The position numbers and the translations under genes were made by a program. Source: Woeseiaceae bacterium (GTDB taxonomy: Bacteria; Pseudomonadota; Gammaproteobacteria; Steroidobacterales; Woeseiaceae). From it: 39,653 nt of DNA. The stretch covers positions 1-39,653 of the forward strand of contig JALHUQ010000428.1 in NCBI GenBank assembly GCA_022866645.1. The letters run 5' to 3'. Below, one piece after another: positions 1 through 39,653 of this stretch. How positions within the stretch are numbered: position 1 is the first letter of the stretch; every line of letters begins with the position of its first letter. Under the pieces are notes generated by a model that worked only from the letters and a program-made list of their open reading frames with translations, had not been told where the DNA came from and did not search any database.

Positions 1-322
1 TCCGCGCTGCGCTCTCCCGCGAGCGCCGTCCCCGGCATCAGGTATTTCCCCATCGCCAATCCGCCGATCAGCACGGGTTCGTAGCCGATTTCGCGATCTC
101 TCGGTCGCGATACGGGTTCATAGATAATCCTCGGTGCAGTGAGGCCAGATGTGTCTGGCTGGTGCTACGCCAGAATACTGATAAATTGGACTGGATCAAC
201 TCTGACAATTGCAGGCGGTGGCCGGAAGAACATTGAACTCCCGGTCGCCTGTCGCAGCCGACGTATAGGCTGTAAACTCGTGCACCGTTATCTCGTTGGC
301 ACGCCTGGACCCGGAGTACCTG

Positions 323-3223
323 ATGAAAAAACTGATTACCGTCCTATCCCTGGCACTGCTGTTTTCGGCTTGCAGCAAGGAAGCGGAATCGCCTGCAAAG
401 ATATTCGATATGCCGTACCTGATGCGGGATCTCGACAACGGTCTGCGCGTCATCATCGTGCCCACGGATTACCCCGACATCGTGACGCTGCAGATTCCGG
501 TGCAGACCGGATCGCGCAATGAGATCGAGCCCGGCAAGACCGGTTTTGCGCATTTCTTTGAACACATGATGTTTCGCGGGACGAAAAAGTATCCAGCTGA
601 CGTCTACGCCGACATTCTCAAGAAGGCGGGCGCCGATCAGAATGCCTACACAACGGATGATTACACGAACTATCACATCACGTTTACCAAAGGCGACCTC
701 GAGAAGATGATCGAGGTCGAAGCGGATCGCTTTCAGAACCTGAGTTACAGCGAAGAGGCATTCCAGACCGAAGCCCTGGCGGTCAAGGGCGAGTACCTGA
801 AGAACTTCTCGAATCCGATATCCAAGATGCTCGAACGCATCAGTGACCTGATGTATTCGGTCCACACCTACAAGCATACGACGATGGGTTTTATCGAGGA
901 TATCGAGGCGATGCCGCAACAGCTCGAGTACTCGAAAACATTTTTTGATCGCTGGTATCGCCCGGAAAAAACTGTCGTGATCCTGGTCGGCGATCTTGAA
1001 TCGGAACCGACTTTCGAGCTCGTGAAAAAATACTGGGGTGGCTGGAAGCGCGGAGATTACAACATCGATGTGCCGGTCGAGCCCCCTTTGGGTGGCCCGA
1101 AGTACGAGCACATGCAATGGGACAGCCCGACCCAGCCCTGGCTGGTAATGGCGTATCGCGGCCCGGCTTACGATCCGACGCAAAAAGACATGCCATCGCT
1201 CGATTTGATTTCATCTATCTATTTTTCCGATTCGTCCGAGCTATACCGCCAGCTGGTTATCGAAGACCAGTCGGTCGATCAGCTGTTTGCCTATTTCCCC
1301 GATGCAAAAGACCCTGGCATGCTGCTGATTGCAGCGCGCCTGACCGATGCCGCTCGCCCGGTAGCAGTGCGAGATGCAATCAACGCGACGCTCGTCGCAA
1401 CGCGTACGCAGCTGGTTGAATCGAAAAAGGTCGAAGAAACAAAATCGCGTCTGCGTTACGGCTTTACGGCGCAACTGGATAATTCGGGCAGCATCGGCTC
1501 AAATCTTGCAAGTTATGTGCAGTTATTCCGTAGCCCGGAGACGATCAATGAAGTCTACGCAACCTACGATACGCTGACCGCAGAAGATCTTCGTAATGCT
1601 GCAAACAAATATTTCGTGGATGACTCGCGTGTAACGTTTACTTTATCCAGCGACGAATCGGTACCGGGTATCGACGGCATGTCGTCCGTAGACGACCTCG
1701 TCGCGGCGGCGGGGATGGCCGCGGCACCGGAGTCGAAAGCGGTAGCAGCAGAGGAGACTGTGCTCACGGTAGAAAAGCCGGCTGAGGTCACGCCAGTATC
1801 CATCATCGCCAAGCCATCGACCTCATCGCCGCTCGTCGATGTTGCGTATCTCGTGCATGTCGGTGCCGGCTTTGACCCGGCGGGCAAGAAAGGCCTGGCT
1901 ACGTTAACGGCAACCATGTTGACCGACGGTGGTTCACAGGCGAAGTCGATACAGGAAATCAATGCCGCGATGTATCCGATTGCGTCGGGTTTCAATGCAC
2001 AGGTCGATAAGGAAATGACACGCCTGTCGGGCCAGGTACATAAAGACAATCTCGATCTCTGGTATTCGCTGGTGCGCGGCCAGCTGCTGTTCCCGGCCTG
2101 GTCCGAAAAGGACTTCGAACGCATCAAGACGCAGGTCGCCAATTCGATCCGTACCGACCTTGTCGGCAACAACGACGAAGAACTCGGTAAGGAATACCTG
2201 TACGAGTCGATCTACGGCGGCGAGCACCCTTATGGCTCACTGAATCTTGGCCATGTGGCGGACATCGAAGCCATAACGCTCGACGACGTCAAGGCGTTCT
2301 ATCGCAAGTACTACACGGTCGCCAACATCACTGTCGGCTTGTCGGGTGGCTACCCGGAATCTTTCCCGGCAACGATCAGCGATGATCTGCAAAAACTCGA
2401 GCCCGGTGTCAGGGAGGAGCTCGATGCACCTGCGGCGCCACCGCTTAAGGGCCGCAGTGCTGTGATCATCCAGAAGGAAACGCCGGCGGTTGCAGTTTCG
2501 TTCGGCTTCCCGATCGACCTCAAGCGTGGCGACAAGGACTGGGTCGCGTTGTGGCTGGCGCGTTCGTATCTTGGTGAACACCGCAGCACAAACTCGCATT
2601 TGTATCAGCGCATTCGCGAAACCCGCGGTATGAACTACGGCGACTACGCGTACATCGAATATTTCCCGCGCGGCATGTCCCAGTTTCATCCGGACACCAA
2701 TCTTGGCCGGCAGCAGCAGATCTTCCAGATCTGGATCCGCCCCGTGCGCAGCAACAATGATGCGCAATTTGCGACACGAGTGGCAATGTACGAGCTCGAG
2801 AAACTGATTGACGAGGGCATGACGGAATCCGACTTCGAGACGACGCGGGCGTACCTTGGCAAGTTTGTCAGTCTCCTGACCGATGGCCAGGCGCGCCAAC
2901 TCGGCTATGCATTGGACAGTCAGTATTACCACACGGAAGAATTCTCCAGTTACGTGCGCAACGCCCTCAATGGACTGACGCTCGACGATGTCAACCGGGT
3001 CATTCGTGAGAACCTGAACACAGAGAACATGCAGTATGTGTTTGTTGCGAAAGATGCCGAGGATCTGCAGCAACGGTTGGTATCGGACGAGGCATCGCCC
3101 ATGACCTACGACGCCGACCTGCCGCAGGAAGTGCTCGACGAAGACAAGGTGATCGACAGCATTCCACTTGGCTTCAGCGCCGACAAGGTGCGCATCGTGA
3201 AGGGCGAAGAGGTGTTCGACTAG
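323..3223 (+). CDS. M16 (pitrilysin/insulinase) family zinc metallopeptidase, fused two-unit form, predicted lipoprotein
   Basis: ORF 296..3223. HxxEH zinc motif (HFFEH) in the N-terminal unit and a second M16-like unit in the C-terminal half. Internal ATG 323 is preceded by GGAG and followed by MKKLITVLSLALLFSAC (lipobox LFSAC), so 323 is preferred over 296. Confidence 0.85.
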   Translation: MKKLITVLSLALLFSACSKEAESPAKIFDMPYLMRDLDNGLRVIIVPTDYPDIVTLQIPVQTGSRNEIEPGKTGFAHFFEHMMFRGTKKYPADVYADILKKAGADQNAYTTDDYTNYHITFTKGDLEKMIEVEADRFQNLSYSEEAFQTEALAVKGEYLKNFSNPISKMLERISDLMYSVHTYKHTTMGFIEDIEAMPQQLEYSKTFFDRWYRPEKTVVILVGDLESEPTFELVKKYWGGWKRGDYNIDVPVEPPLGGPKYEHMQWDSPTQPWLVMAYRGPAYDPTQKDMPSLDLISSIYFSDSSELYRQLVIEDQSVDQLFAYFPDAKDPGMLLIAARLTDAARPVAVRDAINATLVATRTQLVESKKVEETKSRLRYGFTAQLDNSGSIGSNLASYVQLFRSPETINEVYATYDTLTAEDLRNAANKYFVDDSRVTFTLSSDESVPGIDGMSSVDDLVAAAGMAAAPESKAVAAEETVLTVEKPAEVTPVSIIAKPSTSSPLVDVAYLVHVGAGFDPAGKKGLATLTATMLTDGGSQAKSIQEINAAMYPIASGFNAQVDKEMTRLSGQVHKDNLDLWYSLVRGQLLFPAWSEKDFERIKTQVANSIRTDLVGNNDEELGKEYLYESIYGGEHPYGSLNLGHVADIEAITLDDVKAFYRKYYTVANITVGLSGGYPESFPATISDDLQKLEPGVREELDAPAAPPLKGRSAVIIQKETPAVAVSFGFPIDLKRGDKDWVALWLARSYLGEHRSTNSHLYQRIRETRGMNYGDYAYIEYFPRGMSQFHPDTNLGRQQQIFQIWIRPVRSNNDAQFATRVAMYELEKLIDEGMTESDFETTRAYLGKFVSLLTDGQARQLGYALDSQYYHTEEFSSYVRNALNGLTLDDVNRVIRENLNTENMQYVFVAKDAEDLQQRLVSDEASPMTYDADLPQEVLDEDKVIDSIPLGFSADKVRIVKGEEVFD

Positions 3224-3230
3224 GCGGACT

Positions 3231-3268
3231 TAACCCTGAGCACAATTGCAGCATAGCCATCAGGGTTA
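3231..3268. terminator. Inverted repeat between convergent genes (possible bidirectional terminator hairpin)
   Basis: TAACCCTGA (3231-3239) pairs with TCAGGGTTA (3260-3268): 9-bp arms, 20-nt loop. No clear U-tract. Confidence 0.3.
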
Positions 3269-3275
3269 GAATGCA

Positions 3276-4028
3276 TCAACGAGTCAGCCGACGCAGAAGC
3301 GACAGCGCCTGGTCGAGATAACCGGAACCAAAAAGGTTCAGGTGATTGAGGACGTGATAGAGCTGGTACAGCTCGAGACGCTCCGCGCTGCCGGCCGCCA
3401 GCGGCCAGGCGCGTTCGTATGCACGATAGAACGCACCGCCGAAACCACCGAACAACCGGGTCATCGCAATGTCGGTCTCGCGATCGCCGAAGTAGACGGC
3501 CGGGTCAAAGATCACCGGCACGCCGTCGGCGACGCCCCAGTTGCCGGCCCACAGGTCGCCGTGCAGCAATGACGGTGCCGGGTCATAGCCCTCGAAAAGG
3601 TCGCCGATACACTCTGCGAGCCGGTTGCCCCGGTCCTGTAGCTCGCCCGCGTAGCCGTTGCGGGCGGCCAGGTCGAGCTGAAACTGCAGGCGATGGACGC
3701 GGAAAAACGCCACCCAGTCGTCGGTCTGCGGGTTGTGCTGCGGTGTCGACCCGATCGTGTTGTCGCGGTGCCAGCCGTGCAAGTCCGCCGTGTGCCGGTG
3801 CAGCGCGGCGAGCCCTGCACCGAGCGTGGCCGCATCGCGTTCCCGGCCGCGCTCAAGCTCGAAGCGCTCCATCTCGATGTAGGCGCCATCCGCGTCGGTA
3901 CCGACGTCGTAGACTTCGGGCACGCGGATGGCGCCGGCCTTCTTCAGTTCCGCCAGCCCCTCGGCTTCCGCCTCGAACATGGCCAGTGCGGACGGCGAAC
4001 CCTGCTTTCTGAATTTGGTGGATGACAT
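3276..4028 (-). CDS. Fructosamine/ketosamine kinase family protein (YniA-like), N-terminally short, possibly truncated
   Basis: ORF 3276..4100. Kinase-core motifs LHGDLWAGNWG and FDPAVYFGDRETDIAMT are present. The family-like sequence starts at MSSTKFRKQG (ATG 4028), which lines up with the FxK lysine strand. The usual ~35-aa Gly-rich N-terminus is absent and no candidate start has a Shine-Dalgarno. Confidence 0.7.
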   Translation of the reverse strand: MSSTKFRKQGSPSALAMFEAEAEGLAELKKAGAIRVPEVYDVGTDADGAYIEMERFELERGRERDAATLGAGLAALHRHTADLHGWHRDNTIGSTPQHNPQTDDWVAFFRVHRLQFQLDLAARNGYAGELQDRGNRLAECIGDLFEGYDPAPSLLHGDLWAGNWGVADGVPVIFDPAVYFGDRETDIAMTRLFGGFGGAFYRAYERAWPLAAGSAERLELYQLYHVLNHLNLFGSGYLDQALSLLRRLTR

Positions 4029-4103
4029 GGGGATCGGTATTCCGGCGCGTCTTTGTCCGGGCATTCTACAGGCGCTCGAGTCGTTCATCGATCGCGTCAC
4101 TTT

Positions 4104-4376
4104 TCACAGCGAACTACTGGTACCGCCGCCCCTCGTGTTCGAGCCAAGCCGCAGAATAAAACGTTGATGGCGGCTGCCCTCGTTATCGTCGGGCAGTATG
4201 CGGCTCACCGTGCCTGTGCCACTGACCTGCTGGCCGGCTTGCCATTGAGCGCTGGTCTGAGTAACCGGTGATTCGAATGTGGTCGGCGTTGCGTTGTCTT
4301 GAAACGCCGGATCCGACTGTTGGACAACGTAATACGCTCCAGCAGCGGCCAGGACGAAGAATAGAATTTTTTTCAT
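4104..4376 (-). pseudogene. DUF3465-like small secreted/membrane-anchored protein, apparently disrupted by an internal deletion and frameshift
   Basis: N-terminal hydrophobic segment MKKILFFVLAAAGAYYVV and the family-typical block LPDDNEGSRHQRFIL. The reading frame then runs into unrelated GSNTRGGGTSSSL*. An alternative frame of the same nucleotides reads ..AAWLEHEGRRYQ* (stop 4114-4116), which resembles the family C-terminus as I recall it. Confidence 0.5.
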
Positions 4377-4496
4377 GATTTAGTCTGGTTGCACTACTCG
4401 AAATGGATTCTTGCACGGCGAGGTAGCGTTGGAAATATTTCTGAGATTGGTCGCTTCGGGCCTGTCGTCGCGATGCTCCTCGGTTGAACCACCGAC

Positions 4497-4625
4497 GCGT
4501 GCTGTAAGACCGGTTGGATTGCTCGGATAATTGAGAATCATTTTGCTTGGCGCCAATCAGCGACGGCCGCGGAATCGCAGCGCGTCCTGTGTCATGATTA
4601 GCGCCAAGCGCAACACGTTGGCATG
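4497..4625 (-). pseudogene. Class I/II aminotransferase gene fragment (internal piece only)
   Basis: The minus strand of 4500-4556 encodes LAPSKMILNYPSNPTGLTA, identical to the intact aminotransferase at 12033..13298. There is an in-frame TGA at 4557-4559. Weaker similarity continues to ~4625. Neither gene end is present. Confidence 0.65.
4504..4556 (-). repeat. 53-nt direct repeat, copy A (partner 12760-12812)
   Basis: 49/53 identical to 12760-12812 in the same orientation. All 4 mismatches are synonymous third-codon positions. Confidence 0.9.
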
Positions 4626-4635
4626 CGAGTGAACT

Positions 4636-6444
4636 ATGGACGAGTCAGTAGAGGCAGAGCGCCGGGTACTGGATGCTATTGATACCCGGCAGGTCGCCGA
4701 TTTCTCTTCTCTGCCCGCGCCGCAACGTGTGCTTAGCGCCGAGTTTCTGCAGGCGCTGATTTCCGGATCGCATACAGCGCAGGGGGAACTGTGTTGCCCG
4801 CTTCGCATACGCGGCGCTGAAATTGTTGGCCCACTACGGCCGCCCACCGGACTGAAGCACGGCGGTAACACCGCGTTGCAGTTTCGATCATGCACTTTCG
4901 ATTCGCCGGTCGATTTGAGTGGCGCCGAATTCCTGGTCCTGCGTTTCGTCGAATGCAACTTGCCGGCCTTCATCGGCGCGAGCCTTAACGTGCGGGCGGA
5001 TCTCGATCTTTCCGGTTCGCAATTCTCCGGCGTCAGCGACTACGAATCGGAATTGAGCCAGGTCGGCACCGGTGCGATTCATCTCAACAACGCTCGCATT
5101 GGCGGTCGCCTGGTCCTCTGTTCTACGCAGGCATCCCGATTCAGCGCCGCCGGTTCGGTGCGACTCGATGGCGCTCAGGTCGACGGGGATGTCACGCTGG
5201 CCGGCGCCCTCCTTGATGGTCGGGATCAACCCGCGCTGAGCGCCCGATCGATGATTGTCGGCGGCAACGTCGGTCTCTCGCCGGCGGGTGGATATCGATG
5301 CGAGGCCTACGGCGAAGTTGCTTTCGTGGCCTCACAGATTACGGGCGACCTCATTTGCGATGGCGCCCGGCTGATCAATCCCCGGGGACGTGCACTGCAC
5401 TGCGAAGACCTGAAGGTGGAAACCGTATCCCTGACGGCCAGTGACGAGCCTCATCACCTGTTCGAAGCCAGCGGCAGACTCAATTTTCTCACCGCGATCA
5501 TCGGCGGAAGTTTCTTCCTGACCAATGCCCGTCTGACGCCGGGCCCGGACTATAAGGGCCTGCTCACAGCCGGCGGTCCCGTGATGGCGAATCTGCAGCA
5601 GGTCCGCATCTCCAACGCGCTGGCGCTGCGAAATATTGGCGCCCTTCCACCCGGAGACGCGACACCCGCCATCCACCGTGTTCCAGAGCCGGTCAGGGGA
5701 TGGCTGCTGCTGACGGGTGCACAGTTGAATACGATTCTGGACGACGTTGCGACCGGCTGGCCCGCACCCGGCTTTCTCGACCTGGAGGGCGCTACTTACA
5801 CTCGAATCCGTCATGTCGGGCGCGGCGACCTGATCGAAGAAAGCATTGCCTGGCTGCGCCACCAGTTTCCAAACGGCCGGCCTACCAAGAGCAGCTTTCG
5901 TCCGCAGCCCTACGAACAGTTGAGTCGTGTCCTTCGACAGCATGGCCAGACGCGGGAGGCCGATGCGATTGCCGTTGAAAAGATCCGCATGCGTCTCGCG
6001 GCACGCGTCGACAGACCCTGGACGCGGATCTTCCCGCGATTACTGATGATTATCAGCCACCACGGTTATTCGACCAGTCGTGCCGTCCTGTCTTTCCTGG
6101 TGTTCGTGCTGCTCGGTACGCTGATGTACTCATCGGCGCTGTTTATGTTTGAGCAGTCCTTTGTACCGGTCGAAAACCCGCCCGAGTTGGTGACCTACGA
6201 ATTCGCGTTCGGTCTCGCGAAACTCACGACCGAGAACGGCTGCCCGGGACTCGATCCATTGCATTACGCGCTGGATGCGGCCATGCCCGTGATCGATCTT
6301 GGCCAGGATCTGCGTTGCCGCTTCATGCCGGAAGGCCCGCTGCGCTGGCTGTGGTTGTTGTTGAACAGTCTCTATGTCATCGCCGGCGCTGCCCTGTCGG
6401 CCGTGGTCGTACTGACGCTGACCGGTGTGTTGCGGCGGGACTGA
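4636..6444 (+). CDS. Large membrane protein of unknown function: N-terminal imperfect beta-helix-type repeats plus C-terminal transmembrane module
   Basis: 602-aa ORF. It has repeated ~20-25-aa L.GA.I.G.L.L-type segments such as LDLSGSQFSGV, LNNARIGGRLVL, LDGAQVDGDVTLAGALL and ICDGARLINPRGRALHCEDLKVE. C-terminal hydrophobic helices are AVLSFLVFVLLGTLMYSSALF and LRWLWLLLNSLYVIAGAALSAVVVLTLTGVL, flanking the motif YALDAAMPVIDLGQ. It resembles a family I recall being annotated 'membrane-associated oxidoreductase', with no known function. Confidence 0.75.
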   Translation: MDESVEAERRVLDAIDTRQVADFSSLPAPQRVLSAEFLQALISGSHTAQGELCCPLRIRGAEIVGPLRPPTGLKHGGNTALQFRSCTFDSPVDLSGAEFLVLRFVECNLPAFIGASLNVRADLDLSGSQFSGVSDYESELSQVGTGAIHLNNARIGGRLVLCSTQASRFSAAGSVRLDGAQVDGDVTLAGALLDGRDQPALSARSMIVGGNVGLSPAGGYRCEAYGEVAFVASQITGDLICDGARLINPRGRALHCEDLKVETVSLTASDEPHHLFEASGRLNFLTAIIGGSFFLTNARLTPGPDYKGLLTAGGPVMANLQQVRISNALALRNIGALPPGDATPAIHRVPEPVRGWLLLTGAQLNTILDDVATGWPAPGFLDLEGATYTRIRHVGRGDLIEESIAWLRHQFPNGRPTKSSFRPQPYEQLSRVLRQHGQTREADAIAVEKIRMRLAARVDRPWTRIFPRLLMIISHHGYSTSRAVLSFLVFVLLGTLMYSSALFMFEQSFVPVENPPELVTYEFAFGLAKLTTENGCPGLDPLHYALDAAMPVIDLGQDLRCRFMPEGPLRWLWLLLNSLYVIAGAALSAVVVLTLTGVLRRD

Positions 6445-6458
6445 GTGGGGCTGGTGTG

Positions 6459-6722
6459 TTAGATCAATCTAAGCTGGCCACTCTTGTCCATGTCCAGGCT
6501 CCTGTCCTGAAAGAACGGTTGCAGCGCTTTTGGCAACGCCAATATTGTGTCGCCTTCGTATTCAAATACCATGTCGCTGGGCTGGGGCTTGGCAAGTTTC
6601 AGCGTTAAAAACTTCTCGTCCTTGGGGACGATTCTGAAGCACCTTCCTTGCTGATTCGGGTTGTCACTGGCTGCCAACAACTGGTGAAGTTTGCTCTTCG
6701 TAGTCTTTGTTAGTTCAAGCAT
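6459..6722 (-). CDS. Small HesB/IscA-like-fold protein lacking the Fe-S cysteines
   Basis: ORF 6459..6734 begins with TTG, but ATG 6722 is preceded by GGAGAG. The pattern LELTKTTKSKLHQLL..CFRIV..LTLKL..DMVFEYEGDTILAL..L..RSLDMD matches the HesB-like domain layout. The C-terminal Cys motif is absent. Confidence 0.5.
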   Translation of the reverse strand: MLELTKTTKSKLHQLLAASDNPNQQGRCFRIVPKDEKFLTLKLAKPQPSDMVFEYEGDTILALPKALQPFFQDRSLDMDKSGQLRLI

Positions 6723-6758
6723 ATGTCTCTCCAAAAATTCATGTTCGTTCGTCGGGTG

Positions 6759-7202
6759 TCATAGATTCTGTTTTATGTCTTCGAGCCGCTCTTTGAGGAC
6801 TTCGGACTCGCGCATACTCCGAATAAGCGTCACTCGACCGTTGGACCTGGGCCTGACGCTCTGTAGCGCTTCGGTCAGGCCCGCAACGGACGAGCAAAGT
6901 CTCTGATGCAGCGAGCTATCCAGATCATTGGCCAGCTTCACTGTTTCCGTCGACGCAGCGAGCAATTTCGGCAACGCTTCCAACATGTTTACTTCTGTCG
7001 GATTCGACTGGATACGCTTCCTGTCAGCCAGAAAGTGGTCCAGCTCCGCGATCTCACTCCAGGTAAGCTTTGCAGCGACATGCGGAGGGACCGACTCGAG
7101 GTGCGCATCAAAAGCGACAACCTTTCGAAGCCTGTCAGCGTCGTCCACAGTCTTGTCATCTCGTGTGCAGATGATCTGGTTGCCCGCAACGGTGAACTTC
7201 AT
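6759..7202 (-). CDS. Hypothetical protein (147 aa), no recognisable domain
   Basis: Same-strand ORF packed between neighbouring operon genes. No family recognised. Confidence 0.55.
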   Translation of the reverse strand: MKFTVAGNQIICTRDDKTVDDADRLRKVVAFDAHLESVPPHVAAKLTWSEIAELDHFLADRKRIQSNPTEVNMLEALPKLLAASTETVKLANDLDSSLHQRLCSSVAGLTEALQSVRPRSNGRVTLIRSMRESEVLKERLEDIKQNL

Positions 7203-7242
7203 CTTTGACCTTCTTTGCTAATTGCTCTGGCAATGCTTTTGT

Positions 7243-7548
7243 TCATTGAAACCTCTTGCTGGCACTATCGGCGGCATTGGCGACAGACTTCCATGCTTGC
7301 TCAACACCGAGCTTAAGGTCCTCCCAGGCTGGTTGACTTGCGGCGCGCAACTCCTGCAGGCGCTGTTCTGCCTTGTCCTTCGACTCGTGAATTTCATTGA
7401 GTTTTATCTTGAGTTCACGGCGTGCATCCCCTGTTTTTTCGTTGGCCGTAGCCTCAAGGCCTTTGATCTTCGCGTTCAGGAGATCAAGCTTCTCTTGTGC
7501 TTGTGCGATGAATTCGTTTCTTTCCTCTGTCATTTTTTCCTGTGTCAT
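7243..7548 (-). CDS. Coiled-coil stress-associated small protein (101 aa)
   Basis: Charged heptad-like sequence (EKLDLLNAKIKGLEATANEKTGDARRELKIKLNEIHESKDKAEQRLQELR). Lies directly downstream of the USP gene on the same strand. Confidence 0.6.
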   Translation of the reverse strand: MTQEKMTEERNEFIAQAQEKLDLLNAKIKGLEATANEKTGDARRELKIKLNEIHESKDKAEQRLQELRAASQPAWEDLKLGVEQAWKSVANAADSASKRFQ

Positions 7549-7602
7549 ACATTCCTCCAGTAGGTTTAAGGTCGATCGAGCGTCATGCGCTCCTCTCTCG
7601 TT

Positions 7603-8883
7603 TCAGGCTGATTTTTGGCTCAGCCGCATTGATTCGTTTTCACGGCTATTCTCCTTCATTTTGAGTATTTCCTTCGCGGAGACGATCTGGTCCAGGGTGT
7701 TAACGTTGATATCCCGTATGGCACCACCTTCATTCTCCGCTTCCATTTCGGCGCGAATATCAAATTCCCAGGCCTGCAGAATTCGTTTTCGAAGCCCAAT
7801 GCTTATCTCGGACACATTCGCAACTCGCAGCGGCGATTCGAAGGTATTTTCAGGATCGATAATCGCGTGCTCCAGGTTGTACTTTGGCGTTCCGCGGCCC
7901 GGGTCCGTAGCCATCTTCGGCACGCCTGAAAGGTCGCGATCTTTGACAACCAGTATGTCGCAGTTCATCTCCGCCATGACCGGCTCGACAGTGACCGAGT
8001 TCACCAGCCTTTCCAGCCGGCCGATATTCCTGGCGCCCATTACGATCATGTCCGCTTTGACAGCCTTCGTGACCTCGGAGATCACCTTGTTCGGCGGACC
8101 TTCGCAAATGTGAACGTTGTCTATGGAAATATTGAAGTGCTTGGTAAGCGCCTTCACGGCGACGTCGTGATGTTTGACGGTCTCCGCGCGCAGATGTTGT
8201 TGGTCATCTGTCGGTACGGTGACCATTTCGGCGCCGCCGACGAGCACCGGCGTAACCGGTACCTGGTACGCATTAACCGGGTAGATCTCGGCATTGAAGG
8301 CGTCTCCGACGAACCCTGCGGTTCGAAACAGCTCGTAGTCCGCTGCCTTTGTAACGTCAGCGGAAATGCCTCCCCGATGTCCGACAGCGGCCACTACACG
8401 ATTGATGTCTTCAATGTCGTTGTTGACAAACCAAATGTGTACCGGCGAACGCCTGGCAAGCTCCCAATCCGTGTTGGTCGTTATTCCCAGATGAAAGCTG
8501 TGCTCCCGTGACTGCTTCATAACAAGATCCGGATGGGCCCGGGCCGTCTTTCTCAGAATCGCATCGACTCTTGGATGGTCCCAACGGACGTCGTAGCGCA
8601 CGTTGACGCCTTCATCTTTCAAGCGCATTGCCATCTCGGCAAGTCGCGTCGCGTCCTCGGCAGTCAGGCGGTCTCGTTCCGTTTGCCGCTCCTCGTCCGA
8701 GGTGAAAAGCCCGTGGTCCGGCCTGTCTTCATAACAGGCATGGAACATTTCGAGCTCGCAGCCGGTGATTTTGGCCAAGGAAATTGCGCGTCGAATCAGC
8801 GCAGATTCCATGGGCTTGTCGGTCTTGATCAGGTCGGGGCTTAGTATGACCAGTACTTTTTGAATGTTTGCTATTTTGGTCAT
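7603..8883 (-). CDS. Tandem universal stress protein (two UspA domains) with an extra ~110-aa C-terminal domain
   Basis: 426-aa ORF with two USP-type alpha/beta units (KVLVILSP..., VVAAVGH...IVMGARNIGRLERLVNSVTVEPVMAEMNCDILVVK) and an unassigned C-terminal tail. AGGAGAG lies 6 nt upstream of ATG 8883. Confidence 0.8.
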   Translation of the reverse strand: MTKIANIQKVLVILSPDLIKTDKPMESALIRRAISLAKITGCELEMFHACYEDRPDHGLFTSDEERQTERDRLTAEDATRLAEMAMRLKDEGVNVRYDVRWDHPRVDAILRKTARAHPDLVMKQSREHSFHLGITTNTDWELARRSPVHIWFVNNDIEDINRVVAAVGHRGGISADVTKAADYELFRTAGFVGDAFNAEIYPVNAYQVPVTPVLVGGAEMVTVPTDDQQHLRAETVKHHDVAVKALTKHFNISIDNVHICEGPPNKVISEVTKAVKADMIVMGARNIGRLERLVNSVTVEPVMAEMNCDILVVKDRDLSGVPKMATDPGRGTPKYNLEHAIIDPENTFESPLRVANVSEISIGLRKRILQAWEFDIRAEMEAENEGGAIRDINVNTLDQIVSAKEILKMKENSRENESMRLSQKSA

Positions 8884-8915
8884 TGAAACTCTCCTGTTGG
8901 CAGTTCCGAAGTGGG

Positions 8916-8949
8916 TAAGTACTTTATCAAACTAAGTACTTATGGTCAA
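8916..8949 (-). promoter_or_regulatory. Putative sigma70 promoter of the USP operon with two overlapping palindromic operator sites
   Basis: On the minus strand: TTGACC (8949-8944), 17-nt spacer, TAAAGT (8926-8921). Palindrome TAAGTACTTA (8933-8942) sits in the spacer. TAAGTACTTT (8916-8925) overlaps the -10 and start-site region. The two site centres are 17 bp apart. Confidence 0.5.
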
Positions 8950-9027
8950 ATCTCCGGCTGCGCTTCCTGGCATATACTGTATTTCGCCCGAGAAAAACGC
9001 TTTTTTAGTAATGTTTATAATAAGTTA

Positions 9028-9056
9028 TTGACCGTCCGCAAAAGGCGTCGTATATT
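9028..9056 (+). promoter_or_regulatory. Putative sigma70 promoter of the MarR gene
   Basis: TTGACC (9028-9033), 17-nt spacer, TATATT (9051-9056). AGGAG at 9114-9118 lies 9 nt before ATG 9128. Confidence 0.5.
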
Positions 9057-9127
9057 GCTTTGGCGGGAAAATAATTTAATTAGAAAAGTATATTCGGGCG
9101 CAGTTCGAGTAGCAGGAGCAAAAGATT

Positions 9128-9628
9128 ATGGAAAGTCGATCTCAGACCGCGCTGGTCGCGTTACGGCGCATCCTGCGAGTCACGGAACTCAATGCGCGCA
9201 AGCTGGCTGACCGGTCGGAACTGACGGCATCGCAGCTGCTCGTCATGCAACACGCAGGCCACGCGGGGAAGGCCCTCCCAAGCGCGATCGCGAAGGCGGT
9301 TGATCTGAAGCAGGCGACCGTAACCGTGTTGCTTAACAAACTTGAACAAGCAGGACTCGTCACCCGGCGGCGCGATACCGAAGACCGGCGACGCGTATGG
9401 ATTGAATTGACCGATGCGGGCCAGGGCGCCCTGGACCGGTCTCCCGATCTGTTACAGAACCGGTTTGAACGAGGCTTCGACAACCTGGAAGGCTGGGAAC
9501 AGGCGATGATGATATCGACGCTGGAAAGAGTCGCAATGCTGCTCGACGCAGAAGAACTCGAGGCGGCGCCCATTTTGGACATCGGTGATCTGGACCGTAT
9601 TGTTGATGAATATACTGGCAAAAAGTGA
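9128..9628 (+). CDS. MarR family transcriptional regulator
   Basis: 166 aa with a winged-HTH core (LTASQLLVMQHAG...ATVTVLLNKLEQAGLVTRRRDTEDRRRVWIELTDAG). Confidence 0.85.
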   Translation: MESRSQTALVALRRILRVTELNARKLADRSELTASQLLVMQHAGHAGKALPSAIAKAVDLKQATVTVLLNKLEQAGLVTRRRDTEDRRRVWIELTDAGQGALDRSPDLLQNRFERGFDNLEGWEQAMMISTLERVAMLLDAEELEAAPILDIGDLDRIVDEYTGKK

Positions 9629-9807
9629 CAACCAAATTAGTGCCGGCTCCAAAATCGTGCCAATACGAATAGACCGCAACCCCCTTCCACGACTACGTAT
9701 TTTGCTCATGTCGATGGAGTGATGAGATACCCCGGTCCTCTTGCTACGCGTCCGCGTTGGCAGGATGACTGCCGTGGTAACGATCTAAAACGATCAAGGA
9801 GACCATC

Positions 9808-10521
9808 ATGAAACGTTCATCGCTCATTTGGGCAACCGCAATATTGGGAGCGTCGATTGCAGGACCCGCCTGTGCGCACGAAGCCGGCGACTGGATACTG
9901 CGCGCCGGTGTCGGCACCGTCATGCCGAAAAATGACAACCTTACACTTCCGGAAATCACGATCGACCCGTTGACGGTCAACGCCGTCGTGCAGGTCGATG
10001 ACGCCGTAAGCCTGACACTGACAGCCACGTACATGTTCACCGAGAACTGGGCCTTCGATATCCTCGCGGCCTGGCCGTTCGAGCACGACATCGACCTGGA
10101 TGCGACGATATCCGACGGTGTCACGACCGAGAGCGGCAGCGTGCCGTTCGGTAAAGTCGAACATCTGCCACCGACGTTTTCCGTGCAGTATCACTTTTCG
10201 CCGGATGCGAAATTCCAACCCTTCGTTGGCCTTGGCGTGAACTACACGACGTTTCTGTCCGAAGATCTTTCGCAGGACATTATTGATGCCGGCATCGTCG
10301 ACTTTTCACTCGATGATTCTTTCGGTGTTGCCGCCCAGGTCGGTGCCGACTGGATGCTGAACGATCGTGCGTTGGTTAATTTCGACGTTCGCTGGATCAA
10401 CATTGAATCGGACCTTTCTGCAACGATCGACGACGGCATCAGCGCGCCGGCAACGGCTACATTGGGTACGGTGAAAATTGATCCCTGGGTTATTGCTGTG
10501 AACTTTGGGTATAAGTTTTAG
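9808..10521 (+). CDS. ompW: OmpW family outer-membrane protein
   Basis: Signal peptide ending ACA-HEAG. Collinear with E. coli OmpW throughout (HEAGDW..RAG, HLPPTFSVQYHF, FQPFVGLGVNYTTF, DPWVIAVNFGYKF). AAGGAGA precedes the ATG. Confidence 0.9.
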   Translation: MKRSSLIWATAILGASIAGPACAHEAGDWILRAGVGTVMPKNDNLTLPEITIDPLTVNAVVQVDDAVSLTLTATYMFTENWAFDILAAWPFEHDIDLDATISDGVTTESGSVPFGKVEHLPPTFSVQYHFSPDAKFQPFVGLGVNYTTFLSEDLSQDIIDAGIVDFSLDDSFGVAAQVGADWMLNDRALVNFDVRWINIESDLSATIDDGISAPATATLGTVKIDPWVIAVNFGYKF

Positions 10522-10574
10522 GCAGGTAGCAGATTGTAAAACCGGATGAGGGCGAGAATCTATGCGCGGATGAA

Positions 10575-10624
10575 TTAATTATGCGTTTATATTGACATAA
10601 AAGGCAATACACACGCATAATTAA
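10575..10624 (+). promoter_or_regulatory. Putative promoter of the AbiE pair, framed by a perfect 12-bp inverted repeat (operator candidate)
   Basis: TTAATTATGCGT (10575-10586) pairs with ACGCATAATTAA (10613-10624). TTGACA (10592-10597), 18-nt spacer, CATAAT (10616-10621). ATG at 10627 has no Shine-Dalgarno. Confidence 0.5.
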
Positions 10625-10626
10625 CC

Positions 10627-11400
10627 ATGTTTTCGGATATCCAGCTTCGCGAGGTCTTCCACTTCAGCTTCCTGCATCGGCTGCTGAAGATTTCAGATAT
10701 TGACCTCTATGTCTTAAAGGGCGGCATCAACCTGCGCCTCTTTTTTGGCAGCCCCAGGTACTCGGAAGACATGGACCTGGACGTTGTCGCCGGCAGCGTT
10801 GCTACACTCAAAAAGAACGGCTACAAGATCCTCGAAGACGCTTCGTTCCTGCGCAGTTTGCGCGTATTCGATATTGATGCAATCGACGTGAACGATCCCG
10901 CCAAAGCCAAGCACACGGAGACCACGCAGCGATTCGGATGCTCGCTGGTTCGTGGCTCCGGCGTGCGCCTTCCCACACGAGTGGAGTTTTCGCGCCGGGC
11001 CGATGACCCTGGTGATGCAGCCGACATCGAACTACTCGATGCTGCCATTGCCCGGCCCTATCGCAAACTGGCGTTTCGATGCCGTCACTACGGCGGTAGC
11101 GCCGCGATCGTGCAGAAGGTTCATGCGCTGGCGGGCCGTGCGGTGACCCAGGCACGGGACGTGTTCGATCTCGGCATACTGATCCGTGGTGGACACCTCG
11201 GCACGGCGGTCACCGAAGGCGCGCTCAAGGGCGCACCCGTGCAAGCTGCCATCGACTGCCTGATGGGACTCGGCTGGGAGGACTACGACGGACAGGTCGT
11301 GCAATACCTCGATGGCGATAGCCGCAAGGAATTCGGTCACCGCGATGGCTGGATGACGCTGCAAAACATCGTGTTCGAAGCGCTGCAAGATCATGCTTGA
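10627..11400 (+). CDS. Nucleotidyltransferase AbiEii/AbiGii toxin family protein (DUF1814, type IV TA / abortive infection)
   Basis: 257 aa with the N-terminal signature LKGGINLRLFFGSPRYSEDMDLDV (KGG ... R.S.D.D). Confidence 0.75.
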   Translation: MFSDIQLREVFHFSFLHRLLKISDIDLYVLKGGINLRLFFGSPRYSEDMDLDVVAGSVATLKKNGYKILEDASFLRSLRVFDIDAIDVNDPAKAKHTETTQRFGCSLVRGSGVRLPTRVEFSRRADDPGDAADIELLDAAIARPYRKLAFRCRHYGGSAAIVQKVHALAGRAVTQARDVFDLGILIRGGHLGTAVTEGALKGAPVQAAIDCLMGLGWEDYDGQVVQYLDGDSRKEFGHRDGWMTLQNIVFEALQDHA

Positions 11401-12001
11401 GCTCAACAGCAGCCCGGAGTTCGTCATATTCACCACGCGCGACTACGCGACGGCCGGCGGCACTTCCATGTCGTCGGCGTCGCGACGCCTGGACAGGCTG
11501 TCAGAACGCAAAGCCCTTACCCGCCTGACCAAGGGTGTCTGGGCCAATACAGCGCATCCGCACTTTCATCCGCTCGCCTGTGTGCCCTACCTGCTGGGCA
11601 AAGAACAGGGGTATGTCTCTTTTCTTAGCGCGTTGCACCTGCATGGCGTCCTGTCGCAGATTCCGCGTACCCACCAGGTTGCAACGACGGGCCGGCCCCG
11701 CGTGCTCGAATCGCCGGTTGGCAGGTTCGAGTTCCTGAGAGTCAAGCCGGAACTCATGCGCGATGGGGTCGACTGGAGTGACACGCATCAACCCTTCCTG
11801 ATCGCATCAGCCGAGAAGGCGCTGCTCGACACACTTTATATAGCCACGCGAAAGAGCAAGCGGTTTGCGAGCCTGCCCGAGCTTGATCTGGACAACGGGT
11901 TTCGTCGTCGGGAATTTGAGCGGCTACTGAAGCAACTGGCGTACCCGGTACGCATACGATCTGCCATGGCCTCACGCTGGAGGCAGTTGAAGGACAGATG
12001 A
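11393..12001 (+). CDS. AbiEi-family antitoxin-like transcriptional regulator
   Basis: 202 aa with a winged-helix-like N-terminus (FTTRDYA...SASRRLDRLSERKALTRLTKGVWAN) followed by a YVSFLSALHLHGVLSQIP block typical of AbiEi/COG5340-type proteins. Its ATG overlaps the toxin stop by 8 nt. Confidence 0.65.
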   Translation: MLELNSSPEFVIFTTRDYATAGGTSMSSASRRLDRLSERKALTRLTKGVWANTAHPHFHPLACVPYLLGKEQGYVSFLSALHLHGVLSQIPRTHQVATTGRPRVLESPVGRFEFLRVKPELMRDGVDWSDTHQPFLIASAEKALLDTLYIATRKSKRFASLPELDLDNGFRRREFERLLKQLAYPVRIRSAMASRWRQLKDR

Positions 12002-12032
12002 TTCGGGCAAGGTGTTAACTATCCAGCGAACC

Positions 12033-13298
12033 CTACCGCGATAGCTTAGCTACAAAATCCTCAATCGCAGCCAAAGCAGCAACGACATTCGGTGCAGCCC
12101 GAGCGACAAACTCATCCGCATTCTTGCCAAGCGCAGGCCAAAGCTCGAGCGCCGTCTTGCCATCGTAATCGCAACCGGACAATCGAAGGCACAGCTTATC
12201 GGGGCGTTCGCCAAATGAACTTCCGGCGAGCGTGGCGACTCCGTGTTCATCCAGTAATCGATGCGCCAGTTCGTCCGACGTGCCGCACACGTCTCCGAGC
12301 TGCTTCGTGAAATCGGGCCAGTTATAGAACCCGCCCTGTGGCGTGTGACATTCGGCGCCGAGCGCGCGCAGTTTCCCCGCGATATACCGATTGACGCAAG
12401 CGTGGATATCGGTGCTCGTTCGAACGAAGTCTTCGATATCCGCATGCTCCTGGTAGGCGTCGATCGCCGCATACTGTATGGGCGTCGAGACGCAGGACCA
12501 GGTTTCGCTGGCGACACGACACATGTCATCGAACAATCCGGTCGCGGCTTTCGGAATCAGTGAAACACCCAGGCGCCAGCCGCCGACCGAGAGATGTTTC
12601 GAAAGGCCCGTCGTAATAACCGTAGACTCCGGCAAGTGGCTTGCAACAGTTCGGTAACGGTGGTCGTACGCAAGACGTCCGTAGATCTCGTCCGCGATCA
12701 GAATAATTTTCTCCGCTCGACAAACCTCGGCGATCGATGCCAGTGCCGCGTCGCTAGCCGTAAGACCGGTAGGATTACTCGGATAGTTGAGTATCATTTT
12801 GCTTGGCGCCAAACCGTTCGCTCGCGCCTGGACTATGGCCTGTCGCAGGACCCCTGCGTCCATAGACAGCCCTGTCTCTGACAGTTCGAGCTCGACAGGA
12901 ATGACGTTCTGCTTGAGCAACGCGGCCTGCGGCGCATAGCTGACCCACGAGGGAACGGGTAGCAGGACGTCGCCAGGAATACACATTTGCAGGGCGAACA
13001 ACAAGGTCTTGCTGCCCGGCCCAACCATGACATCGTAGTCATCAGTATTAATGCCAGCGAGTCGCGCGTAGTGCTCTGCGACGACCGCTCGAAGTGCGGG
13101 CAGGCCGGCAACCGGCAGGTAACGCTTTTGTGCCGAATGCTCTCGAAGTGCATTCACGAGCCGCGGGTGTGCGGGAAAGGGTGCTTCGCCGAATCCCATG
13201 TGAAAAACTGTGCGCCCGCTATCGCGCATTTGCACGACGAGCTCGTTCATCGCCAGCGTCGATGAGACATCGTCTCGCCGCATTTTCGCACTACTCAT
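12033..13298 (-). CDS. PLP-dependent aminotransferase, class I/II
   Basis: 421 aa with NYPSNPTG, the PLP-lysine context GLSKHLSVGGWRLG, and ADEIYGRL. Confidence 0.85.
   Translation of the reverse strand: MSSAKMRRDDVSSTLAMNELVVQMRDSGRTVFHMGFGEAPFPAHPRLVNALREHSAQKRYLPVAGLPALRAVVAEHYARLAGINTDDYDVMVGPGSKTLLFALQMCIPGDVLLPVPSWVSYAPQAALLKQNVIPVELELSETGLSMDAGVLRQAIVQARANGLAPSKMILNYPSNPTGLTASDAALASIAEVCRAEKIILIADEIYGRLAYDHRYRTVASHLPESTVITTGLSKHLSVGGWRLGVSLIPKAATGLFDDMCRVASETWSCVSTPIQYAAIDAYQEHADIEDFVRTSTDIHACVNRYIAGKLRALGAECHTPQGGFYNWPDFTKQLGDVCGTSDELAHRLLDEHGVATLAGSSFGERPDKLCLRLSGCDYDGKTALELWPALGKNADEFVARAAPNVVAALAAIEDFVAKLSR
12760..12812 (-). repeat. 53-nt direct repeat, copy B (inside the intact aminotransferase; partner 4504-4556)
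   Basis: See copy A: 49/53 identity. Confidence 0.9.
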
Positions 13299-14488
13299 TG
13301 TTGCTGTACTCCCGCAACGTTACTGTACTCCTGCAACACCCGGATCACTTCATCCACGGGAATCGCGCTCAGGCGGCCCCTGGAGCTCTCAACGGTCGTG
13401 GCTCGCAACAATGCGTTGTAAACAGCCTCTTCCGTGGCATCAACGACTGCTGTAAAGAGCGGGTTCATCGACGAGTTCAGCAGTGTCGGAGCAAGTACCG
13501 GTTCCTGACTTTCACGCACTCTGCGCACCGATGCATTGGTCGAAAACGCGATGACGTAGTCGCCTGATCCGTTTTCGGCAACAGAGCCCGTGCGGGCAAT
13601 GCCCAACATGGAACGCATGGCAAGGCGAGCAAGCGTTCGCGTGTCGAGTGGAGCGTCGGTGGCGACCACCATCATGATCGATCCATCCTGTTTGGAGAAC
13701 GCGTTGTCTGAACTGGCCGCATAGGCGTTCTTGTAAGCGTAGTGGTCGAGCGCACGGCCAACGGGCACACCGTTCATGCGCAGCGTTGCCCCCGCCAGTA
13801 GATTACTTTGCACGAGTACGCCAACGGTGTATCCACCCAGCGCTTCGGGCAACACCCGAGAGCTCGTGCCTATCCCGCCTTTCCAGTGATAGGTTTGCGC
13901 GCCGGTGCCGCCGCCAATACTGCCTTCGGCAACCGGGCCGCCGGTCGCGTTGTTCAAGGCCGAAAACACATGTTCGCGGCGAATCGGTGCGGCCCACATA
14001 TTGTTGACGACCGAATCATTAATCTCACCCACGACCGGGTTGACCGTGTGCTCGCCCATGCCAGGCTGCTCGTACATCCAATCCTTGAGTGCGTCCGCCG
14101 CACGCCAAACACACAAAGTGCATGTCAGGAGTATCGGCGTTTCCAGCTCGCCAAACTCGAGTAGCTGCGTTGAGCCAATTAACTTGCCGTAACCATTGCC
14201 AACATGGATCCAGGCAGGAATCGGATGGGTATAGAGATTGCCGTCTGCCGGAATGATGGCCGTCACGCCGGTGCGAATATCGTCGCCTTCTATGACGGTC
14301 GTGTGGCCAACTCTGACGCCGGCGACGTCGGTAATCGCATTGTTCGGCCCTGGAGAGAATTCGCCAACAATAATTCCGATGTCACGCGCTCTCGGCCGCT
14401 CCTGGGTTTCAGCAGCACTCGCCAATGAGCAACAGAATGTGAGCGGCAGGAATACGGTCAAGCTGTAGATCGAAATTGAGCGTTTCAT
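13295..14488 (-). CDS. P1/S58 (DmpA-type) family aminopeptidase, secreted
   Basis: ORF 13295..14548. Start at ATG 14488 gives the signal peptide MKRSISIYSLTVFLPLTFCCSLASA. DmpA-like blocks are NAITDVAGVRVGHTTV, RTGVTAI and GSIGGGTGAQTYHWKGGIGTSS. An ATGA overlap joins it to the aminotransferase start. Confidence 0.8.
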   Translation of the reverse strand: MKRSISIYSLTVFLPLTFCCSLASAAETQERPRARDIGIIVGEFSPGPNNAITDVAGVRVGHTTVIEGDDIRTGVTAIIPADGNLYTHPIPAWIHVGNGYGKLIGSTQLLEFGELETPILLTCTLCVWRAADALKDWMYEQPGMGEHTVNPVVGEINDSVVNNMWAAPIRREHVFSALNNATGGPVAEGSIGGGTGAQTYHWKGGIGTSSRVLPEALGGYTVGVLVQSNLLAGATLRMNGVPVGRALDHYAYKNAYAASSDNAFSKQDGSIMMVVATDAPLDTRTLARLAMRSMLGIARTGSVAENGSGDYVIAFSTNASVRRVRESQEPVLAPTLLNSSMNPLFTAVVDATEEAVYNALLRATTVESSRGRLSAIPVDEVIRVLQEYSNVAGVQQQ

Positions 14489-15077
14489 GCGGTCACTGTA
14501 CGTTAGGGATGCAACTATGCAAAGCGCGGCTGTGCGAACAGGCCACACTCACCCCCGCGGTGTATGACGAACTGCGAAGCATGGCGAAGCGAGGAATCCA
14601 CCGAATCAGGACGCACGAAGTGCGCCCGAAGGGTGAGGATCAGCCAGAGCTGATCCGAGTCTATCGAACCACCGACACGCGGATTTTCAGTCGGCTCGAT
14701 TGGACAGCGCTCTTCAGAAAATCAATGAGATACATTTTTTTCGTTGGGTTAGCGCCCGTATGTACCTGTTAAATGCCTGTGCCCGAATCACGTTGGGCAC
14801 AAAACTGGCACATTCCATGCCAGCCTGATTTTGATGGTTGGCCGTAATAAAGTTTCAAACTCGACGCCATGCCGAGAGACTCTCAGCGGCCAGAACTTGC
14901 CCTGTTAATTTGCGTGCTGGATTGACGCTATTTTGCAACCTTGAAATGACTCGTCTCAAGCAAGACGTATGGTAACTTTTTCAAAGAATTTGGAAGAGAC
15001 AGATGGGTCATTCGTCGATGCAAAAAATGGCCACTTCTTGCTCAATCTTCGGTGCAAATCAACACTCAGGTCATGAA

Positions 15078-15101
15078 TTGACAGGCCCACCAGCCTGTCA
15101 A
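15078..15101 (-). terminator. Hairpin ~130 nt downstream of moaA (weak terminator candidate)
   Basis: TTGACAGGC (15078-15086), loop CCACCA, GCCTGTCAA (15093-15101). Only a poor T-run follows on the minus strand. Confidence 0.25.
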
Positions 15102-15231
15102 CCCGAACATCCCAGGATAATTCGTTGAATCGAATTTGTTGAGCAGAGGCGGACCGATTCGCGGAGGAAGCAGGAGAAAGAGGTCGGCGGGCGACTACAG
15201 TGTACCGGAACGGAAGACATCAGATCGCCGG

Positions 15232-16248
15232 CTAGCCGCCGATATAGTACATCTCCATTTTCTGAATTTCGCGGCCTTCCCGGCGCAGCGCAGCACGTTG
15301 CTCGCTATATCGGTCCGCGCGCCGCGTCCAAACCTGCCGGATGATATCGGCGAGTTCTTCGTCATTGGCTCCGTCTCGCAGCGGCTGGCGCAGGTCGGTG
15401 CCCACTGTTGCAAAAAGGCAGGTGAACAGCTGGCCGTCGGATGACAGCCGCGCACGGTGGCAACTTCCGCAGAACGGTTCGGTCACTGACGAAATGAAAC
15501 CGATCTCACCGGCGTCATCCTCGTACACATGACGGGTGGCTACCTCGCCATCGTAATTGCTGCGTACTTCCCTCAACGGCCAACGCTCTGCTATGCGCTC
15601 GCGCAACTCGGCCGATGGCACGGTATCGGTTTCCTTCCAGTGATTGATGTTGCCGACGTCCATGAATTCGATCAGGCGCACGATGACGCCCGAGCCGCGA
15701 AACCGCTGCAGCAGCTCGGGTACGGCATGGTCGTTGACACCGCGCTGCACGACCGCGTTGATTTTGATCGGAGTGAGATCCGCTTCGAGTGCGGCATTGA
15801 TGCCTTCGAAGACGCGGTCCACGCTCCCGCGGCCGCCGTTCATCCGCCGGAACGTCCTCTCGTCGAGTGCATCGAGGCTGACAGTCACGCGATCCAGACC
15901 TGCCGCCTTCAGCCCCGCCGCGTGTTGAGCCAGCAGGATGCCGTTGGTGGTCAGCGCGACCTCCTCGATGCCCGGCAGCGCGCGCAGATCGCCGATCAGG
16001 TCCGCAAGCGCCGGTCGCAGCAACGGCTCCCCGCCCGTAATGCGCAGCTTGCGAACGCCGGCCGAGGCGAACAGGCGCGTGAGGCGCACGATCTCGCTGA
16101 ACTTCAGCCGCTGGTCGGTCGGCAGGAACTTGAAATTTCGATGATACTTTTCTTCGGGCATACAATAGGTGCACCGAAAATTGCACCGGTCCGTCACCGA
16201 GATACGGAGATCGCGCAGACCGCGCCCCATTCGATCGACCGAAGGCAT
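15232..16248 (-). CDS. moaA: GTP 3',8-cyclase MoaA (radical SAM)
   Basis: LRISVTDRCNFRCTYCMP radical-SAM motif, a C-terminal CGSCHRARLSSDG cluster motif, and a terminal GG. Confidence 0.95.
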   Translation of the reverse strand: MPSVDRMGRGLRDLRISVTDRCNFRCTYCMPEEKYHRNFKFLPTDQRLKFSEIVRLTRLFASAGVRKLRITGGEPLLRPALADLIGDLRALPGIEEVALTTNGILLAQHAAGLKAAGLDRVTVSLDALDERTFRRMNGGRGSVDRVFEGINAALEADLTPIKINAVVQRGVNDHAVPELLQRFRGSGVIVRLIEFMDVGNINHWKETDTVPSAELRERIAERWPLREVRSNYDGEVATRHVYEDDAGEIGFISSVTEPFCGSCHRARLSSDGQLFTCLFATVGTDLRQPLRDGANDEELADIIRQVWTRRADRYSEQRAALRREGREIQKMEMYYIGG

Positions 16249-16252
16249 GGAA

Positions 16253-16531
16253 TTAGCCGCCCGCTACAGCTGAAATGATGCTGACGACGTCCCCGTCACG
16301 CAGAGGCATTTTCAGACCGCTGTGTGAACGCACATCATCGACTCCGACAAAAACGTTGACGTACGGGCGAAGCTCGCCGTCGTTTACGATGACGCGCTGA
16401 AGGAACCCGGGGTGACGAGCACCAATCTGTTCGAGCGCCGCACCCACGGTGTCGGCGTCGGCGTCCATGACCGTCGCGTCGTCAACGAACGGCCGAAGCG
16501 GCATGGGAATACGCACAGTGATCTTGCTCAT
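16253..16531 (-). CDS. MoaD/ThiS family ubiquitin-like sulfur-carrier protein (92 aa)
   Basis: Ends in ...SAVAGG. ATG 16531 overlaps the upstream stop (ATGA). It is longer than canonical ~81-aa MoaD, so I did not assign the symbol moaD. Confidence 0.75.
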   Translation of the reverse strand: MSKITVRIPMPLRPFVDDATVMDADADTVGAALEQIGARHPGFLQRVIVNDGELRPYVNVFVGVDDVRSHSGLKMPLRDGDVVSIISAVAGG

Positions 16532-17292
16532 CTCGTCACCACTGCAACAACGGGACTCGAGGATCGTCGCAGGCAACAAAGGACCACGCGATCGAAGCGC
16601 GATGTCATCCGGATCGCCGCAGTCGCTGCGGCTCGCGCCAATTGTTCTAGCTGTTCATTGTCCACCATGTTGATGACCGGCGCAACGCGCGCCCCGGCGC
16701 TCCCCTGCAACGCGCCCGCGTCACTCGCCAGCAGGCGTCCGACGGCCTCCGGCGTCAGCAGGTTCCCCTGCGCCACCCCCGTGACCGCTGCAACACGCTC
16801 GATGCGATGCGCGACGCGTTCGCCCAGCGGTTCGCCGATCGCCCGTGCCGAGACCACGGGAATCACGACATCGGCGCCCTGCACGAGTAAGGGTTCGCCT
16901 TCCTCCGGCGCCTTGATCCAGCGCATGCGTGCGCCGTCGGCCTTAACGAAACTCGCATCAAAACCACCTTCCTCGTGAATCGAACGGATCATCTCCGGCG
17001 ACACGCCCGAGTATCGGCCCGCCTTTTTCGACGGGCAAGCATAAGCGACGGAACCTGAGCGCGCTGCGACCAGAACGCGATCCCGTAACATCGTTTCATC
17101 GTCGACAATGCGTTCGAGCTGGAAGTCTTCGGGAAACGCGGTCATATGCACGGTCGTGGTCAGTGCGATATGGCCGGTGTGTTCGCGGACCAGTTGATAA
17201 AGGACGGATTTCTTACCGCCTGCGCCGACCGCGCAGACGATTCCCCGGTATGCATCGAGCTCCTCGATGAGTAAACTCGAATGCTCTGTCAT
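16528..17292 (-). CDS. YqeC-like accessory protein (TIGR03172-like, deviant P-loop)
   Basis: ORF 16528..17421, started at ATG 17292, which overlaps the upstream stop (TGATG). Blocks are IVCAVGAGGKKSVLYQL...ALTTTVHM, FVKADGARMRWIKAPEEGEP, VVIPVVSARAIGEPLGERVAHR and VINMVD, collinear with the YqeC family as I recall it. Confidence 0.6.
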   Translation of the reverse strand: MTEHSSLLIEELDAYRGIVCAVGAGGKKSVLYQLVREHTGHIALTTTVHMTAFPEDFQLERIVDDETMLRDRVLVAARSGSVAYACPSKKAGRYSGVSPEMIRSIHEEGGFDASFVKADGARMRWIKAPEEGEPLLVQGADVVIPVVSARAIGEPLGERVAHRIERVAAVTGVAQGNLLTPEAVGRLLASDAGALQGSAGARVAPVINMVDNEQLEQLARAAATAAIRMTSRFDRVVLCCLRRSSSPVVAVVTR

Positions 17293-18356
17293 CACGGCAG
17301 CTCGTCCACGGCCTTTACGCTCAGGACGCGAGGGAGGTAGCTCGCGATTTCCTGCCAGCGGTCGCCGGCGTCCACGCTTGCGAACAGTTGCCCCCCCGAT
17401 GTCCCGAAGTAGACCCCACAAGGCTCGCGCGAGTCTGTGGCCATGGCTTCACGCAGCACGGTGACGTAAACGTGTTCGGCCGGCATACCCTCGCTCGCCG
17501 ATTCCCAGGTGGCGCCCGCATCGCGGCTGCGGTACACCCGCAGTATTCCGTCGACAGGCATGCGCAGATGCGAGCTCGACTCCGGAATCTGGAATGCGGT
17601 GTCCGGGTCATTCGGGTCAACCACAATCCCGTAGCCGAAATCGCTCGGCAACCCGTCGGTGATTTCAACCCAGCTTCGTGCGGCGTCGTCACTCCGGTAG
17701 ACGCCGTTGTAACACTGGCGGTAAAGCCGACTCGGCATCGTCGGATGCCTGACGATGCGATGCACGTTGTGGCCGGTCTCGGGCCGGGGCCCGGGCAGGT
17801 TCTCGGCACGCACTCCGACGTTGGCGGGCCGCCATGTCTCGCCGCCATCGTCGCTGCGATACACCCCGCCCGCCGAGACGGCGGCGACGATGTCGTCCGG
17901 GTTCTGTCCGTCGACGTAGATCGAGTGCACTGCAAAACAGCCCTTGGAGGGCTCCCAGGTCGAGCGTGTCGGATGCTCGTTGAGACCGGCGACAGGCTGC
18001 CAGCTCCGGCCGCGATCATCGCTGCGAAAGAGCCCGGCCGGATCGATACCTGCGAACAGGACGTCGCCCGCTGCGGCCAGGTACCAGATGGCTTCTGTTG
18101 CGCCACGCCCGCTGTCCGCAGCGTGCTGCGGCACGGCCTCGAGCGATGCCCAGGTCGCGCCGAGGTCGGTGCTCGCGTAGATATGTGCACCCCAGATCTC
18201 GTGTGACGTCGCGGCATAGAGCATGCCGTAGGGCGCGACCAGCGTGTGCAACACGGAGTAGCCCGCCAGGTGCGGACCGTCGAGACGCCAGTCCCCATTC
18301 GCACCATCCGCGAAGACACGAAAAAGCCCTTTCGAAGTGCCGACCAGCAACATCAT
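17292..18356 (-). CDS. BNR/Asp-box repeat beta-propeller protein (sialidase/Ycf48-like fold), cytoplasmic
   Basis: Six Asp-box motifs: STDLGATW, SDDRGRSW, SDDGGETW, SDDAARSW, SRDAGATW, SVDAGDRW. No signal peptide (starts MMLLVGTSKGLF). Confidence 0.8.
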   Translation of the reverse strand: MMLLVGTSKGLFRVFADGANGDWRLDGPHLAGYSVLHTLVAPYGMLYAATSHEIWGAHIYASTDLGATWASLEAVPQHAADSGRGATEAIWYLAAAGDVLFAGIDPAGLFRSDDRGRSWQPVAGLNEHPTRSTWEPSKGCFAVHSIYVDGQNPDDIVAAVSAGGVYRSDDGGETWRPANVGVRAENLPGPRPETGHNVHRIVRHPTMPSRLYRQCYNGVYRSDDAARSWVEITDGLPSDFGYGIVVDPNDPDTAFQIPESSSHLRMPVDGILRVYRSRDAGATWESASEGMPAEHVYVTVLREAMATDSREPCGVYFGTSGGQLFASVDAGDRWQEIASYLPRVLSVKAVDELP

Positions 18357-18416
18357 GACGTCAGGACCGCGAGACCGGCAGATGCGCAGGCATGGTCGAT
18401 GTTCCTGACTGGCCTG

Positions 18417-18947
18417 TCACGTTTCGAGCAGCCTCGGCATCAGTTCCGTCAGGTTGCAGGGCCGTGTGCGTTGGTCGAGCTGGGCGCTTATCAGGTCGTC
18501 CCAGGCCGTGGCGCAGGCACCCGAGGAACCGGGTACGCAAAAGACATAGGTACCGTTGGCGACGCCGGCCAGGGCACGCGACTGTATCGTCGAGGTGCCG
18601 ATCTGCTCCCAGGAGATCTTGCGAAACATCTCGCCGAAGCCGTCTATCACTTTATCGAGCAGCGGCCTCACGGCTTCGGGTGTGCCATCGCGCCCGGTGA
18701 CTCCGGTGCCGCCCGTCGTGATAACGGCATCGACACCGTCATCGGCGATCCAGCCCGCGACGACGGCACGAATCCTGTAGACGTCATCGGGCACGATCAG
18801 CTTGTGCGCCAAGTGGTGGCCTGCCTTGCCCAGGCGCTCGGCCAGCAGTTTGCCGGACTTATCGGTCTGCTCATTACGACTGTCGGAAACCGTCAGCACT
18901 GCGATGTTCAACGCGACGAATTCGCGCTCGTTCGGAGAATCTTTCAT
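18417..18947 (-). CDS. moaB: Molybdenum cofactor biosynthesis protein B (MoaB/MogA family)
   Basis: 176 aa: IAVLTVSDSR...DKSG, ITTGGTGVTGRDGTPEA. Confidence 0.9.
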   Translation of the reverse strand: MKDSPNEREFVALNIAVLTVSDSRNEQTDKSGKLLAERLGKAGHHLAHKLIVPDDVYRIRAVVAGWIADDGVDAVITTGGTGVTGRDGTPEAVRPLLDKVIDGFGEMFRKISWEQIGTSTIQSRALAGVANGTYVFCVPGSSGACATAWDDLISAQLDQRTRPCNLTELMPRLLET

Positions 18948-18971
18948 ATCGGACCCCTCCTTGCGCGCCGT

Positions 18972-20246
18972 TCAAACGAAGGCCGCAAATGGCTGTACGT
19001 TCACCTCGTCCCCTGGCGCAACGGGACCGGCGTCTTCTGCCAGTACGATAAAGCAATTCGCAGCGCTCATCGAACTCAGAACCCCCGAACCCTGGGTGCC
19101 CGTCCTGCGTACGACGAGACGCCCGTCCGGCTTCCGCGAAAGCACGCCGCGCTGAAATTCACGGCGACCCGGCTTGGTACGCAGGGCTTCTTCGCACACT
19201 GCCGTCACACTCAGCGGCGGCGCGGGATCCGGCAACCCGGCGAGCGACTGCAGGGCAGGTTGCACCAGCTGATAGAAGGTGGCCATGACCGATACCGGAT
19301 TGCCCGGTAACCCGAAGAACAGCGCGTTGCCGATGCGGCCGAAAGCGAGCGGCCGTCCGGGCTTCATAGCGACTTTCCAGAATCCCACTGAACCCGAGCG
19401 CTCGAGTGTCTCGGTCACGTAGTCGGCATCGCCGACCGAGACGCCCCCGGTGGTGATGATGGCGTCGGCTACGGCTGCCGCGTCCGAGAATGCCCGCGCC
19501 ACCGCATCACGCTCATCGCGCACAACCCCCATGTCGATTGCTTCGACACCTAGGCGCATCAGCATGCCGTAGATCGTGTACCGGTTACTGTCGTAAATCT
19601 GGCCTTTCTCGAGCGATTCGCCGACGTGCCGCAATTCGTCTCCCGTCGAGAAGAACGCAACGCGCGGGCGCCGCCGCACACTGACCTCACTGACGCCGAG
19701 TGACGCGATGATGCCGAGCTCGGCGGGCCGCAGGTGCGTGCCGGCTCGCAGAGCAACCTCACCCGCACCGATATCCTCGCCGGCTTGCCGCACATGCTGT
19801 CCGGCCTTTTGACCTGCCGCCAGAATCGCGATGTCGCCCTCGAGCTCGACGTTCTCCTGCATGACGACGGAATCCGTACCCGCCGGCATCGCCGCACCGG
19901 TCAGGACGCGGGTGCACTGGCCCGCAGTGACTGCACCCGTGAACGGCTTGCCGGCCGCGGCGACACCAATAATCGCGAGGCGGGTCTCACCGTCGGCCTG
20001 GAGATCTCTACTGGCATACGCATACCCATCCATCGCGGAGTTCGTGTGCGCCGGGACATCGATGGCCGACACCACGTCACCGGCAAGCACCCGGCCCAGC
20101 GCGCTGCGGATCGCGAGTGTCTCAATACCTTCGACAGGTCGCGCATCGGCCAGGATGCGAGCCAGCGCATCTTCGAGCTTCAGCGCCGGACCGAAGTCGC
20201 CATCGGCGCAACAATCGATGTTGGATTTGCTGCTCATGTCACTCAT
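18972..20246 (-). CDS. moeA: Molybdopterin molybdotransferase MoeA
   Basis: ORF 18972..20546 is over-extended. ATG 20246 (MSDMSSK...) overlaps the mobA stop by 8 nt. MoeA blocks are VPAHTNSAMDGYA, ITTGGVSVGDADY and MKPGRPLAFG. Confidence 0.9.
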   Translation of the reverse strand: MSDMSSKSNIDCCADGDFGPALKLEDALARILADARPVEGIETLAIRSALGRVLAGDVVSAIDVPAHTNSAMDGYAYASRDLQADGETRLAIIGVAAAGKPFTGAVTAGQCTRVLTGAAMPAGTDSVVMQENVELEGDIAILAAGQKAGQHVRQAGEDIGAGEVALRAGTHLRPAELGIIASLGVSEVSVRRRPRVAFFSTGDELRHVGESLEKGQIYDSNRYTIYGMLMRLGVEAIDMGVVRDERDAVARAFSDAAAVADAIITTGGVSVGDADYVTETLERSGSVGFWKVAMKPGRPLAFGRIGNALFFGLPGNPVSVMATFYQLVQPALQSLAGLPDPAPPLSVTAVCEEALRTKPGRREFQRGVLSRKPDGRLVVRRTGTQGSGVLSSMSAANCFIVLAEDAGPVAPGDEVNVQPFAAFV

Positions 20247-20880
20247 CTTCCGTCGGAGTTGGCTGCTTGTGTTTCGTGAGCTTTTCTTCCAGTTCCTGCT
20301 TGTCCGCCGGTGCGTTGACGTTCGAAAAAGTATCGATCGCATCGCTGAAATCGGCGCTCGCATAGCCGTGCCGTTCGTACCAGTGATCGATCTTACGCCC
20401 ACCACCGTCGAGATACTCGACAAGGTCGGCGAACAGATCCCGATGAAGCATCGCGAACACGGGCTGCAACCGCTCGCCGTCGTGGGCGACTGCGATCTGC
20501 GAATCTTCGTTCGCCAATGCCGCATGCAATCGCCGCACGAGATCACCGCAGATCAGCGGCGAGTCGCAAGGCACGACCACAATCCAGGGCGTCTTTGCCG
20601 CCTGCATTCCGCGCGCGAATCCCGCCAGTGGCCCGCGGAACTCAGAGTTGCCGTCGTCTATAACGGCACATCCGAATTCGCTATATTTATCGTGATTGCG
20701 GTTCGCATTAATCAGTATGTCGGCCACCTGTACGCGCAGCGCGTCGATCACCCAGGCGATCATCGGCCGATCGTTAATCGGTACCAGTCCCTTGTCGACG
20801 CCACCCATACGCCGGGCCAAACCGCCGGCGAGGATAATGCCCGTCACCTGGTTGCGTACCACCTCGTCTGCCGCAGTCAA
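20239..20880 (-). CDS. mobA: Molybdenum cofactor guanylyltransferase MobA
   Basis: ITGIILAGGLARRMGGVDKGL. TTG start at 20880, with AAAGGAG 7 nt upstream. Confidence 0.85.
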   Translation of the reverse strand: MTAADEVVRNQVTGIILAGGLARRMGGVDKGLVPINDRPMIAWVIDALRVQVADILINANRNHDKYSEFGCAVIDDGNSEFRGPLAGFARGMQAAKTPWIVVVPCDSPLICGDLVRRLHAALANEDSQIAVAHDGERLQPVFAMLHRDLFADLVEYLDGGGRKIDHWYERHGYASADFSDAIDTFSNVNAPADKQELEEKLTKHKQPTPTEDE

Positions 20881-20930
20881 ATACCACTCCTTTCAGGTCT
20901 TCGCGGGAACAATCGTCCTCGAATAACCGC

Positions 20931-20958
20931 ATGCTTGCGTCATTTTGACGCAAAGCAT
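20931..20958. promoter_or_regulatory. Near-perfect palindrome in the divergent mobA / regulator intergenic region (operator candidate)
   Basis: ATGCTTGCGTC (20931-20941), loop ATTTT, GACGCAAAGCAT (20947-20958). The arms match 11/12 with a single-base bulge. Confidence 0.35.
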
Positions 20959-21005
20959 AGTCTGTCCGCGAGTTTTTTGCCGGACGCGATGCGTGCGTCT
21001 CGCGC

Positions 21006-21674
21006 ATGGGAACCGGAGCATTTTTGTCACAATACAACTCGATTCTCCTTCTTGGTGGCACCAGGCCCGAGGCATCACGCCTCCAGCGGGCGTTGTCACG
21101 GCACTTCCTGCTGGTTGAGAGTGTGCGGGACGTCGAGGAAGCGCGACAACTCGCGCGGCGATGCCGATTCCATGCGCTGGTCCTGGTCGATCCCGAATCG
21201 CCCTGGGAGAGGATGCGCAAGGCGCTCGACGAATGCGAAGAACTGCCGCCCGACGTCCTGATCATCATCGAGAGAAACCGGGCAGAAACCGCGATTGATG
21301 CGCTGAGCGATGGTGTATGTAACGCGTTGCTGCGGCCCGTCTCGAACAATGAACTTGTTGCGGCGCTGATCCGTGCGATCGACAACCGCGACTCACGGCA
21401 GGAAGGGATCCTGCAGACTGAAACTGCGCCCGCCGACGATTCGACCGCAATTTCAGCGCTGCAATCGCCGGGCGAAGCCCGCGCACCGGCGGGAGGAGCC
21501 ACGCCACCCGGATACCCGGTCGACTGGACGCTCGAGCAGGTCAAGCGCCATCATATGATCCGCGTTGTCGACGACAGCAGCGGCAATAAATCGGCCGCGG
21601 CGCGACGCCTCGATATCTCGCGCAAGACGCTGGAGCGCAAGCTCGGTACGGGCAATCTCAAACAACGGAGGTAA
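21006..21674 (+). CDS. Atypical (pseudo-)receiver domain plus Fis-type HTH regulator, no AAA+ module
   Basis: CheY-like layout, but the acidic pair is replaced (ILLLGGT) and the conserved Lys is Arg (LLRPV). A candidate Asp is retained (LVLVDPE). The C-terminal HTH_8 is NKSAAARRLDISRKTLERKL. Confidence 0.7.
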   Translation: MGTGAFLSQYNSILLLGGTRPEASRLQRALSRHFLLVESVRDVEEARQLARRCRFHALVLVDPESPWERMRKALDECEELPPDVLIIIERNRAETAIDALSDGVCNALLRPVSNNELVAALIRAIDNRDSRQEGILQTETAPADDSTAISALQSPGEARAPAGGATPPGYPVDWTLEQVKRHHMIRVVDDSSGNKSAAARRLDISRKTLERKLGTGNLKQRR

Positions 21675-21676
21675 TC

Positions 21677-21901
21677 ATGAGCAGCAGGGACTTCGACAAG
21701 GATCAATTGAACATTGAAATTCGCCGCTTTTTGAAGCTGGTCGGGATCACGTCGCAACGCGAACTCGAAAAAGCCGTGAAAGACGCAATGGCAGCTGGCA
21801 ATTTGCCTCAATCAGGCAAGCTGGCTGCCAGGATGACGCTGTCGGTGCCTGTTCTGGGTCTCGAACACGTCATCGACCACGAGATCGATATCGACAGGTA
21901 G
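21677..21901 (+). CDS. Small conserved protein, DUF6494-like
   Basis: 74 aa. IRRFLKLVGITSQRELEKAVKDAMAAG...KLAARMTLSVPVLGLEH matches the DUF6494 pattern as I recall it. It starts 3 nt after the regulator stop. Confidence 0.5.
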   Translation: MSSRDFDKDQLNIEIRRFLKLVGITSQRELEKAVKDAMAAGNLPQSGKLAARMTLSVPVLGLEHVIDHEIDIDR

Positions 21902-21926
21902 CGGCGCCGATCTGCGACCCCTGCGA

Positions 21927-22895
21927 TCAATCACCGCCCGTCCATATGAGCGTGCCCAGCTCCGAGAGATCGTAGCCGCCGAGCGTCTTGACATGGCGCT
22001 GGCAGTCGCTGCCGCGCAGGTAGTCGAGCAAATGCTGGAACAGGCTGCGAAAGAAGATACCGCGGTGCAACGCGAGGTCAAACGCTTCCCAGCCGATCGA
22101 CAGGAAGTCGAGTCCGAATTCACTCGCGGAGGCGCGAATCCCCGGGGCAATCTCGGCCTGCCCAATTGCGATCAGCGACGCCGCTTCACGCTCGCTACCG
22201 GCACGACCGGTGATGCGCCGGTCCGACGGATCCAGGTCGTGCTGCGAGATCAGTTCGCGAAGAAATCTTTGCGAACCGCCGCCCTCCTGTCGTTCGACCC
22301 AGCGCACTTCCCGTCGAAACAGTCCTTCGATCCCGTCTCCGGCGGACCACAGACCCGGCGAGACCAGCAAACCCTGCTCCCGCCGATACAACCGTACGAG
22401 GGCCCACTCACCGGCCTGCACGAATTGGCGCAGCAGCGCAGGATGGCGATGGAAGCTCTCCGCCGCGGGCCCCCAGTGGACGCTGCAGACGTCGGCGCGC
22501 CGGTTGGCCAGCAGCGCGAGCCCGAGCTGGCTGCCGGTGGAGGTATAGCTGATCAATGCGCGGGATTGCAGTGACGTGGCAATCTGACTGAGCGCCCGAT
22601 ACAGCAGCGGGTCGTCGCTGCCGGCGATGACGATGCGGTCCGTCAGCAACCCGCCGTGACTGGATTCCAGCAGCCACTGGTCAACCAGATTGCGCGGAAA
22701 CAGCCATTTGCCCGTCAGCTTGGTCGCAGGAATCTTGCCCTCTTGCACCAGTCCGTAAACTTTCTTTTCGTTGACCTGCAAATAAGCCGCCACCTGTTTC
22801 ACCGTCATGAAGCGCGGCGGCGCGTCAGCGTGTTCCGCTGCTTCGTCGGAATAGCCTGTTTGCGCATTATCAGCGCTGTTGGAGTTCCGCTTCAC
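21927..22895 (-). CDS. TunR-like regulator: excisionase/MerR-type HTH fused to a periplasmic-binding-protein-like (molybdate/tungstate-binding, COG1910-type) domain
   Basis: N-terminal MTVKQVAAYLQVNEKKVYGLVQEGKIPATKLTGKWLFPRNLVDQWL (HTH_17 type) followed by a ~230-aa PBP-like domain. Divergent from the FDH operon. Confidence 0.65.
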   Translation of the reverse strand: MKRNSNSADNAQTGYSDEAAEHADAPPRFMTVKQVAAYLQVNEKKVYGLVQEGKIPATKLTGKWLFPRNLVDQWLLESSHGGLLTDRIVIAGSDDPLLYRALSQIATSLQSRALISYTSTGSQLGLALLANRRADVCSVHWGPAAESFHRHPALLRQFVQAGEWALVRLYRREQGLLVSPGLWSAGDGIEGLFRREVRWVERQEGGGSQRFLRELISQHDLDPSDRRITGRAGSEREAASLIAIGQAEIAPGIRASASEFGLDFLSIGWEAFDLALHRGIFFRSLFQHLLDYLRGSDCQRHVKTLGGYDLSELGTLIWTGGD

Positions 22896-23084
22896 TATCG
22901 GGTTTCCAGTTGCCGCAGTTGCCAGATTGGCCCATGTACATACAGAAAGGCCGTTTCGGGACGATACGTCATCCGCGCGACCTGGTCACGGTTCGCTGGC
23001 GCCGGCATGCTCCCTGCACACTGCGCGACCGGCCGCATCGGCAACATGAACGTTCTTTGATCGTTTGCGCTACTATTGATCAAA

Positions 23085-23567
23085 ATGAGCCTCGCAGAGC
23101 GACACACGATAGCCGTAATCATGCAGCGCAGCCAGGTACGGCAGGGCCAATGGTCTGTAACGAGCTGGCGCGCAGTGTCTGTCGTCGCGGGCGAACATCT
23201 CGTCGGCAAGGGCGCCGGGCAGACACCAATTTACGAAAACGAAAGCGGTGCCCAGTTCCTCTGGACCGGCTTTTCACTGGAGCTCTACCGGGACCAGGCC
23301 GAAGACTACTGGTACAACCTGACCGGTGACAGCCCGTCGCTGTTTGTTATCTGCCACGAATCGCCGGAAGGTGATCTAGCGCCGTTTCGGGTCACCGCTG
23401 ACCAGGATTCGGCGTCCGGGTGCCTGGAGAGCGACGACCAGGTATTCGCCGTGCCGATCCCGCCCGAAATCTACCAGCGCCTTGAGCAATTCGTCGTGGC
23501 TCACTACGTTCCCCGCGAGCCCAAAAAACGCAGACGCAAGAACTGGTCGCAGGAGTCTGAACGATGA
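23085..23567 (+). CDS. DUF3305 domain protein (FDH-associated)
   Basis: ORF from TTG 23076, with ATG 23085 preferred. The pattern IAVIMQRS...W..VSVV...L.LYRD.AEDYWYNL...PSLFVI...VTADQD...VFAVPIPPEIY..LEQFV..HY..EPKKRRR is typical of this family. Confidence 0.7.
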   Translation: MSLAERHTIAVIMQRSQVRQGQWSVTSWRAVSVVAGEHLVGKGAGQTPIYENESGAQFLWTGFSLELYRDQAEDYWYNLTGDSPSLFVICHESPEGDLAPFRVTADQDSASGCLESDDQVFAVPIPPEIYQRLEQFVVAHYVPREPKKRRRKNWSQESER

Positions 23568-24190
23568 GCAACACCGCAAGGGAGGATGCGCCGGGCAACA
23601 GTGCCGCGGACATCGATACGCTTGGGAACGAGGCGTTTCTGACGCGCTGGTCGAAACGCAAGGCGCTGTCACGTGAAGGCGTGGACTTGCCGGAACCGGT
23701 GGAAAACGCGGCGCGCGAGGACGAGACCGGTGCGACCGGTGCCGATGACACCAGCGGTGATGCGCGGGCCGAAATCGCCGGACAAGCCGACGGGCCGGTC
23801 GCGGATGCAGCGCAGACGACGCCCGAGTTACCACCCATCGAATCGCTGGGCGAGGACTCTGACTATCGCGCATTTCTTGCTGACAACGTGCCGGCCGACG
23901 TGCAGCGCAAAGCGCTGCGTAAGTTGTTCCAAAGCCCCAAGTTCAACGTGCGCGACGGTCTCGACGACTACGACCTTGACTTCTCTTCGCCCGAGCCGCT
24001 CGGTGACATAGTGACGGCCGAGATGCGGCACCGCCTGCGCCAGGAACTCAAGCGCATGGTCGGACTCCATGACGACGAAGACAGCCCGCAGGACGTGATG
24101 CCGGAGGCGATCGTCGAGGCTGTCGAAAGCGACAACCCGGAAGAACCTTCTGACGACGAGCCAGACGATGAACAACCTGCAACTGCCTGA
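23564..24190 (+). CDS. DUF3306 domain protein (FDH-associated, acidic)
   Basis: FLTRWSKRK N-terminal block, an acidic low-complexity centre, and a DYRAFL...ALRKLF...FNVRDGLDDYD C-terminal block. An ATGA overlap joins it to DUF3305. Confidence 0.7.
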   Translation: MSNTAREDAPGNSAADIDTLGNEAFLTRWSKRKALSREGVDLPEPVENAAREDETGATGADDTSGDARAEIAGQADGPVADAAQTTPELPPIESLGEDSDYRAFLADNVPADVQRKALRKLFQSPKFNVRDGLDDYDLDFSSPEPLGDIVTAEMRHRLRQELKRMVGLHDDEDSPQDVMPEAIVEAVESDNPEEPSDDEPDDEQPATA

Positions 24191-25838
24191 TACGACGAAG
24201 AACGGTCGGGCGAGAGCCGAGGCCCTGGATCCTCGCCATCGACCCGATGCGGCGCCGGCATCGGCGGTCGAGTTAATCTCCCATGGGCGCGTGCTGATTG
24301 TCGGCGAGGAAAGCGGTGTGCTGTACGCGGCGCAACGGCTCGACGACGACCTGGTGGCGACCGTCTGGGTGCCGGGAGACGCGCGGCCGACGACCGCCAC
24401 CGTCGACGGGCTAACCATCGTGCGGGGCGGCCAGCCGCAACTCTCGGGAACCCTGGGTAATTTCAGGTTGAGCTTCCCCGCTTCGGGCGATGGCAGCAAT
24501 CCGGATGCAATAGCGACCCTCGCTAAAGCGTGCTTTGACCTGGTGCTCGACCTCAACGACGCGCCGATGCTCCGACGGGAAGTGCTGCCGCCAGGCTATT
24601 ACGCGCCCGGCAGAGATGCCTACGCGTTGGAAGATGCCATCGCCGAACTCCCCGACATGCGCGGCGAGTTCGAGAAACCCAAGTATTTCAATTTCGACCC
24701 GAACATCTGCGCACACGGGCGCCGCGGAATCAGCGGCTGCACGCGGTGTCTCGATGTGTGCCCGACCCTGGCGATTACATCGATTGGCGAAACCGTGCAG
24801 GTCGATGAAAACATCTGCCAGGGCTTCGGCAGCTGCGCATCGGTTTGCCCGACCGGTGCGATCACCTACGCCTTTCCCGGCACCCGCGATTTGCTAGCTT
24901 ACCTGCGCACCGTTGTCGTCCAGTATGGCGAAAGCGGCGGTGCCGATCCCGTGCTGCTGTTTTACGACGGCGCATCCGCCGGCCCGATCGCCGACGAGTT
25001 CGCGCAGTCGCTGCCGGAAAACGCGCTGCCCGTCGAGCTGGAGGAAGTCGGCTCGGTCGGCATGGACACCTGGCTTGCGTGCCTCGCCTATGGCGTGCGC
25101 CGGATCCTGATCCTGGCGGGAGCCGAGACTCCACGCAGTATCGTGGAGGCACTTGAAGGGCAGATTAAAGTGACCGCAAAGGTACTCGAGGGCATGGGTT
25201 ACCCGGGTGCTGCCGTGCAGCTGGTCGATATCAGCGATGGCAAAACGCCCGCCGCAGCCGTGAGTTCCGACCAGGCAATCGACCTCGCCCGACCTGCGCG
25301 TTTTGTCCCGCCCGGGGAGAAACGCCTGTTGCTGCGTACGGCGATCAATCACCTGTTCGCCGCGGCGCCCACCCGCAAGAAGGTCGAGCCGTTGCCGGCA
25401 GGCGCCCCGTTCGGCCGAATCCGCGTCAACAAGTCCGCATGTACGATGTGCATGAGCTGCGTCGCGGTCTGCCCGACGTCCGCGCTGCGCGCGGGCCAGG
25501 GTCTGCCGCAGCTGAACTTCGTGGAATGGTCGTGCATCCAGTGCGGGCTCTGCGAAACCGCCTGCCCCGAGGACGCAATACAGTCCGAGCCACGATTCCT
25601 GTACGACGATAACGAACGCAGCACGCCGCGCGTGCTGCACGAAGAGCAACCCATGTGCTGCGTCTCCTGCGGCAAGCCGTTCGCGACGCGCTCGACGCTC
25701 GACGCCATGATGAAGAAGCTCGAGGGCCACTGGATGTTCCAGAGCAAGGCCGAGCGGCGGCGCCTGGAAATGTGCGACATCTGCCGCGTAAAAGACATGA
25801 TGCGCGACCAGGGCGGCGACGGCCCGCGATCGGTCTGA
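24168..25838 (+). CDS. Large 4Fe-4S dicluster (poly-ferredoxin-like) protein with C-terminal Cys4 motif
   Basis: Two ferredoxin-type dicluster units (CTRCLDVCP / CQGFGSCASVCP and CTMCMSCVAVCP / CIQCGLCETACP) plus CCVSCG...CDICR at the C-terminus. It overlaps DUF3306 by 23 nt. Confidence 0.8.
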   Translation: MNNLQLPDTTKNGRARAEALDPRHRPDAAPASAVELISHGRVLIVGEESGVLYAAQRLDDDLVATVWVPGDARPTTATVDGLTIVRGGQPQLSGTLGNFRLSFPASGDGSNPDAIATLAKACFDLVLDLNDAPMLRREVLPPGYYAPGRDAYALEDAIAELPDMRGEFEKPKYFNFDPNICAHGRRGISGCTRCLDVCPTLAITSIGETVQVDENICQGFGSCASVCPTGAITYAFPGTRDLLAYLRTVVVQYGESGGADPVLLFYDGASAGPIADEFAQSLPENALPVELEEVGSVGMDTWLACLAYGVRRILILAGAETPRSIVEALEGQIKVTAKVLEGMGYPGAAVQLVDISDGKTPAAAVSSDQAIDLARPARFVPPGEKRLLLRTAINHLFAAAPTRKKVEPLPAGAPFGRIRVNKSACTMCMSCVAVCPTSALRAGQGLPQLNFVEWSCIQCGLCETACPEDAIQSEPRFLYDDNERSTPRVLHEEQPMCCVSCGKPFATRSTLDAMMKKLEGHWMFQSKAERRRLEMCDICRVKDMMRDQGGDGPRSV

Positions 25839-26021
25839 TCTCGGCGTGGCCGCGCGCAGGTAGCGCTTTTTCAGTATGGAACAAAATGTCGCATATTTTG
25901 GATTTGATCGCTCTCATCAAGTCATTATCACGGTACTAAACGTATTTGACACCACTGGCAGCCGATGCCGGAATGGGTCTAAAATGACCGGGTGCCAAGG
26001 GGGTACGCAGAGCCGAGAGAA

Positions 26022-26702
26022 ATGAACGAAGCGCCTGCAATATGTGAAACGACGACGGTGGGGGCCGGCGTCGTGACAGTCGAGCCGGAAAACAAGCTGC
26101 GCGCGGACACCTATCGACTGCTCGGCCGCCTGCTGAGCACGCCACCGGATGACGCCACTCTCGCGCTGCTGGCAACAGCGCCGACAAGCGAAGAAGACAA
26201 CCTGCTGGCTGTGGCCTGGCGACTGCTGGCGACATCAGCCGGGCGTGCCGTCGCAAACCAGATGTCAAGCGAATACGAGGCGCTTTTTATCGGGCTCGGC
26301 CGCGGCGAACTGATGCCGTATGCATCGTGGTACCTGACCGGCTACCTGATGGAGCAACCACTCGCCCAGCTGCGTTCCGACATGAGGGAGCTCGGCTTCG
26401 AACGTCGCGACAACGTCAGCGAGCCGGAGGATCATGCGGCAGCGCTGTGCGAGATCATGGCGTTGCTCGCAGCAGAAGACCATGCCTGCGGTCTCGCGCA
26501 GCAGGCGAAATTTTTCCACACACACGTCGAGCCGTGGCTGGCGCGGTTTTTCCGCGACATGCAGCAGGCTCGCTCGGCGTGCTTTTATCGCGCCGTCGGA
26601 CAGCTGGGCGAACAATTCATCGAGACCGACCAGCGTTATCTGGAGATGGTGCAAAGGCCGGATGGCACCGCGATCCAACGCAACCGACCCGTGGCTTCAT
26701 AA
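26022..26702 (+). CDS. TorD/DmsD family redox-enzyme maturation chaperone
   Basis: A ~226-aa helical protein (RADTYRLLGRLL, EYEALFIG, PYASWY, EPEDHAAALCEIMA) directly upstream of the Tat-dependent FDH. The ORF track's 25992 start is GTG. ATG 26022 is chosen with low certainty. Confidence 0.75.
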   Translation: MNEAPAICETTTVGAGVVTVEPENKLRADTYRLLGRLLSTPPDDATLALLATAPTSEEDNLLAVAWRLLATSAGRAVANQMSSEYEALFIGLGRGELMPYASWYLTGYLMEQPLAQLRSDMRELGFERRDNVSEPEDHAAALCEIMALLAAEDHACGLAQQAKFFHTHVEPWLARFFRDMQQARSACFYRAVGQLGEQFIETDQRYLEMVQRPDGTAIQRNRPVAS

Positions 26703-26738
26703 GCAACGGCGATCGGTCGCATGACAGGAGAGAAGAAG

Positions 26739-26945
26739 ATGAGTCGTAAATCGCGTACGTACACCGATGACCGGCGTACATTTCTCAAGAAGCTTGCCGC
26801 GGCAGGCGGGGCAACAGCGGCCGTCACAATGGCTGGCCATTCGGCTTTCGCCGCGCCGGAAACAGGCACCTCGTCCGAGCCAAAACCGCAGGGCTACCGG
26901 GAAACGCCCCACATTAATACCTACTACCGTACAGCTCGCCTGTAA
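26739..26945 (+). CDS. Small twin-arginine-signal protein ('formate dehydrogenase region TAT target' type)
   Basis: AGGAG lies 8 nt upstream of ATG 26739. The sequence has DRRTFLKKLAAAGGATAAVTMAGHSAFA and then a ~30-aa tail ending GYRETPHINTYYRTARL. Confidence 0.75.
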   Translation: MSRKSRTYTDDRRTFLKKLAAAGGATAAVTMAGHSAFAAPETGTSSEPKPQGYRETPHINTYYRTARL

Positions 26946-26996
26946 CCGGCCAACGCACCGGTTTCGGCGTTTACTGCAACTGATGGGAGATTAGCG

Positions 26997-29909
26997 ATGA
27001 AGCTGATCAAGAAGCGAGATCTTACCGCCACAGAGACGGCCAGTGTAACGAGCCGCGTGCTCGGGTCCATGGTGGACCGCCGCGCATTCCTGCGACGCGC
27101 AGGATTGGGCCTTGGTGGCACCGCCGTAGCTGCGACACTGCCGATGACGATGATTCATCGTGCGCAGGCAGCGCCGAGCGCTGGCGCGGGAGGCGATGTC
27201 GAAATCCGCAAGTCCGTCTGCACGCACTGCTCGGTGGGTTGCGGCGTCGTCGCGGAAATCCAGAACGGTGTCTGGACCGGACAGGAGCCCGACTTCGATT
27301 CGCCGTTCAACATGGGCGGCCATTGTGCAAAAGGCGCATCGGTGCGCGAGCACGGGCACGGCGAGCGTCGGCTCAAATACCCGATGAAACTCGACGGCGG
27401 CAAGTGGACGCGCGTTTCATGGCAGCAGGCCATAGACGAAATCGGCGACCAAGTGCTCGATATTCGAAAACGCTCGGGTCCGGATTCGGTGTACTGGCTG
27501 GGCTCGGCGAAATTCAGTAACGAGCAGGCGTACCTGTTCCGAAAATTTGCCGCCCTTTGGGGCACCAACAACGTCGATCACCAGGCCCGCATTTGCCATT
27601 CGACGACGGTCGCCGGCGTCGCCAATACCTGGGGCTACGGCGCGATGACCAACTCGTACAACGACATGCACAATTGCAAAGCGATGTTCTTCATCGGCAG
27701 TAATGCCGCAGAAGCACATCCGGTCGCGATGCAGCACATACTGCGCGGCAAGGAGAACGGCGCGAAGATGATCGTCGTCGACCCGCGCTTCACGCGCACG
27801 GCGGCGCACGCAGACCAGTACGTTCGTATCCGCCCGGGTACCGACGTGCCGCTGATCTGGGGAATGCTCTGGCACATCTTCGAAAACGGCTGGGAGGACA
27901 CACGGTACATCAAGCAGCGCGTCTACGGCATGGATGAAATTCGTACCGAGGTAGCGAAGTGGACCCCGGACGTCGTCGAGAACGTTTGCGGCGTGCCGGA
28001 AGAGGACGTCAAGCTGGCCGCGCAGACCATGGCCGAGAATCGCCCCGGCACGATTGTCTGGTGCATGGGCGGCACGCAGCACACGATCGGCAACAACAAC
28101 ACACGCGCCTATTGTGCGCTGCAACTGGCGCTCGGCAACATCGGCGTATCCGGAGGCGGCGCGAATATCTTCCGCGGCCACGACAACGTTCAGGGTGCCA
28201 CCGATCTCGGCGTGCTCTCACACACGCTGCCGGGTTATTACGGTCTCGCCGAGGGCTCATGGAAGCACTGGGCGAGAGTCTGGGACCTTGATTACGATTG
28301 GGTAGCAGGTCGCTTCGATAGCGGCTATGTCGATACCGCCGCCGACGTCGAGGAAGGTCAGGCGCCGGTGCCATTCGCCGACCCGATGAACTCTGCCGGC
28401 ATCCCTGTCTCGCGCTGGATCGACGGCGTTCTCGAGGACAGCCGGCTGATCGACCAGCGCGACCAGCTTAAGGCAATGTTCTTCTGGGGCCACGCGCCGA
28501 ACAGCCAGACTCGCGGCCCGGAAATGAAAACGGCACTCGAGACGCTGGAGCTCGTTGTCGTCATCGATCCGTACCCGACGCACACCGCTGTCTTGCCGGA
28601 TCGCAAGGAGGGAATGTACCTGCTGCCGGCCGCGACCCAGTTCGAGACTTACGGCTCGGTTACTGCATCGAACCGCTCGCTCCAGTGGCGCGACAAGCTG
28701 ATCGACCCGCTGTTCGAATCGCTGCCCGATCACACGATCATGTACAAGCTGGCCAGCAAGCTTGGATTCGCGAACGAGCTGACCAAGCACATCAAGGTCG
28801 AGAACGATGAACCGCTGGTCGAGGATGTTCTGCGCGAGATCAATCGCGGCATGTGGACGATCGGTTATACGGGCCAGAGCCCCGAGCGTCTCAAGCTGCA
28901 CATGGCCAACAAGCATACCTTCAACGTGACGACGCTGAAGGCCGAAGGCGGACCGTGTGACGGCGATTATTACGGGCTGCCATGGCCAAGCTGGGGCACG
29001 CCGGAAATGAAACATCCCGGAACGCCGGTGCTGTACGACACGAGCAAGTCGGTGGCCGAGGGCGGCCTGAATTTCCGCGCTCGCTTCGGCGTGGAGCACA
29101 ACGGCGTCAACCTGCTGGCGGAGGACTCCTACAGCAAGGGCGCCGAAATCAAGGATGGCTATCCGGAATTCACCGCGGACATGCTGAAACAGCTCGGCTG
29201 GTGGGACGATCTCACTGCCGAGGAAAAACAGGCCGCCGAGGGCAAGAACTGGAAGACCGACCTGTCGGGTGGTATCCAGCGCGTTGCGATCAAGCACGGC
29301 TGCGCGCCGTTCGGCAACGCCAAGGCCCGTTGCGTGGTCTGGACATTCCCGGATCCGGTGCCGGTGCATCGCGAACCCCTCTACACCTCGCGTCGCGACC
29401 TTGTCGACAAATATCCGACCTACGAGGACGTCAAGAGCCATTACCGGCTGCCGACGCGCTACGAGTCGATACAGGCGAAAGACTACTCGGTCGATTACCC
29501 GCTGATTCACACGAGCGGGCGCCTGGTCGAGTACGAAGGAGGTGGCGAGGAGTCTCGCTCGAACCCGTGGCTTGCCGAGTTGCAACAGGAGATGTTCGCC
29601 GAGATCAACCCGGCCGACGCCAACGACGCCAGTATTCGCGACGGTCAATGGATCTGGCTGGAGGGTCCGGAAGGTGGCCGCATCAAGATCAAGGCCATGG
29701 TTACCAGACGCGTCGCGCGCGGCGTGGTGTTCACGCCGTTCCATTTCGGCGGCTGGTTCGAAGGCAAGGACCTGCTGGACAAGTATCCGGAGGGCGCCGC
29801 TCCGTACGTACGCGGCGAGGCCTGTAACACGGCCTTCACCTACGGGTACGACTCCGTCACGCAGATGCAGGAAACTAAAGCTTCCCTCTGCAAGATCATC
29901 GCAGCTTAG
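26997..29909 (+). CDS. Periplasmic formate dehydrogenase catalytic (alpha) subunit, bis-MGD, Cys-type
   Basis: Tat signal VDRRAFLRRAGLGLGG. The 4Fe-4S motif is CTHCSVGCG...GGHCAKG. The active-site context ARICHSTTVAGV has Cys (codon 27594-27596) where Sec-type enzymes have U. Length is 970 aa. Confidence 0.92.
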   Translation: MKLIKKRDLTATETASVTSRVLGSMVDRRAFLRRAGLGLGGTAVAATLPMTMIHRAQAAPSAGAGGDVEIRKSVCTHCSVGCGVVAEIQNGVWTGQEPDFDSPFNMGGHCAKGASVREHGHGERRLKYPMKLDGGKWTRVSWQQAIDEIGDQVLDIRKRSGPDSVYWLGSAKFSNEQAYLFRKFAALWGTNNVDHQARICHSTTVAGVANTWGYGAMTNSYNDMHNCKAMFFIGSNAAEAHPVAMQHILRGKENGAKMIVVDPRFTRTAAHADQYVRIRPGTDVPLIWGMLWHIFENGWEDTRYIKQRVYGMDEIRTEVAKWTPDVVENVCGVPEEDVKLAAQTMAENRPGTIVWCMGGTQHTIGNNNTRAYCALQLALGNIGVSGGGANIFRGHDNVQGATDLGVLSHTLPGYYGLAEGSWKHWARVWDLDYDWVAGRFDSGYVDTAADVEEGQAPVPFADPMNSAGIPVSRWIDGVLEDSRLIDQRDQLKAMFFWGHAPNSQTRGPEMKTALETLELVVVIDPYPTHTAVLPDRKEGMYLLPAATQFETYGSVTASNRSLQWRDKLIDPLFESLPDHTIMYKLASKLGFANELTKHIKVENDEPLVEDVLREINRGMWTIGYTGQSPERLKLHMANKHTFNVTTLKAEGGPCDGDYYGLPWPSWGTPEMKHPGTPVLYDTSKSVAEGGLNFRARFGVEHNGVNLLAEDSYSKGAEIKDGYPEFTADMLKQLGWWDDLTAEEKQAAEGKNWKTDLSGGIQRVAIKHGCAPFGNAKARCVVWTFPDPVPVHREPLYTSRRDLVDKYPTYEDVKSHYRLPTRYESIQAKDYSVDYPLIHTSGRLVEYEGGGEESRSNPWLAELQQEMFAEINPADANDASIRDGQWIWLEGPEGGRIKIKAMVTRRVARGVVFTPFHFGGWFEGKDLLDKYPEGAAPYVRGEACNTAFTYGYDSVTQMQETKASLCKIIAA

Positions 29910-29920
29910 GAGACTCGATC

Positions 29921-30514
29921 ATGGCACGAATGAAATTTCTCTGTGACGCCGAACGCTGCATCGAATGCAACGGTTGCGTAACAGCCTGCAAGAACGAGCA
30001 CGAGGTGCCCTGGGGTGTTAACCGACGTCGCGTCGTAACCCTCGATGATGGTGTCCCGGGCGAAAAGTCGATCTCGGTAGCCTGCATGCACTGCACGGAC
30101 GCGCCGTGCGCGGCCGTCTGCCCGGTCGACTGTTTCTACACGACCGACGACGGCGTCGTGCTGCACGACAAGGACCTTTGCATCGGCTGCGGCTACTGCT
30201 TCTACGCCTGCCCCTTCGGCGCACCGCAGTTCCCGCAGAAAGAGGCTTTCGGCGTGCGCGGCAAGATGGACAAGTGTACGTTCTGCGCCGGCGGACCCGA
30301 GGAAGACAACTCCGCGGCCGAGCGCGAGAAGTACGGGCGCAACCGCATTGCCGAAGGCAAATTGCCGTTATGTGCGGAGATGTGCAGTACCAAGGCGCTG
30401 CTGGCCGGTGACGGCGACATGGTCGCGGACATTTACCGCGATCGCATCACGAAGCGCGGCGGTCGGCCCGAGACATGGGGCTGGGAGACCGCGTACAAGA
30501 AGAGCGACGCCTGA
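29921..30514 (+). CDS. Formate dehydrogenase iron-sulfur (beta) subunit, FDH3-type without membrane anchor
   Basis: 197 aa with four Cys clusters (CIECNGCVTAC, CMHCTDAPCAAVCP, CIGCGYCFYACP, CTFC...CAEMC). Confidence 0.88.
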   Translation: MARMKFLCDAERCIECNGCVTACKNEHEVPWGVNRRRVVTLDDGVPGEKSISVACMHCTDAPCAAVCPVDCFYTTDDGVVLHDKDLCIGCGYCFYACPFGAPQFPQKEAFGVRGKMDKCTFCAGGPEEDNSAAEREKYGRNRIAEGKLPLCAEMCSTKALLAGDGDMVADIYRDRITKRGGRPETWGWETAYKKSDA

Positions 30515-30544
30515 CAAGAAAAGCGTCGCAAGGAAGAGCGGATC

Positions 30545-30766
30545 ATGACGAAGAGCATCATGAAGACGAGTCGCGCACTGGCGGTGGCGATGGTCGTGGG
30601 CATCGCGTCACTCAGCTCGACCGGATGCACGGAACGGAGTGCGGTCACCTGGCACGAACCCGGCGTCTACAAGGGCGGTGACGATCCGCTGCTGGCAAAG
30701 CAGAAGGATTCGCAACAAATCGCGGCCCTGCAGGAACGGTTAGTCATGGGACAGTCGGACCGATAG
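30545..30766 (+). CDS. Small predicted lipoprotein (68-73 aa) between the FDH beta and gamma genes
   Basis: MKTSRALAVAMVVGIASLSSTGC has lipobox LSSTGC. The start is either ATG 30545 or ATG 30560. A GGAAGAG-like SD lies upstream. Confidence 0.55.
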   Translation: MTKSIMKTSRALAVAMVVGIASLSSTGCTERSAVTWHEPGVYKGGDDPLLAKQKDSQQIAALQERLVMGQSDR

Positions 30767-30838
30767 CGAGACTGGTCCGCATAAGCGAATGGACGCCGCG
30801 ACCCTGGCGGGTGCGCGGCGCAAAGAGGAGCCTGGTCA

Positions 30839-31906
30839 ATGCGTGCACAAACAATCACTAGGAAACCCCGGAGCCGTCGTCGTATCGCCCTCGTCACGGT
30901 CGCACTGTCGATGTTGCTGGCTATGGCGTTGCCGTTGACCGGCTACATCGCACACGACGCCGGCCTGGCATGGGCCCAGTCCGACGACGCCGAAAAAGAG
31001 GCGGTCAACCCGCGCTCCGACTATTGGCGCGCCGTACGCCAGGGAACGGAAGGCTATTCCGCCGTGTCGGGGTCTGAAGCCGGCGTTCTGATCCAGAACG
31101 GCGGCGAGAACTGGCGCAATGTGCGCAACGGGCCCCTTAAATTTGTCGGCGGATCGTTGCTGATCGCCGTACTCATCGCGATCCTCGTGAAACACCTGGT
31201 CAAGGGCAAGGATATGCTCGACTCGCCGACCGGCCGCAAAATGACCCGCTGGGGTGGCTTCGATCGTGCCCTGCACTGGTACGTCGGTATCACGTTCATC
31301 ATCCTCTCGATCACAGGCCTGAGTCTGCTGTTCGGACGAGCGCTGCTGATCCCCTTGCTGGGCAAGGAAGGCTTCGCTGCCTGGGCGCAGCTGTCCAAGC
31401 CTGTACACGACTATCTGGCCCTGCCGTTCATTGTCGGCTTCGCACTCATGCTGCTCATCTGGATTCCGAGGAACATTCTACGGAGCCATGACTTCGCGTG
31501 GCTCAAGTCCGTGGGCGGCCTGATCGGCAAGGATCATCCGCAAGCCGGCTTCATGAACGGCGGCGAGAAGGTCTTCTTCTGGATCCTGTTCTTCGGCGGT
31601 GTTGCACTGATGGTGTCCGGCTTCTACCTGCTGTTCCCGAACCTGGGTTGGGAACGGGACTCGATGCAGCTGTCGCATATCGTGCACTCGGCCAGCGGCT
31701 TGTTCCTCATCGCCATCTCGCTCGGCCACATCTACCTCGGCAGCATCGGTGTCGAAGGCGTGCTCGAGGGCATGGTGGGCGGCGAAGTCGATGAGGGCTT
31801 CGCGAAGCAACACCACAACCTGTGGTACGACGAAGTCAAAGGCATCGCTCCTCCTGAAGAGAGCTCCGCGGCGCCGGACGTTTCGGGCGCAACCCCGACG
31901 ACCTAG
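30839..31906 (+). CDS. Formate dehydrogenase cytochrome b (gamma) subunit with N-terminal periplasmic extension
   Basis: 355 aa with four transmembrane helices carrying conserved His (ALHWYVGITF, VHDYLALPF, SHIVHSASGLFLIAISLGHIYLG) and the FDH-gamma-type N-terminal block NPRSDYWRAVRQG. Confidence 0.85.
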   Translation: MRAQTITRKPRSRRRIALVTVALSMLLAMALPLTGYIAHDAGLAWAQSDDAEKEAVNPRSDYWRAVRQGTEGYSAVSGSEAGVLIQNGGENWRNVRNGPLKFVGGSLLIAVLIAILVKHLVKGKDMLDSPTGRKMTRWGGFDRALHWYVGITFIILSITGLSLLFGRALLIPLLGKEGFAAWAQLSKPVHDYLALPFIVGFALMLLIWIPRNILRSHDFAWLKSVGGLIGKDHPQAGFMNGGEKVFFWILFFGGVALMVSGFYLLFPNLGWERDSMQLSHIVHSASGLFLIAISLGHIYLGSIGVEGVLEGMVGGEVDEGFAKQHHNLWYDEVKGIAPPEESSAAPDVSGATPTT

Positions 31907-31947
31907 CCGACGCAGCAGTTGCCCATTGGTTTTCTGAACGGGCCCCG

Positions 31948-32733
31948 ATGATGACGATCACGGGGCCCGTATTAATTCTGCGGCTGGCTATGGTCCTGCC
32001 AGTCCTCTGGCTGTCATCCTGCGCCACGACCGATACCGGCGCCGATCCCTGGTCCGTTGCGCTGGCCGCGAAGGACCTCGCGGCGATCAATCAGCTGCTC
32101 GACAGTAACGAAGCCGATGCCAATCGCTCCAGGCCCGATGGCAAGACGGCCCTCATGTTTGCCTCACAGTTAAGTGACACCGAACTCGTCGCCCGATTGC
32201 TGACGGCTGGCGCCGACGTCAACGCGCGGAACGCGAACGGCGGTACTGCCCTGATGTACGCGGCCCTGGGCGGCGACGCGACGGTGACAGCACTGCTGCT
32301 CGACGCGGGTGCGCGCCACGACACCAAGGCGAAACTGGGCTGGACGGCCCTTGAAGTGGCTGCCGTCAAGGGACATATATCTGCCGCAAGGAAGTTGCTC
32401 GAAGCTGGCGCGGAACCCGACGTCCGGGATACCTACGGATGGACGCCATTGATGCGCGCCGTCGATACGCGTCGCCTCGCATTCGTGCGGATGCTGCTCG
32501 AAGAGACCAGCGCAGATCTGTGCGCCCGCCAGGAGTCCGGTGCAATGGCCCTGCATATCGCCGCGGCAAGCGGGGACCCGGCGATGGTCAGGCTACTCGT
32601 CGACCATGGCGCAGAGCGGGACGCGACCGACAACGACGGCCGCACGGCTGACGATATTGCGCGGTCGCTGGGTCACGCGGAAATTGCTGACTACCTGTCC
32701 GGAGAGGAACCGCTGGAACAAGGCGGTTCGTGA
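31948..32733 (+). CDS. Ankyrin-repeat protein, predicted periplasmic lipoprotein
   Basis: Signal peptide with lipobox LWLSSC, then 5-6 ankyrin repeats (GKTALMFAS...LLTAGADVNARNANGGTALMYAA...). Confidence 0.8.
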   Translation: MMTITGPVLILRLAMVLPVLWLSSCATTDTGADPWSVALAAKDLAAINQLLDSNEADANRSRPDGKTALMFASQLSDTELVARLLTAGADVNARNANGGTALMYAALGGDATVTALLLDAGARHDTKAKLGWTALEVAAVKGHISAARKLLEAGAEPDVRDTYGWTPLMRAVDTRRLAFVRMLLEETSADLCARQESGAMALHIAAASGDPAMVRLLVDHGAERDATDNDGRTADDIARSLGHAEIADYLSGEEPLEQGGS

Positions 32734-32740
32734 CGGTTTG

Positions 32741-33484
32741 CTAACAGGCCTTGGTCCGCGTGTATTCGCTCATCGACCAGACGACCGTCGTATCCCTGGC
32801 CTCGCGCCGGATGTCGTCGCGCTTGTGTGCGAGCGACACCTGGAGGCCGAACTCGGTGAGAAAACGCTCAAACATACTGCCGCCGTAGACACCCGTCGCG
32901 AACAGCGCCTGCTCATCGGGGTCGTAGTCGAGATGCACTGCTGCGAGCGGTTGTGGAGCGGGTCCCGACAGGACGCGCGCGCCTTCGCGGGGATCGTAGA
33001 CGCTGCCCTCCGAGCAACAGTAAATCACCTGTCCGCGGCTCCACCAGCCGCTACTGGTGTTCGACGGCGACATGGGCTGGTGCCGATAATCGATGAAGCT
33101 CACGGTTCGTGTCGGGTAGCTCATGCGATGCGCACAAATTGCTGAAAACGCCACGATCGAACGGCCCGGCCCGGCCCCGCCCGCCCAACGGTACGCACGG
33201 CCGTCTGCGGTGGTCAGCTCGGCGCCCGGCTCCGCCGGAGACCCGAGGTTGATCAGGAAACAGGGGGTAGTGACATAGGGATAATGAAAGACAAAGCTTT
33301 CGCCGATGGCCAGGCTTCCGGGATCAAGCGTCTTTCCGTCGGGATCAACAAGCCTAACGCGCTCTGCCGGGATCAGCTCCCCAGCCGGCTCGGCAACCAG
33401 GGCCGGGTTGGCGGCTACGGCAGCACCGGCGCCGACGCAGACCTTGATGAACTTGCGTCTGTCAAATGTGTTGGAATTTGCCAT
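32741..33484 (-). CDS. Tat-exported Rieske-fold protein resembling arsenite-oxidase small subunit (AioB-like) with a degenerate cluster-binding motif
   Basis: Tat signal FDRRKFIKVCVGAGAAVAA. AioB-like blocks are FVFHYPY..PCFLINLG and GPGRSIVAFSAICAHR. The second box is YCCSEGSVYD where Rieske proteins have CPCHxSxFD. Confidence 0.6.
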   Translation of the reverse strand: MANSNTFDRRKFIKVCVGAGAAVAANPALVAEPAGELIPAERVRLVDPDGKTLDPGSLAIGESFVFHYPYVTTPCFLINLGSPAEPGAELTTADGRAYRWAGGAGPGRSIVAFSAICAHRMSYPTRTVSFIDYRHQPMSPSNTSSGWWSRGQVIYCCSEGSVYDPREGARVLSGPAPQPLAAVHLDYDPDEQALFATGVYGGSMFERFLTEFGLQVSLAHKRDDIRREARDTTVVWSMSEYTRTKAC

Positions 33485-33669
33485 TTTGTGTTACCCAAAT
33501 CGATATCGGGCGCGGTTATAGCCAGATAGTAGCAAAACGGGCGATGGTTCGTTGCTGGCGTTCCAAACGGGCATCTGAAAGAATGACGCTTTGCGTCCTC
33601 ATGCGTACCGGATTCCGCACTCATGAGACGATTTGGGGGCGCCGCAGGCCTTATGATCGTTTTTCTAAT

Positions 33670-34374
33670 ATGAACGAATCCCCGTCAGCAATCGGCACGG
33701 CGTTGTCGATGATTGCCACGCTCGACGCCGACTTGTTCGAGATCGTCTTGCTCTCGCTGCAGGTCAGCCTGGGTGCGGTCGCGATCGCGTCGATCATTGC
33801 GCTGCCGCTGGGGGCGCTCATTGCACTGCAGAGATTCCCCGGCCGGCGGGCCGTTGTCATACTCCTCAATGCGATGATGGGGCTGCCACCCGTAGTCGTC
33901 GGCCTGATGGTCTACGTCTTGTTGTCGCGCGCCGGACCGCTCGGGTCGATGGGCCTGCTGTTCACGCCCACCGCGATGGTTATCGCGCAGAGCATCATCG
34001 TGCTGCCGATCATTGCGGCGCTATCGCGGCAGACGATCGCCGACCTGCACGAGGAATATGGCGAGTACCTGCGGTCGCTCGGTTGTACGCCGATGCAGAG
34101 CATCGCGACGTTGCTCTGGGACGGGCGTTTTCGATTGCTGACCGCCATCATGGCAGGCTTCGGCAGGGCCATTGCCGAGGTTGGCGCCGTCATTATCGTC
34201 GGAGGCAACATCCAGCATTCGACCCGGGTGATGACGACGACCATTGCGCTGGAAACGAGCAAGGGCAACCTTGCCCTCGCGCTTGGACTCGGCGTAATGC
34301 TTCTGACCCTTGCCCTGGGCATTAACGCGGCGGCGCTGGTCATTTCCGATACCGCGAGGCGGCGTTATGGCTGA
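33670..34374 (+). CDS. tupB: Tungstate ABC transporter permease TupB
   Basis: ORF 33466.. is over-extended, so ATG 33670 is used. TupB-like blocks are LSLQVSLGAVAIASIIALPLGALIAL, MGLPPVVVGLMVYVLLSRAGPLG and LLFTPTAMVIAQ. Confidence 0.8.
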   Translation: MNESPSAIGTALSMIATLDADLFEIVLLSLQVSLGAVAIASIIALPLGALIALQRFPGRRAVVILLNAMMGLPPVVVGLMVYVLLSRAGPLGSMGLLFTPTAMVIAQSIIVLPIIAALSRQTIADLHEEYGEYLRSLGCTPMQSIATLLWDGRFRLLTAIMAGFGRAIAEVGAVIIVGGNIQHSTRVMTTTIALETSKGNLALALGLGVMLLTLALGINAAALVISDTARRRYG

Positions 34375-35143
34375 CGGCGCACCGCACACCGAAGCACGCG
34401 AGTACGAACAGCGAGATTCGATTGCCAAACACCCGCTGCTGCCGCTCGTTGCCCGGGGAGTGGATTTCGGGATCAATGGCCAGCGAATCATTGACGATGT
34501 GTCGTTCTGGATAGGCTCGAGCGGACGGACCGTCATCCTCGGCCCCAACGGGGCTGGCAAAAGCGTCATGCTGCGCCTGTGTCATGGCCTCCTCAAGCCC
34601 ACCCGCGGAGAAATTCGCTGGGGCGACATGTCGGTAGCCGATGCGCGCGAGCAACAGGCGATGACGTCTCAAAAACCGGTACTGCTGCGGCGCACGGTCA
34701 ACGACAACCTGCTTCACGTACTGAGGGTGAAAGGCGTGCCCCTGGGTGAGCGCCAGGCCCTCGTCGATGCTGCCCTGGAGCAGGCAGGACTGACCGACCT
34801 TGGCGGGCGGCACGCCCGCGATCTTTCCGGCGGACAACAGCAACGGCTGGCGATTGCGCGGGCGTTCGTTCTCAAACCCAAGGTGCTGCTGCTGGACGAA
34901 CCCACCGCAAATCTCGACCCCGCCGCCGTGCGGGGCGTCGAGGAACTGATCGGTGCCATCGGCGCCGCCGGCACCAAGATACTGATGACGACACACGACA
35001 TCGCCCAGGCAAAGCGGCTCGCCGCGGACGTCATGTTTCTCAACCAGGGCCGGCTGCTCGAGCACGCGCCGGCGATGGAGTTCTTCTCATCGCCAAAAGA
35101 CCCGGTGGCCGCGCGTTTTCTCGCCGGCGAACTACCGGCCTGA
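34367..35143 (+). CDS. tupC: ABC transporter ATP-binding protein (TupC-type)
   Basis: Walker A GPNGAGKS, signature LSGGQQQR, Walker B LLLDEP. ATG 34367 overlaps the tupB stop (ATGGCTGA). Confidence 0.8.
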   Translation: MADGAPHTEAREYEQRDSIAKHPLLPLVARGVDFGINGQRIIDDVSFWIGSSGRTVILGPNGAGKSVMLRLCHGLLKPTRGEIRWGDMSVADAREQQAMTSQKPVLLRRTVNDNLLHVLRVKGVPLGERQALVDAALEQAGLTDLGGRHARDLSGGQQQRLAIARAFVLKPKVLLLDEPTANLDPAAVRGVEELIGAIGAAGTKILMTTHDIAQAKRLAADVMFLNQGRLLEHAPAMEFFSSPKDPVAARFLAGELPA

Positions 35144-35190
35144 CTTGTGATGACTCATTTTCCTCAACGCTCCACGGGATAAAGCCGAAC

Positions 35191-36048
35191 ATGCGCAGCA
35201 AGACGAATTCTTCCCCAACGACGTTCACGCGCCTGGTGGCGGCGCTTGTCCTGGGCGTCCTGGCCATCGCGAGTGCGGCACTCGGTGAACCGCGCTCGAT
35301 CATCGTCGCGTCGACGACATCCACGCAAAACTCGGGCCTTTTCGCCTGGTTGCTGCCGCAATTCACGGCGGAGACCGGCATTGATGTCCAGGTCGTCGCG
35401 GTCGGCACCGGTCAGGCCATACGTATCGCGACGAACGGCGATGCCGACCTGTTGCTGGTTCACCATGAAGCATCCGAACGAAAGTTTGTTTCTGACGGGC
35501 TGGGTCTCGCGCGCCACCCGATCATGCACAACGATTTTGTACTCGTAGGGCCTGTCGCCGATGCCGCCGGCGTCCGCGGTATGAGCGAAATCACGGTGGC
35601 GTTGCGGCGTATTGCCGAGAGCGAGCAGATATTCGTATCGCGCGGCGACGACAGCGGCACTCACAAGAAAGAACTCGAGATCTGGGGCGCCAGCGGTTTC
35701 GATCCCCGCCCGGCGAGCGGCTCATGGTACCGCGAGGCGGGCTCGGGCATGGGGGCAACCCTGAATACCACGAGCGCCATGGGAGGGTACACGCTCAGCG
35801 ACCGGGCGAGCTGGGTGAGCTTCGGTAACAAGGGAGACATGGAGATACTCCTCGAAGGCGACCCGCCCCTGAACAATCCCTACGCGGCCATCGTCGTCAA
35901 CCCTGAACGACACCCGCACGTGCGGGTCAGGGAGGCCCAGGCTTTCGTGGATTGGCTTACGTCGGCACGGGGACAGGCGGCGATTGCTGCGTTTCGCGTC
36001 GACGGCCAGCAGCTGTTCTTTCCAGATGTTGTTCCGGACGGGAGGTAG
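35191..36048 (+). CDS. tupA: Tungstate ABC transporter substrate-binding protein TupA
   Basis: Signal peptide, then the anion-binding motif VASTTSTQNSGLF, GTGQAIRIATNGDADLLLVH and HNDFVLVGP, all typical of TupA. Confidence 0.8.
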   Translation: MRSKTNSSPTTFTRLVAALVLGVLAIASAALGEPRSIIVASTTSTQNSGLFAWLLPQFTAETGIDVQVVAVGTGQAIRIATNGDADLLLVHHEASERKFVSDGLGLARHPIMHNDFVLVGPVADAAGVRGMSEITVALRRIAESEQIFVSRGDDSGTHKKELEIWGASGFDPRPASGSWYREAGSGMGATLNTTSAMGGYTLSDRASWVSFGNKGDMEILLEGDPPLNNPYAAIVVNPERHPHVRVREAQAFVDWLTSARGQAAIAAFRVDGQQLFFPDVVPDGR

Positions 36049-36057
36049 ACCTGGCAC

Positions 36058-37449
36058 ATGAACAACGAGATTCGTTCCCGACGCCGCGTTCGCCTTCCAC
36101 TACACATCGTTCCACTGCTGGCCTTGCTGTGCGTTAGCGTCGTTCAGGCGCAGGGCGAACCACCACCCAAGGAGTCGGCCGCCGAAGCCCCGGACTGGCT
36201 CTCCATAAGCGGCAGTCTGCGGCTGCGCTATGAATCCATGGACAACTCGTTTCGCCTCTTCGGTCCGGACTCGGATGAGCTGCTGGTGTCGCGCCTGCTC
36301 GTGCACGCCGCGGTCAAAGGCGAGCGATTCTATGGGGGGCTCGAACTCCAGGATTCCCGGGCGTGGTTACATCAGGACCTGACACCGGTCGGTACGGACG
36401 ACGTCAACGCGCTCGAGCCATTACGCGCATACATCGGTTACAAGAACGAGAATGTCGACATCCAGGTCGGCCGGATGACAATGGATGTTGGCAGCCGCCG
36501 CCTGGTGGCGCGCAATCGCACGCGCAATACGATCAACGCCTTTACGGGCATCCGGGCCAGGTGGTCGAATCCCGGGCGCGTCGGCCTGGACGCATTCGTA
36601 ACGATGCCGGTTGCACGCCTGCCCAATATCCTCGAACGAGATCGTATGCGAAACAACGAGTTCGATCTCGACCAGGAACATTGGGAGCGGTTGTTCTGGG
36701 GCTTGTATGTATCCGACCTGCAGATCAGCAGCCGTTTTGACACTGAGGCGTATCTGATCGGGATTCGCGAAGATGATCGGCCAGGTTTGCCCACGCGCAA
36801 TCGCAACTTCCTGACATCCGGTGTACGCGCGCACCATTCGGGCGATGTATGGGCTTACGAGATCGAAGCCGCGCTCCAGCACGGCAAGAGCCGTGCCAGC
36901 GCGCTGCCAATCGACACCACGGACCTCGATCACCGCGCGTGGTTCACTCACGCCGAAATCAGCCGCAAATTGCAGGGCAGCTGGGAGCCTCGCGTGATCT
37001 TGCGTTTCGATTATGCATCGGGCGACAAGGATCCGGATGACGGCGAGTTCAACCGCTTCGATACCCTGTACGGCGCCAGGCGCTGGGAGTTCGGGCCTAC
37101 AGGCATTTATGGCGCCTTGGCGCGCAGCAATATCCTGTCGCCCGGTATCGCCCTGCGGTCGAAGCCGGGCCCGTCCACCGATTTCCGAATCGACTACCGG
37201 CCTGCATGGCTTGCCAGCAAGCGCGATGCCCTGCTGACAGCAGGGCTCAGAGACCGTGATGGCCTTTCAGGGTCGTTTATCGGTCACCAGGTTGATTTGC
37301 GCTGGCAATGGTGGTCGGATTCGCGAAACCTGACGGTCGACGTCACGGCCGCTTACCTGTGGAAGGGGGAGTTTCTCGAAAATGCTCCGTTCGCGCCGCC
37401 GACCTCCAACACGGCTTACGCCTACATTTCGACGGCGTTGGCCTTCTGA
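36058..37449 (+). CDS. Outer-membrane beta-barrel porin, alginate-export (AlgE-like) family
   Basis: Signal peptide ending VQA-QG, the family-typical GSLRLRYESMDN block, alternating beta-strand patterning, and a C-terminal ...ISTALAF. Confidence 0.65.
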   Translation: MNNEIRSRRRVRLPLHIVPLLALLCVSVVQAQGEPPPKESAAEAPDWLSISGSLRLRYESMDNSFRLFGPDSDELLVSRLLVHAAVKGERFYGGLELQDSRAWLHQDLTPVGTDDVNALEPLRAYIGYKNENVDIQVGRMTMDVGSRRLVARNRTRNTINAFTGIRARWSNPGRVGLDAFVTMPVARLPNILERDRMRNNEFDLDQEHWERLFWGLYVSDLQISSRFDTEAYLIGIREDDRPGLPTRNRNFLTSGVRAHHSGDVWAYEIEAALQHGKSRASALPIDTTDLDHRAWFTHAEISRKLQGSWEPRVILRFDYASGDKDPDDGEFNRFDTLYGARRWEFGPTGIYGALARSNILSPGIALRSKPGPSTDFRIDYRPAWLASKRDALLTAGLRDRDGLSGSFIGHQVDLRWQWWSDSRNLTVDVTAAYLWKGEFLENAPFAPPTSNTAYAYISTALAF

Positions 37450-37465
37450 TCGGGATGGAAGCGTG

Positions 37466-37807
37466 CGACCGGGGGAGCATGGCTTCCACGTGCATCAGAA
37501 CCCGAGTTGCAGTCCGGGCGAGAAGGACGGCACCAGGGCGGCCGGTCTCGCCGCCGGCGGGCACTATGATCCGACGGATGCCAAGGCACACAGGGGTCCC
37601 GGTCATGACGGGCACCTGGGCGATCTGCCGCTGCTGGTCGTCGACGAGAACGGTGAGGCCAGTGCCGTTACGGTAGCGCCCCGGTTGACCGTTGCCGATA
37701 TCCGCGGACGAGCGCTCATGGTGCACGCATCCGGCGACAACTACAGCGACGACCCGAAACCTCTCGGGGGTGGCGATGCCCGCATCGCCTGCGGCGTCAT
37801 CAAGTAG
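37466..37807 (+). pseudogene. sodC: Cu,Zn superoxide dismutase (SodC) gene remnant lacking signal peptide and the first ~60 codons
   Basis: RPGEHGFHVH...GGHYDP...GHLGDLP...MVHASGDNYSDDPKPLGGGDARIACGVIK is collinear with the C-terminal two-thirds of E. coli SodC. Similarity begins within ~20 nt of the porin stop (37449). The only upstream in-frame Met (37382) lies inside the porin gene and gives a non-signal, Arg-rich leader. Confidence 0.75.
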
Positions 37808-37820
37808 TTTTCTGCGGCAT

Positions 37821-39653
37821 CTACTCCGCGGCCACGCCTTCAGCCGGTTCGATTCGCGCCGCGCAGAACTTGAACTCCGGAATCTTTCCGAAAGGATCGA
37901 GCTTCGGGTTAGTCAACAGGTTTGCAGCTGCTTCCGTGTAACAGAACGGGATGAACACCGTGCCGTCGGCGATGTCGCGGTCGAGGCGCACGCGCAGCGT
38001 GATTGCGCCGCGTCGGGTCGACACGCGGATGAAATCTCCAGGCTCAAGCTGCATCCGCTCGATATCCCGCGGTGACAGACAGGCGACGGCTTCGGGCTCG
38101 AGCCTGTTCAGCGTGTCCGCACGCCGCGTCATGGCGCCGGTATGCCAGTGTTCCAGCATCCGTCCCGTGCTCAGGATCATCGGGAAGTCGTCATCCGGCA
38201 GCTCATCCGGCGGCGTGAGCTCGGTCGGCACGATCCTGGCGCGGCCCGTCTTCGTCGGAAAGCCGGCGCCGAAAATAATCGCGTTGCCCGGTTCGTCGGG
38301 CGCGTCGCAGGGATAGGTCACCGCGTCCTCGCGTTCGAGCCGTGCCCAGGTAACGTTGGCAAACGACGGCATGATCTCGGCCATCTCCGTAAAGATGTCG
38401 CGCGGATGCGTGTAGTGCCAGTCGAGCCCGATGCGCCGCGCGATTTCCTGCGTGATCCACCAGTCCTGACGAGTATCGCCGGGCAGCGGCACAACTTCCC
38501 GGGCGAGCTGCACCTGACGGTTGGTGTTTGTAAACGTGCCGGTCTTCTCGGCGTGTGCGGAGGCCGGCAGCACGACATCCGCCTGCCACGCGGTTTCGGT
38601 CAGGAAGATGTCCTGCACCACAAGATGTTCGAGTTTTGCCAGCGCTTGGCGGGCGTGCGCCTGATCCGGGTCCGACATTGCCGGGTTCTCGCCCAAAATG
38701 TACATCGCCCTGACCTCTCCCGCGAGGATCGCATTTATGATTTCGACAACGGTAAGGCCACGCCTGGAGTCGAGCGCCGTGCCCCAGAAATCCTCGTAGC
38801 GTTTCCGGTTGTCCTCGTCCTCCACCGATTTGTAGTCGGGGTAGAACATCGGGACCAGCCCGGCATCCGAGGCGCCCTGCACGTTGTTCTGCCCGCGCAG
38901 CGGATGCAGCCCGGTACCCGGCCGGCCCACATGTCCGGTAACCAGCGCGAGCGCGATCAGCCCGCGCGCGTTATCCGTGCCATGCACCGATTGCGAGATG
39001 CCCATGCCCCAGAAAATGATCGAGTTCTTCGAGGTCGCATAGAGGCGCGCGACATCACGGATCGTTTTCGCATCGATGCCGCAGACATCGGCCATCTTCT
39101 CGGGCGGGAAGGCCCTGACGCGCTCGGCCAGCTCCTCGAAGCCCTCAGTGTGCGTCCCCAGGTATTGCAGGTTGTGCAGCCCTTCCTCGATGATCGTGTG
39201 GATCATCGCGTTCAGCAGCGCCACGTCCGTGCCGGCCCTGAACTGCAGGATGAAGGTCGCGTGGCGGCCCAGTCCCTGCCCGCGCGGGTCCGCAACGATC
39301 AGCTTCGCGCCACGCTTCGCGGCGTTCTTGAAATAGGTGGCCGCGACGGGATGGTTCTGCTCGGGCCGCGCGCCGATGACGATAATGCAGTCAGCGGTAT
39401 CCGCCGTCGTGAAAGGCGCAGTAACAGCCCCCGAGCCGATGCCCTCCATGAGCGCTGCAACCGACGAGGCATGACAGAGTCGGGTGCAGTGATCGACGTT
39501 GTTCGTGCCGAAACCGGCCCGCACGAGTTTCTGGAACAGGTAGGCTTCCTCGTTCGACCCCTTCGCCGAGCCGAATCCGGCGAGCGCCGACGGTCCGTTT
39601 TCGTCGCGCGCCTTCATGAGGCCTGCCGCAGCCCGCTCCAGCGCCTCCTCCCA
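37821..39653 (-). CDS. Formate dehydrogenase alpha subunit, cytoplasmic (FdhF/FdsA-type), Cys-type; partial, with the 5' end beyond the window
   Basis: GFGSAKGSNEEAYLFQKLVR..GTNNVDHCTRLCHASSV (Cys at the Sec position), an MGD-binding core and a C-terminal beta-barrel domain. The reading frame stays open to the window edge upstream of Met 39617. Confidence 0.88.
   Translation of the reverse strand, partial: WEEALERAAAGLMKARDENGPSALAGFGSAKGSNEEAYLFQKLVRAGFGTNNVDHCTRLCHASSVAALMEGIGSGAVTAPFTTADTADCIIVIGARPEQNHPVAATYFKNAAKRGAKLIVADPRGQGLGRHATFILQFRAGTDVALLNAMIHTIIEEGLHNLQYLGTHTEGFEELAERVRAFPPEKMADVCGIDAKTIRDVARLYATSKNSIIFWGMGISQSVHGTDNARGLIALALVTGHVGRPGTGLHPLRGQNNVQGASDAGLVPMFYPDYKSVEDEDNRKRYEDFWGTALDSRRGLTVVEIINAILAGEVRAMYILGENPAMSDPDQAHARQALAKLEHLVVQDIFLTETAWQADVVLPASAHAEKTGTFTNTNRQVQLAREVVPLPGDTRQDWWITQEIARRIGLDWHYTHPRDIFTEMAEIMPSFANVTWARLEREDAVTYPCDAPDEPGNAIIFGAGFPTKTGRARIVPTELTPPDELPDDDFPMILSTGRMLEHWHTGAMTRRADTLNRLEPEAVACLSPRDIERMQLEPGDFIRVSTRRGAITLRVRLDRDIADGTVFIPFCYTEAAANLLTNPKLDPFGKIPEFKFCAARIEPAEGVAAE

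What the first reader, a model, noticed from the sequence alone, without database searches (positions are those of the whole stretch)
16253..18356. Translationally coupled BNR-propeller / YqeC-like / MoaD-like triad embedded in the Moco operon (top candidate for an undescribed function)
In the operon mobA-moeA-moaB-X-Y-Z-moaA, genes X, Y and Z are chained by overlapping stop and start codons (TGATG at 17290-17294, ATGA at 16528-16531), and only 4 nt separate Z from moaA. X is a 354-aa cytoplasmic beta-propeller with six Asp-box/BNR motifs (sialidase/Ycf48-like fold). No such fold has an assigned role in molybdenum or tungsten cofactor synthesis. Y resembles YqeC, a deviant P-loop protein known only by genomic association with selenium-dependent molybdenum hydroxylases. 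This window has no selD, xdh-type hydroxylase, yqeB or mocA; the local enzymes are Cys-type bis-MGD formate dehydrogenases. Z is a 92-aa MoaD/ThiS-type carrier ending in GG. It is longer than canonical MoaD, and no moaE is in the window. From memory and unverified, pairs of 'exo-alpha-sialidase'-annotated BNR propellers with ~90-aa MoaD/ThiS proteins recur in unrelated phyla. Together this suggests an uncharacterised sulfur-carrier-dependent step. Candidates are cofactor sulfuration, W/Mo discrimination or insertion, or protein conjugation.
Basis: partly seen in the sequence, partly recalled or inferred. Interest (0 to 1): 0.7.

Follow-up and report, generated by a model that had tools for sequence, protein, structure and literature searches.

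The report
Propeller, sulfur-carrier, YqeC trio in Moco operon
Three tightly coupled genes of unknown function sit inside a molybdenum/tungsten cofactor operon. Comparison with hundreds of other genomes shows that the beta-propeller and the small ubiquitin-like sulfur carrier are direct partners, often fused into one protein, so they probably form an undescribed sulfur-transfer enzyme pair.

Summary
The minus-strand operon reads mobA-moeA-moaB-X-Y-Z-moaA, with X/Y (TGATG) and Y/Z (ATGA) overlaps.

- **X** is a 7-bladed, six-Asp-box propeller of the uncharacterised 3B7F family (37% identity, TM 0.90). It is not a sialidase.
- **Y** is a YqeC-family P-loop NTPase (TIGR03172, 150 bits against a cut-off of 73).
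- **Z** is a CysO/SAMP1-like ThiS/MoaD protein ending AVAGG.

Comparative evidence:
- X is followed by Y in 76 of 77 genomes.
- In Y-seeded metagenome loci, X and Z are both present (35) or both absent (3), never split. This holds only in that sample: 17 of 65 X-seeded genome loci have X-Y with no Z nearby. The X/Z-less variants read moaB-Y-moaA.
- Distant X-like genes (33-39% identity) have an adjacent GG-ended MoaD/ThiS gene in 7 of 10 Proteobacteria and Actinobacteria loci.
- At least 120 protein clusters are natural ThiS-propeller fusions with an invariant GG junction.

X and Z are therefore direct partners, and Z is probably not the ordinary MoaD. Y is the constant Moco-operon member.

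My best guess (unproven) is an NTP-gated, thiocarboxylate-dependent sulfuration of the Mo/W cofactor for the neighbouring formate dehydrogenases; no FdhD is encoded nearby. I found no literature on this module.

The parts
17292..18356 (-). X: 354-aa cytoplasmic 7-bladed Asp-box beta-propeller, member of the uncharacterised 3B7F (Reut_B4987) family. Candidate site residues are H144, H196, H199, C215, Q214, R221, R265 and R302.
   Evidence: Pfam BNR/Sortilin-Vps10 hits. AF2 model pLDDT 90.6. Foldseek top hit 3B7F, TM 0.90; phmmer E 1.5e-70. Six Asp-boxes and no FRIP motif. Conservation analysis.
16528..17292 (-). Y: 254-aa YqeC-family P-loop NTPase. Walker A GAGGKKS at 22-29, D119, NMVD at 208-211, invariant C20, C86 and C239-C240. 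Its start overlaps the X stop (TGATG).
   Evidence: TIGR03172 150.1 bits against cut-off 73.05; PF19842 103.5 bits. 30% identity to E. coli YqeC, E 4e-19. AF2 model pLDDT 88.5. Weak Foldseek matches to IcmF/MeaB, Ffh/FtsY, ParA and HypB G-domains. No solved relative by sequence.
16253..16531 (-). Z: 92-aa ThiS/MoaD-type ubiquitin-like sulfur carrier of the CysO/SAMP1 type, C-terminus AVAGG. Its start overlaps the Y stop (ATGA).
   Evidence: PF02597 43.9 bits. SAMP1 51 against 60 and moaD_arch 44.8 against 49.5, both below cut-off. Best solved relatives are CysO 3dwg_C (E 5e-14) and 4n6e_B. C-terminal AVAGG conserved across loci.
15232..16248 (-). moaA (GTP 3',8-cyclase), 4 nt downstream of Z; last gene of the operon.
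   Evidence: TIGR02666 384.9 bits against cut-off 284.
18417..18947 (-). moaB, 60 nt upstream of X. It lies directly upstream of X in 50 of 77 related loci.
   Evidence: TIGR02667 267.6 bits against cut-off 222.4; adjacency count.
18972..20246 (-). moeA (molybdopterin molybdotransferase). The start is ATG 20246 (8-nt overlap with mobA) or ATG 20237.
   Evidence: NF007960 569.5 bits against cut-off 440; start codons.
20239..20880 (-). mobA (Moco guanylyltransferase), first gene of the operon. No mobB follows it.
   Evidence: TIGR02665 226.9 bits against cut-off 151.85; no MobB by tblastn.

Best explanation
X and Z form a two-component unit: a ThiS/MoaD-type ubiquitin-like sulfur carrier and its dedicated partner, a 7-bladed Asp-box propeller of the 3B7F family. 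This unit is widespread and uncharacterised, and occurs as adjacent genes or as a single fused protein. In this lineage a specialised X subfamily has been inserted, together with Z, around a YqeC-family P-loop NTPase (Y). Y is itself a regular member of the late-step Mo/W-cofactor operon (tup-mobA-moeA-moaB-Y-moaA).

Proposed mechanism (inferred, not shown):
1. A MoeB/MoeZ-type E1 adenylates and thiocarboxylates Z. A rhodanese-ThiF gene lies next to Z in several genomes.
2. The flexible GG-COSH tail of Z docks on the conserved face of the propeller, at the one-Cys-plus-three-His site (H144, H196, H199, C215) ringed by Arg and Gln residues.
3. Sulfur passes, gated by NTP hydrolysis on Y, onto the pterin cofactor. 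The most likely product is the terminal sulfido ligand of Mo/W-bis-MGD, which the neighbouring formate dehydrogenases need. This is the job done elsewhere by FdhD/FdsC with IscS.

Shown: gene order, coupling, co-occurrence, fusion, folds and family memberships. Inferred: physical X-Z and X-Y complexes, the site, the sulfur acceptor and the NTP gating.
For: X-Z partnership:
- In Y-seeded loci with enough flank: X+Z+ 35, X-Z- 3, no mixed cases.
- A GG-ended MoaD/ThiS gene is adjacent to 33-39%-identical X-like genes in Ralstonia, Burkholderia, Cupriavidus, Mitsuaria, Pseudomonas aeruginosa, Arthrobacter and Nonomuraea; 7 of 10 loci.
- At least 120 clusters of 441-485-aa ThiS-propeller fusions. 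GG is invariant at the junction in 122 of 122, followed by a variable linker.

X-Y partnership:
- Y directly follows X in 76 of 77 genome loci, usually with overlapping stop and start codons.

Moco link:
- moaB is directly upstream of X in 50 of 77 loci, and some Moco gene lies within the flank in 60 of 80.
- Y stays between moaB and moaA when X and Z are absent.
- E. coli yqeC sits between the XdhC-family yqeB and mocA.

Z as an activated carrier:
- A JAMM protease and a rhodanese-ThiF E1 lie next to Z in several loci. Z carries short post-GG extensions where a JAMM gene is present (L034) and in L076.

FDH link and missing FdhD:
- moaB-X-Y-Z-E1-fdsB-fdsA runs in L062 and L065 with no fdsC/fdhD after fdsA.
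- There is no FdhD in the window or in 80 loci.
- The window has two FDH-type enzymes and TupAB-like transport.

A conserved site rather than a scaffold:
- Family-wide invariant H144, H199, Q214, R221, R265, R302 and D308.
- A Cys/His swap (C197+H216 in the general family; H196+C215 in X orthologues) keeps one Cys and three His.

Y fold:
- SIMIBI/G3E-like, closest to the cofactor-delivery GTPases MeaB/IcmF and HypB.
Against: - There is no experimental evidence of any kind.
- The sulfur acceptor is not identified.
- 17 of 65 X-Y loci have no Z nearby, and 20 of 80 have no Moco gene within 8 kb. These sit next to DUF6505 or prkA-yeaH-spoVR instead.
- Most paralogous X-like/Z-like pairs and fusions lie in variable, non-Moco contexts. 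Only 2 of 7 fused loci were near Mo-hydroxylase or XdhC-type genes; others were next to AhpC, thioredoxin or glutaredoxin genes.
- In the fusions the GG is internal, so thiocarboxylation would need cleavage, which is unproven.
- FdhD, MoaD/MoaE and MobB could be encoded elsewhere in the genome. This could not be searched.
- The Foldseek support for Y's class is weak (TM about 0.4).
- I could not place the conserved X residues on coordinates; their clustering on one face is inferred from propeller topology.
- A C. difficile yqeC deletion had no clear phenotype (PMC11448449).
Confidence: 0.4

Rival explanations
1. Two independent things share an operon. Y is a MobB-like or MeaB-like cofactor-delivery NTPase for MGD/MCD formation or insertion. 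X-Z is a general-purpose Ubl/propeller module with a thiol or redox role (for example persulfidation or Urm1-like protein modification under oxidative stress) and no direct role in the cofactor.
For: - Y occurs in Moco operons without X and Z (L108, L117, L118, L140, L146, L151).
- mobA has no mobB partner here.
- E. coli yqeC neighbours mocA.
- Paralogous X-like/Z-like pairs and fusions sit in variable contexts: directly after AhpC/redoxin (L176, L177), near thioredoxin (L173), glutaredoxin (L175), a pyridine-nucleotide disulfide oxidoreductase (L179), and ahpCF in Mitsuaria.
Against: - Within the X subfamily, Y is directly downstream of X and translationally coupled in 76 of 77 genomes, including loci with no other Moco gene. 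That is hard to explain if X and Y are functionally unrelated.
- X and Z flank Y on both sides rather than forming a separate block.
Confidence: 0.22
2. Z is simply the MPT-synthase small subunit (an archaeal/SAMP1-type MoaD) working with a MoaE encoded elsewhere. The adjacent E1 in some genomes is the ordinary MoeB. X (with Y) is an accessory factor or an alternative large subunit acting at the dithiolene-forming step.
For: - Z lies in a Moco operon next to moaA.
- No other MoaD is in the window or in 80 loci.
- Z scores near the threshold on moaD_arch and SAMP1.
- A rhodanese-ThiF E1 follows Z in L032, L062 and L065.
- MoaD-MoaE fusions such as MoaX (my own knowledge) are a precedent for an Ubl fused to its partner enzyme.
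Against: - Closely related operons (MoaB 84-88% and MoaA 81-85% identical) lack Z and X altogether yet keep mobA-moeA-moaB-Y-moaA. That lineage must therefore have a MoaD elsewhere.
- Z-like/X-like pairs occur in P. aeruginosa, Ralstonia and Cupriavidus. From my own knowledge these carry canonical moaD/moaE.
- MoaE is never adjacent in 80 genome loci.
- E. coli MoaD does not detect Z.
- Z's best solved relatives are CysO proteins.
Confidence: 0.13
3. Z is a protein modifier (SAMP/Urm1-like). X is its target, receptor, ligase-like partner or processing/deconjugating hydrolase. The invariant GG plus variable linker in the fusions marks a cleavage site, as in ubiquitin precursors.
For: - Invariant GG followed by a variable low-complexity linker in 122 of 122 fusions.
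- JAMM proteases lie next to Z in some loci.
- Z is closest to SAMP1 among NCBIfam models.
- Related propellers (sortilin Vps10, Ycf48) bind C-terminal peptides (and my own knowledge).
Against: - No E2/E3-like genes or proteasome context were seen.
- X has no recognisable protease motif.
- The tight coupling to a YqeC NTPase and to Moco genes is not explained.
Confidence: 0.1
4. The public annotations are right: Y makes the labile selenium cofactor of selenium-dependent molybdenum hydroxylases, and X is an exo-alpha-sialidase or glycosyl hydrolase.
For: - Y passes the TIGR03172 equivalog cut-off, and sources name its orthologues 'selenium cofactor biosynthesis protein YqeC'.
- X-like proteins are named exo-alpha-sialidase or glycosyl hydrolase in RefSeq and PDB records.
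Against: - No yqeB or mocA in the window or in 80 genome loci. Among the window ORFs scanned, none is SelD-like or xanthine-dehydrogenase-type.
- The local molybdoenzymes are FDH-type.
- X lacks the FRIP motif, is cytoplasmic, is a single propeller, and fails the curated cut-offs of every glycosidase-type model.
- The function of 3B7F itself is unknown (PMC2716378).
Confidence: 0.04

Closest known systems
PDB 3B7F (Reut_B4987, Cupriavidus pinatubonensis JMP134), a structural-genomics 'putative glycosyl hydrolase with BNR repeats'
   Same: Homologous over the full length (E 1.5e-70, 37% identity, TM 0.90). A single 7-bladed Asp-box propeller of about 360 aa. Shares the family-wide invariants H144, H199, Q214, R221 and R302.
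   Different: 3B7F has no assigned function. It lacks the X-specific residues (H52, H58, R183, C215 and others) and belongs to the general subfamily, not the Y-linked one.
Ubl sulfur-carrier/partner-enzyme pairs: MoaD-MoaE (and the fused MoaX), ThiS-ThiG, CysO-CysM, TtuB-TtuA, CysO-BexX
   Same: A small beta-grasp protein ending in GG, encoded next to or fused with a dedicated partner. E1 (rhodanese-ThiF) and JAMM genes lie nearby in some genomes. Z's closest solved relatives are CysO proteins.
   Different: The partner here is a beta-propeller, a fold I did not find reported as a sulfur-carrier partner. No MoaE, CysM, ThiG or TtuA is nearby. The acceptor substrate is unknown.
YqeC (E. coli b2876; TIGR03172), putative accessory protein of selenium-dependent molybdenum hydroxylases
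   Same: Y passes the curated cut-off, is 30% identical to E. coli YqeC, has the same P-loop and EADG(S/A)R motifs, and shares the Moco-gene neighbourhood (mocA there, mobA/moeA/moaB here).
   Different: No yqeB (XdhC-like) or mocA in the window or the 80 genome loci, and no SelD-like or xanthine-dehydrogenase-type protein among the window ORFs scanned. The partner is the propeller X. Y has a subfamily-specific CC motif. YqeC itself has no demonstrated function.
FdhD/FdsC plus IscS (sulfuration of Mo-bis-MGD for formate dehydrogenases) and XdhC/MOCOS (sulfuration of Moco for xanthine-oxidase-family enzymes)
   Same: This is the step I propose for X-Y-Z: installing a terminal sulfido ligand on a finished cofactor before insertion. 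FDH genes are adjacent, and no fdhD is seen locally.
   Different: No sequence or fold similarity. The sulfur would come from a protein thiocarboxylate rather than a cysteine-desulfurase persulfide. This is a functional analogy only and is untested.
G3E/SIMIBI cofactor-delivery GTPases (MeaB/IcmF, HypB, UreG, MobB)
   Same: Y's predicted fold is nearest to these. It has a P-loop and an NKxD-like NMVD motif. mobA lacks mobB in this operon.
   Different: Structural matches are weak (TM about 0.4, E about 1e-3). There is no sequence similarity to MobB, and nucleotide specificity is unknown.

Membership tests
Sialidase / GH33 (exo-alpha-sialidase) | FRIP motif with the Arg triad, a Tyr/Glu nucleophile pair, and a six-bladed propeller | tested here: not met
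   No [FY]RIP motif in X. BNR_2 scores 25.9 against 31.4 and BNR_3 22.2 against 27, both below the gathering cut-offs. The closest structure is the 7-bladed 3B7F, and sialidases are not among the top Foldseek hits.
GH74 xyloglucanase | Two tandem 7-bladed propellers forming the catalytic cleft, about 700-790 aa | tested here: not met
   X is a single 354-aa propeller. GH74 hits cover only one propeller at TM about 0.6 and 16-20% identity.
F510_1955 family glycosylhydrolase (NF045728) and Ycf48 (NF010237) | Score above the curated NCBIfam cut-off | tested here: not met
   78.2 against 175, and 16.1 against 326.
3B7F / Reut_B4987-like single Asp-box propeller family | Full-length homology and the same 7-bladed fold | tested here: met
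   phmmer E 1.5e-70 over residues 1-349. Foldseek E 2e-34, TMq 0.90. 3B7F is 7-bladed with 5 Asp-boxes (PMC2716378).
YqeC (TIGR03172 / PF19842) | Score above the curated cut-offs; P-loop | tested here: met
   150.1 against 73.05; 103.5 against 27.6. GAGGKKS is aligned with E. coli VGAGGKTS.
YqeC as a selenium-dependent molybdenum hydroxylase accessory system | Co-occurrence with selD, yqeB (XdhC-like), mocA and xanthine-dehydrogenase-type hydroxylases | tested here: not met
   No YqeB or MocA by tblastn in the window or in 80 genome loci; one YqeB-like hit among 80 metagenome loci. Among the window ORFs scanned, none is SelD-like and the molybdoenzymes are FDH-type. The genome-wide test was not possible.
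ThiS/MoaD beta-grasp sulfur carriers (PF02597) | Pfam score above the gathering cut-off; C-terminal Gly-Gly | tested here: met
   43.9 against 22.5. AVAGG* in the window and in nearly all orthologues.
MoaD, MPT-synthase small subunit | Partner MoaE (usually adjacent); match to MoaD models | tested here: not met
   No MoaE in the window or in 80 loci. E. coli MoaD gives no tblastn hit. moaD_arch 44.8 against 49.5. Sister operons lack Z entirely. A MoaE elsewhere in the genome could not be excluded.
SAMP1 (NF041918) | Score above the curated cut-off | tested here: not met
   51 against 60.
CysO-CysM cysteine pathway | CysO-like carrier together with the CysM sulfhydrylase, Mec+ (JAMM) and MoeZ | tested here: inconclusive
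   Z's best solved relatives are CysO (E 5e-14). JAMM and rhodanese-ThiF genes occur next to Z in some loci. No CysM-type PLP enzyme was seen among the window ORFs scanned or among the recurrent neighbour clusters.
G3E/SIMIBI metallochaperone GTPases (MeaB, HypB, UreG, CobW) and MobB | Sequence or strong structural similarity; NKxD guanine-specificity motif | tested here: inconclusive
   Foldseek best hits are IcmF/MeaB, Ffh and ParA at TM 0.33-0.43, E 4e-4 to 1e-2. The profile search of PDB found nothing. NMVD is present in Y, but E. coli YqeC has NRFS at that position. No MobB similarity.

The most novel reading that the evidence does not exclude
The 3B7F-type Asp-box propeller is a new class of acceptor enzyme for ThiS/MoaD-type protein thiocarboxylates, with a Cys-plus-three-His site at the propeller face. 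In Mo/W-cofactor operons it works with a YqeC NTPase to install the terminal sulfido ligand on Mo/W-bis-MGD. This would be an FdhD/IscS-independent cofactor sulfuration route. It would also reveal the generic role of the YqeC family as the NTPase of chalcogen (S or Se) insertion into molybdenum cofactors.
Probability: 0.22. Interest if true: 0.85.

Novelty: new variant of a known kind. Interest (0 to 1): 0.7.

Why it matters
- **Sulfur carriers.** Each known ubiquitin-like sulfur-carrier system is defined by its partner enzyme (MoaE, ThiG, CysM, TtuA and others). A beta-propeller partner, found fused or adjacent in Actinomycetota, Acidobacteriota and Proteobacteria (including P. aeruginosa, Ralstonia and Burkholderia), would add a new and widespread branch of sulfur-transfer biochemistry.
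- **Misannotation.** Thousands of proteins now annotated 'exo-alpha-sialidase' or 'PSII assembly factor-like' would get a handle on their real function.
- **YqeC.** The family has been an open question since 2008 and is known only by association with selenium-dependent hydroxylases. Here it sits in a plain mobA-moeA-moaB-Y-moaA operon with no selenium genes nearby, next to formate dehydrogenases. That makes its role testable in a simpler setting.
- **Formate dehydrogenases.** If the module sulfurates Mo/W-bis-MGD, it bears on how these enzymes are matured for CO2-reduction biotechnology in organisms whose FDH operons lack fdhD.

Tried and rejected
- **Sialidase, GH74, Ycf48 and F510_1955 readings of X.** Rejected on curated cut-offs, motif absence and architecture.
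- **Multi-His hub metal site like N2O reductase or thiocyanate dehydrogenase.** I considered this because X orthologues have about 10 invariant His residues. Only H144 and H199 are invariant family-wide, so I replaced it with a one-Cys/three-His proposal, still unverified.
- **Y as a MobB homologue.** No sequence signal. The profile search of PDB was empty. Only a weak SIMIBI/G3E fold resemblance.
- **Fusions as assembly artefacts.** I first suspected this because the P0288 cluster holds both fused and unfused members, and P0354 looks frameshifted. I rejected it for the P0299 clade after finding at least 120 independent fused clusters with an invariant GG.
- **A common neighbour of the fused or paired paralogues.** None found. 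Contexts are variable.
- **Literature searches.** Searches for YqeC, 3B7F/Reut_B4987, PF19842/PF25852/DUF6505, BNR plus sulfur carrier, and PA1354-PA1357 found no functional study of the module. The BNR protein in the fitness-browser preprint belongs to a different family.
- **Mapping conserved residues onto coordinates.** Not possible; model coordinates are not exposed.
- **My crude ORF caller.** It produced antisense shadow ORFs (clusters 8, 13, 14, 24). I based the counts on tblastn instead.

Full report
**1. The observation**

The minus strand of the window carries a tight operon:
- mobA, 20880-20239
- moeA, about 20246-18972
- moaB, 18947-18417
- X, 18356-17292
- Y, 17292-16528
- Z, 16531-16253
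- moaA, 16248-15232

Reading the DNA confirms the junctions. The X stop overlaps the Y start (TGATG, 17294-17290). The Y stop overlaps the Z start (ATGA, 16531-16528). Four nucleotides separate Z from moaA. mobA and moeA either overlap by 8 nt or are 1 nt apart.

Curated family scans give the following:
- The four flanking genes are bona fide MobA, MoeA, MoaB and MoaA, all above the NCBIfam cut-offs.
- Y is a YqeC-family protein (TIGR03172 150 bits against cut-off 73; PF19842).
- Z is a ThiS/MoaD-family protein (PF02597). It scores just below the SAMP1 and archaeal-MoaD cut-offs.
- X matches only generic BNR/Asp-box models.
- X has six Asp-boxes, no FRIP motif and no signal peptide.

The rest of the window:
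- tblastn finds no MoaE, E. coli-type MoaD, MobB, FdhD, YqeB or MocA.
- There are two formate-dehydrogenase-type molybdo/tungsto-enzymes. One is at 26997-29909, with a TorD-like chaperone plus DUF3306 and polyferredoxin genes. The other is at 37821-39617, cut by the window end.
- A TupA/TupB-like oxyanion ABC transporter is also present.

**2. What the three proteins are**

X:
- The model is confident (pLDDT 90.6).
- Its only close structural relative is PDB 3B7F (Reut_B4987): TM 0.90, 37% identity, phmmer E 1.5e-70.
- 3B7F is a structural-genomics 7-bladed Asp-box propeller listed as 'function not known' (PMC2716378).
- GH74 enzymes, DAIP, Ycf48 and sortilin follow at TM about 0.6.
- X fails every curated glycosidase or Ycf48 model, so the 'sialidase/glycosyl hydrolase' labels are fold labels, not functions.

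Y:
- It is 30% identical to E. coli YqeC.
- E. coli yqeC lies between the XdhC-family gene yqeB and mocA.
- Y has a Walker A motif (GAGGKKS), a conserved D119 and an NKxD-like NMVD motif.
- It also has a subfamily-specific CC pair (C239-C240) that E. coli YqeC lacks.
- No relative has a solved structure.
- Its model (pLDDT 88.5) resembles SIMIBI/G3E NTPases only weakly. The best hits are the MeaB/IcmF G-domain, Ffh/FtsY, ParA and HypB, at TM about 0.4.
- The literature gives YqeC no demonstrated function. A C. difficile deletion had no clear phenotype.

Z:
- It is most similar to the CysO sulfur carriers 3dwg_C and 4n6e_B, and then to SAMP1.

**3. Conservation of the arrangement**

A scan of one genome per species returned 80 loci with X orthologues at 55-99% identity. 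They come from:
- Gammaproteobacteria: Woeseiaceae including cultured Lentisalinibacter, Steroidobacteraceae, Thioalkalivibrio, Ectothiorhodospiraceae, Acidiferrobacterales.
- MAGs labelled Nitrospira, Gemmatimonadota and Myxococcales.

Counts from these X-seeded loci:
- Y directly follows X in 76 of 77 loci with enough downstream sequence. The start and stop usually overlap by 4, 1 or 8 nt.
- moaB is directly upstream of X in 50 of 77.
- Z is nearby in 48 of 65.
- Some Moco gene lies within the flank in 60 of 80.
- Z almost always ends in AVAGG.

Signs that Z is an activated Ubl:
- In L034 and L076 Z carries a 1-2-residue extension after GG.
- In L028, L032, L034, L056, L074 and L079 a JAMM/MPN protease gene lies next to Z.
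- In L029, L032, L062, L065, L066 and L067 a rhodanese-ThiF E1 follows Z.

The reverse scan, seeded with Y in metagenomes, returned 80 more loci:
- X is directly upstream of Y in 57 of 64.
- The exceptions are informative. L108, L117 and L118 read (tup)-mobA-moeA-moaB-Y-moaA with neither X nor Z, although MoaB and MoaA are 81-88% identical to the window's proteins.
- L140 and L146 read moaB-Y, and L151 reads mobA-Y.
- Among loci with adequate flanks the table is X+Z+ 35, X-Z- 3, X+Z- 0, X-Z+ 0.

Three conclusions follow:
- Y is the constant Moco-operon member.
- In the Y-seeded sample X and Z are both present or both absent, never split.
- Within its subfamily X is almost never without Y. The one exception is L046, which reads moaB-X-Z.

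Seventeen X-Y loci lack a nearby Z and lie outside Moco operons. They sit behind DUF6505 in the Nitrospira/Acidiferrobacterales type, or behind prkA-yeaH-spoVR in another gammaproteobacterial type.

**4. The deep X-Z link**

Adjacent pairs:
- tblastn of X against annotated plasmids and chromids found X-like genes at 33-42% identity.
- In 7 of 10 loci inspected, an 89-95-aa MoaD/ThiS gene lies immediately beside the 'exo-alpha-sialidase'. Six of the seven end in GG; the Nonomuraea copy (L090), as I called the ORF, ends ...PALA.
- It is upstream in Ralstonia, Burkholderia, Cupriavidus metallidurans, Mitsuaria and P. aeruginosa.
- It is downstream in Arthrobacter and Nonomuraea.
- The flanking genes are otherwise unrelated.

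Fusions:
- An exhaustive HMMER search of 1.84 billion representatives found 950 relatives at E<=1e-30. Among the 150 listed were proteins of about 450 aa whose N-terminus is a ThiS domain.
- Searching with one of them (P0299) returned at least 120 distinct 90%-identity clusters of 441-485 aa with the ThiS+BNR architecture. They come from Actinomycetota and Thermoanaerobaculia assemblies, some on megabase contigs.
- All 122 fused sequences keep (A/S)ISGG at the domain boundary. A 4-30-residue, poorly conserved linker follows, and then the propeller.
- This is a classic Rosetta-stone fusion. It parallels MoaD-MoaE fusions (MoaX, from my own knowledge).
- The invariant internal GG suggests cleavage to expose the carrier's C-terminus.

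Contexts of the fused genes are variable:
- Directly after a Fer2/MoCoBD/FAD molybdenum hydroxylase (L172).
- 3-6 kb from XdhC, MocA-like, CoxE and CoxG genes (L178).
- Directly after an AhpC-type peroxiredoxin (L176, L177).
- Near thioredoxin or glutaredoxin genes (L173, L175).

**5. A conserved site on the propeller**

- Across X orthologues, paired paralogues, fusions and single-gene representatives, the invariant polar residues are H144, H199, Q214, R221, R265, R302 and D308 (X numbering).
- The general family also has C197 (122 of 122 fusions, 55 of 75 singles) and H216.
- X orthologues instead have H196/N197 and C215/Y216.
- The inventory of one Cys plus three His at adjacent positions is thus kept by a swap.
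- By propeller topology these residues lie in D-to-A linkers and B-C loops, the usual active-site face. I could not check this on coordinates.
- A reactive Cys flanked by His, Arg and Gln would suit receiving a thiocarboxylate-borne sulfur as a persulfide or acyl-disulfide, or binding a metal. This is inference.

**6. Interpretation**

What is shown: X and Z are direct partners. The evidence is joint presence or absence in Y-seeded loci, adjacency in two phyla, and abundant fusion.

Z is unlikely to be the housekeeping MoaD, for three reasons:
- Sister operons lack Z yet keep the whole Moco set.
- From my own knowledge, P. aeruginosa, Ralstonia and Cupriavidus carry canonical moaD/moaE in addition to the pair.
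- MoaE is never nearby.

X and Y are very probably a complex, or at least act consecutively, given near-universal translational coupling. Y belongs to Moco maturation in its own right.

The most economical mechanism puts these together:
- Z is thiocarboxylated by a MoeB/MoeZ-type E1 and delivers sulfur at the propeller site.
- Y, a MeaB/HypB-like NTPase, gates hand-over to or from the pterin cofactor.
- I favour the terminal sulfido ligand of Mo/W-bis-MGD as the acceptor.

Reasons for favouring that acceptor:
- The operon otherwise holds late steps: tup, moaB, moeA, mobA.
- FDH genes follow X-Y-Z-E1 directly in L062 and L065, with no fdsC/fdhD after fdsA.
- No FdhD is present in the window or in 80 loci.
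- The YqeC family was originally linked to the analogous labile selenium ligand.

This is a hypothesis with perhaps 0.2-0.4 probability. The more general statement, a sulfur-carrier-dependent accessory step of Mo/W-cofactor maturation, I put near 0.55-0.6.

Evidence against:
- X-Y pairs occur without Z and without Moco neighbours.
- The paralogues lie in non-Moco, partly redox-flavoured contexts.
- The Foldseek support for Y's class is weak.
- There are no experimental data.

**7. Rivals**

- Y is a MobB/MeaB-like delivery NTPase, and X-Z is an unrelated thiol/redox Ubl module sharing the operon (0.22).
- Z is the ordinary MoaD, with X-Y acting at the dithiolene step (0.13).
- Z is a protein modifier, and X is its receptor or processing enzyme (0.10).
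- The database labels, selenium cofactor and sialidase, are correct (0.04).

**8. Novelty**

- The component families are known. Pipelines already name Y 'selenium cofactor biosynthesis protein YqeC' and X-like proteins 'exo-alpha-sialidase'.
- I found no paper describing a ThiS/MoaD-propeller partnership or fusion, nor a BNR propeller or YqeC in a mobA-moeA-moaB-moaA operon.
- The classic surveys of prokaryotic ubiquitin-like proteins do not mention it.
- I classify it as a new variant of a known kind: an Ubl sulfur-carrier system with a new partner fold, plus a new context for YqeC.
- Interest: 0.7.

Noticed in passing
L108 (380-4092), L117 (260-2579), L118 (58-5775): Sister operons read (tupC-tupA)-mobA-moeA-moaB-Y-moaA with no X and no Z, although MoaB and MoaA are 81-88% identical to the window's proteins. 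X and Z have been gained or lost together on either side of Y.
   Followed up: yes
P0299, P0393-P0511; loci L172-L180: A large clade of 441-485-aa natural fusions: ThiS/MoaD domain, invariant (A/S)ISGG, 4-30-aa variable linker, then an X-like propeller. Found in Actinomycetota and Thermoanaerobaculia. Public names call them 'MoaD/ThiS family protein' or 'molybdopterin converting factor small subunit / PSII stability factor-like'.
   Followed up: yes
X residues 196-199 and 214-216 (window 17771-17760 and 17717-17709): A swap between subfamilies. The general family has C197 and H216; X orthologues have H196/N197 and C215/Y216. One Cys and three His (with H144 and H199) are kept. This suggests a metal or persulfide site but was not checked on coordinates.
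   Followed up: partly
P0247 (704 aa): A Ser/Thr protein kinase domain fused N-terminally to an X-like propeller. This is another architecture of the family, and its meaning is unknown.
   Followed up: no
L046 (3-1677): The only locus with moaB-X-Z and no Y between them (an uncultured Thioalkalivibrio MAG). All sub-combinations of the three genes therefore exist somewhere.
   Followed up: partly
L024, L026, L033, L036, L040, L042 (about 7350-9850): In the Nitrospira/Acidiferrobacterales-type loci X-Y is preceded by a DUF6505 protein (PF20115, 200 bits) and a FimV-like protein. There is no Z, and moaC lies about 5 kb downstream in three of them. The function of DUF6505 is unknown.
   Followed up: partly
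L049, L052-L054, L058, L072, L073, L075, L080: In another gammaproteobacterial group X-Y lies directly downstream of, and co-directional with, a class-V aminotransferase (cysteine-desulfurase-like fold) followed by prkA-yeaH(DUF444)-spoVR. There is no Z.
   Followed up: no
L034 (10265-10546), L076 (9838-10116), and L028/L032/L056/L074/L079: Z carries 1-2 residues after GG (AVAGGAS*, AVAGGR*) in two genomes. A JAMM/MPN protease gene sits next to Z in several genomes, and a rhodanese-ThiF E1 follows Z in L029, L032, L062, L065, L066 and L067. This is a CysO/Mec+/MoeZ-like toolkit without CysM.
   Followed up: partly
L176 6489-8377, L177 4394-6282; L085 188-5059: A fused ThiS-propeller gene lies 59 nt downstream of an AhpC/redoxin gene, and the Mitsuaria pair lies near ahpCF. 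This recalls the Urm1-Ahp1 connection in yeast, but may be coincidence.
   Followed up: no
L172 2272-8362; L178 1639-8389: One fused gene follows a Fer2/MoCoBD/FAD (xanthine-oxidase-family) hydroxylase operon plus DUF1326. Another lies 2-6 kb from XdhC_CoxI, an NTP_transf_3 (MocA-like) gene, CoxE and CoxG. These are possible links to sulfido-dependent Mo enzymes, from only two loci.
   Followed up: partly
window 21006-22895: A regulatory block divergent from the operon. It holds a 222-aa protein with only a Fis-type HTH_8 (no AAA+ domain detected), a 74-aa DUF6494 protein (21677-21901), and an HTH_17+PBP_like protein (21927-22895), possibly an oxyanion-sensing regulator. The block is conserved next to mobA in many related loci.
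   Followed up: partly
window 23564-32733: A cluster of DUF3306, a 556-aa polyferredoxin, a TorD-like chaperone, a 970-aa FDH-like bis-MGD enzyme (below every equivalog cut-off), an FeS subunit, a cytochrome b, and then a 261-aa ankyrin-repeat protein. The substrate of the enzyme is not established.
   Followed up: partly
window 33466-37449: TupB-like permease, ABC ATPase and TupA-like binding protein, all below the curated TupA/TupB cut-offs, followed by an alginate-export-family outer-membrane porin (PF13372). This may be a dedicated tungstate/molybdate uptake route.
   Followed up: partly
window 10627-12001: An AbiEii nucleotidyltransferase toxin gene followed by an overlapping gene with a weak AbiEi-antitoxin match (a type IV toxin-antitoxin-like pair), just outside the Moco region.
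   Followed up: no
Y residues 239-240 (window 16578-16573): An invariant Cys-Cys pair, plus C20 and C86, in the Y subfamily. E. coli YqeC lacks it. It could be a persulfide relay or a metal ligand.
   Followed up: no
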